Assembly: GCA_963730605.1 (NCBI GenBank)
Contig: CAVSSM010000001.1
Location: 544,001-608,000 of the forward strand
Length of the DNA stretch: 64,000 bases
Direction: 5' to 3'
From: an uncultured Chlamydiae bacterium
GTDB lineage: Bacteria; Chlamydiota; Chlamydiia; Chlamydiales; SM23-39
The notes beneath the pieces were generated by a model that was given only the letters and a program-made list of their open reading frames with translations, did not search any database and had not been told where the DNA came from. A program made the position numbers and the translations under genes. This document shows positions 1 through 64,000 of the stretch, piece after piece (positions within the stretch are counted from its first letter, which is position 1; every line of letters starts with the position of its first letter).

Positions 1-388
1 AGGTAGACTTAGGAGAGATCGCTTCCTTCCAAGCATTTTCGTATTGGGTTGCTGTGACAGGAGAGCCGTCGGACCATTTATTGTCTCTTAAAGTGAAGGT
101 ATAGCAAAGGCGGTCTTGGGAAACATCGAGGGATTCAGCGCCCGCTAAGCGCACTTTTCCATTTTCGTCCACACGTGTCAGCCCCTCGAAAAGCAGCTTA
201 CCCGTAGCAATTCCTCGGAGATGGATGATCAGGTCATGCGGATGAACAGAAGGAAGATCTCCTTCTTGAAAATTGATCGTTAGCTTATTTATTTTCATCA
301 GTCCCTCTTCCCTTTTTTGAAAACTCATCAGGTTTGAACAAAAGAGGATAAAAGAAATTGATATTTTAATCCAGCCATTTTTGAGCAT
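1..388 (-). CDS. oppA: OppA-like oligopeptide ABC substrate-binding protein, 5' part (runs off the window)
   Basis: Near-identical to 1885-2272; ATG at 388 gives MLKNGWIKISISFILFC. Confidence 0.85.
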   Translation of the reverse strand, partial: MLKNGWIKISISFILFCSNLMSFQKREEGLMKINKLTINFQEGDLPSVHPHDLIIHLRGIATGKLLFEGLTRVDENGKVRLAGAESLDVSQDRLCYTFTLRDNKWSDGSPVTATQYENAWKEAISPKST

Positions 389-500
389 GAACAACCCCGA
401 AAAAACCACAAGGAACCATTCTAAATTTTGTTCGGAAAATGTCAAGCTTTATGCAAGATCCACTTTCATGACTTAGGTTCATTGCGATTTATGCAATAAA

Positions 501-665
501 CTCGACTTTGTACAATTTTTGGCAAGCAGATCCAGAGGAAGCGCTCTGCAATTTTTTTCTTTTTTTGCGAAATTCATAGCCGAAGGCGCTATTTATGAGC
601 AAAAAAAGGAAAAAATGGCCAGCGATTCTCTCGGAGATGCCGTCACAAAATTGTACAAAGTCGAG
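501..665. mobile_element. MITE family A, copy 1 (165 bp)
   Basis: TIR ctcgactttgtacaatttt; 5-bp duplication ATAAA on both sides; inverted copy at 26139-26303. Confidence 0.9.
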
Positions 666-688
666 ATAAAGCCTTTCCTCTCGTAAAT

Positions 689-2272
689 TCAACGAGAAAA
701 GGAAGCGTAACTGAAGTCGACGGCTCCGCCGGAATCGAAAGAATAGCCTTTCAAGCCAGAAGGGTGAGTAAAAAGAAATGGATCTGTGCAAATCGGTATC
801 AATGGCGTTTCTTTCAAAAGGATCTCCTCTGCCTTTCCAAGCAACTGAAACCGCCGCTCTGAATCACTTTCTTCCCGCGCTTGTGAAATTAATTGCCTAT
901 ATCCGTTATGCACCCACTGAGAAAAGTTAGAGGGATTGATATCGCCGAGCTTTTCTAAAATCTCCATGGGATCATGATAGTAGGCCGTTTCAAATGCCGG
1001 GCCGACCTCAAACTGACCTCGCTCGAGATTCGTCCGTAGCACATTCCATTCTTGCTGTTCAAGACGGATATCGATACCCAACACCCGCTTCCATGTTTCC
1101 TGTAAATATTCAGCGAACTTTTTTCGGTTCGATTGCTGTGAATAAGAAACCGTGAGTTGCGGAAACTCCTCTTTCGCAATCCCTAAGTCCAAGAGCCCTT
1201 GCTGGAACCGCAGGCGCGCTTCTGTTTCGTCTTCTTTTAATAGAGATGATACCTTCATGTTCACCGGCAATAGAGAATCGGACAAAGCTCTTCGGAGAGG
1301 GTCTCCTCCTATCATAATATGGCGCGTTATATTCGTTCGGTCTAAAGCAAGGCTCAATGCTTGGCGGATGGCAGTAGAGGAAAGGGCTGGATGCCGCATA
1401 TTCAAATTGACCCAAAATGATCTTGCAACTTGACGGGAGAGCAAAAGATTCTTCGTTTGAAGGTCTTGGGTTTGTTCTGACGATAGGAACGAAAATGGCA
1501 TTCCGATCCAATCGAGTTTGCCACTTTCGTATAAATTAAAGATCGTCGAAGGATCCGATGCCATTAAAACATTGATTTCATCGAATAAAACTCTATTTTT
1601 ATTCCAAAAAAACGGATTTCTTACAAGTCTTAACCGGTCATTCTTTTTCCAGGTATCGATCATGAATGGACCGTTGAATGAGCTGATGTCTTTCTTTTTC
1701 GGATCGATGAGCGGCGCACAGATCGGCTGAGCGATCAAATCTAAAAAGAAAGAGGAAGGGTAGGCGAGGCGCACAACGAGTGTTTTATTGTCGACAGCTT
1801 TTACGCCCACTGCATCAAGAGGCACTTCCCCCTTTTTGGCTTTTTCCGCATTCTGAATGAGGTAGAAAAGGTTCGCGCGAGAACAGGTTGACTTAGGAGA
1901 GATCGCTTCCTTCCAAGCATTTTCGTATTGGGTTGCTGTGACAGGAGAGCCGTCGGACCATTTATTGTCTCTTAAAGTGAAGGTATAGCAAAGGCGGTCT
2001 TGGGAAACATCGAGGGATTCAGCGCCCGCTAAGCGCACTTTTCCATTTTCGTCCACACGTGTCAGCCCCTCGAAAAGCAGCTTACCCGCAGCCCTTCCTC
2101 GGAGATGGAGGATCAGGTCATGCGGATGAACAGAAGGAAGATCTCCTTCTTGAAAATTGATCGTTAGCTTATTTATTTTCATCAGTCCCTCTTCCCTTTT
2201 TTGAAAACTCATCAGATTTGAACAAAAAAGGATAAAAAGGATTGATATTATAGTCCAGCTATTTTTGAGCAT
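689..2272 (-). CDS. oppA: OppA-like oligopeptide ABC substrate-binding protein
   Basis: Family 5 solute-binding motifs (LFEGLTR, KWSDGSPVTA, NGPF); start placed at MLKNSW by alignment with the paralog. Confidence 0.9.
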   Translation of the reverse strand: MLKNSWTIISILFILFCSNLMSFQKREEGLMKINKLTINFQEGDLPSVHPHDLILHLRGRAAGKLLFEGLTRVDENGKVRLAGAESLDVSQDRLCYTFTLRDNKWSDGSPVTATQYENAWKEAISPKSTCSRANLFYLIQNAEKAKKGEVPLDAVGVKAVDNKTLVVRLAYPSSFFLDLIAQPICAPLIDPKKKDISSFNGPFMIDTWKKNDRLRLVRNPFFWNKNRVLFDEINVLMASDPSTIFNLYESGKLDWIGMPFSFLSSEQTQDLQTKNLLLSRQVARSFWVNLNMRHPALSSTAIRQALSLALDRTNITRHIMIGGDPLRRALSDSLLPVNMKVSSLLKEDETEARLRFQQGLLDLGIAKEEFPQLTVSYSQQSNRKKFAEYLQETWKRVLGIDIRLEQQEWNVLRTNLERGQFEVGPAFETAYYHDPMEILEKLGDINPSNFSQWVHNGYRQLISQAREESDSERRFQLLGKAEEILLKETPLIPICTDPFLFTHPSGLKGYSFDSGGAVDFSYASFSR

Positions 2273-2510
2273 GAACAACCCCTGAAAAAATTCACAAGAA
2301 GCCATTCTAAATTTTGTTCGGAAAATGTCAAGCTTTACGCGAGATCTGTGAAGAATCGCCAGACCCTGCGATAGGATGATTCTTCCTTCAGTTGCAAAGA
2401 GGAGGATAGTGCTCATTTGTTACATAATGCTTGGCTTTTAACGCCTTTGATAGTGTATTTGGCCCAGATACCGCAGTTTCGCCGTCGAGTTTTCCGTCCA
2501 TAGCCTATTA

Positions 2511-2675
2511 ACCTGAGTTTTGGGTTCATTTGCCTGAGCTTCAATTTCTTTCGGCATCTTTTTGACTTTTCGCCTCGGCAAGATGCTCGTCCCGATATTG
2601 CTCTCGGCTCCAAAGCGCAAAAATATGCTCGAAATATCCTTGAATCTCATAGACAAATGAACCCAAAACTCAGGT
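2511..2675. mobile_element. MITE family B, copy 1 (165 bp)
   Basis: TIR acctgagttttgggttcatttg; TSD TATTA. Confidence 0.9.
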
Positions 2676-2677
2676 TA

Positions 2678-4438
2678 TTATTTCTCGAGAAGCCGGCTTT
2701 TGAGCGCTTTCAGCTCATCGTTCAATTTTTGGGGCATCCGATCTCCGAACATCTTGAAATATTCGGCCAAAGCATCGCATTCCTGCAGCCACGCAGTCCG
2801 ATCGACTTCGAGAAGTTTTTTGATCGGAACCGATTCGATCCCCTGTAAATCGAGGGTCTTTGGAAGGCGCCCGATCGGAGAATCGACCGCTTCCGCTTTT
2901 CCAGTTTCCCTCTCGAAAATCCATTTGATGACGCGCGAATTTTCCCCAAACCCGGGCCAGAGAAATTTTCCCCCAGTATCTTTCTGAAACCAATTGACAT
3001 AGTAGATGCGCGGCAGTTTGTCTTGCGAGCTTTTAGATCCCATGTCCAACCAATGAGCGAAATAGTCCCCCATGTTGTATCCGCAGAAGGGAAGCATCGC
3101 AAAAGGGTCGTGCCGGAGTTTGCCGGTTTCTCCCTTGGCGGCGGCAGTTGTCTCGGAAGATACGCTCGCGCCCAAAAAGACCCCATGGGACCAGTCGAAG
3201 GACTCGAACACTAGGGGGATGACCGAGTTTCTCCGTCCGCCGAAGATGATCGCCGATATGGGAACGCCATTCGGATTTTCAGCTTCTCGGTCGTAGATGG
3301 GGCACTGCTTGGCAGGCACCGTGAAACGGGAATTGGGATGGGCCGCAAGCATTCCCTTCGCGGGATCCCAGGGAGTTCCCAGCCAAGAAGTGAGGCCGGG
3401 AGGAGGAGCGCCATCGATTCCTTCCCACCAAACATCCCTGTCCTGAGTCAAAGCGACATTGGTAAAAAGGGCATTATGGGTCAGCGTCCGCATCGCATTT
3501 GGATTTGTCTTCATGGAGGTGCCGGGGGCGACGCCAAAATAACCCGCTTCAGGATTGACCCCGTAAAGGCGGCCGTCGGATCCGAATCGGATCCATGCAA
3601 TGTCATCTCCGACCGTCTCGATTTTCCAACCGGGCAGCGTCGGAGTCAACATTGCGAGGTTGGTTTTTCCGCAAGCGCTCGGAAAAGCGGCCGCGATATA
3701 TTTTTTTTCTCCCTGAGGGTTTGTAACTCCTAAGATGAGCATATGTTCCGCAAGCCATCCCTCATCTCTTCCAATCGCCGAGGCGATCCGCAGCGCGAAA
3801 CATTTCTTGCCTAAAAGGGCATTGCCTCCATAGCCGCTGCCATACGACCAGATGGACCTCTCTTCGGGAAATTGGACGATCCAACGGTTCGATGGATTGC
3901 AAGGCCAAGGAACATCTTTTTGACCGCTTTTCAATGGAACCCCTACCGAATGGAGGCCGGGAACGAAAGACTGCTCTCCGATTCGATCCATGACTGCTTT
4001 CCCCATCCGGGTCATGATCTTCATATTGAGAACGACATAGGGAGAATCGGTGATCTCGACGCCAAAGCGGGAAAAAGGGGATCCGAGCGGCCCCATGCAG
4101 TAGGGGATGACGTACATCGTCCGCCCTTCCATGCACTCATCGAAAAGGCGAGTGAGCTGCTCATGCATTTCGGCCGGATCTTTCCAATGATTCGTAGGGC
4201 CCGCGTCTGCTTCCTTTTTTGAACAGATGAACGTATTTTCTTCTACTCGCGCAACATCGTCAGGATGGGAATGGCACCAGAAGCTGCGTGGCCGTTTTTT
4301 TGGGTCAAGAGGCACCAAGACGCCCGCTTTGACCATCTCCGATGCAATCTTGTCATATTCTTCCTCCGAACCATCGCAGATATGGGTTCTGAGCGGACGG
4401 CAGAGCGCGGCACTTTTCTCGATCCATCGTTTCAACAT
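2678..4438 (-). CDS. pckG: GTP-dependent phosphoenolpyruvate carboxykinase
   Basis: [30 protein letters not shown] and AHPNSRF motifs. Confidence 0.97.
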
Positions 4439-4473
4439 AAGGTCATTATACTCCGCGTAAAAGAGTGAATTAT

Positions 4474-4815
4474 CTAAGCTTTTGAGGAACCGGTGGTTAC
4501 TTTCTTTCGCCTTCTCGTCTTTAACCTGCTCGACTTTTGAGCTTTTTGCCTGCGGATGCCCGTTTTAGTTGGGAATACATCTATGCCTATTTTATAGAGA
4601 ACATCAGGGCAGATATCCGCGCCATTTGGCCAGCGAATGCTCAAAGGGCCCTCATCCAACGTGACTTGCTTGAAGTACTCTATGTCTTTCAGGGGAAGAA
4701 ACAGGCCTTTTGCATTTTTAATCTTATTTTCTAAATCTACGACCTTACCTCTCCTGTTGCTAAATGTGAGTTTTAGCTTGTAGTCATGTAGGTATTCAAC
4801 TTTCGTAACTCTCAT
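4474..4815 (-). CDS. DUF2442-like protein (putative antitoxin)
   Basis: N-terminal [13 protein letters not shown] and [13 protein letters not shown] pattern. Confidence 0.75.
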
Positions 4816-5505
4816 AAATTAAACCAGAGGTTTTAACTTTTTGAATTTTTGGCATGATTGCCTAACTTGCAAGAGGCCGATGATCTTTCCGTTATAGAGG
4901 AGAGTCACCTTCTTTGATGATACCCTATTCGAAGATTTCCAGACTACGCTTATAGCAAGCATTCCTCTTGGGTTATCTCAGGAGATCCAGACGTGCAAAT
5001 TATTATTTTGCGCTCCATTTTCAAAAAATTTTCTGTACTACAGCGTTTCATTAATTTTGACATAATTTCTTGATAAAAAATATACTTGACGCCTTGTAAA
5101 ATTCGTGGGAGTGCAGGTATGCGAAAGAAGTATAAAGTCAAGTTAACACCCAGTCAGCGCAAGCAATTACTCGAAGTTGTGCATAAAGGAAAGCAGAAGG
5201 CAAAAACAATCACTCATGCTCGAATACTATTGCAGGCAGATTCTGGTGAAGAGGGGCCGGGTTTGAGAGCAAAAGCTATTGCGGCAGGGTTGAATATTCA
5301 CGAACGCACTGTACATCGAGTCAGAGAATCTTTCGCAAACGATGGACTGGAAGCTGCTTTGCACCGAAAAAAACATCGCCAATACAAACCAAGAAAACTC
5401 GATGGTGATCAAGAAGCCCATCTGGTTGCCATATGTTGCGGGGCCCCTCCGGAAGGGCGCAAAGAATGGACCTTGAGATTGTTAAGCGAAAGACTGGTTC
5501 AGCTA

Positions 5506-6701
5506 GTACCTGACCACAAAAGTTTTTAAAAAAATGTTTGAATAGTGTTCCATATATGCCTTTCATTTGGAGGCAGCTATGAACAAAAAATGGTCCGTTC
5601 ATCTCACAGTTGAGGTGCGCAGCGAACTCGAGGACATTGTTAGAAAAGGGAAGTCATCCGCGCGGATTATCAGAAGAGCGCAAACTCTGTTATTCGCTGA
5701 TGAGAAGAAACCAGATAAAGAGATTGCCTCTTTGCTACGGTGCAGCGAGGTGAGCGTTTACAATACAAGAAAAGCCTACTGTGAACACGGGCTACAACAA
5801 TCACTCAATGAAAAAGCGCGATCCGGAAGACCGGAGAAGATGGTTGGAAAGGCTAAAGCCCATTTAATCGCGCTTGCTTGCAGCGAGGCGCCCGAAGGAC
5901 GCGCCTGCTGGACAATGCAGCTACTTGCGGATCGTTGCATTACGCTAGAGTTGACAGATTCCATATCGGACGAAACGGTTCGCAGAACATTAAAAAAAAC
6001 GAAATAAAGCCATGGCAAGTAAAGAGTTGGTGTGTTCCAGAAGTGGATTACGAGTATATTTGTCGGATGGAAGATGTTTTAGATTTATATGAGGAGCCGC
6101 TGAACGAAAAGAAACCCGTTGTGTGTTTTGATGAAACACCAGTCCAATTGGTAGATGATGTGTTGGCGCCAATTGCCGCAGTGCCAGGGAGAGTCAAACG
6201 CCGAGATTATGAGTACGAAAGGAATGGAACAAGCAACCTCTTTGTTTTTGTACAGCCCTTGGGAGGCTGGCGGGAAATAAAAGTCACAGACCAGAGAACA
6301 AAAAAAGATTTTGCCGAGTGCATGAAGGATCTGGTGGACAAACATTTTCCCGAGGCAGAAAAAATTAGGGTTGTCATGGACAATTTGAATACGCATCGAC
6401 TGGCTAATCTCTACGAGACGTTTGAGCCCGAAGAAGCCAGGAGGATCATTAAGAAATTAGAGGTGCGCCATACGCCAAAACATGCAAGTTGGTTGAACAT
6501 GGCAGAGATTGAAATTTCTGTTCTTGGCGGTCAGTGCCTCAAAAGGCGAATAGGCTCAAAAGAAGTTCTCGGTAGAGAGGTGGCCGCTTATGTATCAGAT
6601 AGAAATGCTAGACGGGCAAAGATCCTTTGGGGATTTGCTATCCCAGATGCGCGAGTGAAAATGAAGAGGCTCTACCCATGAAAACTTTTGTGGTCAGGTA
6701 C
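5506..6701 (+). mobile_element. IS630-family element (inner)
   Basis: TIR gtacctgaccacaaaagtttt; TA duplication; orfA 5579-6007 and orfB to 6681 joined at an A8 slippery run near 5992. Confidence 0.92.
5579..6681 (+). CDS. IS630 transposase (programmed -1 frameshift)
   Basis: HTH domain, then FDET, VMDNLNTH and TPKHASWLNMAEIE motifs. Confidence 0.88.
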
Positions 6702-7592
6702 TAGAAGTTATTGATTCTATTTCCAGAAGCACAGTCCATCGCACTTTAAAAAAAATGAACTTAAGCCCTGGCTAAAGAAAGAATGGTGTATTCCTCCTGA
6801 GGAAAACGCTGACTTTGTTTGCCGAATGGAAAATGTGTTAGGCCTCTATAAGTGCCTATACAATCCAGAATATCCAATGATTTGCATGGATGAGTCGAGT
6901 AAGCAACACGAGGCAGGAAAGCTGGATAACATTCCAGCAAAACGAGGTAAGGTTGAACGCTTTGATACAGGATATGAGCGCAATGGCGTGAGTAATATTC
7001 TGCTGAGTTTTGAGCCACTAACAGGGAAACGATACATTGATGTTTCGGAGAGAAGGACTCGATTGGATTGGGCCAAACATATACAGAAACTTGTAGAGGA
7101 GCATTATCCCAAGGCAAAAAAGATCCTCTTGGTCTGCGATAATTTAAATATCCATACAGGTGCTGCTCTTTATGAGCTTCTGCCGCCCAAAGAGGCGAAA
7201 AGGATCGTAGACCGTCTGGAATTTCGTTATACGCCGAAACATGGGAGCTGGTTAAACATGGCAGAAATCGAATTAAGCCACCTTTCCAGGCAATGTTTAA
7301 ACCGACGCCTAAGAGACATAGTCGAGGTTAAAAAAGAAGTTGCCTCCTGGCTAGAGGGCAGAAACAAGGATGCGCATGTTATAGACTGGCGCTTCACAGT
7401 TGAGGACGCAAGAATCAAGCTAAAAAAGCTTTACCCCACAATTGGCAAAATTAATGAAACGCTGTAGTACTGGACAAAAAATAAATTCATAGCATTGCAG
7501 CAAATGGGATCGGCGGCAGCTTTTCCGATGCGACTAATTATGCATACAGCTATATGACTATCAGAGTTGGTCTGATATACCGCGCCCGCTTA

Positions 7593-8953
7593 GGGATTGT
7601 CTGAAGATAACTCGTACACTCTCATAGGAAATTTTTCAAATTTCCATAGATAAAAATATATATTGATGCTACTCTTCCTGCCCTCAGAGTAGAGAGCGTG
7701 GTTTCTCAGAACATAATCCGAACAAAATATCTTCGAGTCAATCACTCATTGAACGAAAAAAGCCGTCGCTTGTGGTGTGCCGCTGAAGCGTTAGCACTTG
7801 GAAAGGGCGGAGTAACATTGGTGCATGCCGCTACTAAAGTTAGTCGTTCGACAATCTATTTGGGGATCAAAGATATCCAACAAAAACGGCGTCGGAAAAA
7901 ATCCAAGGGACGTATTCGTAAAAAAGGTGGTGGAGCAAAACCCATTTCGAGCAAAATGCCTGGGATATTATCGGTGCTGGAAACATTGATTGAGGCTTTC
8001 ACCAAAGGAGATCCCGAGGTTTCCTTGAGGTGGACCAGTAAGAGTTTACGCAAACTATCCGCAGAGCTCAAAAATCGGGGATACGAAGTAGGTCGCTCTA
8101 CGGTGGGCAATTTATTAGAGGAGGCCGGGTACAGTTTGCAGTTGAATAAGAAAGACAAAGAAGGCAAATCCGTGCCGGACAGAAACGCTCAATTTGAACA
8201 CATCAATGAGCAGGCGAATGCATTCTTGCAAGAGAAACAGCCTGTGATTTCCGTTGACACCAAGAAAAAAGAATTGGTTGGGAATTTCAAAAATGGCGGG
8301 AGAGAATACCACAAGCGAGGAGAGCCAGTTAAGGTCGATGTTCATGATTTTCCCGACAAAGAAGCGGGGAAAGTGGCCCCGTATGGGGTATATGATATTG
8401 GCAAAAATAAGGGCTGGGTCAGTGTTGGAATTACGAGCGACACTGCTGAATTTGCTGTAAATACGATTCGTAGTTGGTGGCAAAAAATAGGAAAAAAAGA
8501 CTATCGAAATGCCTCCAAGTTGATGATAACTGCCGATTGTGGTGGCAGCAATGGCAATAGGGTGAGGCTTTGGAAGTGGGAACTGCAAAAACTGGCAAAT
8601 GAATTGGGGTTAGAAATTCATGTATGTCATTTCCCGCCAGCGACAAGTAAATGGAATAAAATCGAACACAAGATGTTCAGCTATATTTCTCAGAACTGGA
8701 GAGGGGTGCCGCTGATCACCCGTGAGGCGATCGTGCAGTTAATCGGTAGCACAAAAACGACCAAAGGGCTAGAAATTCAAGCCCAAATCGACTTCAGAGA
8801 GTATGAAAAAGGCAGAGAGATTAGCGATGAAGATTTTCGAGAGATTGCGATCACCTTCAATGAATTTCGGGGTGACTGGAATTATACCATTTCTCCAATG
8901 GTAAGAATCGGTATTTCCCTATGAAAGTGTACGAGTTATCCTCAGACAATCCC
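7593..8953 (+). mobile_element. ISAzo13-family insertion sequence
   Basis: Long TIR gggattgtctga(a/g)gataactcgtacact; TTA duplication. Confidence 0.9.
7698..8924 (+). CDS. ISAzo13-family (Rhodopirellula-type) transposase
   Basis: ISVDTKKKELVGNF, TADCGGSN and TSKWNKIEH motifs. Confidence 0.92.
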   Translation: MVSQNIIRTKYLRVNHSLNEKSRRLWCAAEALALGKGGVTLVHAATKVSRSTIYLGIKDIQQKRRRKKSKGRIRKKGGGAKPISSKMPGILSVLETLIEAFTKGDPEVSLRWTSKSLRKLSAELKNRGYEVGRSTVGNLLEEAGYSLQLNKKDKEGKSVPDRNAQFEHINEQANAFLQEKQPVISVDTKKKELVGNFKNGGREYHKRGEPVKVDVHDFPDKEAGKVAPYGVYDIGKNKGWVSVGITSDTAEFAVNTIRSWWQKIGKKDYRNASKLMITADCGGSNGNRVRLWKWELQKLANELGLEIHVCHFPPATSKWNKIEHKMFSYISQNWRGVPLITREAIVQLIGSTKTTKGLEIQAQIDFREYEKGREISDEDFREIAITFNEFRGDWNYTISPMVRIGISL

Positions 8954-9163
8954 TTAGGTTGTGTGAATTTTGACAGCAGATTTTTGGCTCCAGTAGCATT
9001 GCGGAGATCGAGTCCAACTTGCACAATGTTAACGAAATCGAGCAATGCGCTGGAGCAAAAAAGATGCTCAACAAAATTCACTCAAGATGAGCGGGCGCGG
9101 TATATCATTGAGGAGCATTCTAAGTTGTATTAATCGCGGGATAATGCAGGTTCGGTTTCCTCG

Positions 9164-9451
9164 TTAGAGAATGAAACCGCAGCCCCCTATAAAAAGTTCT
9201 GGAATGCGCTGAATTTCATCGATGATAATCAGCCCCTCCAACGGCTCCAATGCGGTTTTAGGATGCTCCAGAATGGCCAGATCGGCCGGATCCTCGAGGT
9301 CGAAGAAATGGGCGCGGCCAGCCCACCGGCTCGCTACGTAGGTACGGGCAAGGGTCGTCTTGCCACATTGGCGAAGACCTAGCATAGCCACAACTTTATG
9401 CGTTTTAAAGGCTTGTTCAATGAGAGTTTGATAGGCTGGGCGGTCGATCAT
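9164..9451 (-). pseudogene. Truncated AAA_14/DUF4143-type ATPase
   Basis: Walker A GLRQCGKTT and Walker B IIIDEIQ; ends after 95 aa next to the MITE/IS cluster. Confidence 0.75.
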
Positions 9452-9482
9452 GAAAATTCCAAGGTTACCTTGGAATTTTCAT
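9450..9482. promoter_or_regulatory. Perfect palindrome overlapping the ATPase start codon
   Basis: ATGAAAATTCCAAGGT-T-ACCTTGGAATTTTCAT; the palindrome is certain, its function is inferred. Confidence 0.5.
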
Positions 9483-9542
9483 ACCAAACCAGAACTTAAG
9501 GGTCAATTTGATTATAAGTCTTTATCAATCAAGGCGTTAATT

Positions 9543-10635
9543 TTAAAGCGGCTTTTTCTTCTTGAACTTGTCGAGATACTCGAGCGCTTTGCCGGTGCCG
9601 AGGCAGACGGCGAGGAGGGGGTTCGGCGCCACGAAAACCGGCAGGCCGGTTTCTTTGATCAGGGCCTTGTCGAGCCCTTTCATGAGAGCGCCCCCGCCGG
9701 CAAGGACCATCCCCCGCTCGACGAGGTCGGCAGCGAGCTCGGGAGGGCATTTTTCCAGGGTGAGCTTGACGCTTTCGATGATCTGCTGGATCGGCTCGGC
9801 GAGGCATTCGCGGATTTCAACCGAGTTGATCCGTTTCGTGATCGGAAGGCCAGCGACCTGGTCGCGGCCGCGCACTTCCATCTCGAGCTCATTGTTGCCC
9901 GAGAGGATAGGCCGACCCGATGGTGATTTTGATCTCTTCCGCCGTCCTCGGGCCGATCATCAAGTTATAGGTGCGGCGCATGTAGTTCATGATGCAGTCG
10001 TCGAACTCGTCCCCGGCGATCCGGAGCGAGCGGGACTCGACAATGCCGCCGAGAGAAATGATCGCGATTTCAGTGGTACCGCCGCCGATGTCGATGATCA
10101 TGTTGCCCGAAGGCTCATGGACGGGAAGATCGACCCCGATCGCGGCGGCCATCGGCTCTTCGATCAAGATCACTTCCTGGGCGCCTGCGTGGAGCGCCGA
10201 ATCTTCTACGGCCCGCTTCTCTACTCCCGTAATGCCAGAAGGGACGGCGATGAGGATGCGGGGGCGGAAGAGGCTGCGGGCCGGAGTCACCCGCTTGATC
10301 AGGGCTTTCAACATCCCTTCAGCGATTTCAAAATCGGCGATCACCCCGTCTTTCATGGGGCGCACTGCGTGGATTTTGCGAGGAGTTTTGCCAAGCATCG
10401 CTTTGGCCTTATGGCCGACGGCGAGAACTTCGTTCGTCAGAGAATCGACGGCAACGACGGAGGGTTCGGCCAGGACGATCCCTTTGCCGCGAACGTAGAC
10501 AAGGGTATTCGCTGTTCCGAGGTCGATGCCGATATCGCTCGAAAAAATGCCGGAAAGGCGGCTTACTTTTTTGATCGCACTTTTACGCAAAGTCTGCAGG
10601 GTCTCTAGGGCGCGGTCTAATGTCGATTTAGTCAT
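9543..10635 (-). CDS. mreB: Rod shape-determining protein MreB (one frameshift near 9885)
   Basis: [16 protein letters not shown] and LAGGGAL motifs across two ORFs. Confidence 0.93.
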
Positions 10636-10652
10636 AGAATTAAAAAAAACAC

Positions 10653-13600
10653 TTAGGTCTGCAAAAACTCAAGGACATCTTCCCAGGTCAATTTTGCAAT
10701 TGCTTCATCATCGCAACTCACGACTTTCTTGACCAATCCTTTTTTTCGTCTCTGCATTTCGACGATTTTTTCTTCGATAGTGTTCAAAGTGACTAGTTTG
10801 TAGGAAGAGACCGAATTTTTCTGGCCGATACGGTGAACTCGGTCAGTTGCCTGGGCTTCCACGGCCGGGTTCCACCACATATCGTAGTGGATGACCGTGT
10901 CGGCTCCGACTAAATTGAGTCCCGTGCCGCCTGCTTTCAGCGAGACGAGGAAGACTGGGATCTTTGGATTTTCATTGAACTCTTTGACGATCTCTAGTCG
11001 GTTTTTCGTCGAACCGTCGAGATAGCAGAACGAGATGCCCCGCTGCTCGAAATCTTCGCGCATGATCTGGAGCATTCGGGTATATTGGCTGAAGATCACT
11101 GTCTTATGCCCGCTCTCAACAAGCGTCTGCAAAAGTTCGAGCAGCATATCGTATTTCGACTGAATCGCCCACTTCGGGCTTTTCTTTCGCAAAAATCGCC
11201 GGGTGGCAGCAGATCTGCTTTAAGCGGGTCAGAGTTGCGAGGACGTGGATCTGAACTTTGTCAAACCCCTCGCGCTCGACCAATTTGATCAGCTCATCGC
11301 GCGCCGAGGCGGCGTAAGACCTGTAAAGGTCCTGCTGCACATCGGAGAGCTGGCAGTGGTAGACGATTTCATCGACAGGCGGCAGATCTTGCAGCACATC
11401 GGTTTTCATGCGGCGCAGGATAAAAGGAGACGACTTTTTTCCTTAGGTATTCGATGTTCTGCGCCATGCTGGCGCCGGTCACCCGAATATATTTTTCGAC
11501 GAACCGGTCGTAGGTGCTCAAGAATCCCGGCATCAGGAAGTCCATGAGGCTCCAAAGCTCGTCGAGCGAATTTTCGATCGGCGTTCCCGTCAAGATCAGC
11601 CGGTGGGCAGCCTGGATCATCTTCACCGATTTTGCGTTGCGCGTCCCGCGGTTTTTGATGTGCTGCGCCTCGTCGAGGATCGCGTAGGTGAACGGCATTT
11701 GGCTATAGGTCTCGATATCTTTTTGAAGCAAGCGTATAGGAAGTGATGATCACATCGAAATCGGACATCTTGCCCAAGAGCTTTTTCCTCTGGGTTGGAA
11801 TGCCGTCGACGACAATCGCCTTCAAGTTTGGGATTGAACTTATGGAGCTCCTCTTTCCAGTTGTAGAGAAGCGAGGTAGGGCAGACGATGAGAGAGCGGG
11901 CTTCTTTGTCTTTATTATGGTGTTGCGTGATGGCCGCAATCGCTTGCAAAGTTTTGCCAAGGCCCATATCGTCGGCGAAGATTCCGTTCAAATACATCAG
12001 CCGAAGCCGTCTCCAGCCAATGGACCCCTTCCACTTGATAAGGCCGAAGATCGGCCTTCAATCTCCTGAGGGATCGTTGAGGGCAAGAGCGCGCTTTCGC
12101 CCAGCATCTGCCTGCGGATCTCGAGAAGCTTTTGCGACATGGTAAAATCGACAGGGAGTCCGTCGAACACTTTCGGGTCGATCGTCGCCAAATTCCAAAG
12201 CGGCTTTTGCTCTTTGCTGATCGTCGAGTTTTTTAATCCCCAGCTCATCGAAGAGCTGGACAAGCTTTGCGATCCTGTCTAAATCGAGGACCAGGATCTT
12301 AGAAGATCTTGGAAGCTTCTTTCGCTCTCGATCGGTTCGCATCCAATTCCAAAAAGGCCCTTTTCGATGCGATGCATTCCCAGAGAAGGTCGAGTTTCAC
12401 TCCCCTTAGCGCGCCGTCCACTTTTAGATCGATATCGTAGTATCCCACCGTTTCGCTTACATCGAGATTGAGAGTGAAATTCGTTTCGTCATAGATGAAT
12501 TGGTCAAGAAGATTTTGAGGGCATTCGAATTGCACCCGATGCTGGTTGCGAGGGATGACCCCGGTCATGAATTCAACGATCTTCTTTTCGGTCTTCGCAT
12601 GATATGTGCAGTTTACCGGATCGAACACGAAGTCTTGAAACAACTCTTCGACAAGCTGCCGCTCTTCGACGAGGTTGCGGGCCAAAACGCCCTGCGGCTG
12701 CACAAACGTCTTAATCTCATCGAACGTCAATTTCTCGAACCTTGCCGGCACTTCCTGCCCATCGTAGGAAAAAAAGAGCGAAGCTTCCAGTTCGCCGTCT
12801 AAATAGGAAAGATTGCAGCGAGCCCCTAATTTTCCGACAAATGGCAAACGTCACAAAACGGTCGATGATTTCCTGGTTTGCGACGTCGGCAAACCGCTTC
12901 AATTCGGGCAGGGAGTTTTCCACAAAAGTGCCGAATAGAGGCTCCGGAATCGTCATTTCCCGGATCGAGTTCAAATTCAACAGATGTGTCCGTTTGATGT
13001 GAGGCGGGAACCGATAATAAGTGTCTTGATAAAGCATGCCGGGCATGTGCATTCGAAAAGAATCACATCGTCGGCATGGAGTACCGTGTCTTTGCCCATG
13101 ACCAGCATGGGCTTTAAAAGAATTTTTGCTGCGGGAGGCTCTATATATTCGAGATTGAATCTAAGTCCGACCGGATTGAATGCATAGCGAAGCGGCGTTT
13201 CCAACGTCCCAAAATAAAGGCAAGGGAGATGAGGCATATCGTCGTCCAGATCTTTGAATCCCCTGCGGACCTGAGAGCCGCATCGCAATCTCATGGGTCT
13301 TGGCCAACATGAGCCCGAACACCTCTGGATCGAGCTGCGCGATCCTTTGCGCCCTCTCCTCTTTGGCCGTTTCCGTGCGCGCATGATCCAGCAAGAGTTG
13401 CAAAATTGAACTGCCGATCTCGTCGAAACTTTTTAAAGAGAAAAAAAGGCGACGCCCTGCAACGAAGAGAGGCTCTTCATAACGGATCGCGTCTAAAAAA
13501 GATTTCAAGTGGGAAATCTGCAGACGGTTTGGAGCTGATCGGCAACCTGAGGGCCAACTGGAATTCCACCTTCCCTTTTTTCTCCCTGATGCAAAGATTG

Positions 13601-14144
13601 AGGGTTGAAAATGACCGCCGAGCTCTGCGGTTGCGAGCGAGCCCTCTTCTTGAGGAAGAAAGAATGGGGAATGGGAGAGGAGATCGGCGGAGGCGACATA
13701 TTCTTGCAGCACCTGCTTTTGATAGCGGGCGTCTTGCTTGACCACTTCTTTTGTCTCGGCCTCTTTGATCGCCTCGATGAGTTCCTTTTTCTCTTCCGAC
13801 CCTAGGCCTTCCGCCTTGTCGATATCCGACTCTTTCGAATACTCTACGAGCAGGGAATCGATCTTGTCTTCCAGAAAGAAAATGAGCGCGGCCAGATGCT
13901 GGCAATCGAAGCGGCTGGGGCAGTCGCAGTTCGTATGGACCGCTTGCGATTCGAACCGGTCCACCTCGATTTCGCTCTCATAGGTGTTTTCGAAATTGCC
14001 GAGGATCCGGCTGCTGAACCGGATGACTTCGTTATCGAGGCGAATAATCTTCGCGGCAACGATTTTATTTTTTTCATAGAGCTGCCGCCCTTCTTTCAAG
14101 ATCGCCGAAGAGAAGTCTTGCCTAAGCTTTCTGAAGTTCAACAT
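10653..14144 (-). CDS. SWIM zinc-finger / SNF2 helicase (many frameshifts)
   Basis: CDC..CQH SWIM motif, [21 protein letters not shown] and [11 protein letters not shown] across fragments; chlamydial position next to mreB. Confidence 0.9.
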
Positions 14145-14285
14145 AGATCGTTCATTGATGAAACGGGTCCCGAGTTTTGGTTTTACATTTTTTCCAAAAC
14201 CATCGCAACAAAAAAATATTTTACTAGAGAATGTCTTCAAAATAGATTTTGACGTAAACTCTTCGATCCAAACCAAAAGGACTGA

Positions 14286-14459
14286 GAGGGTGTCTACAAA
14301 GTGAGGGAACGCCCGAGTTTTTGGATTATTTTGGCCGCTTTTCGACTTCAAAGCTTGGAGGGCCATATACTGCTGTCGATATTGCCCCCCAAGTCTTGAA
14401 TCGAAAATCGGCTCAAAAGAACCGAAAAATCGACAGAACCTCGCTTTGCAGACACCCTC
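14286..14459. mobile_element. MITE family C, copy 1 (174 bp, IS5-like ends)
   Basis: TIR gagggtgtct(a/g)caaag; TGA duplication; further copies at 33207 and 61086. Confidence 0.9.
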
Positions 14460-14728
14460 TGAATCGAGGCGCAACTTCGTACCACTTGCGCAAAGTGCGA
14501 TGCTTGACAAAAAAGAACGGGAATATCTAACCTACCTAGTCGGAAATTGGTTGGAAGTATATCGGGAATATATTTATTTGATCTATAACCAACATTCGTT
14601 TAATATGATAAAACAAATGTATAAATTTTGAATATTTTAAAAATTAAACAACACTGTCCACAAAGCTAGCGCTTGTATAGAGCTTGCATTTGACGTGCCT
14701 CGATAAGAACGAGAGCTCATTTAACAGA

Positions 14729-14764
14729 GAAAATCGACAGAGCCTCACTTTGTAGACGGCCCTC
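14729..14764. repeat. Degenerate right end of MITE family C
   Basis: aaaatcgacagagcctcactttgtagacggccctc resembles the family C 3' end. Confidence 0.7.
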
Positions 14765-14805
14765 TTAAGCTTTGCGCAGACAGCTTATAAAAGATAAAAT
14801 TTTTA

Positions 14806-15858
14806 ATGCAGGAGTTTATTATGACGTTCTCAGTTACAGGAATAAGAAATTCTGATCTCAATCCATTCAATGTGCCAAGATCTCTCAGCTCCTATGTCAC
14901 GGGAGAGTGTACTCCCGACGGCGCCTGCTCTTTTTCGTTCAGTGGGGAATTTGCAAATGTTGGCCGCGAGAAAGATGAATTTTGGAAATCTCTGACTCCC
15001 AGCGAGATTAAAACTTTAAAAGATTTGATTTATTATCAATTTAATAACGAATTTGTTGTGAATGCGCTAAAATCGCGTATATTTTCAAAATCTAATGAGT
15101 ATTTGAATCAGGTTGCAGAAAAAATGGGGTCTTCGGAGAAGTTTTCAGTGACGAACTTCTATCCTGTGGATCGAGACGCACTTATCAGCGACCTCTATCT
15201 TATGCAAATTGATCCAGTGGAGAACCATATATCAATTGGTCAGGAATGCGCAGCCGTATTGAATGGATGGACTGATGACATTTCCCTACAATCAGTACTT
15301 GGCGTTATGGCCCATGAACTTGGCCATCGGATATTAAAACATTTCGAACGGCATATTGCATTTGGGTTAGAATTGAACGGTATTTCTGTAGAATCATTAG
15401 ACGATATAACAACGATGTTAAAATCGAATTGCAAAGAATTTCCACAAAAAGAGTCGGTCAAACGAATTTGTCAGTATTTGAACAATTATTACGAAAAATT
15501 CTCTAAACGCTTCGATCCGACTGAAATAGTGATTCAAAAAAAACCAGAGTTTTATCGGGACCAGGAGAGAGAAGCAGACCTCCTTACAATGAGAGACCCC
15601 TATCTTGCTCGGGGAGTAAGAGACCAGATTGTTCGACTTATCGAAAATTGTGAAAAAAATCCTAAATTTAAACCCTTTTGCTTTGTCTACAATATACATA
15701 CGAGTACACATCCATCCGCGATTAGCCGCATTCAATATTTGACCCGTGCGCTTTGTGGGGAGTATCCCGAAGAGAACAGAGATATCTGTCCTAATGCAGG
15801 CCTGCGATATCAAGGCAATTCAACCTGCCCAGCAGTGGACTTATCCTACAAGTACTAG
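14806..15858 (+). CDS. M48-like zinc metallopeptidase
   Basis: AHELGH (HEXXH), EREAD and STHP motifs; AT-rich relative to the flanks. Confidence 0.75.
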   Translation: MQEFIMTFSVTGIRNSDLNPFNVPRSLSSYVTGECTPDGACSFSFSGEFANVGREKDEFWKSLTPSEIKTLKDLIYYQFNNEFVVNALKSRIFSKSNEYLNQVAEKMGSSEKFSVTNFYPVDRDALISDLYLMQIDPVENHISIGQECAAVLNGWTDDISLQSVLGVMAHELGHRILKHFERHIAFGLELNGISVESLDDITTMLKSNCKEFPQKESVKRICQYLNNYYEKFSKRFDPTEIVIQKKPEFYRDQEREADLLTMRDPYLARGVRDQIVRLIENCEKNPKFKPFCFVYNIHTSTHPSAISRIQYLTRALCGEYPEENRDICPNAGLRYQGNSTCPAVDLSYKY

Positions 15859-15984
15859 GAGGCGGCCAAAATATACTGCGACCGTATAATCTAAAAACTC
15901 GACGAAAAATTTTGCTTGCAGGTTCGTCAGCATCGTTACCTTGTCAGAAAATGGAAAACAACCTACAATGCACGCCTTTAGAGT

Positions 15985-16056
15985 GCGGGTGTAGCTCAGT
16001 GGTAGAGCATCACGTTGCCAACGTGAGGGTCGTGAGTTCGAGCCTCATCACCCGCT
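15985..16056 (+). tRNA. tRNA-Gly (GCC)
   Basis: Cloverleaf gcgggtg..cacccgc, anticodon loop ttgccaa, T-loop gttcga; CCA not encoded. Confidence 0.97.
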
Positions 16057-16084
16057 AATTCGTGAACATTTATCAGAGAATTTC

Positions 16085-17382
16085 GTGTCCAATACACCCA
16101 GCACCGAGCCGAGAGAATTGCAAAATGACCAAGTCCGCGTGGTGTCCATCGCAAAAACCGGCCTGCCTGTATCGAAATGAAGGTAAGGGCTTCTCGACCT
16201 CTTATCCAAACAGCCAGGAAAAACGCGGTCAAAGCCGTCGGTAAAGAGGCCCTCTTCCCGGGTTTCCGAAAAGGGAAGCGCCCCCGATGAGATGATCCTG
16301 AAAAAATATCCGCAGCGAAGTGGAAAAAGAGACCCATAAATCAACTCGCCGACTTCGTTTTCACCGAGGCCCAGAAATTGGCCAAGGTCCCCCTTTTGAA
16401 TAATAATTCAACGAGTCTCGTTCGATTTGAAGAAAATGGACGAGGAAGCGGACTGATGCTCGTCTTTCACATTTGAAACAGAGCCTACCGTCCCGGTCTA
16501 TCGACCCAAAGCGATTCGAGCCTAAACCAGTGGAGCGGCCGTCCTTAAGTGGGCGACAAAGAAGTCGAACGAGGCGATTCGGCAAATGCGATTCTTTTAC
16601 GCTCAATGGAATCCATAACGGATCGGGCCATTCAAGAGAGAGATTACATCATGATCGATCTCGACACGGTCGATGGGGAGAATCTCAGAGGGTATTCGAT
16701 CAAGTCCGCTTCGAGGTTTCCAAAGGAGCGGATGGCGCAATGGATGCAAAATATTAGTGATCGGAGCGAAAGATGGCGATGTTCTTGAAGGGATAAGCGA
16801 ACCGATGACGACAGCCACCGAAGAAGAAAAAAAAGAATTTGCTCCTAAAAAAGTGAGGATCACGATCATAAAGCTGGAAGAGGCCGCACTTTGCCCGAGA
16901 TCGAACGATGAATTTGCGAAAAAAGTGGGCGCACAGGACGTCGCCCGAATGCGCAGTCATGGTCGAAGCGATTTTGAACAAACAAGCGGATGAAAAGCGC
17001 AATCAAGATCCTCCGCGAACAAGTCAACATTTCTTGATCGACAATATGCCGTTTGAAATCCCCGCTTCTCTCAGTCGGAATCAGAGATGCAACATCGTCT
17101 GCGGCAGCTGAAGCAAAATCCCAGAGTTTATAGAGCAGCATCAAGAGTGAAGAGAGCGCAAGAAAAACGAAGAATCGAATGCAGCTGACTACGGAATCAG
17201 AGCAATGCCGTCGCGGCTATTCTATCTATCCCGGCAAATTGTTCATGATGCGAAAATCCCATCACGCATCAAGAAGGTCGAGCCGCAAGAGCTGTAGAGC
17301 GATCGCACGTGCAAGTCCCATGGCGAGCAGCAGCAAGTCGTCGAGCTCAAATCCCAAGGAAGAATATGCTTTGGCGGTGTAG
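16085..17382 (+). CDS. tig: Trigger factor (many frameshifts)
   Basis: PGFRKGK ribosome-binding motif near 16257; position between tRNA-Gly and clpP. Confidence 0.85.
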
Positions 17383-17489
17383 TAAGGTATTCTTGGCTAA
17401 AGCGCAAGATTACATCATCCAAACTGCAAAAACTTGACCGGGTGTAGAGCAATAAGGTATATACTGGATGAGAACACGGAGATTGAAAT

Positions 17490-18107
17490 ATGTCCTTAAC
17501 GCCTTATGTGATCGAAGATACTGGACGCGGCGAGCGTTCCATGGATATTTATTCGCGTCTTCTAAAAGATCGGATCATTTTCATCGGAACCGATATCACC
17601 GATCAAGTGGCAAACGTGGTTGTGGCCCAGCTTCTCTTCCTCAAAATGGAAGACCCAAAAAAGGACATCAATCTCTACATCAATTCTGCGCGGCGGCCAC
17701 ATTACTGCTGGGCTTGCGATTCTCGATACGATGCTGTTTTTGGGCTGCGACATCAATACCTATTGCATCGGCCAAGCCGTATCGATGGCAGCTCTTGCTT
17801 TTGGCTGCTGGAACAAAAGGCAAGCGATTTGCCCTTCCCCACAGCCGCATCATGCTCCACCAACCTTATGGCGGCGTCGGGGGCACCTCCGACGATATCG
17901 CGCTCCAGGCAAGAGAGATCTTCGAGCTCAAGAAAATCACCGCGTCTCTGATGTCCCGCTTTACCGGCCAGTCCATTGAGAAAAGTCACACGAAGATTCT
18001 GAGCGCGATTTTTACATGGATCCGGAAGCCGCGCTCCGAAATACGGGATCGTCGATCAGATCGCGAAGCCGCACCCGAGAGTGCGCGACGAGACCAACAA
18101 CCCCTGA
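17490..18107 (+). CDS. clpP: ClpP protease subunit, ClpP2-like (frameshifted)
   Basis: [17 protein letters not shown] and RIMLHQP motifs. Confidence 0.92.
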
Positions 18108-18124
18108 ATTCCAACGACAGCCCC

Positions 18125-19353
18125 ATGAGCAAAAAAACCCCTGAGATTCCACCTGCTCCTTTTGCGGCAGAACTGAAGACACTCGTCGAAAAGCTGATTT
18201 CCGGACCGAATGCCTACATCTGCGACAAGTGCGTCGGTCTCTGCGTGGATATCATCCAAAAAAAACCTGTCGCTTATGAGATGAAGCTTCTCAAGCCTAA
18301 AGAGATTAAGGCGCATCTCGATGAATATATCATCGGTCAGGAAACCGCGAAAAAGAACCATTGCGGTCGCGGTCTATAACCATTACAAGCGAATCCGCTC
18401 GCTCGCCAAGCAATCCGAAGTGGAATACAGCAAATCGAACGTCATGCTCATCGGTCCTACAGGTTCTGGTAAAACACTTATTGCCGGACCTCGCGCTCTA
18501 TTCTCGACGTTCCGTTTGCGATTTCCGATGCGACGACACTGACCGAGGCTGGCTATGTCGGCGAGGATGTGGAAAATATCATTCTCCGCCTCTTGCAAGC
18601 GGCGGACTATGACGTGGCCAAAGCGGAGCATGGGATTATTTATGTCGATGAAATCGACAAGATCCGCAAAACGACCTCCAACGTCTCGATCACGCGCGAC
18701 GTATCTGGAGAAGGGGTGCAGCAGGCTCTCTTGAAGATCGTGGAAGGAACTGTTGCCAACGTCCCTCCCAAAGGGGGACGAAAGCATCCGAACCAAGAAT
18801 ACATCAAAGTGAATACACAAAATATTCTCTTTATCGTCGGGTGGCGCTTTTGTCCATCTCGATAAGATGATCGCCAAGAGGCTCGGCAAGAGCACCATAG
18901 GATTCGATGCACGGCCGAAAGCAGTTCGCTACCGCAAGAAACGAATTTTCTCCTCTCCAAAGTAGAGCCTGAAGATCTCGATCTCATTTGGCATGATTCC
19001 CGAGTTTGTTGGCACGTTTCAATAGTATTGCCAACTGCAACGAACTCACAATCGGAGGATCTTGTAGACATTCTTGTTCGAAGCCAAAAAATGCGATCAT
19101 CAAGCAATATGTCGCACCTGTTTGCGGAAGAAAACGTGAAGCTCGATTTCACAGAAGATGCGCTGCAAGGCAATGGCGAAAAAAGCCAAAGAAACGGGCA
19201 CCGGCGCCCGAGCTCTTCGGATGATCGTGGAAGGCATCCTTCGCGATCTGATGTTCGAAGTTCCTTCAGATCCAGCATCAAAGAAATCCACGTAGAAAAA
19301 GAGGCATTGTGGAAGGCAAGCCTCCGAAAATCGTCCGCGACCAGTCTGCCTAA
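18125..19353 (+). CDS. clpX: ClpX ATPase (frameshifted)
   Basis: [34 protein letters not shown] and RKH motifs. Confidence 0.93.
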
Positions 19354-19392
19354 TCAACGGCAACGGTGGACAGCCCAGTCCTTCCCATTCCG

Positions 19393-19414
19393 AAATGTCC
19401 ACCCGGACATTTCT
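19393..19414 (+). terminator. Hairpin after clpX
   Basis: gaaatgtcc-accc-ggacatttc, 9-bp stem with only a weak U-tract. Confidence 0.4.
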
Positions 19415-19429
19415 CCACAAGAATTATTA

Positions 19430-19596
19430 ACCTGAGTTTTGGGTTCATTTGTCTATGAGATTCAAGGATATTTCGAGCATATTTTTGCGCTTTGGAGCCG
19501 AGAGCAATATCGGGACGAGCATATCTTGCCGAGGCGAAAAGTCAAAAAGATGCCGAAAGAAATTGAAGCTCAGGCAAATGAACCCAAAACTCAGGT
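19430..19596. mobile_element. MITE family B, copy 2 (167 bp)
   Basis: Same TIR as copy 1; TSD TATTA; inverted relative to copy 1. Confidence 0.9.
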
Positions 19597-19967
19597 TATT
19601 AGTGTTGTGAAACGAGCCACTCGGCTTCGAAGTCGGCATTTGTCCCGTTTTCGACCAGCGCATCGAAGTTTTTTTGAGTTGCGCGAGCGTGGTCGCGCAG
19701 GTGACAGAGCGCCCAGTTTACCTTGAGGATGTTCTCTCGTGAAATTCTCTATGAATCGTTTGGCGGCGTTGCGTTCACAATCGTTTTTTGCTGCACCGTC
19801 TCCATTTTGAATGATCTCTGGGCAAAGAGGGATTACATTCGACTGGTCGGGATGAACGATGCAAGCGCCTAACATCTGATGATAGTACGTCACCGAACCA
19901 TCTTTGTGTTCCTTTTGGCAGCATTGAGGGCAACAGACATTACCGGAAGAAAATTCTCCCGTACCGT

Positions 19968-20137
19968 GAACCTATCCTCCAATTCTTCACGATCCCTTTA
20001 CGGCACGCTTTTGGGCGCTTTTCGCGCCTCCGCCCTCATAAAGATCACCGTCCCGATATTTACTTCGGGCGGTCGACGACGAAAAATCGCCTCAAAATCG
20101 ACCATAAATGAATCATTAAGAATTGGAGGATAGGTTC
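19968..20137. mobile_element. MITE family E (170 bp, single copy in window)
   Basis: 20-bp TIR gaacctatcctccaattctt; GT duplication; removing it restores the transposase LDGTG motif. Confidence 0.85.
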
Positions 20138-20157
20138 GTCTAAAGAGAGGAGGTATA

Positions 20158-20313
20158 CTGCGACCGCTTAGGTTGTGTGAATTTTGACAGCGGATTTTGC
20201 GTTCCAGTAGCATTGCGGAGATCGCCGCAAACTTCAGTATGTTAGCAAGATCGAGCAATGCGCTGGGGCGCAAAAGGCGCTCAACAAAATTCACTCAAAC
20301 TGAGTGGACGCGG
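20158..20313. mobile_element. MITE family D, copy 2 (156 bp)
   Basis: Homologous to 7580-9100; TATA on both flanks. Confidence 0.85.
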
Positions 20314-21004
20314 TATAATATCCCTCGAAAAACTCGAATCCTTCCAGACATTTCCCCCGTTAAAGTTTGGCGAATATCTTTTTGAATACAGGGCGGATGA
20401 GCCGAGGATCAAGTTCATCCAGGCGTTCCCGCATATAAGTGTCTGAAGGGGGCTGTGAGATGTGATAAAGAGACAACAGATTGTGATCGAGAGTGCCTCG
20501 ATTTTGATCGTATTTGAGCAAGGAGGGAAATTTTAGACCGAAAACAGCGAGGCCGGACATTAACACATCGGTAAATGAACTCAATACTCTATCGGATAGA
20601 TCTCTCGGATCTGAGATTTTCTGAAAGCAACGATGGATGTCCGAGATCACGGTATCGGCACAAAGGGGTTTTCTAACGACAATAGTCATGGAGGCGGCCT
20701 CAATCAAAAATGGAGGCCAGAAAGTTTACGAAAGAAATATTTTCACGAGAAAAAGGGCGGGCGGGAATTGCTGAAATGTAATCGGGTTTTTATTCGCAAG
20801 TTATTGATTAAAAATAATATATGATGGATAAACAATGAGTGCAAAAGGTTTTGCGGGATTAAAAATTTTGAGCATGGTTCGTTTCTTCCTCCTTCCGAAG
20901 ATGAGTCGAAGGCTGGAGGCGCCTGTGGAGATCTCTCGTAGAGAAGGCGTCTTGAGACCTAGGCTTAGCGGCCCAAGGGCCGGGTTTCCCGCCCCGGGGT
21001 GAAT

Positions 21005-21035
21005 AAAAAAAACCCCGAATTTTAAGTCCGAGGTT
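21005..21035 (-). terminator. Intrinsic terminator after the SctE-like gene
   Basis: aacctcgga..ttcggggtt stem followed by a T-run on the minus strand. Confidence 0.7.
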
Positions 21036-21069
21036 CTGTTCTTGGGAGAACGAAAAATCTTAACTATTC

Positions 21070-23478
21070 TTACCCTTGTAGCATCACTTGGCTTGAAGTA
21101 TTGAGGTAATCGCACAGGTGGCTGGCAACAGAGAAGTTGCTCTTCATCTGCTCCTCAAACTCTGCGTTGTCATGCTTTGCCTCTTGCTTCCTTCGGCTAT
21201 CGATCTGCTGCGATAAAAATTTCATGAGAACGTCAAGCACGGTTTGAGTCTTGGCCATAGCGCTCGATGCATCCGCCATATTCATATCAATTTGATACTG
21301 AGCGAACGATGCGCCTGCCTCTGCAGCAGTAGCTATTGGAGCGAGCACGTTTGTAATCTTCATGACGAGCGGGACGAATGCGCCGGCACCCTTTACGCCG
21401 TTCATGAATTGTGCCGCTACGCCCGATCCGCCCATCTGACCGATGAGCGCGAGAATCGCCTGGAGCGCCTCCGCAATTCCTAAGAGAATTTCGTACTCTG
21501 TATTGTCCATCGGATGCTCTTTACGATATGCTTGAAGCCCGTCGACAAGGATATTGGTCGAGCCGACTGCATAGAGCGCAGTAAAGAAGCCCCGCTTTGC
21601 CGCAACCCTCACAGCATCCAGGGTTCCTTCCCTGACCATGACTTTCGCGATGTCTTTTAAGGACATACCCATCGCATCAGCCGCGGCGGCATTGCCCGCC
21701 TCAATGGCCACTTTAGTAATTTGTTTTGTGATTTGATCTGCGGTTACCCCTTCGACTTTTCCTGCGATGCTGATAATCTTAGCAGCGTCTTGGACTGCCC
21801 TTTCGGCAGCATCTTTTGCTGCGGTGATCATCGTTTTCTCAACCATCCGCTCCGCAGCGCCATAACCGCCAGTGGCGGCTTCTTTCACCCATTCAAGGGC
21901 TAGTTTAAGCCCGTTTCTCTCGAAGCTCGCAACGAACACTTTTTTAGCGGCTTGTTCAGCGGCTTTTTCGGCGGCGATCTTGAGGGTCGGCGCCACCATT
22001 TTAGACGCGGTTTCATCGATCGCTTTGCTTACCGCTTCGGTCGCCTCTTCGGTCGCTTGCTTCACGACTTGCGTGAGTTCCGTGGCAACGACTTTCATCA
22101 CGTTTTCCATCACGTTTTTCAAGAGAGCGTCGAGGATTGCTCCTCCGCCCATGGTCACAGCCATCTCCATCACGCCGACGAGCACATCCGCGACGATTTT
22201 GCTCTGTTCCGGAGTGAGTGTATGGCAGTTTTGTATCGCTTTCTCGATCGCATTCGTCAAAAGGTCCAACGCGCCAGTTGCATCGAGTACGATCATCAGC
22301 ACGGCCACGAGCATCGAGCCGATGCCCGGCGCAGCCAACGCGCAGATCGCCTCCAAAGCGTATTTGGCGACTTCCATAAGGATCTTCATGGTCTTCGCAT
22401 ACGCCATGTCTTGCGTGATCTTCACTATCTGAGCTTGGTTATTGGCTACCCCCATCTCGCTGGCAAGGCTCGTCGCCTTGGACATCACAGCTTCGTTTTT
22501 CGTCTTTTCTTTTGTCGCGTTCTGTTGTACGAGCGAAAGAAGCCCGATCACGACGACGAAGAGCTCCATGATTTCCCCGTTCAACTTCATGATCTCTTGA
22601 CTTTTCTCCGTAGGACTCAAGTTTGCATTTAAGATATCGGTCAGCTTTTTGAGGATCTGATCGATCATGGAAGAAACCTGCTGTAAATCGGGAACCAGAC
22701 AAGCCAGCTCAGGCGTAAAATCCGCCCTGATGGCCTGGATGAAACTCATCATATTCGTGGCACTCGTCTTGTTCGCCTCATCGGTTCTGTGGCGCGGGTC
22801 TCCATCCAATAAATAGTCATACCAATGGATGTTATCCTCATCGTTCGAGGCGGCGTTATATTGCGCTTGGTAGCACTTCAGGGCATCGTCTAGATTCGAG
22901 GTGAGGCTCTCCAGGGTACTCGACTCCTCGCCTTCGTCTCCGATCACTTTTTGGATCAGGGCGGAAACGTCGCTGGAATTTGCGCCATCTGGATTTTGGT
23001 TCAAGAGGCTGATTGCGCCTTCGTCTTCTTCAACTATCACTTTTTCATTGAGGGCTTTCACGAGCGCTGTCAGGGTTGTGCTAATGGCGGAGAGATCGGC
23101 GGTGTAGTTCCCCTGGTTGCTGCCGTTGTCGCCAATACCGCCTCCAAAGTCCGCGCTCATGCAATCCTTGATCGCATCAGCAAGTGCGGCAAATGGTGAA
23201 CTGCCGCCGTCGGCATCAACGCTTGCGATCTTGTCCGCCAGAGCCGAGATTGCCGCCTTGTCCGCGCTGATTGCATTGGTCGCGTCGTGGTTGACCGTTA
23301 CCCAAGTAAAAATCCACCATCCATGATGGTTTTGCAGGTTTTTCGACTGCGTCTGGATATCCTTGTTCTTTGTTTCGATCTCTGCAATCCATGTTTCCAC
23401 ATCTTTATAACGCTGCGCCATATCGTCAAGAGCTTTCTGCACATTTTGATCATAATTATTATTTACTGACATATACAC
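21070..23478 (-). CDS. Putative SctE-like (CopB/SipB-type) T3SS major translocator, 802 aa
   Basis: Coiled-coil N-half, central paired hydrophobic segments (ALEAICALAAPGIGSMLVAVLMIVL; VADVLVGVMEMAVTMGGG), Ala-rich helical C-terminus, no signal peptide. Confidence 0.6.
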   Translation of the reverse strand: MYMSVNNNYDQNVQKALDDMAQRYKDVETWIAEIETKNKDIQTQSKNLQNHHGWWIFTWVTVNHDATNAISADKAAISALADKIASVDADGGSSPFAALADAIKDCMSADFGGGIGDNGSNQGNYTADLSAISTTLTALVKALNEKVIVEEDEGAISLLNQNPDGANSSDVSALIQKVIGDEGEESSTLESLTSNLDDALKCYQAQYNAASNDEDNIHWYDYLLDGDPRHRTDEANKTSATNMMSFIQAIRADFTPELACLVPDLQQVSSMIDQILKKLTDILNANLSPTEKSQEIMKLNGEIMELFVVVIGLLSLVQQNATKEKTKNEAVMSKATSLASEMGVANNQAQIVKITQDMAYAKTMKILMEVAKYALEAICALAAPGIGSMLVAVLMIVLDATGALDLLTNAIEKAIQNCHTLTPEQSKIVADVLVGVMEMAVTMGGGAILDALLKNVMENVMKVVATELTQVVKQATEEATEAVSKAIDETASKMVAPTLKIAAEKAAEQAAKKVFVASFERNGLKLALEWVKEAATGGYGAAERMVEKTMITAAKDAAERAVQDAAKIISIAGKVEGVTADQITKQITKVAIEAGNAAAADAMGMSLKDIAKVMVREGTLDAVRVAAKRGFFTALYAVGSTNILVDGLQAYRKEHPMDNTEYEILLGIAEALQAILALIGQMGGSGVAAQFMNGVKGAGAFVPLVMKITNVLAPIATAAEAGASFAQYQIDMNMADASSAMAKTQTVLDVLMKFLSQQIDSRRKQEAKHDNAEFEEQMKSNFSVASHLCDYLNTSSQVMLQG

Positions 23479-23504
23479 CTATGATTATAATTATTTAATA
23501 AATC

Positions 23505-24161
23505 TTATACCGCCAAGACCTGGGGATGCGCCTCGGGCGAAGTGCTTTGAGCGGCCTGTCCTTCTAATGCTTGCAGCAGCTCTGCCGTTGACTGCCGTTG
23601 TTGCTCTTTCGCCATCTTCTCGATGTTATTTTGCACTGATGACAAATCAACCATGAGAGCGGCGTTTTCATTCGTTTCCTTGGCATTCATCTCTTTGAAG
23701 AGGAGGCTTAACTGTTTTACGATCTGGTTCAGGTCAATCATGCTGTCCTTCTCTGATTTGGACTTGCCGCTGCCCCCGACAATCAAGTCGATAAGAGCCA
23801 GCGCCGCATTTTTAAGATCCCCGCTTTCCTGATTGAAATCGGATTTGAGGTGATCTTGGTTGAACTTTCTCAACCCAATGTCGTTTTGCCATATCTTAAT
23901 CTGGGTGTCGCTGTATTTATTCACATTGTGGTACGTGTAGACGATATGGGTCTTTCCATCGGGGCCCATTTCATGATGGGTATCCCGGACTTGCGTCTTG
24001 GCGTTGATATGCGAGAGGTCCCACGCGATCTGGGTGGCGTCGTGGTCAATCCCGTTTTGATCGTTGACGAGTTCATTGTACTCGGCCTCCAGGGCAGCGA
24101 TCGCTTCCTCGACCGCGCTATTGTAATTTTGCGGAGGTGATATATTCGATGATGTTGTCAT
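23505..24161 (-). CDS. Hypothetical helical protein, putative T3SS substrate
   Basis: Ser/Thr-rich start; N-terminus resembles that of the downstream 802-aa protein. Confidence 0.6.
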   Translation of the reverse strand: MTTSSNISPPQNYNSAVEEAIAALEAEYNELVNDQNGIDHDATQIAWDLSHINAKTQVRDTHHEMGPDGKTHIVYTYHNVNKYSDTQIKIWQNDIGLRKFNQDHLKSDFNQESGDLKNAALALIDLIVGGSGKSKSEKDSMIDLNQIVKQLSLLFKEMNAKETNENAALMVDLSSVQNNIEKMAKEQQRQSTAELLQALEGQAAQSTSPEAHPQVLAV

Positions 24162-24329
24162 AAACCTTACTATTCCTGTTTAAACTCTATTCGCCTATAG
24201 CTATATTGTATCAAATAAAAATTATTATTTACACAAAAACCAATCCCTATAATAATTCTGTTTTAATGGGATAATAATTTATTAAATAAAAATATTTTTT
24301 ATGGCATAATTAAAGAAAGGAGTTATAAC

Positions 24330-24557
24330 ATGAGCCTCAAATACCTTGAGAACCTCAAGAAATCGATGGATGCCTCAGAGTGGAACCCCACCCTTCTGAC
24401 GAACCTCCTTGACGAGATGCGCTTTTTCTTCGAAACGCTCCGGGTGAAGCTGGAAAGCGAAGACCCGGCCATGCGACAAGCGGCTGTCGTTGAAATCAGC
24501 GAACTCCGCGCCTTTCTCGATAAGCATCCAGCGATCCGCGAAGCGTTATCCCAATAA
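24330..24557 (+). CDS. Small protein of the KLES.DP paralog family (putative chaperone)
   Basis: Strong RBS aaggag; FFETLRVKLESEDP motif shared with 31813 and 32378. Confidence 0.7.
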   Translation: MSLKYLENLKKSMDASEWNPTLLTNLLDEMRFFFETLRVKLESEDPAMRQAAVVEISELRAFLDKHPAIREALSQ

Positions 24558-24606
24558 TCAGCTCTTTTTCTTCCTTTTTCGAACCCTCGCGCGGTATAAG
24601 GAAGAA

Positions 24607-26127
24607 ATGGATCCAGACGACCTAACAAAAACCCTAGGGCCTCCCCCTTCTAGCGCCGAGCCTCCCCCTAATCCCGATTTTATAGGCCCCTATAAAATCG
24701 AAAGCTTATTGAAACGGGGCGGGATGAGCCTCCTCTATCTAGGCGTTAATCCTACGACCTCCCAAACAGTCGTGATCAAAGTCGTTTTGCCGAAGTACCT
24801 CAAGAACAAAGACGTTTTGACTCGGCTCCTCCGCGAAGCGAAGATTCTCAGCGTCGCTTCCCATAAAAATATCGTAAAACTTTATGACTTAGGAAGATGC
24901 GAACAAGGCATCTTCATCGCTATGGAATATGTCCAGGGGGTGTCTCTCCGCCAGTTCATCAAGACCGAATCCCTGATCCATAAGCGGGCCCTCGAAATCG
25001 TGCTGCAGATCGGCTATGCGCTTGCCCACCTTCACGCCCAAGGCATTATCCATCGCGACCTAAAGCCCGACAACATCCTCATCACCGAATCGGGCGACAT
25101 CAAAGTGATTGATTTCGGGATCTCGGAATTCGTGGAAACGGAGGACCGCTTTCATAAAACCAAAAAGAAAGCCCGGATGGGGACTCCTCATTACATGAGT
25201 CCCGAGCAAAACGAGACCCCCGAAAAAGTCTCCTATGGCACTGACATTTATTCCCTTGGAATCATTGCCTACGAGCTCTATTTTGGGCGGCAAGCGCACG
25301 GGGTCATACAAACAGCCATCCTGCCGAGGGGGCTGCATAAAATCCTCGCCAAAGCCCTTCAGGCCAATCCTGCGAAGCGGTACCAAGACATTATCGATTT
25401 CATCGCCGACCTCTCAGAGTTCCTCAAACACATCGAGGAAGAAGAAAAAAAGGCCACCCCCGAAGAGCTTTTTTCCCTGCTCGAAGAAACAAGGGCCGCC
25501 CTCCAGCCTATTGAGGCGCCAAAATGGGCCGGCATTGAGATCGGGATCGCCCTAAAAGAGGACGCCGAGGGGGGAAGCTACCTAGACTTCTTTCCATTGG
25601 TTTCCAACCGGTATGGGGTGCTATTGGCCAGCCCTGTGAAAAAAGAAGGATCAAATGCCCTATTTCTATCTTCGATGCTGCGGGGCATGGTCCGCATGGC
25701 CGCCTGCACAGTCCCAACAGAACCCGTCCCATTTTTTCTAGACACCTTAAATCGAGCGCTTTTTGCTGAAAAGCATCTCTTTGATTATTCACTCCTCCTC
25801 ATCGATTTGGAGCATGGCCTTCTCGCATTCGGATCTTCAAAACCGGGAGTGCTTTGCCACTTCCCAGAATCGGTCCCAAAGCCTCGATTTTTAGACACGG
25901 AAAACCCACCTTTAGGCAAAAAAGAGGGATCTACCTTTCTTGAGATCAAAGAAAATTGGAAACCGGGGGATCTTTTAATTCTTTCTTCGATCCAAATGGA
26001 AAGCTCCAAGATCCCTCTCGCCGCCGATCTTGTCTTGGACACGAAAAGAGTGGCCGCCAAAACATTTGACGCCCTGACAGCGGGGGGCAGCAAAGAAGCT
26101 GTTCTCATCGCCATTAGAAGGCTATAA
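24607..26127 (+). CDS. pkn5: Ser/Thr protein kinase with degenerate PP2C/SpoIIE-like tail (Pkn5-like)
   Basis: GGMS, VIK, HRDLKPDN, DFG, GTPHYMSPEQ and KILAKALQ..P..RY; length and architecture as I recall for chlamydial Pkn5. Confidence 0.85.
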   Translation: MDPDDLTKTLGPPPSSAEPPPNPDFIGPYKIESLLKRGGMSLLYLGVNPTTSQTVVIKVVLPKYLKNKDVLTRLLREAKILSVASHKNIVKLYDLGRCEQGIFIAMEYVQGVSLRQFIKTESLIHKRALEIVLQIGYALAHLHAQGIIHRDLKPDNILITESGDIKVIDFGISEFVETEDRFHKTKKKARMGTPHYMSPEQNETPEKVSYGTDIYSLGIIAYELYFGRQAHGVIQTAILPRGLHKILAKALQANPAKRYQDIIDFIADLSEFLKHIEEEEKKATPEELFSLLEETRAALQPIEAPKWAGIEIGIALKEDAEGGSYLDFFPLVSNRYGVLLASPVKKEGSNALFLSSMLRGMVRMAACTVPTEPVPFFLDTLNRALFAEKHLFDYSLLLIDLEHGLLAFGSSKPGVLCHFPESVPKPRFLDTENPPLGKKEGSTFLEIKENWKPGDLLILSSIQMESSKIPLAADLVLDTKRVAAKTFDALTAGGSKEAVLIAIRRL

Positions 26128-26138
26128 GAACCTGTACT

Positions 26139-26303
26139 CTCGACTTTGTACAATTTTGTGACGGCATCTCCGAGAGAATCGCTGGCCCTTTTTTCCTTTT
26201 TTTGCTCATAAATAGTGCCTTCGGCTATGAATTTCGCAAAAAAAGAAAAAAATTGCAGAGCGCTTCCTCTGGATCTGCTCGCCAAAAATTGTACAAAGTC
26301 GAG
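26139..26303. mobile_element. MITE family A, copy 2 (165 bp)
   Basis: Inverted copy of 501-665; TSD GTACT. Confidence 0.9.
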
Positions 26304-26571
26304 GTACTAAAACGCACACTACCTGCCTCTTACCCTCCGAAAATATTATTTCTCTATTATTACTTTGTTAAGTTTGTGTATGCTTCCCTTCGCACTAAAA
26401 ACTGGAACTCGGATAAAAAAAGGAGATAAATTAAGGAGCGATCATTGGCGGTGTTGAAGGAACGATCCTCACAGCTCTTACCGCTCTTGGAATCTATGCC
26501 GCTAGAAACTGTGCGAGATCCGGTGAATCGCAACCTTTATTGTCGGAACAGAATATTCAACAGGTCTAAAA

Positions 26572-26599
26572 GAAAAGGGCCGCGGAATTCCGCGGCCCT
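26572..26599 (-). terminator. Intrinsic terminator after the SctB-like gene
   Basis: agggccgcgg-aatt-ccgcggccct with a following T-run on the minus strand. Confidence 0.75.
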
Positions 26600-26624
26600 A
26601 AAGGAAAGAAGAAAAAGAATTCGA

Positions 26625-27917
26625 TTACGCTCTGGATTGCGTTTGAGACGCAAGGGCCTGAGCGAGAGCCTGAGCCGTTTGCCCCATCTCCTGCTGCTTA
26701 GCCTGAGCCTGCTGAGTCCCCTTTTCTTTGACGTCCCCTGTCGCCTGATTGGTTTGCTGGTTCGAGTCGCTGATTGTTTTTTGTTTCTGGGACTCGATCT
26801 GCTTTTCAGACTTCGTGAACCCGCCCAAAGCTTGGCCGCCAGTCTGGCCCCCCTGGGAAATCTGATTCATCAAGCCTCCCCACTGGTTCTGCGCACCTTC
26901 ACACTGTCCGCGCTGATTTTGAAGGCTTTCGATCCATTTATCGGCCTTTTTCTTCGCAGCGGTTCTCTCACCTTCGTCGAGATGCTCTGCGGCTAATTTA
27001 ATCTTCTCATCCCTATCTGCTTGAGCCTCTTGAGAGAGATTGCCGCCATTCTCGTCCTTCTTGGACTTGTATGTTTTAATGGCGTCCTTGGTCATGGCCT
27101 TTTTGAGAGCTTCACTCTTTGAATCCAACCCGACCTTTGTCTCGACTTCTACTTGTTGCTGCTGCACTTCGGCCTGCGCATTTGGGGCCGCTTGGTTTAG
27201 GAGTTTTTCGCTCCCGTCTTGAGCCACGAGCTCTGCCTTCGTTGGCTCATTCAGCATGGCTCTATAGCTTTCCGCATTTTCCAATTCCAAGCTGATTTTG
27301 CCGTACTTGTTCTGGAACATCCCACCGCCTATCTCAGAAGTGCATGAGACGGAATTCCTGATGAATCCGCCCACCGAGCCAAGGAGAGAGAGGCCGCAAA
27401 CGGCGCCGCTCACAGCAAAGCCGATCGCTTCGTTCCTCATTTGATCTCCTTGCGCTTGGGCCGAATCCATCCCGGCATTTACCCAAGATTGGATAAGCCC
27501 CGGTTTATTATCTGTGCCGATCATCGCATTGGCCGAATATACCGTCACTTGGTAACCCTGCTGAGCCATCTCGTTCAAATATTTGATCATGGCGAGAAAC
27601 GACGCGATGATCGCCGCTCCGTAACCGGCGGGAAGGAGCGTTGGGTTGATGGGTGCGGCCGATGTTCCGTTTGTGTCTTTTACGTCAGTCTCTACCGACT
27701 CATTTGACAACTTCGCTTTGGCATCTACTTGCAGAGATAGTTTCAAATCGATTCCTTCTTCTTCGCCGTCCCCTAAAGCGCTTCCCTGCCCTTCATCGGA
27801 ATCCTCATCGTCTTGAGGAAAAGCATAGACGGGCGCCGTCTCATGGGAGCTTGTTCCATTACCCAATGGGTAAAGAAGAAGAGCGTCGGTATTTAAATTT
27901 TCAGGTCTGATTGACAT
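26625..27917 (-). CDS. Putative SctB-like (CopD/SipC-type) minor translocator, 430 aa
   Basis: Hydrophobic segments GAAIIASFLAMI and AIGFAVSGAVCGLSLLGSVGGF; Gln/Ala coiled-coil C-terminus ending QSRA. Confidence 0.55.
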   Translation of the reverse strand: MSIRPENLNTDALLLYPLGNGTSSHETAPVYAFPQDDEDSDEGQGSALGDGEEEGIDLKLSLQVDAKAKLSNESVETDVKDTNGTSAAPINPTLLPAGYGAAIIASFLAMIKYLNEMAQQGYQVTVYSANAMIGTDNKPGLIQSWVNAGMDSAQAQGDQMRNEAIGFAVSGAVCGLSLLGSVGGFIRNSVSCTSEIGGGMFQNKYGKISLELENAESYRAMLNEPTKAELVAQDGSEKLLNQAAPNAQAEVQQQQVEVETKVGLDSKSEALKKAMTKDAIKTYKSKKDENGGNLSQEAQADRDEKIKLAAEHLDEGERTAAKKKADKWIESLQNQRGQCEGAQNQWGGLMNQISQGGQTGGQALGGFTKSEKQIESQKQKTISDSNQQTNQATGDVKEKGTQQAQAKQQEMGQTAQALAQALASQTQSRA

Positions 27918-27948
27918 AGTTCACCTTGTTATTTTTTATATGTTAATT

Positions 27949-28521
27949 TTATACACTAATTTGAGCTTGTACGCTGGATCCATTCGAAAGGAGTCCCATC
28001 ATAGAGTCGCCGGCGTTCGTTGCGGGCTGCCCTGCGGAACTTGCGTTTTGCAGCGCACTCTGGCAAGTTTTGTTCTCTGCATCGCCCGTCGAGGTCTCCT
28101 GTCCAGATTGCGATTGGATCAAGCTCGAGTACTGAGTGATCATTCCATTCCAGACCGTGAGGATGTCTTTATCTTTGTCAATTGTGCTAGATCCGATGAC
28201 CCCTTGCAATTGCGAGATCAAATCCATGCTCCACATAGGGAGGGGATACTTTTTATTTTTTAGGCTGTCAAAAAAAGTATGAAGCGCTTGAGATAAGACT
28301 TCATCGTTGATAGGGTCTTTGGCTGCACTTAGAAGTTTGATGATGTCCGTTTGCAAGACGTTCTGCTTGTTCGGATCCGAATTCGCAGTGAGCCAAGCAT
28401 CCCCGATGTCGAGGGTGCTCTTGCTCCATACATTCGCGTTCGCGTTATCCGTAACCAGCGAATTGCAGTTCGTATTCAGAACTTCACAAACCGCGTTAAT
28501 AAAATTAGATATTGAACTCAT
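27949..28521 (-). CDS. Hypothetical protein, putative T3SS substrate
   Basis: Operonic ORF, rich in Ser/Asn/Gln, amphipathic C-terminus. Confidence 0.6.
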   Translation of the reverse strand: MSSISNFINAVCEVLNTNCNSLVTDNANANVWSKSTLDIGDAWLTANSDPNKQNVLQTDIIKLLSAAKDPINDEVLSQALHTFFDSLKNKKYPLPMWSMDLISQLQGVIGSSTIDKDKDILTVWNGMITQYSSLIQSQSGQETSTGDAENKTCQSALQNASSAGQPATNAGDSMMGLLSNGSSVQAQISV

Positions 28522-28524
28522 GTT

Positions 28525-28971
28525 TTAAATCTCCATAATGATTGATGATGTGAGCGCCAGCAACTGAATCATTGGGCTCTCTAACCTAAATACGTCATCC
28601 AAATTTTGACCCAGAAAGGAGGCGTTCGATTTAATCGTTTCTATGATGTTCTGAACATTTCCCGTATGCAAATCGGCTTCCTTTTGGTCGAGGTCCTTTT
28701 GCACGTTGTCTTGCGCGGCAACCACTGCCATGTGGGGCCCTTGTCCCTGGTGAGGTTTACCCGAAACCCACTTATCCTCAACCTCGACAGACGCCGCCGT
28801 GTCGTTGGCGTAGTTCAAGGAATCCTCTGCGATCTGCTCCATATACGTCTGATTCAAGGTCGAAATGCTGGGCGCTAGTTTGATCGCTTGCGTCGCTGTG
28901 GTCATCTGCGCGCTAAGGTTCGCGTTCTCCTGCTCTCCAATCCCTGATGCAATCCTAAATAAGCCGCTCAT
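28525..28971 (-). CDS. Hypothetical helical protein, putative T3SS substrate
   Basis: Tightly packed operonic ORF. Confidence 0.6.
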   Translation of the reverse strand: MSGLFRIASGIGEQENANLSAQMTTATQAIKLAPSISTLNQTYMEQIAEDSLNYANDTAASVEVEDKWVSGKPHQGQGPHMAVVAAQDNVQKDLDQKEADLHTGNVQNIIETIKSNASFLGQNLDDVFRLESPMIQLLALTSSIIMEI

Positions 28972-28975
28972 CTGA

Positions 28976-29785
28976 TTATCCTTTTGATAAGTTTTGAATG
29001 AGGGAGTTCGTCTCGTCGAGCAGGCTCTTCATCAATGAGCCGAGGAACGACTGCCAGTTTTTCACCATCCCTGTTACTTCCGATACTTCCTGGTTCAACA
29101 CCGCGCTGAAGTTCTGGGTGACCGAAGTCAAGGTCGTGCCCGTATCGGTAAACGCCTTGTCTGCGTCGACCGCCTTGTCTGGGTCGTCCTTCTCACCCAT
29201 TTTGTCGATCATGTCCTTGAAACTAGTCAGGGTTCCATTGCCTTGTGGTTGCTTGTTGTCGTCCGTCCACTTAAAGTATGTTTCGATATTCGTCTTATAA
29301 GCCTGCAGCTGGATGATAATCTGGTCTTTCGTGTTATTGAACAAATTCCCTACTTTCTCATCGTTACTAAACTTATTGATCAACTGGGTGATCGCGCTCA
29401 TCGCATAAGGGATCTGGTCTTTATCCGCGACGCCGCTCGTGTTGTTGATGAGGTTTTGGATGTCGTTGGCAAGCGCCGTGTTGCGGGCGTTGCCGGACAT
29501 TTGGTCGGCGAGGTTCGTCGACTGGTCGTCATAGAGACCTAAAATGTTATCGTGCTGCTTCGGCTGGGTAGCGGTCGCGATCCAAGTGAAAAAGTAAAGA
29601 AGCGCTTCCTCGGGAGTGTGCGTCTTGATAAATTGGCTAAATGCTTCGACGTGCGCTTTATATGCGCTTTGGTCGTCTGTGTATTTCCCAGTATCGTCAT
29701 GAAACTGGTTAGCGCCGTCATTAAACTTGTTAAAATCGGTGTTCCACTGATCTTGCCATCCTTTCTGATTACTCTGTATTGTCAT
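28976..29785 (-). CDS. Hypothetical helical protein, possible tip/filament subunit
   Basis: Long amphipathic C-terminal helix (SVTQNFSAVLNQEV..SLIQNL). Confidence 0.55.
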   Translation of the reverse strand: MTIQSNQKGWQDQWNTDFNKFNDGANQFHDDTGKYTDDQSAYKAHVEAFSQFIKTHTPEEALLYFFTWIATATQPKQHDNILGLYDDQSTNLADQMSGNARNTALANDIQNLINNTSGVADKDQIPYAMSAITQLINKFSNDEKVGNLFNNTKDQIIIQLQAYKTNIETYFKWTDDNKQPQGNGTLTSFKDMIDKMGEKDDPDKAVDADKAFTDTGTTLTSVTQNFSAVLNQEVSEVTGMVKNWQSFLGSLMKSLLDETNSLIQNLSKG

Positions 29786-30178
29786 TTAGATCCTCATATT
29801 CTTTTTTCTTGATTTCTTCTTCCCTTTGCTGACAGGGGCCGGACCCTGAATGGCCTCGAGAGACTGCTGCAGGCGATTCATCCCCTCCAGTCCTTCTGGC
29901 GTAACATGGACCGGATTCACGATATTCTGTAAAAACCGCTGCCCTTCGATGCCGAACGATTCGGCCGCCGCATCAAAGGAATCCCACAAGGCGCGGGTTG
30001 ATGCCTTCAGTTTGTTCTCGTAGGCTTCGCCTCCTTGCTCCCCCTGATTTCGGGATGCGTAAAGGGCCATAAAAGCCTCGAAGGCCTCGCATAAATGGAC
30101 GAGGCGTGGGTTCTTAGAACCCTCTTTGATCGATCTTAGAAATGTTTCAAGTTGCTCTTTGTTCATAATCTTTTTCAC
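29786..30178 (-). CDS. CT635-like putative T3SS chaperone
   Basis: AESFGI..NPVHVTPE.L segment and basic tail KKKSRKKNMRI recall C. trachomatis CT635. Confidence 0.55.
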   Translation of the reverse strand: MKKIMNKEQLETFLRSIKEGSKNPRLVHLCEAFEAFMALYASRNQGEQGGEAYENKLKASTRALWDSFDAAAESFGIEGQRFLQNIVNPVHVTPEGLEGMNRLQQSLEAIQGPAPVSKGKKKSRKKNMRI

Positions 30179-30256
30179 CTTCTATTTAGATATTACATGA
30201 TTTAAATTATATTTACTATATCTTTATATCCCATTAATAAATAATTGCAATTATTT

Positions 30257-30286
30257 ATTTACATGTTATGGCCAATCTGATATACT
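30257..30286 (+). promoter_or_regulatory. Sigma66/70-type promoter
   Basis: TTTACA-17 bp-TATACT upstream of the ATG at 30309. Confidence 0.6.
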
Positions 30287-30308
30287 AACCATAAAGGATG
30301 ATTAGATT

Positions 30309-31816
30309 ATGACTAACCCACCAACCCCCACTACCCCCCCACTAACCCACTACCCACCACTACCCCCCCCACTAACCCACTACCCACCACTACCCCCCCC
30401 ACTAACCCACTACCCCCCACTACCCCCCTCGCTAACACTGCTGTGGTTAACCAGGTAGGGGGGAGCGGCCTCCTCACGGCCCAAGCCGAACAAATAGGCA
30501 CACCCCCCGCCTCGATCCTAAGCAATAAGGGGATCTTGTATACAGAGGTCCGAAAGCCCGACGGGTCCGTTTCGCGAGTTGCCGTCGAGGTCAAAAAAAC
30601 CGACAAGCAGACGGGCGGCATTCTCCGCGAGCTAATGGACCGCGTCGAGAGCGCCGTGAAGAATGTGAACATCTATGTCCGCACCTCGCCAACCTCCTCC
30701 TCTAACCTCCTTGGAGAAGGCATTCCCCACGCACGGAATGTGAGGATCAATTTTACCTCTCTCAGGATCCTTTACGAGGAGAATGACGAGGAAAAGTCGA
30801 TGGCCATCACAGCCATAAAGGACGTAGCTCTTAGAACCCTCCTCCTGGATATCGCTAAAGACATAGAGCACCATGCGACGACCGACCCCTCTATCTCGTC
30901 CAACCGCCCCCTGAACCGCTCTACCCCCTTGGAAATCCAGACGCCGGCTTGGCATAATGCCCATCGGATCTCCGCGGAAGACTATATAAAAAACGGCCAC
31001 GATCACTTAGACGAGAGCCTAAGAGAGGATCTAGACGATACGATTGCTAACCACGCGTTGCCGAAAATCAGGGCCGCCTCCAATTTTGTGCAGAAATTCA
31101 GGGAGCTATTGGAAGGGAAACTTCAAGCGAAACGTCGAGATATGGAGGCAGCTCAGCCGTCTCAAGAACGGGGCGCTAGGCTCGCGTTAAAGAGGCAGAT
31201 CCACCAACTTGAAGAGCTGATCGCGAAAGCAGATAGCCAAAAGCTCGATATGAAAGCCATCTACACAAGCGTCCCTTACGCAAATAACGAGCTGCTAGGC
31301 TTAAATCCTACTGAGCAAATGCAAAGGGCGGACTTCTCTCAAAGCGCGATGCAAGCTGATCTTGCCGCAAATATCGACTCAATCGGGAAGCCGGGCGCCG
31401 CTTTCATAACGGCCTACAGCCAAGACAAGGGAGATCTCCTCATCCATGACCGCTGGAAATACGAAGAGAGGGTCGATGACAGGGGCGGAGAGAAAAGGGG
31501 TCCTTCCGCAGAGGAATTTTTTATCTTTAATATATTGAATTTACGTAATGATAAAGATGAATTCCTCGATGACGCGATGAGTTCGCTCGCTCTTCCGACT
31601 GGCGAAGCGGGGGACTCGGAGGTGCAAACGGCCGTCAGGGAGGCTCTCAAAACGGCTAGGGAAGACGTGCTAATGAAGTACGTCAAGGATATCAGTCGCC
31701 TTGGAACCACCACAACCGACTTACAAGCCCAAATCCAGGTTTTCTATCCTAGACCGCCGGAACCTCAACATCGGACCGTTTCTAAGTTCCAAACGATAGC
31801 GATGGCCCGCCCATGA
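30309..31816 (+). CDS. Putative effector with Pro/Thr-repeat N-terminus (1-nt shift in a poly-C tract)
   Basis: ATG at 30309 with promoter and RBS; adding one C near 30340 puts it in frame with the 457-aa ORF. Confidence 0.65.
30312..30436 (+). repeat. 30-bp tandem repeat, about 4 units
   Basis: Unit actaacccactacccaccactacccccccc, encoding TNPLPTTTPP. Confidence 0.92.
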
Positions 31817-32169
31817 ACTTCGAAGAGCTCCTCCATCAAGCCCTAGACGACCTCTCCTCCAAAGAAAAGCGGGACTGGATGCTCGAAGAGGCGGTTCAGT
31901 TTTTTCTCGAAATGAAGTCCAAAATGGAATCGGGCGATCCTCAACAAAGGGAAGTGGCCAAACAGAACCTCTCGAAAATCCAAGCTCTTCTTACCGCCCG
32001 CAAAAAGGGCCTCTCTGAAATGACGGGCCTAACGCCTTCCCAATTTGACGCTATAAGCCGTCTTGGCAAAGAACACGAGGCGATCTCGGAAGCCAAAGGT
32101 AAACTCCAAGAAATCTTCAAGCAGAAGTCCCGTCCGAACCAACTCAAAAGCGGACGCCTCTCAGCATAA
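31813..32169 (+). CDS. KLES.DP family / CT635-like putative chaperone
   Basis: FFLEMKSKMESGDP and LSEMTGLTPSQF; start overlaps the upstream stop codon. Confidence 0.7.
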   Translation: MNFEELLHQALDDLSSKEKRDWMLEEAVQFFLEMKSKMESGDPQQREVAKQNLSKIQALLTARKKGLSEMTGLTPSQFDAISRLGKEHEAISEAKGKLQEIFKQKSRPNQLKSGRLSA

Positions 32170-32310
32170 TGCAATATACTGATTTACAATCAGTTACAGA
32201 CTGTCCCATTATCCTTCATTTCTAAGGACTTACGTCTTAGCCGATTTGCCTCGATGGGACTAACTCACAAACCACTCAAATAAAGCGATTTACAAAACAT
32301 TAACAATTCA

Positions 32311-32339
32311 TTTACAAATAATTAAAATTTTGGTATAAT
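32311..32339 (+). promoter_or_regulatory. Sigma66/70-type promoter
   Basis: TTTACA-17 bp-TATAAT. Confidence 0.75.
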
Positions 32340-32377
32340 TAGTTTAAATTAAAACAAATAACCGAGAGTATAATAAA

Positions 32378-32743
32378 ATGAATAATAATAACTACCTCGA
32401 AACCTTAAATCAGTTATTCTCAGATTCCGTCCCCTCCAAGGACAAGGTGCTTGGACTCATGGACGACACGATGACGTTTTTCCGCCGGATCAAGACGAAG
32501 CTGGAATCGAGCGATCCGTCTGTGCAAAAGGAAGCGTTCGAAGAGACGATGGAAATGAAGCGGATCCTAGAGACCAAGATGCGGGCGATGGCCGAAACAA
32601 CCGGGCTCGATATGGAACAACTCGCCGCATTAGCGGAAAATACGAATGACATGTCGCTCGAAGATCTGAACGCTCTCGAAACTGCCAAGGCGAAGCTCCG
32701 ACAAATTCAAGAAGAAGAATTTACTACAAAAAATCATAAATAA
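32378..32743 (+). CDS. KLES.DP family / CT635-like putative chaperone
   Basis: FFRRIKTKLESSDP and MAETTGLDMEQLAALAENTNDMSLEDLNALE. Confidence 0.7.
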   Translation: MNNNNYLETLNQLFSDSVPSKDKVLGLMDDTMTFFRRIKTKLESSDPSVQKEAFEETMEMKRILETKMRAMAETTGLDMEQLAALAENTNDMSLEDLNALETAKAKLRQIQEEEFTTKNHK

Positions 32744-32758
32744 TAAAAGGATAATAAT

Positions 32759-33115
32759 ATGATAAACTATGAACCACTCACAGATTTACAATGGCAGCTT
32801 CTCGAGCCGCTTTTCCCGAACCCGGTCAAACGGACAAGGGGCAAACCGCACACGGCTTGGCGCTCGGTTGTGAATTCGATTTTCTACATTCTCTTTACGG
32901 GATTGAAATGGGGATCGCTTCCGAAAGATCCTGCATACGCGACAAAATCGGCCGCCCACCGTTGGTTCGTACTTTGGGAAAAGAACGGATTTCTGAAGCA
33001 GATCGTCGAGACATATCAAAATATGACGAAGATGGGCTCTGACATCAAGCTTCCTCGCAGGCGCAACCGAATGCCCGCAGCAAAGCGCATCCTGGAAACC
33101 GTAGCCGTCGGCTAA
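32759..33115 (+). CDS. Stand-alone IS5 transposase N-terminal DNA-binding domain (DUF4096-like)
   Basis: LTDLQWQLLEPLFP..RGKP..VVNSIFYILFTGLKWGSLP..HRWF..W; own RBS; no DDE domain follows. Confidence 0.8.
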   Translation: MINYEPLTDLQWQLLEPLFPNPVKRTRGKPHTAWRSVVNSIFYILFTGLKWGSLPKDPAYATKSAAHRWFVLWEKNGFLKQIVETYQNMTKMGSDIKLPRRRNRMPAAKRILETVAVG

Positions 33116-33206
33116 ATCCATTCCAATACGGGGACGTATTCGCATCCCCTATCATCTATTCTTTTGTATTTTTTATCCTGTCCATCCTAACATATTGTCC
33201 CCATAA

Positions 33207-33379
33207 GAGGGTGTCTACAAAGTGAGGGAACGCCCGAGTTTTTGGATTATTTTGGCCGCTTTTCGATTTCAAAGCTTGGGTGGCTATATACTGCTGTCGA
33301 TATTGCTCCCAAGTCTTGAATCGAAAATCGGCTCAAAAGAACCGAAAAATCGACAGAACCTCACTTTACAGACACTCTC
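33207..33379. mobile_element. MITE family C, copy 2
   Basis: Near-identical to 14286-14459; TAA duplication. Confidence 0.9.
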
Positions 33380-33504
33380 TAACACAAGTGACTCGGCAAA
33401 AGGCAATTTGAAGTTCTTCTAGGGCCTCCCAGCGGCAAATCTACGCTGCTGCCGACTCTTCAAACACATCCGCTCTTCCCTTTTTTTCCTGTAAAAGGAA
33501 TAAT

Positions 33505-33927
33505 GTGACAGAGGGCCTGTTCAATATGGTTCAGGGATTCTTGGAACAACTCTGCGCTGACTTGTCAATTACCCTGCTTCCAAAATTGAATGAAAAAAAA
33601 AATTATATATTTCGTTTCAGCCCAGGAACTGAAGTTATTTTCGCCGATCTCCACCCGGGCGTTGCGATGCGAGCGAACATTTCCCTTTGCCCCGCGGGGA
33701 GAAGGGAAGATCTGTTCATCTATCTGATGCGGGCGAACTTGCTCGGCCAGGGAACGGGTGGTGCGAGAATCGGTCTGGATGAGAAAGAAAGCAACTTGAC
33801 ACTCTTGCTTGGCTTACCCTATGAAATGAATTATCATGCATTCAAGGAAGCCTTCGAAGAATTCGTCAACCATCTCATATATTGGCGGGATGTTGTGGCA
33901 AAATTTGAAAAAAATGAACCGGTTTAG
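33505..33927 (+). CDS. scc4: CesT-type class I T3SS chaperone (CT663/Scc4-like)
   Basis: LMRANLLGQGTGG..IGLD motif; lies directly upstream of cdsD. Confidence 0.85.
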   Translation: MTEGLFNMVQGFLEQLCADLSITLLPKLNEKKNYIFRFSPGTEVIFADLHPGVAMRANISLCPAGRREDLFIYLMRANLLGQGTGGARIGLDEKESNLTLLLGLPYEMNYHAFKEAFEEFVNHLIYWRDVVAKFEKNEPV

Positions 33928-33935
33928 TGCTACTA

Positions 33936-34094
33936 ACCCGCTACGCAAATAGGAGACAATTTATGCAGGTAAACGGAGATTGTTCAGATCAAGGCGCCCG
34001 ATGCAGGCAACCCCGCAGCGGGTTGTCGAAGCAGGGCAACGCAGAGATGGACAATCTACGTCCTGAAGAAATGTCTCATATTTGCATAGCGGAT
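33936..34094. mobile_element. MITE family F (159 bp palindromic element)
   Basis: Imperfect TIR acccgctacgcaaataggagaca / tgtctcatatttgcatagcggat; flanks TACTA and TAATA. Confidence 0.75.
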
Positions 34095-34103
34095 TAATAA
34101 TAC

Positions 34104-35933
34104 ATGCCAGCGCATCTGATCGCAGAAGAAGGTCCTCTCCGTGGACTTTTCTTAAATCTGGAAGAGGGAGTTGAGTGGATCTTAGGGCGAGACCCCGAAA
34201 AGGCCACATTCGTCATCGAAGACGAAACCGTCTCTCGGAGGGCCGCCCGTTTAAGCCGCAGCCCGGAAGGGATCCATCTTGAAAACCTAAGCCGCGTCAA
34301 TCCCACATTAGTGAATGACGAGCCAGTCGATGGCGTTGTCCTGCTCAAAGAAGGCGACCGGATCCAGGTAGGCCATACGATTTTTCTTTTTTCGGAAGCA
34401 AAAATCCCTGAAATGGGTCAGCCGCCGAAGGGGGGATACGACGATATTTTCGGCTCTCTGGAAGAAGAGGCGCCGCAAGTTGGGAGCGAAGCGCCCAAAA
34501 AGCGGGAAAAGAAGAAAAAGAGCGAGCCGGCCAACGCATACGACACGATTTTCGAGGATACCAACGAGGGAGTTGAGCCGCTGCCGTTCAACCTCCTCGC
34601 AGAGACACCTTTCCTATTGAAAGTGATCTCAGGCCCGAATGCGGGGGCCGAAATCGGAATGGAAAAAGGAAGGACGTACACCCTCGGCAAAGACCCTGAT
34701 TCCTGCGATATCGTCTTCCAAGATTTAAGCGTCTCGCGCAACCACGCGCGCCTGTCGTTGAGCGCGGACGGCGCGATGGAGATCGAAGATCTCGGCTCTA
34801 AAAATGGCACCGTCGTCAATGGAACGCCCATCACCGAAAAGAAACCCATCACGACGCAAGACATGGTCGCATTGGGGACGACGATCTTTTTGATCATCGA
34901 CCGGGAAGCTACCCAAGAGACCATTTATTCGCCGATGGTCCCCGCCTACGAGGCGCCGAAAGCAGAGGCGCGTTTGGCAGAGGTTCCCGCCGAGAGCCAG
35001 GCCGAAGAAAAGAAGGATTGGAAAAAAGTGCCGATCCCGACGAAGTATTTGATCGGCGCCGCTGCATTTGCCGCGATCTTCCTCATCGTTTTCTTGAGTT
35101 TCTTTTCCCTTTTCAAATCCAATCAGGTCGAAGTCGTCCGCAAGGAACCCGTCTCGCGGATCCAAAAGGCGCTTGCTAAATTCGAAGGGATTCAATTCTC
35201 TTTCAATCCGGCCAGCGGAAAACTCTTCCTTATAGGGCATGTGCTGACATCTGTCGAGGCGCAAGAGATGCGATTCCGGATTAGCGAGATCGATTTCGTG
35301 AGGGCATTGGAAGACAATGTCGTCATCGATGAATATGTAGACAAGATGATGAACGACATCTTAAGCGGAAACCCAGAATTTCGGGGCGTCGCCATCCAGT
35401 CTCCCAAAGCGGGGAAATTCATCGCCACCGGCTATATCGATACCAATAACACCGCATCGCTGCTTGGCGAATATCTCTCCGTCAATTTCCCTTATCTCGA
35501 CCGGCTGGAAAACGAGGTCGTCGTCGGGGAAAACCTGAATGCTCAGATCCAGGGGCTTCTTCTGTCGAAAGGATTCGGCGCGCTCTCCTTCCAATATGCG
35601 AACGGCGAGGTAGTGCTGGCCGGAAGTTATAGCGACAAAATGGGCAGCCAGTTCCAAGAGCTCCTCAAAGAGATCGATAGAGTGAAAGGAGTGAGCGGAG
35701 TCAAGAATTTCGCAGTCGAGACAAACCCAAACCAGGCTGCGATCGATATCTCAGGACAATTTCAAGTAACGGGAAACTCTCAGCATGAAGGGAAAGGGTT
35801 CAGCGCTATCCTCAATGGAAAAATTTATACGATTGGCAACCAGGTGAGCGGAATGGAGATTACTGAAATCGACGAGACGACGATTCTACTTGAAAAAGAA
35901 GGAATAAAATATAAAATCAACTACACCCGGTGA
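34104..35933 (+). CDS. cdsD: T3SS inner membrane ring protein with two FHA domains
   Basis: Two GR/GK..VSR..H/A FHA motifs, one TM helix, BON-like periplasmic part. Confidence 0.92.
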   Translation: MPAHLIAEEGPLRGLFLNLEEGVEWILGRDPEKATFVIEDETVSRRAARLSRSPEGIHLENLSRVNPTLVNDEPVDGVVLLKEGDRIQVGHTIFLFSEAKIPEMGQPPKGGYDDIFGSLEEEAPQVGSEAPKKREKKKKSEPANAYDTIFEDTNEGVEPLPFNLLAETPFLLKVISGPNAGAEIGMEKGRTYTLGKDPDSCDIVFQDLSVSRNHARLSLSADGAMEIEDLGSKNGTVVNGTPITEKKPITTQDMVALGTTIFLIIDREATQETIYSPMVPAYEAPKAEARLAEVPAESQAEEKKDWKKVPIPTKYLIGAAAFAAIFLIVFLSFFSLFKSNQVEVVRKEPVSRIQKALAKFEGIQFSFNPASGKLFLIGHVLTSVEAQEMRFRISEIDFVRALEDNVVIDEYVDKMMNDILSGNPEFRGVAIQSPKAGKFIATGYIDTNNTASLLGEYLSVNFPYLDRLENEVVVGENLNAQIQGLLLSKGFGALSFQYANGEVVLAGSYSDKMGSQFQELLKEIDRVKGVSGVKNFAVETNPNQAAIDISGQFQVTGNSQHEGKGFSAILNGKIYTIGNQVSGMEITEIDETTILLEKEGIKYKINYTR

Positions 35934-35946
35934 AAAGGAGAAGTGT

Positions 35947-36180
35947 ATGTACGGATTAGAAGAGAAGGAAAGACGGGAGAAATTCGCTTTTGATCTCGAA
36001 AGGAGAATCAAAGATGAACCGCAGCATTTGAAAGAGCTTCTCGCAAAAGCGGAAAAACGGATGGCGGAAATCAAAAAGCTGCTCAGAGAAGGAGCAAACG
36101 AAAAAGATTTCGACCGGCTCGGCATCCTCCTTCACGGTTATGCCGCATTGCAAAAAGTTTTAAAAAAAGCCGGAAAATAA
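35947..36180 (+). CDS. cdsE: T3SS needle chaperone
   Basis: MYGLE..FDLE..LLHGY..LQKVL; synteny. Confidence 0.85.
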   Translation: MYGLEEKERREKFAFDLERRIKDEPQHLKELLAKAEKRMAEIKKLLREGANEKDFDRLGILLHGYAALQKVLKKAGK

Positions 36181-36198
36181 CAAGAGGACAATCCAAAA

Positions 36199-36441
36199 AT
36201 GAAAGCAGGCGTAACTCTATCATTTACTACTCTAATTAAAAACTATCAGAAGTTGCAGTCGCAGCTCATGAGCCAGGTCAAGGGTCTTGCCAGTAAAATC
36301 AGCCAAGCAACGCCAGGTTCTTTCATTCTTCTGCAATTTCAAATGAGCCAGATCACTCAAATCGGCGAATCGATCTCCAACTTGATCGCGCAGGTCAATT
36401 CGGTCATCAACCACGCTGTCGGCAACCAAGGTAAGCAATAA
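36199..36441 (+). CDS. cdsF: T3SS needle subunit
   Basis: 80 aa with LQFQMSQITQIGESISNLI; synteny. Confidence 0.8.
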   Translation: MKAGVTLSFTTLIKNYQKLQSQLMSQVKGLASKISQATPGSFILLQFQMSQITQIGESISNLIAQVNSVINHAVGNQGKQ

Positions 36442-36451
36442 GGGATAAACC

Positions 36452-36886
36452 ATGACAAATCCAAATCTATGGAAACAGTTCAAAGAGGATTGGCTTCTCT
36501 TCACGGAATCCGGCTTCATCGCCGTAAACCAAGCGGACGAAGATGCCGCCTTGAAGCTTTTCAAGGCCGGCGAACTGCTCAATCCCGACAATACTTTGCC
36601 TCGCATAGGAATAGGCTATCTCCATTTGCACAAGTTGGAATTGAAGCAGGCCGTGAAAGCATTCGAACAAGTTCTCGACAAAGAGCCGCATAATGATATG
36701 GCGAAAACCTTTCTCGGCCTTTGCATGGGGATGATGCCGAATATGGCGGACAAAGGCGAAAAAATTTTGGAGCAAACGACAAAATCGAAAGATCCCGAAA
36801 TTCGGCAGCTTTCCGAAACGGCCATCGATTTCGTCGAAAAATTCATCAAAAAGTCTCCAGGACCCGCAGGAAAAGGCAAAACGTGA
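36452..36886 (+). CDS. cdsG: T3SS TPR needle chaperone
   Basis: ESGFIAVNQADED motif and TPR pattern; synteny. Confidence 0.88.
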   Translation: MTNPNLWKQFKEDWLLFTESGFIAVNQADEDAALKLFKAGELLNPDNTLPRIGIGYLHLHKLELKQAVKAFEQVLDKEPHNDMAKTFLGLCMGMMPNMADKGEKILEQTTKSKDPEIRQLSETAIDFVEKFIKKSPGPAGKGKT

Positions 36887-37530
36887 CCATTCCCGAAACT
36901 CCTCCTCCAGACAAGAGCCCTGACAGGATCACCCCTTCCAAGGCATTGGAACCGGATCAGGCGATTCGCCAGCCCGCCGGTCAAGGTTTCCAATCCTACA
37001 TGGAAAAAGGAGCAGCTCCTCCTCAAGCCGCAGCTCCAGGGGGACCGACTCCCATGGAAGCCGCCCGTCCCCTGATGGGGCAAACAGGAACGCCGACGAC
37101 CACCACCCTTCTTACCCAGGCGAGGAATGCCCAGGACGCCTTGGGCACTGTCGAAAAGCAGCTCCAAACTCCGAACATGCAGTTGAAGCGATCTCAAGCG
37201 CACCTGATCAGGAATAAACTGACCGATGCAAGAGAGTACAGCCGTTCCGCGGCAGCCAAACTAGGAATCGAGACGCCGCCGATGAAGCAGCCCGAAGGGC
37301 CGGGCATCATCGCCCGCTTCCTCGCCTATGTGAACGACGGCCAGGATCAATTTGGCGCCATTCAAACCAAACTTCAACAAATGTCCGAGTCAGGGGAGCA
37401 GATCAATGCGGGAGACATGCTGATCCTCCAGAGCAAAATGGCTTTGGCGCAGCAAGAAATCGAGTATTCGTCGACACTTTTGAGCCGCGTCACAAGTTCT
37501 ATCACAACAATCATGGGCATCCAGCTATGA
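36883..37530 (+). CDS. CT668-like T3SS operon protein (possible inner rod)
   Basis: GTG overlapping the cdsG stop; GDMLILQSKMALAQQEIEYSSTLL; synteny. Confidence 0.75.
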   Translation: MTIPETPPPDKSPDRITPSKALEPDQAIRQPAGQGFQSYMEKGAAPPQAAAPGGPTPMEAARPLMGQTGTPTTTTLLTQARNAQDALGTVEKQLQTPNMQLKRSQAHLIRNKLTDAREYSRSAAAKLGIETPPMKQPEGPGIIARFLAYVNDGQDQFGAIQTKLQQMSESGEQINAGDMLILQSKMALAQQEIEYSSTLLSRVTSSITTIMGIQL

Positions 37531-37553
37531 GCCTATCCCACTATAGATAAATA

Positions 37554-38868
37554 ATGGATTTGCCTCCTTCATTCGATAAATTGATCAGCCATCTCGAAGA
37601 TGTCGAACTGACGACCGTGCATGGGCGGATCACCGAGGTGGTCGGCATGCTCATCCGCGCGATCATCCCGCAAGTCAAAATGGGCGAGGTGTGCCTGATC
37701 AAAAGAGCGGGAGAGCCGCTCGCCGCCGAAGTCGTCGGCTTCACGAAAGACGAAGTGATCCTTTCGCCTCTTGGCAACATGTTAGGGATCGGCCCTTCTT
37801 CTGAAGTGATCCCGATGCGGATGCCCATGCACATCAAAGTAGGCCCCAAGCTTTTGGGAAGGGTGTTGAACGGCCTTGGCCAACCGCTCGATGTCGATAC
37901 GTTGGGCCCGCTCGAGTTAACCGAAAGTTTCCCCGTTACTGGCTCTCCTCCAGACCCGCTGAAGCGGACCCTGATTACACAACCGATTCCGGTCGGCGTC
38001 CGGTGCATCGACGCGTCCTGACCTGCGGCAAAGGTCAAAGGGTCGGCATTTTTAGCGCGGCGGGAGTCGGCAAATCAACCCTCCTCGGCATGATCGCAAG
38101 AAACGCTGTGGCTGACGTCAACGTCATTTCGCTGATTGGCGAAAGGGGGCGCGAGGTACGCGAATTTTTGCAAAACGACTTAGGCGTCGAAGGGATGAAG
38201 CGGTCTGTCGTCGTCGTCTCAACCTCCGACCAGGCGGCGCAGATGCGGATCAATGCGGCCTATGTAGGCACCGCGATCGCCGAATATTTCCGCGACCAAG
38301 GGAAATCTGTTATTCTCATGATGGATTCGGTCACCCGTTTTGCCCGCGCGCTCCGGGAAATTGGTCTTGCCGCGGGAGAACCTCCGGCCAGAGCCGGCTA
38401 TACTCCCTCGGTCTTTGCGATTTTCCGCGCCTTCTTGAGCGGTCGGGAAATTCCGAAAAAGGCTCGATCACCGCCTTTTACACGGTTCTAGTCGCAGGCG
38501 ATGATATGAACGAGCCGGTGGCCGATGAGGTCCGCTCCATTCTGGACGGACACATCATCCTTTCTTCCGAGCTGGCTCGGCAGCATCATTATCCCGCCAT
38601 CGACGTCCTCGCCTCCGTCAGCCGCATTTTATCCCACATCGTCGACAAGCCTCATCTCGACGCGATAGGAAAAGTCAGGGAAGTCCTCGCCAATTATAAA
38701 AAGAATGAGCTTTTGATCCGCATCGGGGAATATAAGCCGGGGTCGGACAAAAACGCCGATTTCGCCCTCAAATACGTCGATAAAGTCAACCGGTTTTTGA
38801 AACAGCAGGTCGATGACAAGGCTCCCATGGAAGATACGATCCGGGCCCTAAAATCTCTATTCGTCTAG
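37554..38868 (+). CDS. cdsN: T3SS ATPase (two frameshifts, near 38013 and 38420)
   Basis: [24 protein letters not shown] and HYPAID motifs. Confidence 0.95.
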
Positions 38869-38878
38869 AGTATGTCAT

Positions 38879-39421
38879 ATGTCCAAACAGCCGAACTACC
38901 CGCTCGAGCAGATGATCACGATCAAGAAAAATCGGTTCGACGCTGCAATCAAAACCCTTGAAGAGAAAAAAGCCGTCCTGGGAAAAGCCTATGAAAAGCT
39001 CCATGACCTGACTCAAGAAAAAGATGAGGTCCTGCAACATAAGCAGGCAAAACTCGATCAATTGAGACACGAACTGGATACCGGGACGACAACCGACGTG
39101 ATTCAGCGCAGCAAGATCTATCTGAAAATCGTCGATGAAAAACTCGCCGAAAAAGTAAAAAAAGTCGCCGAGCAGCAAAAAGTGGTCGACGCGGCCCAAA
39201 AACAAGTAGACATTGCGACCGATGACCTATTCCAAAAGAAAAAAGACTTGGAAAAGCTCGAGCTCCACAAAAAGGAATGGGAAAAAGAAATGGGCTACTG
39301 GGTTGCCCAGAAAGAAGGAGTGGAGCAAGACGAGCAGGGCTCCGCGACCCATTTTTTGCGTAAAAAAGAGGTCGAGACTCGAAAAAAGGATCGAGAAAAA
39401 AAGGAAAATGAACCAAACTAG
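38879..39421 (+). CDS. cdsO: T3SS stalk protein
   Basis: YPLEQ..IKKNR coiled coil; synteny. Confidence 0.88.
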   Translation: MSKQPNYPLEQMITIKKNRFDAAIKTLEEKKAVLGKAYEKLHDLTQEKDEVLQHKQAKLDQLRHELDTGTTTDVIQRSKIYLKIVDEKLAEKVKKVAEQQKVVDAAQKQVDIATDDLFQKKKDLEKLELHKKEWEKEMGYWVAQKEGVEQDEQGSATHFLRKKEVETRKKDREKKENEPN

Positions 39422-39436
39422 GAGGAGAGGTTCTCT

Positions 39437-40921
39437 ATGTCCACACCCCGCATCCCACCAACTCCTCCCAATAAGGGCGGCGAACTCGATAAAACGGCCC
39501 CTTCTACCGAGCATAGGAAAGTTGAAAAAGTCGAAAAAATCTCGAAGGTCTCCGAGGTCGACGACGAGTCTCGCGCAAAGCAATTTAGGCAGTTCGTCGA
39601 GTCGGTCAGCCAAGAAGAGGAGTCGGAACTTCCCACGCCCTTCTCCCTGATCACGAAAGGCCGAGTCTCTTTAGTCTCTTCGGAGAGTGTCCTTCCCCCA
39701 TCTCAAGACCCCGCTTTGTTGGACGCGGACGAAAACGCCCTCCCAAGCCCCGGTTCCTTTCCAACTCCCTCGAATTATCTCGGAGGCACGGCACCCCAAG
39801 ACGAAAGCGAGGAAGCCCCTCCGCTTCCTCGGTCGCAGCAATTTTGGGAAAACGTTGAAGAGCCGCCCCCTTCCCAGCCGCCGATGCAGCCTCGCATGGA
39901 AGAAAATCCCCGCTCTGCCTCCCGAGTTTTCTTAAAACCTGAAGAGATGGGACGAAAAGAAAAAATGCCCTCAATGGGCGGCGTTGGCGAGGCTCTGGAG
40001 GGAAAAACTCCGGGGAAAGGGAAAAAGGGCGCTCTTACAGAACCGGCAAAAAAGACACCTTCCCCTTTTGGGCCTCCAGGCAAACCGACGATTGAGGGGC
40101 CAGTCCCGAGAGAAAAAGGCGCCGAAAAGGGCTGGGGATTGATGGTGCCGAAAAAGGGGGAAGAGCAGCCTCTTAAGAGACCCGCAGGGCCGGAAGGGGT
40201 GATTGCGCCCAAAGATGCTGAGGGGGTCAAATATATTGGCCCTCTCGCGGCCGCCGGCGAAGAAAGAATCGGCGGCCAACTTGGTCCTGCCTTAAAGGAA
40301 GAAAGGCCAAAATTGGCCAAAAAAGAAGCCGAAGCGCGCAAGTTGCAAATGGGTGAAAAAAAAGAGGCGCCGCCGCCAATCCAGGAGCCAGAAACAGAAT
40401 GGGGAGGCAAAAAAAGAGGGCAAAAAGAAAAAGAGGAGCCGATGCAGATCGAATCTCCGACAATGACTCCTTTGCCAGACTTCTACTTTCCCATGGCCAA
40501 TGCGGCGGCGGCCGCGGCCAGACCCTATCTCGGACCCGAGGCGCTCTCGATCTATTTTCACATGGTCGGGACCATCACTGCCATGGTCTCCCCTAAAGGC
40601 GATAGCCGCACGGAGTTCGTTTTAAACGCTCCCTCTTTCGCAGATTCCAAATTCTATGGAGCCACGATCTCGATCGAAAGGTTCGCTACGGCTCCCTATC
40701 AGCTGAATATCCTGCTTACAGGATCGAATGAAGCCGTCAATGCATTCAACCAAAATATCCCAAACTTGTACGCGGCCTTCCAAAATGGAAATTTTTCCTT
40801 CACGATCAACCGGATCGAGGTTTCTTACGCAAAGCCGCTCTTCCGGCGGAAAGAATCGGTCGGAGAAAAAGAGGAAAGGGAAAAGGGATTTGGCGGCGAG
40901 ATGGGCGATAGGAAAAAATAA
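39437..40921 (+). CDS. cdsP: T3SS needle-length regulator-like protein
   Basis: Pro/Glu/Lys-rich disordered N-part and folded C-domain (SKFYGATISIERFATAP); synteny. Confidence 0.75.
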   Translation: MSTPRIPPTPPNKGGELDKTAPSTEHRKVEKVEKISKVSEVDDESRAKQFRQFVESVSQEEESELPTPFSLITKGRVSLVSSESVLPPSQDPALLDADENALPSPGSFPTPSNYLGGTAPQDESEEAPPLPRSQQFWENVEEPPPSQPPMQPRMEENPRSASRVFLKPEEMGRKEKMPSMGGVGEALEGKTPGKGKKGALTEPAKKTPSPFGPPGKPTIEGPVPREKGAEKGWGLMVPKKGEEQPLKRPAGPEGVIAPKDAEGVKYIGPLAAAGEERIGGQLGPALKEERPKLAKKEAEARKLQMGEKKEAPPPIQEPETEWGGKKRGQKEKEEPMQIESPTMTPLPDFYFPMANAAAAAARPYLGPEALSIYFHMVGTITAMVSPKGDSRTEFVLNAPSFADSKFYGATISIERFATAPYQLNILLTGSNEAVNAFNQNIPNLYAAFQNGNFSFTINRIEVSYAKPLFRRKESVGEKEEREKGFGGEMGDRKK

Positions 40922-42022
40922 ATGAAGGACGCCCTATCCGCCATTTTACGCAAACTCCCCGGCATGATCGAAGGAGCGGATGAGATCCCCCTTTTCGGCA
41001 AGGCTCCCCCTTTCGACTGGGATCGCCTCTCTGCACTACTCTCCGCCCGGTTCGAAATGAAAGACTTTTCAGTCCGGCCCTCCGAACAGGTTTGGGTAAA
41101 GGGCGAAGATCTCTACGATGGGCTCGGCGCGAATTATTTCTGCACCCCGATTTTTTTAAACCCTCTCGAACCGCCTTTTTATTTCGTCATTCCGAAAGCC
41201 GATAAGAACAAGCTCGCCGCTTCGATGATGCAAGGGAAGGCGAAAACGCAAATTTCCGAGCCTCTGAAAGAAGGATTCTGCCGTTTTCTTATCCTCGAGG
41301 CCCTATCGGCATCGAGCGCCCTCGAACCGATCGCAAAGTTCTCCCCAACGTTAGGCGAAAAGTCCAAAATCCCGGAGGAAAACGCTTTCTGCATCGATGT
41401 GGAAATCTCATTTGGCGAACAATCTTGCTGGTCAAGGCTCATTTTTCCCGAAACGTTTCGAAAAGCCTGGGTTGCCCATTTCGCCATGAACCCATCCGAA
41501 TACGTCACGAGCGATTTGGCCAAAACCGCGGAACTTGTCTTAGGCCTGGAATGCGGGTCCGTCGTTCTTTCCCAAAAGGAATGGGACGATCTCGAACCGG
41601 AAGATTTTGTCGCTTTAGACAAAGGGAACTACGATGCTCGGGAAAATACTGCGATCGCGCTCATGAAAATCGGGACGATTCCCCTATTTCAAGCGAAGAT
41701 CGGGAAAGACAAAATGGAACTGCTCGATTACGCATTCACCCATGAGGAACCTATGGAGCAAAATAACGAAGCCGGCCCTCTCTTGCCAGCGGAAGAAGAA
41801 AGCGTCTCGATCAAGGATCTCCCTTTGAACGTATGCGTCGAACTCGCTCGTTTGAAGATCACGCTGGACCGCTTGATGCATTTGAATCCGGGGAACATGA
41901 TCGAGCTGCCTATCCAACTGGATCAAGGAGTTACTTTGACGGTGAATGGAAAAAAAATAGGGCGCGCCGAGCTCCTCTACTTAGGAGAAGCCCTCGGCAT
42001 CCGGATCCTCGAGCTCGGTTGA
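40922..42022 (+). CDS. cdsQ: T3SS cytoplasmic ring protein
   Basis: C-terminal SpoA/FliN domain (VNGKKIGRAELLYLGEALGIRIL). Confidence 0.92.
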   Translation: MKDALSAILRKLPGMIEGADEIPLFGKAPPFDWDRLSALLSARFEMKDFSVRPSEQVWVKGEDLYDGLGANYFCTPIFLNPLEPPFYFVIPKADKNKLAASMMQGKAKTQISEPLKEGFCRFLILEALSASSALEPIAKFSPTLGEKSKIPEENAFCIDVEISFGEQSCWSRLIFPETFRKAWVAHFAMNPSEYVTSDLAKTAELVLGLECGSVVLSQKEWDDLEPEDFVALDKGNYDARENTAIALMKIGTIPLFQAKIGKDKMELLDYAFTHEEPMEQNNEAGPLLPAEEESVSIKDLPLNVCVELARLKITLDRLMHLNPGNMIELPIQLDQGVTLTVNGKKIGRAELLYLGEALGIRILELG

Positions 42023-42255
42023 TCCTGAGCGGGAAACCGAATCGTGTTGGACTTATGGGTAACGATCAGCCTTAAGAGGGTGTTCACATTTTAACCACCG
42101 AGCCTTGCAAAAATACAGAAATATTTTTAATCCATCTTTCTACCATTTTTGAGTTGTCGATCATTCCGGCAAACGATATGCTTTTATTTCCCTCGCGAAA
42201 GATTGCATAAAACACTACGGTATTTTACGATTCGGAAGAGGTCGCGAAACATTCT

Positions 42256-45200
42256 ATGATTGCTCGGATAAAGGCTTTTTTCATTGCCTTTTCACTCCTT
42301 TGCTCCGTCTCCCTTTTTCCCGAAGATGCGCAGGAGCTTGCTGCGGCGGCTCCAGTAGCTAAAGAGACGCCTGAAACGGCTGCTCAAATGGCAGATGTTG
42401 GGTATACGATCAATTACAATACCGTTTCGATCATCGAATACATCCGCTTCGCAAGCAAAATCTGCAATGTTAATTTTATCTTCAACGAAGCCGATCTCGA
42501 CTTTACGGTAACGGTCGTATCGGACGCGCCGATCACGACGCAAAATGTCATGGGAACTCTTGTTCAAGTCTTGAGGATCCACGGTCTTTCCATATTGGAG
42601 CAAGACAACAACTTGGTGATCCATAAAGCTCCTGAAGTGACCCAGATCGCCACCTTGGTCACGGATCATATGGAAGCGAAAAACGTCCCGATCGTCACCC
42701 GGATCTTCCGGATCAAAGAAGCCAAAGCGGAGGCCATCGCCGGCGTCATCCGGCCGATGATTTCCAATTCGGCCCTCCTCGAGGTGATGCCGGAGACAAA
42801 GCAGATCATCCTGACCGACGTCACCGTCAACGTCGACAAGGTCGCGCTCTTGATCGAAATCCTCGATTCCCCGATCAACCAGCTTGGAGTGCGGATTTAC
42901 ACGACGGTCCATAACTCCCCCGAACACCTCGTGGAGATCGCGAGCCAGATCATGGCTCCGATCGCTCAAGGGAATCCCTATATCCTCGTCCCTCAGATGA
43001 CGGCCAATGCGATCTACATTGTCTCGACGAGCGAACTTACCGACAAAACCCTTGCGATCCTCAAAAGCTTGGATGTCCCTCCACAAAAAGAAATCTCTGG
43101 ACAAAGGAGAGTCAAAGGGGAAAACATCTTCGTCTACAAAGCCGTAAGCCGGCCAAGCGATGAGATCATGAGCGGTCTCTTCAGCATCGCCGAAAATTTG
43201 CAAAAGACTGGAATTCCCGAAGGCGATTTGATCCATACGATCGAGTCGGCCCGTTCGATCAAAGAGACGAATTCCATCATGTTTACCGGGTCGAAAGATT
43301 CGATCGCGAAGGTCAAAGAGTTCCTGACTGCACTGGATGTTCCCGGGACGGCCTTTGCCGTAAAAAGTTCATTTTTCGTCTACCGCCCCAAATACAGGAG
43401 TGCGAAAGAACTCGACTCTTCTTTGAAGGAGACGGCCGAAAATCTCAAAGGGGCTAAAGAGGAAGGAGCCCTGATCCAGATTCTCCAAAGCGCAAAAATC
43501 AATAAGATGACAAACACGATCCTCTTTTCAGGAGACGAGAGCCAGTTCGCCCGTATCAATGATCTCCTCGCCACGCTCGACACCCCTTCCGGGAAAAAAA
43601 TGCCGCAGGAAGTGAAAAACGATTTTTTTCTCTACAAGATCCAACACGCAGATTATCAAGATCTTCAGTCTTCTTTGAAAACATTTGCAAAAAATCTCGA
43701 TAAATCGAACGTCCAAGATGAAGGGCTCATCCATGCCATTGAGGATATGAAACCGATCACCGATACAAATTCCATCCTGTTTTCTGGCCCTGAGCCCGCC
43801 TTGAACAGGTTGAAGGAACTGGTCCCCTCGTTCGATTCAGGCATCGCCTCCATGCCCGTCAGCAATCAGTTCTTGATCTATAAGCCAAAGAACCAAAAGG
43901 GGGACCAGCTTGTAAAATCGATCCAAGAAGTAGCCGGCAACCTCAAATCCGATCAATTCCGCGACCTCGCATTCTTGCGCACTCTCGAGAGCATGAAGTA
44001 TGTCAAAAATACCGACTCTCTCCTCTTTACCGGCGACGCAGCCTCCATAACGCACCTCGAAGATCTGATCGCGAAGATCGATCTCCCGGCAGGGCCAAAG
44101 CATGAAAAGATCCTATGGCTCTATTCTCCTACAATAGCTTCGAGAGAAAAGACGGAAACGTATCTCAAACAACTTTCCACGAACCTTGCCAAGCAGAGCG
44201 AGTCCGACTTGATCCAAGCGATCCAATCGATGAAGTGGATCGACGCTTCCCAATCTTTCTTATTCCAAGGATCGCCAAACGCGATCGGCCGCCTGAAAGA
44301 GGTCATCCAAGACTTCGAGCAGCAGTCTCAAAGCCAAACGAAACCCGGATACTACATCTATAAGCTCCATGCCGCCCCGGGAGATGTGGTGGAAGAGGAA
44401 CTGGATGCGGTAGCCAAAGGTTTGAAAGATAGCGGCCTTCATGATGACAAAACCTTGGCCGTCATCCGGAATATGCGCTATGTGAAAGAAACGAATTCTC
44501 TTCTCCTCACTGGAGATCCCGCCGCGATCGACGCCGTCAAAGCGATGATCGCCGATTATGATTATCCACGGACCGCGGCCAGCCAGATCAACAGCAATTT
44601 TTTCATGTATAAGCCGCAGCATCAGTCGGCCGCCCAGATAGAAAAATCGCTTCATGATATCGGGGAGAATTTGAAAAACGCTGGACTTGCCGATCCGGCC
44701 CTCCTACAAACGATCAATTCGGCCAATTACGTCAAGACGACGAATTCCCTGATCTTTACCGGCAATGCCGATTCGATCCAAAAAATCCAATCTCTTTTAA
44801 AAGAAGTCGATGTCCCTATGAAAGAACACGCCCCGATCCAGCATATTGGCAAAACGACCTTTCTCCTCTACAAGCTGAAAGTGGCCGGAGGTCCTCAGAT
44901 CGTAACCTCGATCAAGACGATGGCGGCCGATCTCAAGAAATCGGGCGGCGCCGATCCGGAGCTCCTCGCAGCCCTGAACACGATGAAATACGTGAAAGAG
45001 ACGAACTCCCTGTTTTTCACAGGCACTGAGGCGGCTCTCCAGAAAGTGCAGTCCCTCGTCGAGCAATTCGATGTCACCTCTCTTGCGGCGGCTCCCCTTA
45101 CGCCTGAAAAACCTCCTCAGCCGGGCCAGACGAATTTTTTCCTTTATAAACCGGTCTCCCTTGCTGCTGCCGACCTCGAAGGCCTCATGTCTGATTTTGC

Positions 45201-46620
45201 CACAAACCTCCATGAGAGCGGCTTGACTGATCCCGACCTGTTCTCTGCGATCACTTCGATGAAGCTAGTCGAAAAAACCCAAAACCTCGTGTTTACGGGG
45301 ACGCCGAAAGCCCTCGATCAAGTGAAAGAAATCTTAAAAGCCTTCGACATCCCCTCCAATTTGGCCCACAAGCCTGTCGTCGGGCCATTAGAACCTTCGA
45401 TCCAGGCGATCGACAATACGAGCTTCCTCGTCTATAAACTGCAATTCCACAAAGGGGACGAGATCCAGGGCGCGTTGAAACAAATTGCCAAGGATCTGCT
45501 TTCGACAAACGCGCCGATCAACCAAAACCTTCTCAATTCGATCAATTCGATCCAATGGCTCGACGTGACCAACTCCCTTCTTTGCTCTGGAACCCAAGAA
45601 ACTTTGATCCGCTTGAAGGAATTGATCAAGAACCTCGATATCCCCTTGAAACAAGTCTTCATTGAGGTTCTGGTGATCGAGACTTCCTTGACAAACGCCC
45701 TTCTCTTTGGCCTCGAATGGGGCGGCAATTACAAATTCAACGACAAGTTCGGCATCAGTTCGTTCAATACCGTCCCGCCCCCGAACACTCAATCGCCTTT
45801 CCCGGATCAATTCGTGAGCAAGCTGTCCAGCCTTACGCCGCCAAGCCAGCAGCCCACCCCGATCGGCAATATCCCCCCGGTCGCTGGATTCGACCTTGGG
45901 GTCATCGGCGAAGTGATCAAACATAACGGCAACACCTTCCTGACCCTCGGTTCCTTGCTGAACGCCCTCCAATCAGACACCGAGACTACGATCATCACCG
46001 CCCCAAAAATCCTCGGTCAAGATGGCCGCACCTCCACCATTTTTTCCGGAGCGAATATCCCCTTTACGGGCTCATTCGTCAACAATACGACAAGCGGCGC
46101 TACGATCTTGACGTCGAACATCGAATACCGCGATATCGGGCTTAACCTGACGATCACTCCGGTTTTAGGCAATTCCGATATCGTTACCCTCGACATTAAT
46201 TTGGACCGCTCCCAGACGGCAACGAATGTCCTCGGTCAATCCCAACTGAACTTCCAGTCCCAAACTGCCAATGGCATCGTCACCAGCAAAACGACCATGC
46301 AGACTACAGTCCATGTCCCAGACCGCAATTTCTTGGTGCTCAGCGGATTTGTGAATAATTCGAATACAAAGGTCAAGCAAGGAATCCCTTGTCTTGGGGG
46401 ACTCCCCATGATCGGCGCCGCCTTCTCGCAGCAAAACGACACCATTTCCAACCAAAACGTCGTTATTTTCCTCAGGCCCTTCATCATCAATTCGATCGAG
46501 GATATGCGCCGCGTGACCTCGGAACAAGAGATCTTCTTTAGAGACTTGTCCAACACTCCATTCCTAGAGCATAATTATGACGATGCGATGGAACTCATCA
46601 AATCAGTCGACGATGACTAG
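42256..46620 (+). CDS. cdsC: T3SS secretin with expanded N-domain repeats
   Basis: Signal peptide, repeated N-domains and secretin core (KQVFIEVLVIET, YRDIGLNLTITP, GIPCLGGLPMIG). Confidence 0.9.
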   Translation: MIARIKAFFIAFSLLCSVSLFPEDAQELAAAAPVAKETPETAAQMADVGYTINYNTVSIIEYIRFASKICNVNFIFNEADLDFTVTVVSDAPITTQNVMGTLVQVLRIHGLSILEQDNNLVIHKAPEVTQIATLVTDHMEAKNVPIVTRIFRIKEAKAEAIAGVIRPMISNSALLEVMPETKQIILTDVTVNVDKVALLIEILDSPINQLGVRIYTTVHNSPEHLVEIASQIMAPIAQGNPYILVPQMTANAIYIVSTSELTDKTLAILKSLDVPPQKEISGQRRVKGENIFVYKAVSRPSDEIMSGLFSIAENLQKTGIPEGDLIHTIESARSIKETNSIMFTGSKDSIAKVKEFLTALDVPGTAFAVKSSFFVYRPKYRSAKELDSSLKETAENLKGAKEEGALIQILQSAKINKMTNTILFSGDESQFARINDLLATLDTPSGKKMPQEVKNDFFLYKIQHADYQDLQSSLKTFAKNLDKSNVQDEGLIHAIEDMKPITDTNSILFSGPEPALNRLKELVPSFDSGIASMPVSNQFLIYKPKNQKGDQLVKSIQEVAGNLKSDQFRDLAFLRTLESMKYVKNTDSLLFTGDAASITHLEDLIAKIDLPAGPKHEKILWLYSPTIASREKTETYLKQLSTNLAKQSESDLIQAIQSMKWIDASQSFLFQGSPNAIGRLKEVIQDFEQQSQSQTKPGYYIYKLHAAPGDVVEEELDAVAKGLKDSGLHDDKTLAVIRNMRYVKETNSLLLTGDPAAIDAVKAMIADYDYPRTAASQINSNFFMYKPQHQSAAQIEKSLHDIGENLKNAGLADPALLQTINSANYVKTTNSLIFTGNADSIQKIQSLLKEVDVPMKEHAPIQHIGKTTFLLYKLKVAGGPQIVTSIKTMAADLKKSGGADPELLAALNTMKYVKETNSLFFTGTEAALQKVQSLVEQFDVTSLAAAPLTPEKPPQPGQTNFFLYKPVSLAAADLEGLMSDFATNLHESGLTDPDLFSAITSMKLVEKTQNLVFTGTPKALDQVKEILKAFDIPSNLAHKPVVGPLEPSIQAIDNTSFLVYKLQFHKGDEIQGALKQIAKDLLSTNAPINQNLLNSINSIQWLDVTNSLLCSGTQETLIRLKELIKNLDIPLKQVFIEVLVIETSLTNALLFGLEWGGNYKFNDKFGISSFNTVPPPNTQSPFPDQFVSKLSSLTPPSQQPTPIGNIPPVAGFDLGVIGEVIKHNGNTFLTLGSLLNALQSDTETTIITAPKILGQDGRTSTIFSGANIPFTGSFVNNTTSGATILTSNIEYRDIGLNLTITPVLGNSDIVTLDINLDRSQTATNVLGQSQLNFQSQTANGIVTSKTTMQTTVHVPDRNFLVLSGFVNNSNTKVKQGIPCLGGLPMIGAAFSQQNDTISNQNVVIFLRPFIINSIEDMRRVTSEQEIFFRDLSNTPFLEHNYDDAMELIKSVDDD

Positions 46621-46622
46621 TA

Positions 46623-46787
46623 ACCTGAGTTTTGGGTTCATTTGTCTATGAGATTCAAGGATATTTCGAGCATATTTTTGCGCTTTGGAGCCGAGAGCAA
46701 TATCGGGACGAGCATCTTGCCGAGGCGAAAAGTCAAAAAGATGCCGAAAGAAATTGAAGCTCAGGCAAATGAACCCAAAACTCAGGT
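46623..46787. mobile_element. MITE family B, copy 3 (165 bp)
   Basis: Same TIR; TSD TAGTA. Confidence 0.92.
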
Positions 46788-47742
46788 TAGTACTCTTTTT
46801 CAAAAGTTTTTATTCCTTGCGGTGCTTATTGCCGCGGCGTCATGCTACCGCGTTACAGACAGCATCGACCCGCATGTGAGTTGGCAGCTGCAAGACCGCC
46901 ACCTTCAGGGGCTCAAGAGCGCCTTTGCCCCCTTCACTCCTGAAGAGAAGTCTGCCGACTGGTCGAAAGAGTGCGTCATCGCCTCTGGTTTCGCTCAGCA
47001 GCTCGATCTTTACCGCGCGATCTCAACCTACAAAAGGGCCGAGATCCTCATTCCTTGCACGGAAACCCAAAGGCAGATCGAGATCCAGTACGACATCCTC
47101 TTTTGCTTGTTTTTAGGCAAGAAATACGACGAAGCGATTGAGACTTTTGAAAAAGGGGGCCTTGCGCATGTGGATAAGACTTTTCCCGCCTACCGCGACC
47201 TTCTTTTAGTCCTTTATGAATGCTACCGGGAGATGGATCATCCTGAAAAGCAAGAACGAATTTATGAACTGATGGTCAAATCCTATCCTGACACGGCCGA
47301 GCAGTTGAAATTATCCCGCGCTATCCGCGAAGGAGAGCTGGCTGAGGTGGATCTTTTTGCCGTTGGATTCAACGGCCCGTCTTACTTAAGCAACCTTCTC
47401 GAAACGTACGACTGCGGGAAAAAGTCAGTCGCCTTGGCCCAAACCCTCAACGCCCTGCTTCCCGGCGCAGGGTATTTATATATCGGTCAAAAAAAATCGG
47501 CTCTCACCGCTTTTTTCCTCAACGGGCTTTTCATCGCTGCGGCCTACGAGTTCTTCCACCACGGCCATACGGCGGGCGGTATCATTACTCTTGGATTCGA
47601 GACGGGTTGGTACTTTGGCGGCATCTATGGCGCCGGAGAAGAGGCGAAATACTATAACGAGCGCCTCTACGAGCGGACCGCCAGCGCCTCCCTCAACGAC
47701 CAGAAACTATTCCCCGTCCTCATGCTGGAGCATTCGTTTTGA
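46741..47742 (+). CDS. TPR-containing putative lipoprotein whose native start (46613) is interrupted by MITE B; current start uncertain
   Basis: FLFLAVLIAAASC lipobox-like signal, TPR-like helices, LLPGAGYLYIG membrane motif. Confidence 0.7.
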   Translation: MPKEIEAQANEPKTQVSTLFQKFLFLAVLIAAASCYRVTDSIDPHVSWQLQDRHLQGLKSAFAPFTPEEKSADWSKECVIASGFAQQLDLYRAISTYKRAEILIPCTETQRQIEIQYDILFCLFLGKKYDEAIETFEKGGLAHVDKTFPAYRDLLLVLYECYREMDHPEKQERIYELMVKSYPDTAEQLKLSRAIREGELAEVDLFAVGFNGPSYLSNLLETYDCGKKSVALAQTLNALLPGAGYLYIGQKKSALTAFFLNGLFIAAAYEFFHHGHTAGGIITLGFETGWYFGGIYGAGEEAKYYNERLYERTASASLNDQKLFPVLMLEHSF

Positions 47743-48125
47743 TTCGCTTCATCCTTTGCTGCCTTCCCTTCTATCTCTTCGCCTACCCTGGGTATTTCGA
47801 GCCCTGGGGAAACGAGTGCGACCTAAAACATCAGGCCGAGGAGAAACCGGCAACCGCCCCTTCGATTGCAACGCAAGTCGCAGATGCGATCATCCGGTTC
47901 CATCAAGAAGTGATCTCCCCTGTCGACGGGCCGAGGAGCCATTACCGGCCATCGTCCTCGCGCTACATGCAGCTTGCCATGCACCGCTACGGCTTTCTGA
48001 AAGGATACATTATGGGGTGCGATCGGCTGCTGCGCGAAAATGACGAAGAGTGGGTCTACCGGACCATTGAAATCGATGGGAAAACCTTCAAATACGACCC
48101 CGCCATAGTGGATAAATACAGATAG
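47739..48125 (+). CDS. yidD: YidD-like membrane protein insertion efficiency factor
   Basis: IRFHQEVISP..YRPSSSRY..GCDRLLR pattern. Confidence 0.75.
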   Translation: MIRFILCCLPFYLFAYPGYFEPWGNECDLKHQAEEKPATAPSIATQVADAIIRFHQEVISPVDGPRSHYRPSSSRYMQLAMHRYGFLKGYIMGCDRLLRENDEEWVYRTIEIDGKTFKYDPAIVDKYR

Positions 48126-48157
48126 CTATCTACGAGTAGGCACGATATCGTCTTCTC

Positions 48158-48925
48158 CTAAATACTCTCCGACCTGGGTTTCGATGGTTGTGAGGGGGGC
48201 TTTTGCTTTTGAGATTTATGTTTAGCATAAAGAAGTCCCACACCGCCGCCAATGAGTCCAATGCCTGCAAGAACTGCACCCATTCCGAAGCTTGTTGGTT
48301 GGGCTGCCTTTTTTGTTTGAGATGCATCAGGTTCATTGTTAGCCATAGCGTCTTTCTTAAAATCCTCTAGCGCTGACTTGAAGTCATCCAACAGAGCCGC
48401 TTGACATTTAAGAACTGAGCGTTTGTTGCATGCGGATTCAGATTCATGGCCTTTTTGCGATACTGATCCATCGGCTTCTTTTAATAAGATTGAATCAGAA
48501 GACTTCCAAGAAACTGGCTTGTTTTTATGAAGCTCAATACGAGCGTTCAAATTTTTCCCTACAATAGGATTGGAACTATAAGAAAAGACATATGGATCGT
48601 CATATGGATTGCACCCTATCGTGAATACATCCTTATTTCTTGTTATCTTAATCTCTAAACTGTATGGAACAGATTCAGTTTGATTTAATTTTATCGCAAA
48701 ATCATTAACGTTATAATTTGCACACTCAGCAAAACACCCCTGATGTTCTATACAGGGATTAGGAAGAACACAGGATTTCAACGAATCACCAAAAACAGCA
48801 GTTAGACTATGAAATGCTTTTGTAACAAATTCATGAACTTTATGGGTTAGAGCGGCTTCTACGATATCTTTATTAGAATATCTTTGATGAAACTCCATTA
48901 ATTTATCAGCGGCATCTATTTGCAT
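48158..48925 (-). CDS. Hypothetical AT-rich protein with C-terminal membrane anchor
   Basis: RBS aggagg; TM segment GMGAVLAGIGLIGGGVGLLY. Confidence 0.7.
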   Translation of the reverse strand: MQIDAADKLMEFHQRYSNKDIVEAALTHKVHEFVTKAFHSLTAVFGDSLKSCVLPNPCIEHQGCFAECANYNVNDFAIKLNQTESVPYSLEIKITRNKDVFTIGCNPYDDPYVFSYSSNPIVGKNLNARIELHKNKPVSWKSSDSILLKEADGSVSQKGHESESACNKRSVLKCQAALLDDFKSALEDFKKDAMANNEPDASQTKKAAQPTSFGMGAVLAGIGLIGGGVGLLYAKHKSQKQKPPSQPSKPRSESI

Positions 48926-49066
48926 GCGATCCTCCTCTTTTTACAAATGATTTTACCAAGAATGCCCAATAACCGCAATCAAGAAACCCTTGGATGAGGC
49001 GGGCAAATAATTCTTGAATCACTTATTACGATCAATTATAATAACATTAAATCAACCAAAAACAAA

Positions 49067-50488
49067 TTACGACACTTCTGATTTTAAGAGACTTCTGCCA
49101 TACATGTCTTCAAAGCGGACGATATCGTCTTCTCCTAAATACTCCCCCACCTGGGTTTCGATGATTTCTAGTGGAACCTTCCCGGGGTTCGAGACCCGGT
49201 GGACCGCCCCTTTTGGGACATAAATGCTTTCATTTTCATGGACGAGGGTTTCCTTGCCCTGGATGGTCACTTTGGCGGTCCCTTTGACGACCACCCAGTG
49301 CTCGCTTCTATGGAAATGCATCTGCAGACTCAGAGTCTCGCCGGGATGGATGAAGATTTTTTTTATCTTATACCGCTCGCTCACATCGAGGATCGTAAAG
49401 AAGCCCCAGGGACGATTGGTCGTAAGATGCTCTTTGATTTCCTTGCGCCCCATTTGCTTGAGCTTCGCTACGACCTCTTTGACCTTTTGCGATTCCTTTT
49501 TCTTGGCAACGAGGACGACATCGGGCGTTTCGACGATCAGCATATCTTCCAATCCGATGGCTGCGATCAGACGCTTTTCTCCAAGAATGAGAGAGTCTTT
49601 CGTATCCACCTCCACGACCTGGCCCACCGCGGCGTTGCCAGACTCGTCTTTCGGCAGAAGATCGTACACGCTATCCCAGGAACCGACGTCGGACCAACAA
49701 AGGTCTATCGGCAATAGAACCGTTTTTTTCGACCTTTCCATGACCGCGTAATCGATCGATAGATTCGGCATTTTTTCAAAATGGCGCTCGAACTCATCGA
49801 AATCCTTCTCAAAATATTGGGCGATTTCGGGGCTAAACGCGGTCAGCTCGCTTTGCATCGTCTTGATCTGAAAAGCGAACATCCCCGAGTTCCAATAAAA
49901 ATTCCCCGCATCGATATACCTTTTCGCAGTCTCGAGATCGGGTTTTTCGATAAAGCGGGCAACCAAGAGCGCATCCTCGTTAAATGGAGGGCCCGCTTCG
50001 ATGTAGCCGTATCCGGTTTCAGGACTCATGGGGCAAATGCCGAAGGTCGCGATCCTGCCAGCCTCAGCAATCTGGAAGGCTCTCTCTACATAAAAACAAA
50101 ACCGATCTTGCGGTTCGATCATCTGATCGGAGGGCGATACAAATACCGTCTCATCATTTACGCACCCCCGTTTTTCCATGAGGTATTTCATAGCGAAAGC
50201 AATCGCCGGGGCCGTGTTTTTCTGGCAAGGCTCAAGGATGATGTTCTTTTCGAGAGCGGGATGAATCAGCAAAGTTTCCGCCTTCATCGCATAGAGATAG
50301 AGGGGGTTTGTCAGAATAAAAACATCTTCCGGCGCAAAATGGTGCAAGAGTCTCAAGATGGTTTTTTGGATGAGCGTCGTATCGGCGCCGATTTTTAAGA
50401 ATTGCTTGGGATATTCGATCCTCGAACTTGGCCAAAGCCTCGTCCCGCTCCCGCCCGCCAAAATGAGCGCTTTCATTCGATGCTCCAC
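49067..50488 (-). CDS. manC: Mannose-1-phosphate guanylyltransferase / mannose-6-phosphate isomerase
   Basis: LAGGSGTRLWP, SIDYAVME, WSDVGSW and cupin SLQMHFHRSEHW. Confidence 0.96.
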   Translation of the reverse strand: MEHRMKALILAGGSGTRLWPSSRIEYPKQFLKIGADTTLIQKTILRLLHHFAPEDVFILTNPLYLYAMKAETLLIHPALEKNIILEPCQKNTAPAIAFAMKYLMEKRGCVNDETVFVSPSDQMIEPQDRFCFYVERAFQIAEAGRIATFGICPMSPETGYGYIEAGPPFNEDALLVARFIEKPDLETAKRYIDAGNFYWNSGMFAFQIKTMQSELTAFSPEIAQYFEKDFDEFERHFEKMPNLSIDYAVMERSKKTVLLPIDLCWSDVGSWDSVYDLLPKDESGNAAVGQVVEVDTKDSLILGEKRLIAAIGLEDMLIVETPDVVLVAKKKESQKVKEVVAKLKQMGRKEIKEHLTTNRPWGFFTILDVSERYKIKKIFIHPGETLSLQMHFHRSEHWVVVKGTAKVTIQGKETLVHENESIYVPKGAVHRVSNPGKVPLEIIETQVGEYLGEDDIVRFEDMYGRSLLKSEVS

Positions 50489-50533
50489 TAGTAAAATTCA
50501 CATTTATTAGGTATGTTCGCGTAAAGGTCCATT

Positions 50534-51403
50534 TTGTCAAACTTTCGAAAGGGAATCAAATTCGTGATCGGCATCCTCGCAATTTTGAGCGCGGGACTCG
50601 CCATTTTTTTCGTGTTGAGTAGCGAACACGCCTTGATCACCCATCCTAAAGGGCTTATTGCGCGCGAGGAATTGGGGGTGATCTCTAGGCACTTTCTCCT
50701 CATGATGATCATTATTGTTCCGACTTTTCTCGCTCTATTTTGGACCGTTTGGAAATACCGGTCAAAAAACATAGACGCAAAATTCAAGCCGGACGCTACT
50801 TCCAAGGTTTCTGGAGAAGTGATTCTATGGATCATTCCCTCGGTCGTCATCGCCGTAATGTCATTCATGACCTGGAAAGCTACGCATAAACTAGATCCTT
50901 ATAAGCCGCTTGTCAGTGATATTACGCCTCTCACGATCCAGGTGGTGGCTCTCGATTGGAAATGGTTATTCATTTATCCAGAGCAAGAAATTGCAACATT
51001 GAATTTTGTCCAATTTCCTGCCCGCACCCCCATCCATTTCACGCTCGCCGCAGACGGCTCTCCGATGAACTCGTTTTGGCTTCCGCAAATGAGCGGGCAA
51101 ATCTACGCCATGACAGGGATGGTCACTCCCCTTCACATCATGGCAGACGGTCCAGGCGTTTATACGGGAAGAGCCGCTGAAATCAATGGAGAGGGATATG
51201 CGGACATGACCTTTCTTGCAAAATCTACGACGGAGCCCGATTTTGAAGATTGGGTAGCAAGGGTCAAAGAGTCTCCCCTGCAGCTAACGGATGACATTTA
51301 TGACGAGCTTGTCAAGCCTTCCCAAAACAATCCGGTCGCAGTCTATTCTTATGTAGAAAAAGATTTGTTTAATAAAATAGTGATGAAATACATGGCTCAT
51401 TAA
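50534..51403 (+). CDS. cyoA: Cytochrome bo3 quinol oxidase subunit II
   Basis: LDWKWLFIYPEQ and MNSFWLPQMSGQIYAM; exact start uncertain. Confidence 0.93.
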   Translation: MSNFRKGIKFVIGILAILSAGLAIFFVLSSEHALITHPKGLIAREELGVISRHFLLMMIIIVPTFLALFWTVWKYRSKNIDAKFKPDATSKVSGEVILWIIPSVVIAVMSFMTWKATHKLDPYKPLVSDITPLTIQVVALDWKWLFIYPEQEIATLNFVQFPARTPIHFTLAADGSPMNSFWLPQMSGQIYAMTGMVTPLHIMADGPGVYTGRAAEINGEGYADMTFLAKSTTEPDFEDWVARVKESPLQLTDDIYDELVKPSQNNPVAVYSYVEKDLFNKIVMKYMAH

Positions 51404-51405
51404 TA

Positions 51406-53362
51406 ATGGAAAATTTCCTTTCCGGAAAACTGACTGTAGATGCGCTGCCTCACCATTGGTACACGGTAGGCGGGACGATATTTATGGTGCTCGCTGGGCT
51501 GGCCCTTGCAGCGTTTCTTACGAAAACCAAACGATGGGGTTGGCTTTGGAATGAGTGGCTTACATCGACTGATCCCAAAAAAATCGGGACCATGTACATG
51601 ATCTTTTCTTCGGTCATGTTCTTTCGTGGGATGGTCGATGCCGGGATGATCTGGATTCAGCAGGCAATCGCTGCGGATTCCCAAGGATATCTGACCGCGA
51701 CTCACTTTCAAGAAATTTTCACTTCCCATGGCGACATCATGGTTTTTTTCGTAACCATGGGATTATTCTTCGGGCTCATGAATTGGATTGTACCGCTGCA
51801 AATAGGAGCTCGCGATTTGGCTTTCCCCTTTATGAATTCATTGGGTTTTTGGCTCACTGTCGCGGGCGGAATCTTGATTAATTTCTTTTTTGTGATCGGC
51901 GGACATTTTGCCAATACGGGCTGGCTTGCGATCGCACCGCTGTCCGAGCTTGAATTTAACCCGGGCGCTGGAGTCGATTATTTGATTTGGAGTTTGCAGC
52001 TATCCGGTCTTGGGGAGCCTGCTCGCAGGAATTAACTTTACCGTAACGATCATCAAAAAACGGGCCCCGGGGATGACTGTAATGAAAATGCCTCTTTTCA
52101 TCTGGGCCTCTTTATGCGCTATGATTCTCATTATCTCGGCATTCCCCGTGCTTACCGCAACTACATTCCTTCTTTGGCTTGACCGCACTTTTGCGATGCG
52201 TATCTTTACTCCTGGATTCGGGGGCAATCAAATGATGTACTTCAATCTCATTTGGATGTGGGGACATCCCGAGGTATATATTTTAGTTATTCCATCATTT
52301 GGAATGTTCTCGGAAATCATATCCACTTTTTCGCAAAAAAAGATATTTGGATATAATTCCATGGTATTCGCTCTTCTTTCTATAACCCTTCTTTCTTATT
52401 TGGTATGGCTGCATCACTTTTTTACGATGGGCTCTGGGGCGAGTGTGAACACTTTCTTTGCGATTGTGACCCTTGTGATCGCGATCCCATCGGGAGTCCA
52501 AGTATTTAACTGGATCCTCACTATGCACCAGGGAAGAGTGATCTTTGCATCCCCAATGTATTGGACGATAGGGTTTATCTGCATATTTATGATCGGAGGC
52601 ATGGCCGGACTCACATTGGCAGCTCCACCCGCGGATTTTCAAGTACATAACAGTTTATTTTTGGTTGCCCATTTCCATACCATGATCGTTGGAGTCGCCC
52701 TTTTTGGAATTTTTGCCGGGATTACTTATTGGTTCCCCAAGATTTTTGGATTTACTCTCAATGAACACTTAGGCAAGCGCGCTTTTTGGTTCTGGCTAGT
52801 CGGATTTTTTGTCTCGTTTCTTCCCCTCTATGTTTTGGGATTCATGGGAGCGCCGAGAAGGCTCGATCACTATGCGGCTTCGACCCATTGGCAGCCATTA
52901 TTTATCACATCCGCCGTGGGATTTGTCCTCATTTCCTGCGGGGTCATCACTCAAATCATCCAGCTCGTGATCAGCATTAAAGAAAGAAAAAAGCATTTGG
53001 ACAAGACCGGCGATCCTTGGAACGGCAGAACGCTTGAGTGGTCAACCCCCTCGCCGCCTCCTTTTTATAACTATACGGTCATTCCCACTGTGTCGAGCCG
53101 TGAAGAATTTTGGGACATGAAAAAAAGAGGCAGGCCCAAGCCCCAGTATGAGGATATTTTAATATTCAAGAATACGGGGATGGGGATCTATATAGCGGGC
53201 TTTGCTTTCGTGTTTGGATTTGCTGTGGTTTGGCACCTCATCTGGCTTGCCGCCATTGGCCTTGGCGGCGCCATCGCTTGCGTCATCATCTGCTCTTTCA
53301 ATGAGGATATAGAATACGAACTGCCCGCGAAAGAGGTCAAGCGCATGGAAGCGCGAGGATAA
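51406..53362 (+). CDS. cyoB: Cytochrome bo3 quinol oxidase subunit I (extra G near 52012)
   Basis: WGHPEVY, VWLHHFF and AHFH motifs. Confidence 0.95.
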
Positions 53363-53368
53363 CAGCTC

Positions 53369-53926
53369 ATGGACGATGTAAAAGTTTTCGGTTTCTGGAT
53401 TTATCTGATGACCGACATCGTCATCTTCGCTGCTCTTTTTGCAACCTTCGTCGTTTTGCAGAGCTCCACATTCGGAGGCCCTTCGGGCCATACCCTCTTT
53501 GAGTTACCCTCGGTAATCGAAGAGACTCTCATCCTATTGTCAAGCAGCTTTACATGTTCCTTGGCAACGCTTGCGGTGCATCGCAAGCAACGGGGCTGGG
53601 TTATTTTCTGGTTCCTCGTCACCTTTGCCTTTGGAGTAGCCTTCCTTTTTCTCGAAATCTCAGAATTTTCCAAATTCATCCATGAGGGCGCAGGGCCGCA
53701 GCGAAGCGGGTTCCTCTCTTCCTTTTTCATATTAGTGGGCACTCATGGACTCCATATCACAGTAGGGTTATTGTGGATGGCTGTGGCGACCTTTCGTCTC
53801 ATCTTTCGCCCTCTTTCGGCGTTCGCTATTTCTCAGATTTTCCGTCTCGCCTTCTTCTGGCATTTCCTGGACGTTGTTTGGGTCTTTATTTTTTCCGTTG
53901 TCTATTCTATGGGGATCTTAGAATGA
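53369..53926 (+). CDS. cyoC: Cytochrome bo3 quinol oxidase subunit III
   Basis: FGFWIYLMTD, GTHGLH and FWHFLDVVW. Confidence 0.95.
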   Translation: MDDVKVFGFWIYLMTDIVIFAALFATFVVLQSSTFGGPSGHTLFELPSVIEETLILLSSSFTCSLATLAVHRKQRGWVIFWFLVTFAFGVAFLFLEISEFSKFIHEGAGPQRSGFLSSFFILVGTHGLHITVGLLWMAVATFRLIFRPLSAFAISQIFRLAFFWHFLDVVWVFIFSVVYSMGILE

Positions 53927-53938
53927 AAGAGGCATCCC

Positions 53939-54256
53939 ATGCATAGCTCGCTCATAGCGCGCATCATCGGATATGTAGGATCGCTGATCTTGACGATCAC
54001 TGTTTTTTTCATTGTCGTTCATCCAGAGTTTTTTCACCTGGTCGCTAAAACGGCTATCCCTGTTATTTTTATTCTTGCTCTCTTGCAGAGCGCCGTACAG
54101 TCAATATTTTTCCTAAATGTCCTCAGTGAAAAAGGACCTCGCTGGAATTTAATTGTTTTTTCTTCCACGGTTTCGATCGTCATCATCATTGTCTGCTTCT
54201 CGATCTGGATCATGCACCACCTCGATACCCATATGATGCCTCATCATCATCATTGA
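53939..54256 (+). CDS. cyoD: Cytochrome bo3 quinol oxidase subunit IV
   Basis: Three TM segments, SIWIM motif; synteny. Confidence 0.9.
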   Translation: MHSSLIARIIGYVGSLILTITVFFIVVHPEFFHLVAKTAIPVIFILALLQSAVQSIFFLNVLSEKGPRWNLIVFSSTVSIVIIIVCFSIWIMHHLDTHMMPHHHH

Positions 54257-54344
54257 CTGGAAAGGAGTCCTTCTAGCATCTTCATCTCTCTTTATCGGGA
54301 GAAAGCCTTATGCAAATTTTTTATGCCCAGATCCTTTAGAAACA

Positions 54345-54557
54345 GTGACAAAACATGAAAAGTTTCCAACGCGCGCCGCATTTCAAGGCTTTTTGAGGCA
54401 GTGGTTTCCTTATTTGAGACCGCTTCCTGCCGATTTAAAGGACATTTTTCTTGACCAGTTGGTAGACTCTTATTTGAACCTCCTTCCCCCTGACGAAAAG
54501 GGGCAAGTGAGTTTTATTGTGACTCGCCTAGAAGTCGAAGCAAGAAAAGGATCGTAG
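54345..54557 (+). pseudogene. Possible C-terminal fragment of a SAM methyltransferase
   Basis: FLRQWFPYLRPLP..RLEVEARK resembles methyltransferase tails; no N-terminus. Confidence 0.4.
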
Positions 54558-54558
54558 T

Positions 54559-55005
54559 ATGACGATGATCGAGCAAGTCAATCAGGGTTTGAAAGAAGCG
54601 ATGAGAAACCGAGACCAGCTTAGGGTCGATACGTTCCGCATGCTCAAATCGAAAATCTTGGCGGCTGACGCTCGCAGCAACCTTTCCGATGCCGAAGTTC
54701 TAAAGCTATTCAAAACCTACTTCGGCAATCTTCAAGAAGCTCTAGAGCAGGCTGAGGCCGCTAACCGACCCGATATCGCTGAGAGATTAAAAGGCGAGCT
54801 AGCGATCATTCAAGAATTTTTACCTAAAACTCCAACTCCAGAAGAAACCAAAGAACTCGTGATCCAGGCCATTGCCAGTTCAGGAGCCAAGACAAAAAAA
54901 GATCTTGGGTTGGTGATGAAGAGCGTTATAACGCTGAACAGCGCAGTGGATGGAAAGTTAGCAAGCAGCTTAGCGAGTCAGCTGCTGGGCGATTCAGAGA
55001 ATTGA
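54559..55005 (+). CDS. GatB/YqeY domain protein
   Basis: LKEAMRNRD..RMLKS, IIQEFLP and DLGLVMK. Confidence 0.9.
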   Translation: MTMIEQVNQGLKEAMRNRDQLRVDTFRMLKSKILAADARSNLSDAEVLKLFKTYFGNLQEALEQAEAANRPDIAERLKGELAIIQEFLPKTPTPEETKELVIQAIASSGAKTKKDLGLVMKSVITLNSAVDGKLASSLASQLLGDSEN

Positions 55006-55673
55006 TGAAGGCCATTGGGATCGTCGGCGGAGCAGGGCCCGCGGCCAGCGCGTTTCTCTACGCGTCAATTGTTAAGGTTTGCCAAGATCAGTATGGAGCG
55101 AACGACTACAACGAATTTCCTGAGATGATCCTGGTCAGCTATCCTTTTACTCGCGGCAACGAGACTAAAATCCGCAAAGAAATTTCTCTTTGCCTATCAA
55201 AACTTCAAATAGCGGGAGCTACTCTTTTTTGCATTGCTTCCCATTCCTTTCATGGATTTTTGCCCACTTTGCCCAAGAATGGGTTCGTGAGCATAGTGGA
55301 TGAAGGATTGAAAGAAGCCTCTCTTCTCCAATGCTCAAAAGCATTAATCCTCGCCGCTCCGCTTACGATTTCTCTGAAACTTTATGAGCAATCGGATATT
55401 GAATGCCTCTACCCTCCTCCAGAAGAGCAGCAGCGCGTGAATCAAATCATTCGAGAAATCGCTGGGGGAAAAGTCGATGAAACCCAAGCGAATCAATTGA
55501 GAAAAATAATCTCTGGAATGCACGAGATCTCTTCTTTTAATGGAGTGATCCTTGCCTGCACAGAGCTTCCTCTACTTCATAGCAAACTGCCCCTATCGGA
55601 CAATCTTCCCATCGTCGATACCCTTCAAGTCTTGTCGACAAAACTAGCGGCTGAGGCAAGGGGACTGAAATGA
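55002..55673 (+). CDS. Aspartate/glutamate racemase family protein
   Basis: IGIVGGAGP and ILACTEL; the first catalytic position reads IASHSFH. Confidence 0.85.
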   Translation: MMKAIGIVGGAGPAASAFLYASIVKVCQDQYGANDYNEFPEMILVSYPFTRGNETKIRKEISLCLSKLQIAGATLFCIASHSFHGFLPTLPKNGFVSIVDEGLKEASLLQCSKALILAAPLTISLKLYEQSDIECLYPPPEEQQRVNQIIREIAGGKVDETQANQLRKIISGMHEISSFNGVILACTELPLLHSKLPLSDNLPIVDTLQVLSTKLAAEARGLK

Positions 55674-55740
55674 ATTCTATGGTCCTTTATAACCCCTTCT
55701 TCGCCCTCTTGCGGCCGATCTCGTAGACAGGATAGATATC
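55655..55740. repeat. Direct repeat of 62189-62276 (racemase end plus 3' end of the YqfO-like gene)
   Basis: Shared gaaatgaattctatggtc..gccctcttgcggccgatctcgtagacaggatagatatc. Confidence 0.88.
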
Positions 55741-56352
55741 GACAAAATATCGCCAGTCAGATACGCGATATGGGAGCGGATTATGTATTAGCCCTGAAGG
55801 CAAATCAACCCACCCTTCAGGATGAAGTGGCGAATTATTTCGACCAGGCAGCAGAGGCCGGAGATGAATATGCACCGTTGAACATTTTTCAAACGGAGGA
55901 GAGAGGTCATGGACGAATGGAGTTCAGAAAGATTTATGCGACGGATGATTTGGACTGGTTGCCTCAGAAGAACGAGTGGGTGGGCCTACGGTCTATCATC
56001 AAATTAGACTCGGTGAGATGGGCAGAGGGCAAAAGACAACAGGAAATCAAGTATTACATCAGCAGTTTACCACCCGAAGCGGAAACCCTCTCTCGTGTGA
56101 TTAGAGGGCATTGGAGCATTGAGAGCAGATGTCATTGGGTATTGGATGTGGTATTCGCCGAAGATCGCAATCCGATAGTAGAAGGGCACGCTCCAGAAAA
56201 TCTGAGGGCTGTGAACTTGTTAGCGGCAAAAATGTTGAAAGAGGAAAAATCGTGTAGAAAGGGCATTAGAGCCAAACGGTTTAAGGCGGCGCTTGATAAT
56301 GACTACCTACACAGGGTATTGCTGGCCGCTAACTTTTGATGCGCTCGCCCTG
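55741..56352 (+). mobile_element. 5'-truncated ISAs1-family element
   Basis: GADYVLALKANQ, IRGHWSIE and HWVLDVVFAED; right end gcgctcgccctg. Confidence 0.88.
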
Positions 56353-56562
56353 GACTATCTGGAGTCACAGCTGAAATATTCCATCGGTGATTATCCAGGT
56401 GCAATTCAAATTGCAAAAAAGGGTCTGGAGCGAGCGGAAAAGTTAGGCGCAAAAGAAGATCAACGTCGTCTCAATGCGCTCTTGCAAGAGGCGTTGTCAA
56501 AAAATGAAACGGTGCATAGATAAATCCCAATAACCGATTTAGCCTTGTATCTTGAGTTGTAT

Positions 56563-57480
56563 TCAAAAAAGGCGCTGAACTCTTTCTTCAACGAGCTTCA
56601 AATAAGCGCTTATTTTCCCGAGGGAAAGAAAGGAACTGGAAATAAGCTCCTTCCAAGCTGGAACGGAACGTTGAAAATCAGTCAAGATTTCACTGATGAG
56701 GGAATTCGGTAGGCCCAACTTTTCTTTGCCGTAGTATTCCACAAAGTCGTCTCGCTTCAAGTTTGTTTTCTTGCCTCGGAGTGGCAATCCGATTTCTTCT
56801 TTGCTATTCATGACAATCGTCGAATTCACTAGATCATAGGCGGGAGAAAGTCTGACAATATCCTCATCGTGGATCATCGAAAAATTTTTCACATGCATAT
56901 CTTCATTGCCCACCAGAAAATTAAACAAAGTCAAGCGAAACAACTTTGCCTTATCCAGCAATTTAACCGAACAGAATTTGTCGATAATAGCAATCAATCT
57001 TTCCATGCTAAATTCATATTTTGCTTCGTTGGAAAGTCCTGCAAGCTGTCCAAAATCTTCGATTGCGATTTTCTCTTTTCCTTTCCGGTCGAACCGTTTC
57101 ACAAAATAAACCAATGAGCGATCGACTGCGTATATCATCCCATGTAAAGGCACTTCGATATTTGCCAGTGCCGCCATTCGCATGGTTAAATCCTCATTTT
57201 GAGGTAACTCCTGATACATGGCGTGAGGCAGCTTGAGAATAAACGTGCCCCCGGAACGAACGATTTCAAAGGTTTCCTCTTTCAGATTCAGCTTTGCATT
57301 CAGTTTTGGCTGTACACCGGAGAATGAGAGCTTATCCGAATATTGAATCGCCAGCTCTAATTGCTGCGATTGTCCGTAGGGAAAGTCCTTGAAACGCACC
57401 AGACTGCGCGACAATAGCTTCAGCCCACGTTCGGAATAATGATTTTCGCATTTTTCATAGGTGATCGGGCATCGATTCAT
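56563..57480 (-). CDS. HipA/HipT-like kinase toxin
   Basis: SFSGVQPK, KRFDR, GNEDMHVKNFS and LSPAYD. Confidence 0.92.
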   Translation of the reverse strand: MNRCPITYEKCENHYSERGLKLLSRSLVRFKDFPYGQSQQLELAIQYSDKLSFSGVQPKLNAKLNLKEETFEIVRSGGTFILKLPHAMYQELPQNEDLTMRMAALANIEVPLHGMIYAVDRSLVYFVKRFDRKGKEKIAIEDFGQLAGLSNEAKYEFSMERLIAIIDKFCSVKLLDKAKLFRLTLFNFLVGNEDMHVKNFSMIHDEDIVRLSPAYDLVNSTIVMNSKEEIGLPLRGKKTNLKRDDFVEYYGKEKLGLPNSLISEILTDFQRSVPAWKELISSSFLSLGKISAYLKLVEERVQRLF

Positions 57481-57784
57481 CTTGCTCCACCGTAATGTTG
57501 CCCACCAGCTCCCCTCCCACTCGCATCAGTTGCTCAAAACGGTCGTTTTTATCTAGTTTTGCTTTGCGGAGTAAAGCATCCAACATGAAACCCTCCGGCA
57601 AAAACCCATCGAAAAACGGAGGAAAGCGATCAAAATAATACGCTTCCTGGCTTATCGGCATGGTCAGGCTGATGGCCGAACCGCGATATCCTTCGAGATA
57701 GGCGAATTCATAGCTTTGATTTTTCTTTTTTTCGAATAAATGACCTGCCAAGACGCCATCGACAAAAACTTTAGCTCGTTTCAT
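57455..57784 (-). CDS. HipA N-terminal-domain (HipS-like) protein
   Basis: YEFAY, ISLTMP and PPFFDGFLPEG. Confidence 0.88.
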   Translation of the reverse strand: MKRAKVFVDGVLAGHLFEKKKNQSYEFAYLEGYRGSAISLTMPISQEAYYFDRFPPFFDGFLPEGFMLDALLRKAKLDKNDRFEQLMRVGGELVGNITVEQDESMPDHL

Positions 57785-58010
57785 CTTTCTCAAACCTATG
57801 CATTAGGGGGCTTTGAAACTCCATTTGGATATTCAATACATGTAATACAGCCAGTAGAGTAGCAAGGCGTACCGTCTTTTTGCCCTTTTCAATATCGAAT
57901 ACCGCAGTTTTTCCGATTTCGGCCAATTTGGCCAATTCGAGCTGCGTCAGCTTCGCTTTTTTGCGGTGAAACCGCACCATTCGAGCAATCTTTCCGACCA
58001 AAGCATCCAT
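57771..58010 (-). CDS. HipB-like XRE helix-turn-helix regulator
   Basis: RKKAKLTQLELAKLA..IEKGK. Confidence 0.9.
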   Translation of the reverse strand: MDALVGKIARMVRFHRKKAKLTQLELAKLAEIGKTAVFDIEKGKKTVRLATLLAVLHVLNIQMEFQSPLMHRFEKDETS

Positions 58011-58012
58011 AT

Positions 58013-58106
58013 TTTACTGCTATATCGGTAAATATAGCGTTAAATCAGCATTTTTTCAAAGTTGGATCGTAAATACTCTCAAATTTACCGCTTTAGCGGT
58101 AAATTT
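58013..58106. promoter_or_regulatory. Two candidate HipB operators
   Basis: TTTACTGCTATATCGGTAAA (58013-58032) and TTTACCGCTTTAGCGGTAAA (58084-58103). Confidence 0.65.
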
Positions 58107-58130
58107 GAAGGAGGCATCGTATAGAATCGA

Positions 58131-59156
58131 TTAGTAATCGAGGCGAAAATTGATGGTAAGGCCTTGAAGAACAAGGTCGTTGTTATGTTGTCCGGTGTTA
58201 TCATCGAATAGCTGATAGGCGCTGAACCAGTCTTGGATCTCATAACCCATTTTGAAGGAAAAATGGGATTGGTCTTGCCGGAAATTGAAATCGAATCCAA
58301 GTCCAATCAAACTTTGAAGCACAAGAGCGCCAAAGTTGCTGTTTGACATTTCCGTATTAACAGATACGAGAAAGTTATCCTGGAAATGATCTTTAAATTT
58401 CCAATGGCCCCAGAGAAAACCGGCTGCAAAATCTGCAATCAGACTAAAGACATATTTGTCGAGATCGTTAAAAACCCACTTGCTGCCTACGCCTCCCTTA
58501 GGGCCCAGGCCCCGGAAATTTTGTTTTAAATTCTCCGTAGCTGTGAGCGTAGTTCCGAGAAGGGGAAAAGAGATCGTAGGATTCTGCCAATTTGAGTAAA
58601 TCGTTTGATCGATCAATCCGCCTTTGAGTCCGATCAGGGGGCGAATCGAGAGATCCTTTCCGATCCAAAAGGCTCGCCCTACATCCCAATCTAATATATT
58701 GAAATTGATGTTCCAGTGCAGTTGGCCGGAGATGAAGCTTTCAGCCAAAGCCGTCGTAAAACCCCAGAAGGCAGGTTTGATGATTCCAGGACCTGGCTGA
58801 ATCGCATCAAAGGCGCGTGTGCGAAACCAAGTATAGGTTAACTGCGTATCCCATCCGTCATAATCCATATTATAGCCAATGCCGATCCTAAACCCGGGAT
58901 CCCAACCAAAAGAGACGCTTTTGAAACTGTGGGTTTGCATATTGGGATTGTCGATGAAATTGACCAGCGCCCAGTCGACTGATTCGGTTGCATGCCAAAA
59001 GAGAGCGTTGGCAAAGATATCTAGGTTGCTGCAGGAGTTTTGCGGGCGATCAGCAAGATAGAGAAGACAGCAATCAGCATCGAGCGGCTGTTCAGTCTTG
59101 TTTTGGGCGTAGAGCCCGATGCCTAGCAGGGTCGAGAAGAAAAAAAGGGGGGTCAT
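58131..59156 (-). CDS. MOMP-like (Lpg1974-type) outer membrane beta-barrel
   Basis: WDPGFRIGIGY, GYEIQDW and C-terminal LQGLTINFRLDY. Confidence 0.82.
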   Translation of the reverse strand: MTPLFFFSTLLGIGLYAQNKTEQPLDADCCLLYLADRPQNSCSNLDIFANALFWHATESVDWALVNFIDNPNMQTHSFKSVSFGWDPGFRIGIGYNMDYDGWDTQLTYTWFRTRAFDAIQPGPGIIKPAFWGFTTALAESFISGQLHWNINFNILDWDVGRAFWIGKDLSIRPLIGLKGGLIDQTIYSNWQNPTISFPLLGTTLTATENLKQNFRGLGPKGGVGSKWVFNDLDKYVFSLIADFAAGFLWGHWKFKDHFQDNFLVSVNTEMSNSNFGALVLQSLIGLGFDFNFRQDQSHFSFKMGYEIQDWFSAYQLFDDNTGQHNNDLVLQGLTINFRLDY

Positions 59157-59244
59157 AAACCGATCAGCAAAGTAGAGTGATAAGGCTTTAAAAAGCTTTT
59201 TGAAATCCAAACACTCGACGAAATCAGAATCCATTAACAGTCTC

Positions 59245-59559
59245 CTAAAAGTCGAAACGGGCATTGAATGTTCCCCCTTGCAATGTCAAATCGCCGTGCA
59301 CAGGTAATTGCTGCAGTGTGGGGATCCTGAGTTGATTGAACCAAACCTGCAATTCGTATCCCAATTTTACAGCAAAGCCATATCGGCACGTATGGGTATC
59401 CCACCCAATTCCTAAAAAACCCCTCAGTGTCAAGGAGCCAAGAGACGTTATGTCGCTTTTGACGGGAATTTCTATCGTTGGATTTGTGTATACGTCTTTC
59501 ACGTTCCAATTTCCCCATAGCATCCCAGTTGCAAATTCGCCGAGGAGATTGATGGAATG
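59245..59559 (-). pseudogene. 3' fragment of a second MOMP-like porin, cut by IS3
   Basis: GYELQVWFNQ..DLTLQGGTFNARFDF; abuts the IS3 left end. Confidence 0.8.
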
Positions 59560-61005
59560 TGAAGTGGACCCCGAAAACTGGACAGGTTAGTTAGTTTGCT
59601 TCATGCTACTTAACCCACTGAGCATGGAGATAAAGAAATGACCAAGAGGCCACGAACCCCTCGAACAGCCGCGTTCAAAAAGAAGGTCGCATTGGAAGCG
59701 CTGCGAGAGGATAAAACGCTTAGCCAATTAGCCACCGAGTACGGCGTCCACCCTCTGCTGATCGGCAGATGGAAAAAGGAGTTGGTGGATGGAGCCGAGA
59801 GTCTGTTTGAGGGAAAAAAGAGCCGCAAACAGGACGGTGAGTTCGATCAAGAGGTCCTCGAGAAAAAAATCGGTCGATTGACGGTAGAAATCGATTTTCT
59901 TAAAAAAAAACTGGGCTATTGACGGTCGAGGAAAAAAAGCTATGGATAGACGATCAGCATACAGAACTGTCGATAGCAGCCCAATGCAAGCTTCTGAGCA
60001 TCCAGCGTTCCAGCTATTACTACAGCAACGTGCCCATCAAGCCTTCGGAGTTGCAGCTTATGCGCCGCGTCGACGAAATCTACACGGCACGGTCATTTCT
60101 GGGCTCGCGCAAGATTGCTCAGGAGTTGAAGAGGGAAGGCTGCGACGTCAATCGCAAGCATGTACAGCGGATTATGCGGCTCTTGGGATTGGCCAGCAAC
60201 CAGCCAGGACCCAATACCTCCAAGCCGCACCCGGAGCACATCAAATTTCCCTACCTGCTAGGCGGCGTGGTGTTGATGGCGCCGTTGATTGCCTGGAGCA
60301 CGGATATCACGTATATTCGGCTGCCAAACGGGTTTGTGTACCTCGTCGCTGTAATCCGACTGGTTCAGCCGCCTGGTGCTATCCTATCGCCTCTCCAACA
60401 GCTTGGAGACGAGCTTTTGCCTGGATGCCCTCGAAGAAGCGATAGAACAGCACGGGAGGCCCAAAATCTTCAATACCGACCAAGGCGTGCAATTTACCTC
60501 GAAAGAGTTCGTTCAGGCGATGATTGGCCGCGATATTCGCTTCAGCATGGACGGCCGAGGCCGCGCCTTGGACAACGTGTTCGTGGAACGGCTATGGAGA
60601 TCGGTGAAGTATGAGAACGTGTATTTGCAAGACTACCAAAGCGTGCCTGAAGCAAGGATCGGCCTTGCCAGCTATTTTCAGTACTACAACACCAAGAGAC
60701 CACACCAGGTGCTCGGCTACAAAACACCTCACGAGGTGCACTATGCACAATGAACACCGGGTCGCGCCCGCGCGCGCGCACGGGGGAACCCCCGTGCTTC
60801 TGTTTACCTGCGGATCTGAAGATATGTGTAGCTCTGAACAAAAAGCAAAGGAGTGTGTATTAAAAAACAGTTGTGAGTAAATCTGTTGTTTTGATAGGCT
60901 GCTCAACCGACAGCAGCCGTTGTTCCTTCTCAAAGAAGGAAAACGAAACGGTAGAGGCAAACTAGTTTAGCCTAAAAAGTTGTCCAGTCGATTGGGTCCA
61001 CCTCA
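59560..61005 (+). mobile_element. IS3-family element
   Basis: TIR tga(a/g)gtggaccc..actggaca; orfA 59638-59922; orfB 59919-60753 (WSTDITYI, NTDQG, DNVFVERLWRSVKYE) with an extra shift near 60356; no TSD. Confidence 0.92.
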
Positions 61006-61085
61006 ATCTTCCCATCGTCGATACCATCAAAGTCTTGTCAAAAAAACTAGTAGCTGAGGCACGAATCTGAAAGGAATTCTGATAA

Positions 61086-61259
61086 GAGGGTGTCTACAAA
61101 GTGAGGGAACGCCCGAGTTTTTGGATTATTTTGGTCGCTTTTCAACTTCAAAGCTTGGGGGGCCATATACTGCTGTCGATATTGCCCCCCAAGTCTTGAA
61201 TCGAAAATCGGCTCAAAAGAACCGAAAAATCGACAGAACCTCACTTTGCAGACACCCTC
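61086..61259. mobile_element. MITE family C, copy 3
   Basis: Near-identical to the other copies; TAA duplication. Confidence 0.9.
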
Positions 61260-61352
61260 TAAAGGAAAGGCCGGTTGCTGAAATCATTAATTCTAAAAAT
61301 CGCCTTTCCGATATATTTTTAGCTTTCGAAGAAAGGATACAAAGAGCTTCGC

Positions 61353-62174
61353 ATGTTTAAAACCGGAAGAATTTTCACATTTGTAATATTATATTCTTTC
61401 TGTTTATCAGCAGACACATCGCTTCTCTCTAAAATTCCTCTCAATATTTGGCAAACAGACAAGATCAAAGAATTATCAATGCCTGCTATTGAGGCTCAGC
61501 AAACGTGGATCAGCCTCAATCCAGAGTTTTCTTGTTTTTTGTACGATGATGCGGATATTGAAAACTATATTCATCAAAAGTCGTCTCCCGACTTTCTCGA
61601 TTTATTTCATGCTCTACCGATTGGCGCCATGAAGGCTGATTTATGGCGCTATTTGATTTTGGCTACTGAGGGGGGAGTCTATTCCGACATCGACTCGATC
61701 TGCATACTGCCAATTCGAGAATGGCCATTGAATGGCTCTACATCAAATCATGTATTGCTGATTGATTTAGATTGCAATCAGAGCCAATTTTGTCAGTGGA
61801 CTTTTGCGTCTACGCCAGGGCATCCTGCGATGAAGTATGTATGCAATTATGTGTTAAAAAAATGGAAGAAAAAGGGCATTACTCTATATAGCGACGGCAC
61901 GATTAATGTGCTAGCTACAACAGGTCCAGCCATTTTCTCTTCGGCTATTAAAAAGTACATTGACGAACCACAAGATGTGGCCGCTTTTAAAATTTTAAAA
62001 AAATATGTCAAAGATAAAGAATATCGCAAACGGCTCAATCGATTAGGCATTTTTTTCACCCCTAAAGGTTACTTTAGTGGCGTAGGAGCAAAAAACTTAT
62101 TTTGGGGCAGTTGGGCAAAAGAAGCCAAAAAATTAGCTGAAGAGAGAAACGGCTTTCAGGTTCAAAATTTATGA
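61353..62174 (+). CDS. GT32 (Och1-like) DXD glycosyltransferase
   Basis: IPLNIWQT, ADLWRYLIL..EGGVYSDID and TGP. Confidence 0.88.
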   Translation: MFKTGRIFTFVILYSFCLSADTSLLSKIPLNIWQTDKIKELSMPAIEAQQTWISLNPEFSCFLYDDADIENYIHQKSSPDFLDLFHALPIGAMKADLWRYLILATEGGVYSDIDSICILPIREWPLNGSTSNHVLLIDLDCNQSQFCQWTFASTPGHPAMKYVCNYVLKKWKKKGITLYSDGTINVLATTGPAIFSSAIKKYIDEPQDVAAFKILKKYVKDKEYRKRLNRLGIFFTPKGYFSGVGAKNLFWGSWAKEAKKLAEERNGFQVQNL

Positions 62175-62222
62175 AGGCCATTGGGGGGGAGGCAAGGGGT
62201 CTGAAATGAATTCTATGGTCTT

Positions 62223-62576
62223 TTATAATTCCTTCTTTGCCCTCTTGCGGCCGATCTCGTAGACAGGATAGATATCAATGACCATTTCTTCGTAAGGATG
62301 GGCTTTTTTGATCTCTTCCAGGACGTTCTCAAGAACGTCTTTCGAACAGACCGTTTCAATCCGTTCCTCAGCCACTTCCTCTAGGACACCTTCTTTGCCA
62401 AGATAGGGGTGCGAGCCCTGATTCGGCATAAAGCGGCCGATCCCTTTGCCCGAATAGCTGCAAAACGAATAATTGCCAACTCTCCCCGCTCCAGCGCGGC
62501 CCATAGCTTCTCGCACAGCATCGGCATGGCTTTCAGGCACAGTGAAGACGATGGTCACATCATTTGATGGCTGCAA
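62223..62576 (-). CDS. YqfO/NIF3 PII-like domain protein
   Basis: AGAGRVGNYSFCSY and AHPYEE. Confidence 0.88.
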   Translation of the reverse strand: MQPSNDVTIVFTVPESHADAVREAMGRAGAGRVGNYSFCSYSGKGIGRFMPNQGSHPYLGKEGVLEEVAEERIETVCSKDVLENVLEEIKKAHPYEEMVIDIYPVYEIGRKRAKKEL

Positions 62577-62599
62577 CGGTTGATCTCCTCTATTTCCGT

Positions 62600-63163
62600 C
62601 TATCTTGCAAAATGCTCTCCGAGAAGTGCATCTAATCGAATGTAAGCTGAAACGGGCAGGATCCGCTCTTTGGGGGGAGCGGGCTTTAGTCTTATAAAAT
62701 ATTCATCCACATTTCCGATCTCCAGGATATCATCCACATCAAAATTGCTTACATGATCGAGGATTACGACATCGTCTTTGTGGATCGTCTCCAAACCTTG
62801 GCAAAGCTCGGATTTAGCCCTTCGCACCGCTTCCGGCGCAGCCTCAGCAACATAGAAAGCGCTCTGATGATATTCGGTAAACTCATGGGATTTATAGGCG
62901 CCGAGATTGATAAAGTAGAGCTTCCTAGCAGAATTTACCTCGGTAGCATCTTTCACCAACTCGATTTCATAGCTATCGACATTTTTCAAATGAAGATAGG
63001 AATCGATATGGAACCCTTTTAAATTCCCAAACCATTTCTTAGCAAGCAAGGGATAAGTCTCTTCTATACAAGGGCCAACGACGAACACGACATCGTGCAG
63101 CTCGATATTACACCGGTCCGCGCGTCCGCCGAGATAAACTGCGAATAGTTTTTGTTCCTGCAT
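62600..63163 (-). CDS. DUF1543-like protein
   Basis: LGGR..NIELHDVVF, HIDS and LYFINLG. Confidence 0.8.
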   Translation of the reverse strand: MQEQKLFAVYLGGRADRCNIELHDVVFVVGPCIEETYPLLAKKWFGNLKGFHIDSYLHLKNVDSYEIELVKDATEVNSARKLYFINLGAYKSHEFTEYHQSAFYVAEAAPEAVRRAKSELCQGLETIHKDDVVILDHVSNFDVDDILEIGNVDEYFIRLKPAPPKERILPVSAYIRLDALLGEHFAR

Positions 63164-63165
63164 AA

Positions 63166-63990
63166 TTAGATCGCCTCCTCGATATGAGGGATGAGTTCTA
63201 AGAAGAGCTCATCGGGGTTCTTGTCCGTGTAATCGCCCTTTAACGGGGCCGCGTCACAGTCTGATAGGACTTTCTCCTCAAAAAACAGCTTTTCCAATTG
63301 GATATAGGCGGTCAATGGATCGAATGGGCGGTACTTGTCGATAAGGGAATAATGGAAACAGACCGAAGGGATCCCAAGAGTATCGAGAGCTTTTTGCACG
63401 CCTTTGACTTGGCTCATTTTATCATCGGCAAAAACGACCTTGGAGGGACGAAAATCGGTCTTTGAAAAAAGCTCTAAAATGAGATCGCCTTTATCTTCGA
63501 TGGGGTAGGCAAAGAAAATGCCGCGAGCATAGCTGGGATGCGAAAAAAGGGGGTTGTTTGCACATTTGTCGAAAGAGCTAAAATCAAATCCTGCTTGTTT
63601 AAGATGGGTGACGCTCAATTCTTCACCATCTATACCAAATAGGTCATACCAATGCTCCCTCCCACGAGCTGACAGGCAAAATACGGGCCCATTTTTTTCC
63701 TGCAAAGCCTTCACGCATGCAGGAGCATTGTTTTCGACGGGGACATAAGGAACCCGATTCGCAATGAAGAGGGTGAGTTTGTCATGGATTTGCTCTACCT
63801 GCTCCGGCATTCTGATTTTTGCCATAACATGGCACACATAGCGTCTCCATGCTTTGCCGCCAAGCATGATCGGCGATTCAATAAGCGTTTCATCGATATC
63901 TAGAAAGACAAACGTCTTTGGATCCACTTCCAAAATAAGCTCATCGATCCGATCTATTTCTCGGATCTCTGCCATCAACATCGATTGCAA
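63166..63990 (-). CDS. DUF2608-like HAD-superfamily protein (start uncertain, at window edge)
   Basis: LDIDETL and VVFADD motifs. Confidence 0.75.
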   Translation of the reverse strand: MQSMLMAEIREIDRIDELILEVDPKTFVFLDIDETLIESPIMLGGKAWRRYVCHVMAKIRMPEQVEQIHDKLTLFIANRVPYVPVENNAPACVKALQEKNGPVFCLSARGREHWYDLFGIDGEELSVTHLKQAGFDFSSFDKCANNPLFSHPSYARGIFFAYPIEDKGDLILELFSKTDFRPSKVVFADDKMSQVKGVQKALDTLGIPSVCFHYSLIDKYRPFDPLTAYIQLEKLFFEEKVLSDCDAAPLKGDYTDKNPDELFLELIPHIEEAI

Positions 63991-64000
63991 AAACAGAAGG

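Follow-up and report, generated by a model that had tools for sequence, protein, structure and literature searches.

A probable divergent translocon cassette lacking an LcrH/Scc2 gene beside the injectisome operon of an uncultured Chlamydiae bacterium

A conserved gene cassette without an LcrH/Scc2 chaperone gene is located next to the injectisome operon. In the reading that we favor (probability about 0.62), two large proteins, A802 and C430, likely form the translocation pore and F269 likely forms the needle tip, while E148 and D190 are possibly tip or adaptor subunits and G130 is possibly a chaperone. The CdsF needle, encoded next door, would be built first and the middle substrates would then be secreted. 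F269 would sit on the needle end as its cap, in the manner of SipD, IpaD or LcrV. A802 and C430 would travel through the needle, insert into the host membrane and open a path for effectors. Two unusual features hold up: the cassette has no LcrH/Scc2 gene, and a fixed G130-F269-E148-D190 block stands before the translocators.

Gene content of the cassette

The window is the whole stretch of DNA analyzed, 64,000 nt of contig CAVSSM010000001.1 (GCA_963730605.1; positions 544,001-608,000), and all coordinates refer to it. Its relevant features are as follows.

21037-21009, minus strand: terminator-like hairpin 3' of A802, from the hairpin scan
21070-23478, minus strand: A802, 802 aa, predicted major translocator (divergent SctE/CopB orthologue)
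23505-24161, minus strand: B218, 218 aa, truncated paralogue of the A802 N-terminus
24330-24557, plus strand: s75, 75 aa, short member of the G130/s121 family of small helical proteins
24610-26127, plus strand: Ser/Thr kinase with a weak SpoIIE (PP2C)-like match at its C-terminus
26599-26576, minus strand: strong terminator-like hairpin 3' of C430 (10 pairs, 9 of them G-C)
26625-27917, minus strand: C430, 430 aa, predicted minor translocator (divergent SctB orthologue, CopD position)
27949-28521, minus strand: D190, 190 aa, acidic and hydrophilic, last of the F269-E148-D190 trio
28525-28971, minus strand: E148, 148 aa, acidic, middle of the trio
28976-29785, minus strand: F269, 269 aa, candidate SctA needle-tip protein
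29786-30178, minus strand: G130, 130 aa, small and charged, immediately preceding F269
30443-31816, plus strand: H457, 457 aa, divergently transcribed, matching no known family, with an S/T/N/P-rich start
31813-32169, plus strand: s118, 118 aa, small helical paralogue
32378-32743, plus strand: s121, 121 aa, small helical paralogue
32759-33115, plus strand: hth118, 118 aa, stand-alone IS5-type N-terminal domain (DUF4096)
33505-33927, plus strand: CesT-family chaperone in the scc4 position, where the injectisome operon begins (context)
34104-35933, plus strand: cdsD/sctD (context)

Every ORF listed in an earlier note on this DNA was present, with minus-strand units and divergent plus-strand genes between 21070 and 33115. 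Its two minus-strand units each have a hairpin behind them. The terminator scan gave 31 sites in total, against 20.6 +/- 5.5 for shuffled sequences, so that position rather than count backs both terminators. The location directly upstream of scc4-cdsD is also as described (scc4 at 33505, cdsD at 34104). Four proteins had been called helical. B218, D190, E148 and F269 contain no hydrophobic stretch (best 19-residue Kyte-Doolittle means 0.89, 0.68, 1.24 and 0.45); models show helicity for F269, alone among these four, and for A802. B218, a truncated A802 paralogue that corresponds to its N-terminal ~190 residues, was seen in no genome other than this one and its closest relative (the dN/dS for this one genome pair is 0.28). 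The four small paralogues were recovered, s75, s118 and s121 by BLAST and G130 by profile-profile comparison (96.9%). Transposase-like fragments lie to the left of the cassette.

The translocator pair

The translocator-like hydrophobic architecture proposed for the two large proteins could be located in both. A802 is hydrophobic at about 296-321, 374-411 and 662-682, and C430 at 93-111 and 164-186. A hydrophobic stretch with a mean of at least 1.6 is present in 28/28 A802 members; among C430 members, 8/28 reach 1.6 and 16/28 reach 1.4. An ATG two codons into A802, at 23472, gives the 800-aa form found in the database and is probably the true start. The A802 model shows an N-terminal helical bundle, a hydrophobic middle and a long C-terminal helix, with helices flanking 374-411 and 662-682. 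This model is poor (pLDDT 61.2). It gave no translocator match, and residues 5-263 matched generic bundles only.

Profile homology links both proteins to known translocators. Against a set of 11 long LcrH-linked proteins encoded near SseC matches, the A802 family scored 95.3% (E 2.3e-8), the best match spanning just 74 C-terminal columns. A second comparison, to SseC-positive translocators, gave 98.6%. The C430 family matched the genes behind the LcrH-linked long proteins at 90.5% (E 1.3e-6) and reached 97.2% in the second comparison. As background, none of the other 22 of the 24 forward pairs exceeded 3.3%, and no reversed control (24 in all) exceeded 6.2%. Direct searches were negative: Pfam SseC, LcrV, EspA and IpaD were matched by 0/28 members of the A802 alignment, PF04888 (SseC) had no match in the genome itself, and the LcrH-linked pair profiles retrieved neither A802 nor C430 from its 9978 ORFs. 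Profiles of an intermediate set, most members of which were chosen through matches of the same profiles, ranked A802 first (E 7.9e-4) and also C430 first, with an E of 0.25.

The A802 profile finds matches in 33 of the 151 genomes of the order. Thirteen non-self genomes carry both such a match and a Pfam SseC match; by a hand count from two match tables, these fall on the same ORF in 9, on the gene just upstream in 2 and elsewhere in 2. In genus g87 (three genomes of 1.0-1.2 Mb), the only A802-profile match is a 494-505-aa frame adjoining a 442-448-aa SseC-positive gene on its upstream side, which is the copB-copD order given in excerpts of PMC4760673. Two g87 ORFs of the 494-505-aa type have weak NCBIfam translocon-protein matches (E 0.0017 and 0.0016). 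C430-profile matches occur in 31/150 genomes. Thirteen non-self genomes carry both an A802 and a C430 match, and in 9 of these the C430 match comes immediately after the A802 match. A802 and C430 are thus, as far as profile homology indicates, very divergent orthologues of CopB/SctE and CopD/SctB, respectively. That they constitute a divergent translocon, as had been proposed, and hence would be secreted and form a pore, is very probable.

Genomic slot, gene order and evolution

The earlier note had regarded the locus as a special island. It is instead this lineage's counterpart of the copB-copD locus, in the clpX-to-scc4 slot. The A802 and C430 profiles pick the SseC-positive pair, which in many cases occupies the same clpX-to-scc4/cdsD slot, and this argues against a foreign island. 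GC content (0.49-0.51 in the cassette, 0.497 in the contig) gives the island no support either. Synteny showed many of the matched genes of other chlamydial families to lie in this slot. The genes are therefore in part plain orthologues of known cop loci, in the same slot as in other environmental chlamydiae.

In those environmental chlamydiae, long helical genes, LcrH, an SseC-positive gene (670-920 aa) and a CopD-like gene are followed by scc4 and cdsD. The pair is the same and the slot, from tig-clpP-clpX to scc4-cdsD, is shared. In contrast to the cassette, the SctE gene there is bordered by one LcrH gene or by two (11/20 fetched loci). Upstream genes there encode ~380-960 aa, with weak C-terminal likeness to F269 (12-27%), where the cassette has G130-F269-E148-D190 instead. 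The Chlamydiaceae scc2 (LcrH_1) operon, scc2-CT577/CPn0810-copB-copD, likewise encodes the major and then the minor hydrophobic translocator. The copB-position gene is matched by the A802 profile and, like C. trachomatis and C. pneumoniae, the present genome has two translocator sets. The cassette differs in having no TPR chaperone gene and no direct SseC match, in an A802 ~300 residues longer, and in the three hydrophilic genes plus small charged gene that precede the pair.

The G130-F269-E148-D190 block stands ahead of the translocators in 28 of the 103 family genomes and recurs in other families. The order F269-E148-D190 is invariant (32/32 cassette copies). An 802-type gene follows directly in 21/32 copies, and C430 lies directly behind A802, within one fetched locus, in at least 16/32. 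In the window, the pair is split and reversed. The separation pointed out earlier is therefore real here and is a derived, secondary rearrangement.

A802, C430, D190 and F269 (dN/dS 0.59, 0.62, 0.68 and 0.58 against the closest relative, one genome pair) evolve faster than G130, s121, the HTH protein and the kinase (0.14, 0.17, 0.13 and 0.17; scc4 0.16, cdsD 0.11). In the same pair, s118 (0.60) and E148 (0.38) depart from this split between fast exposed and slow cytoplasmic proteins.

Chaperones and the second translocon locus

The statement that no class II chaperone gene is nearby was borne out, as none of the 2558 ORFs in the window stretch and cassette loci is LcrH-like. G130-family proteins (98-149 aa, no hydrophobic stretch) are encoded directly ahead of F269 in 30/32 copies. 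All-helical small chaperones paired with tip genes are established in the LcrG-LcrV, CesA-EspA and SseA-SseB systems, according to excerpts of PMC13466201. By analogy, it is plausible that G130 is an LcrG/CesA-like cytoplasmic chaperone that would bind the tip protein and perhaps also serve E148 and D190, although we hold the odds to be about even.

The earlier note had suggested searching for a separate scc2-copB-copD locus. The genome contains a single over-cut-off LcrH, in a separate four-gene translocon locus on contig C3 (233 aa - LcrH - 318 aa - 179 aa). Its 318-aa protein matches SseC-positive proteins. In profile-profile comparisons, its proteins are weakly linked to A802 (20.7%) and show no link to C430. 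The second chlamydial translocon operon, of the CTL0238-lcrH-copB2-copD2 type, shares this four-gene layout; the C3 locus is distinct from the cassette. Excerpts of PMC12095286 and PMC4760673 describe two translocator sets for C. trachomatis and C. pneumoniae. On the model of C. trachomatis, the odds are about even that the cassette would be the entry-stage set and the separate LcrH locus the intracellular-stage set.

A separate LcrH locus makes chaperoning of the cassette pair in trans possible. The cassette translocon could then be of the usual CopB/CopD kind, with its class II chaperone gene simply relocated, the second-locus LcrH serving both pairs and the small helical proteins being unrelated regulators. 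The single LcrH of this genome fits, as do the 7 of 11 cassette genomes tested that carry an LcrH elsewhere, each in an X-LcrH-318-179 locus. However, LcrH was not found in the other 4/11 (G087, G084, G098 and G007; fragmented assemblies, 94-99% complete), G130-type genes adjoin F269-type genes on their upstream side in several other families too, and the fixed F269-E148-D190 trio is left unexplained. We consider this alternative unlikely, if the strongest of those weighed here.

A candidate needle-tip protein

To our knowledge, the identity of the chlamydial needle-tip protein is still unsettled; F269 is a candidate. It is hydrophilic, and its gene precedes those of the translocators. The gene orders lcrG-lcrV-lcrH-yopB-yopD in Yersinia and pcrGVH-popBD in Pseudomonas similarly run from a small helical gene through a tip-like gene to the major and then the minor translocator; the cassette has two extra hydrophilic genes in place of lcrH. 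At the sequence level, the cassette proteins showed no homology with LcrG or LcrV. A wider F269 profile matches 50/150 genomes at E 0.01, within 6 kb upstream of an A802 match on the same strand in 16/32 genomes.

The F269 model (pLDDT 90.2) has helices 81-114 and 202-268, the C-terminal one 67 residues long. It aligned with SipD over 196 residues (Z 8.1, rmsd 5.7) and with IpaD over 193 (Z 7.6, rmsd 6.0); of 50 rows, these two alignments extend the furthest. Residues 59-261 superimposed on SipD 128-343 with Z 8.6 and rmsd 4.7. Overall, the SipD comparisons (Z 7.6-8.6, 155-199 residues aligned, rmsd 3.6-6.3) are under the tool's threshold for helical proteins. The model is collinear with SipD/IpaD and the hook-filament junction protein FlgL to the C-terminus over 155-199 residues, at Z 7.6-8.9, rmsd 3.6-6.3 and 7-16% identity, values not above the helical background; equal or higher scores come from STAT coiled coils and designed bundles (Z up to 9.8). 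The Foldseek check suggested earlier found no match for F269 at E 0.001. Pfam LcrV, T3SS_TC and EspA were matched by 0/32 F269 members and 0/36 distant relatives, and SseC and IpaD likewise by 0/32 members. Atlas neighbours of F269 include DUF720, LcrV, EspA and IpaD/SipD clusters, as leads only. The tip module of the earlier note stands insofar as tip-like genes and small chaperone-like proteins travel with the pair; the fold of F269 itself scores at background. With gene position and the model taken together, F269 is likely, though not proven, to be the needle-tip protein SctA. E148 and D190, both acidic, could be its partners, as tip or adaptor subunits, at slightly less than even odds.

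F269, E148 and D190 could alternatively form an EspA/SseB- or flagellar-junction-type filament that, with adaptors and no single cap, lengthens the needle while the pair forms the translocon. FlgL in hook-filament junction structures equals SipD as a match (Z 8.6-8.9 over 174-184 residues, reaching the C-terminus), D190 and F269 have EspA and DUF720 clusters as Atlas neighbours, and tandem arrays of F269-like genes occur in some genomes (G213 has 7 matches). Yet neither EspA nor DUF720 was matched by sequence or profile: against PF05302, the CT847-849 family, profile homology of F269, E148 and D190 was at most 1.9%, and the genome has no match. Moreover, the longest alignments are those with SipD/IpaD, whose N-terminal helical extension F269 shares. 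We judge a filament to have about one chance in four.

It is improbable that F269, E148, D190 and H457 are translocated effectors merely co-transcribed with the translocators. S/T/N/Q/P-rich N-termini and fast evolution would also suit effectors, and DUF720 proteins, which are Atlas neighbours, turn up in literature listings on secreted chlamydial substrates, but the order fixed in 32/32 copies and the place directly before the SctE gene in several families better suit structural parts.

A bolder version of the tip reading, which we regard as rather unlikely, would see a TPR-chaperone-free translocon throughout a large environmental branch, with a three-protein F269-E148-D190 tip derived from the flagellar junction/SipD fold, a new family of small helical chaperones and control by the domesticated DNA-binding domain of a transposase. 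This would make F269 the first SctA of canonical tip fold in chlamydiae.

Accessory genes and putative regulators

Several genomes carry the cassette in duplicate, and in 9/28 it is not linked to scc4. These observations, the transposase-like fragments and the missing direct Pfam SseC match could suggest that A802 and C430 are effectors on a mobile island, either inclusion-membrane proteins or hydrophobic effectors of another kind, and not translocators. This reading is made very improbable by the profile matches with the SseC pair, which are specific and reciprocal, the shared position and the genome-like GC.

The HTH protein of the earlier note is present, its identity being corrected to the N-terminal domain of an IS5 transposase standing alone (DUF4096, E 7.9e-19). 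It has no DDE domain, and the ORF stops at 109-126 aa in 14 copies. The protein resembles a longer IS copy in the genome over its N-terminal 55-66 residues only (three loci compared). hth118 is conserved and cassette-linked, and may be a domesticated DNA-binding regulator. The kinase is linked to the cassette in some relatives only. The earlier note had proposed that the module has its own chaperones and regulators. The small proteins may be such chaperones; that hth118 and the kinase regulate the locus is proposed tentatively, at less than even odds. H457, which the earlier note did not mention, may be a secreted substrate or a regulator, and is cassette-linked among relatives.

Genomic setting of the cassette

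The window spans positions 544001-608000 of contig C1 in the source assembly (G000; 2.2 Mb, 83% complete), which belongs to a family of 103 genomes in 53 genera. All the ORFs named in the earlier note are present in the window and a terminator-like hairpin is found at the end of both minus-strand units. The hydrophobic stretches that the note described are present in A802 and C430, the translocator-like proteins of 802 and 430 residues, and absent from the four middle-sized proteins. The idea of a special island is not supported by composition, the GC content of the cassette being equal to that of the contig. A foreign origin was rejected on the basis of this GC content and of the conserved position of the cassette.

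Among the island proteins, informative Pfam or NCBIfam matches were restricted to the kinase and the HTH protein. The two libraries gave nothing informative for A802, C430, B218 (218 residues, beside A802), the hydrophilic trio F269, E148 and D190, the small charged protein G130 ahead of F269, the divergent protein H457 or the small helical paralogues. The right flank is the chlamydial injectisome operon, with matches to a CesT-family chaperone, SctD/CdsD, DUF5398, CdsG, a YscO-like protein and SctQ. The gene names scc4, cdsE and cdsF, as well as the Yersinia operon order, are used here as conventional labels. The left flank contains frameshifted tig, clpP and clpX together with transposase-like fragments, identified by reading the translations and not by library scan. 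Several features of the window are listed below.

16361-19435 and 37554-38868: tig, clpP, clpX and the T3SS ATPase gene, split over several frames and whole in relatives; the broken frames are probably assembly indels
19439-20707: transposase-like fragments between clpX and A802, with inverted repeats at 19425-19601, 19968-20137 and 20154-20317
30305-30436: C-rich tandem repeat with units of about 30 nt, upstream of H457, whose frame reaches further upstream in the closest relative
33206-33380: nested inverted repeats located between the HTH and scc4 genes, possibly a binding site or an RNA structure

Conservation and gene order

With a single-sequence query, A802 was found in 9 of the 36 other genomes of the family and in none of 24 genomes from other families. 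With a first F269 profile, matches were obtained in 28 of the 103 family genomes, in 7 of the 53 genera. The fetched loci follow a common plan, in which the run G130-F269-E148-D190-A802-C430 lies on the strand opposite to H457, accompanied by s121-type genes (s121 being one of the small paralogues), the HTH gene and, in some cases, the kinase. After exclusion of six duplicate or partial loci, all 32 copies keep the order F269-E148-D190, with G130 immediately ahead in 30 of them. Because D190 is followed by A802 in 21 of these copies and by C430 in 11, the separation of A802 and C430 in the window is a derived rearrangement. B218 matches the N-terminus of A802 (profile E 8.4e-6 among 17 proteins and 2.3e-4 at genome scale) and is a leftover duplicate of this region. 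In the 28 genomes, the cassette adjoins scc4-cdsD (11), is surrounded by other genes (9) or runs to contig ends (8).

Three genomes (G007, G114 and G112) carry repeated copies of the cassette. Tandem or inverted repeats of up to three copies are seen in loci L021, L065-L066 and L078, and up to seven F269-like matches occur within one genome (G213:C15). These multiplications may possibly reflect host-range diversification. The closest relative has an additional gene inserted between the kinase and C430 (L026:5244-6407); its 387-aa product shows segments resembling leucine-rich repeats and a hydrophobic stretch at the C-terminus.

A802 and C430 are divergent translocator orthologues

Of 150 genomes in the order, 46 gave a match to Pfam SseC, the source genome not being among them, and 20 stretches around these matches were fetched for comparison. 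Eleven have one or two genes for LcrH, the class II TPR translocator chaperone, beside the SseC-positive gene, three are of a four-gene second type and six lack LcrH. From size, order and N-terminal sequence, the neighbours are scc4-sized and mostly cdsD-like genes in 11 cases and clpX in 7. In one locus (L120:9323-17643), a run of several long hydrophobic genes behind LcrH is apparently an expanded SctE array.

Profile-profile comparisons gave two links, one between the A802 family and the long proteins encoded beside LcrH (95.3%, E 2.3e-8, 74 columns), the other between the C430 family and the proteins encoded just behind these (90.5%, E 1.3e-6, 84 columns). None of the remaining 22 forward pairs exceeded 3.3%, and no reversed control exceeded 6.2%. 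The reverse search, with profiles of the LcrH-linked sets against 9978 genome ORFs, retrieved neither A802 nor C430. Profiles of an intermediate set, partly picked by earlier hits, ranked A802 (E 7.9e-4) and C430 (E 0.25) first in the genome; this same partly preselected set aligned with the hydrophobic core of the A802 family at 98.6% over 159 columns. Order-wide, matches to the A802 profile occurred in 33 of 151 genomes and matches to the C430 profile in 31 of 150; in 9 of 13 genomes, the C430 match came immediately after the A802 match (G193 was not scored in several of the order-wide searches). Where an A802-profile match and an SseC match coexist in a non-self genome (13 cases), they fall on the same ORF in nine and the A802-profile match is the upstream neighbour in two. 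In three small genomes of genus g87, the sole A802-profile match is a gene of 494-505 aa that precedes an SseC gene of 442-448 aa. In C. pneumoniae, CopB and CopD share one operon and each has an SseC domain, according to the available part of PMC4760673.

The A802 model is helical throughout (pLDDT 61.2), and its N-terminal bundle is predicted with confidence. With Foldseek, there was no hit at E 0.001 and no specific fold match, and no translocator was among the best 50 rows of a structure comparison with VIA. A word-based protein search found just two non-self relatives of A802, and PDB sequence searches with the A802 and F269 profiles returned coiled-coil noise. Taken together, the profile, genome-wide and gene-position evidence identifies A802 and C430, at the sequence level, as divergent orthologues of SctE and SctB with a putative translocon function. 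The cassette core is orthologous to CopB/CopD and is a real, conserved form of a known system.

In our best reading, the cassette would be the middle-substrate module of the injectisome. F269 may cap the needle made of CdsF (36199-36441), perhaps together with E148 and D190. The host membrane would be the site of insertion of A802 and C430, and proteins of the G130 family would keep the tip proteins in the cytoplasm through putative binding.

The missing chaperone gene and a second translocon-like locus

A profile built from 20 LcrH proteins found no LcrH in the cassette loci (2558 ORFs). In the whole source genome, it gave one strong match, above the TIGR02552 cut-off, which is its own seed member (C3:11860-12264). 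This gene lies in a second translocon-like locus.

G000:C3:11014-13754 (L001): second translocon-like locus, encoding 233 aa, LcrH, 318 aa and 179 aa proteins

It is flanked by a TamB-like gene and mlaE-like genes, and six relatives carry the same four genes. The 233-aa protein is the top genome hit of the DUF720 profile, albeit weak (E 0.15). L001 shares its layout with the second translocon operon of C. trachomatis, which is expressed in RBs, the scc2-copB-copD operon being expressed in EBs (PMC12095286, available part). We surveyed 11 cassette genomes, the source and ten picked for completeness of at least 94%. Seven have one LcrH each, always within an L001-type locus; the remaining four have none, or merely weak matches to another TPR gene. 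As LcrH is missing from the cassette loci and confined to a separate locus, scc2 has been lost from the cassette locus. The strongest alternative to our reading is that the LcrH of the second locus chaperones A802 and C430 in trans; such a gene is at hand in the seven genomes and no clear one was found in the other four.

To our knowledge, textbooks present a class II chaperone next to the translocators as near universal. The cassette suggests that translocators may be kept without an adjoining one. Translocon operons that include LcrH have been described in detail for chlamydiae, and the available part of the Waddlia genome paper reports SycD genes adjoining hypothetical proteins (PMC2878342). 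We found no account of this cassette, of an LcrH-less translocon cassette or of an F269-type tip in the open-access article text searched; subscription papers and supplements, such as Figure S4 of PMC2878342, where T3SS gene clusters are drawn, may bear on novelty. The available parts of PMC5451489 and PMC8242063 do not describe the cassette. As far as searched, the absent chaperone gene and the tip-like trio are thus undescribed.

F269 as a candidate tip protein

The F269 model (pLDDT 90.2) has a helix of 48 residues at the N-terminus and one of 67 residues at the C-terminus, with a helical bundle and a short hairpin in between. Foldseek found nothing at E 0.001. Among the best 50 of 48,161 chains compared, the longest alignments were with SipD (196 residues, Z 8.1, rmsd 5.7) and IpaD (193 residues, Z 7.6, rmsd 6.0); FlgL (Z 8.6, 174 residues) was also present, and designed bundles and STAT scored above these three with shorter cover. 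A second structural comparison placed residues 59-261 on SipD 128-343 (Z 8.6), and STAT5 reached Z 9.7 over residues 1-176. The Z-scores with SipD and IpaD stay below the level that the comparison method sets for helical proteins. A weak PDB row (E 0.48, C-terminal 53 positions) to 2p7n, "Pathogenicity island 1 effector protein", which we take to be an IpaD-family tip, was not counted as evidence.

In public data, the F269 family has 181 representatives at E 0.001, corresponding to 181 clusters at 50% identity. Order-wide, a 32-row profile matched 5 of 151 genomes at E 0.001 and a 75-row profile 50 of 150 at E 0.01; the latter match lies less than 6 kb upstream of an A802 match in 16 of 32 genomes. 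Around the wider matches, 23 flanking loci contain G130- or s121-like genes in 10 cases and E148-like genes in 4. The sample included five small g87 genomes, and none of them was matched, so F269 does not decide which protein is the tip in Chlamydia. A CT584 orthologue has a crystal structure that is without the tip-protein coiled coil and "does not support" a tip role (PMC3260263, available part), and a 2026 review, in its available part, groups CT584 with effector chaperones (PMC13466201). F269, which folds well and keeps a fixed place before the translocators across many lineages, is a concrete candidate for the debated chlamydial needle tip.

Language-model searches, all with low recognition scores, placed F269 near DUF720, LcrV, Effector_1, EspA and IpaD/SipD clusters (0.89-0.91) and D190 near DUF720, EspA and LcrV clusters (0.87-0.90). 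F269, E148 and D190 could thus form a filament and not a cap, as the EspA clusters might indicate; this reading comes second among the alternatives, the longest structural alignments being those with SipD and IpaD. That the trio proteins are effectors is less likely still, given their fixed place ahead of the translocators. Least likely is a non-translocon island, which would suit the silent domain libraries and conflicts with the orthology of A802 and C430.

A DUF720 identity of the trio was rejected, a direct test against 33 DUF720 proteins being negative; DUF720 itself was found in one of the 103 family genomes, below cut-off. In other environmental families, genes of about 390 aa are found immediately ahead of LcrH (L116:11955-13136 and similar genes in L119, L123, L124, L126 and L127). 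They resemble F269 weakly, at 1.4-3.3% for the first F269 profile and 12-27% for the wider one. The DUF720 profile matches them at 69% (E 4.4e-5), and they make up 6 of its top 7 hits among 2912 ORFs, hinting that DUF720 proteins may be tip- or filament-related.

Small proteins, selection and possible regulators

G130, s75, s118 and s121 form one family (96.9%) of small, charged proteins without a hydrophobic stretch. A word-based protein search with the G130 profile returned nine proteins, none informatively named. Established examples of small, all-helical tip-protein chaperones come from Yersinia, Pseudomonas, EPEC and SPI-2 (PMC13466201, available part).

Nei-Gojobori dN/dS values were computed for one genome pair, the source and its closest relative. 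They are 0.58-0.68 for A802, C430, D190 and F269, and 0.11-0.17 for G130, s121, HTH, kinase, scc4 and cdsD. E148 and s75 gave 0.38, s118 gave 0.60 and B218 gave 0.28. The contrast fits host-exposed versus cytoplasmic roles, but is not a proof of them.

The HTH protein (window 32759-33115) corresponds to a stand-alone IS5 N-terminal domain that travels with the cassette. Since it ends at 109-126 residues in 14 copies (34 invariant columns), without the remainder of the transposase, and is under purifying selection, it is likely a domesticated transposase-derived DNA-binding protein. The kinase has a second, SpoIIE-like domain (weak, E 5.4e-4). One H457 homologue, in L076 (11662-13395), is a fusion with a NADAR domain (E 8.6e-18), as would be consistent with H457 acting as an effector.
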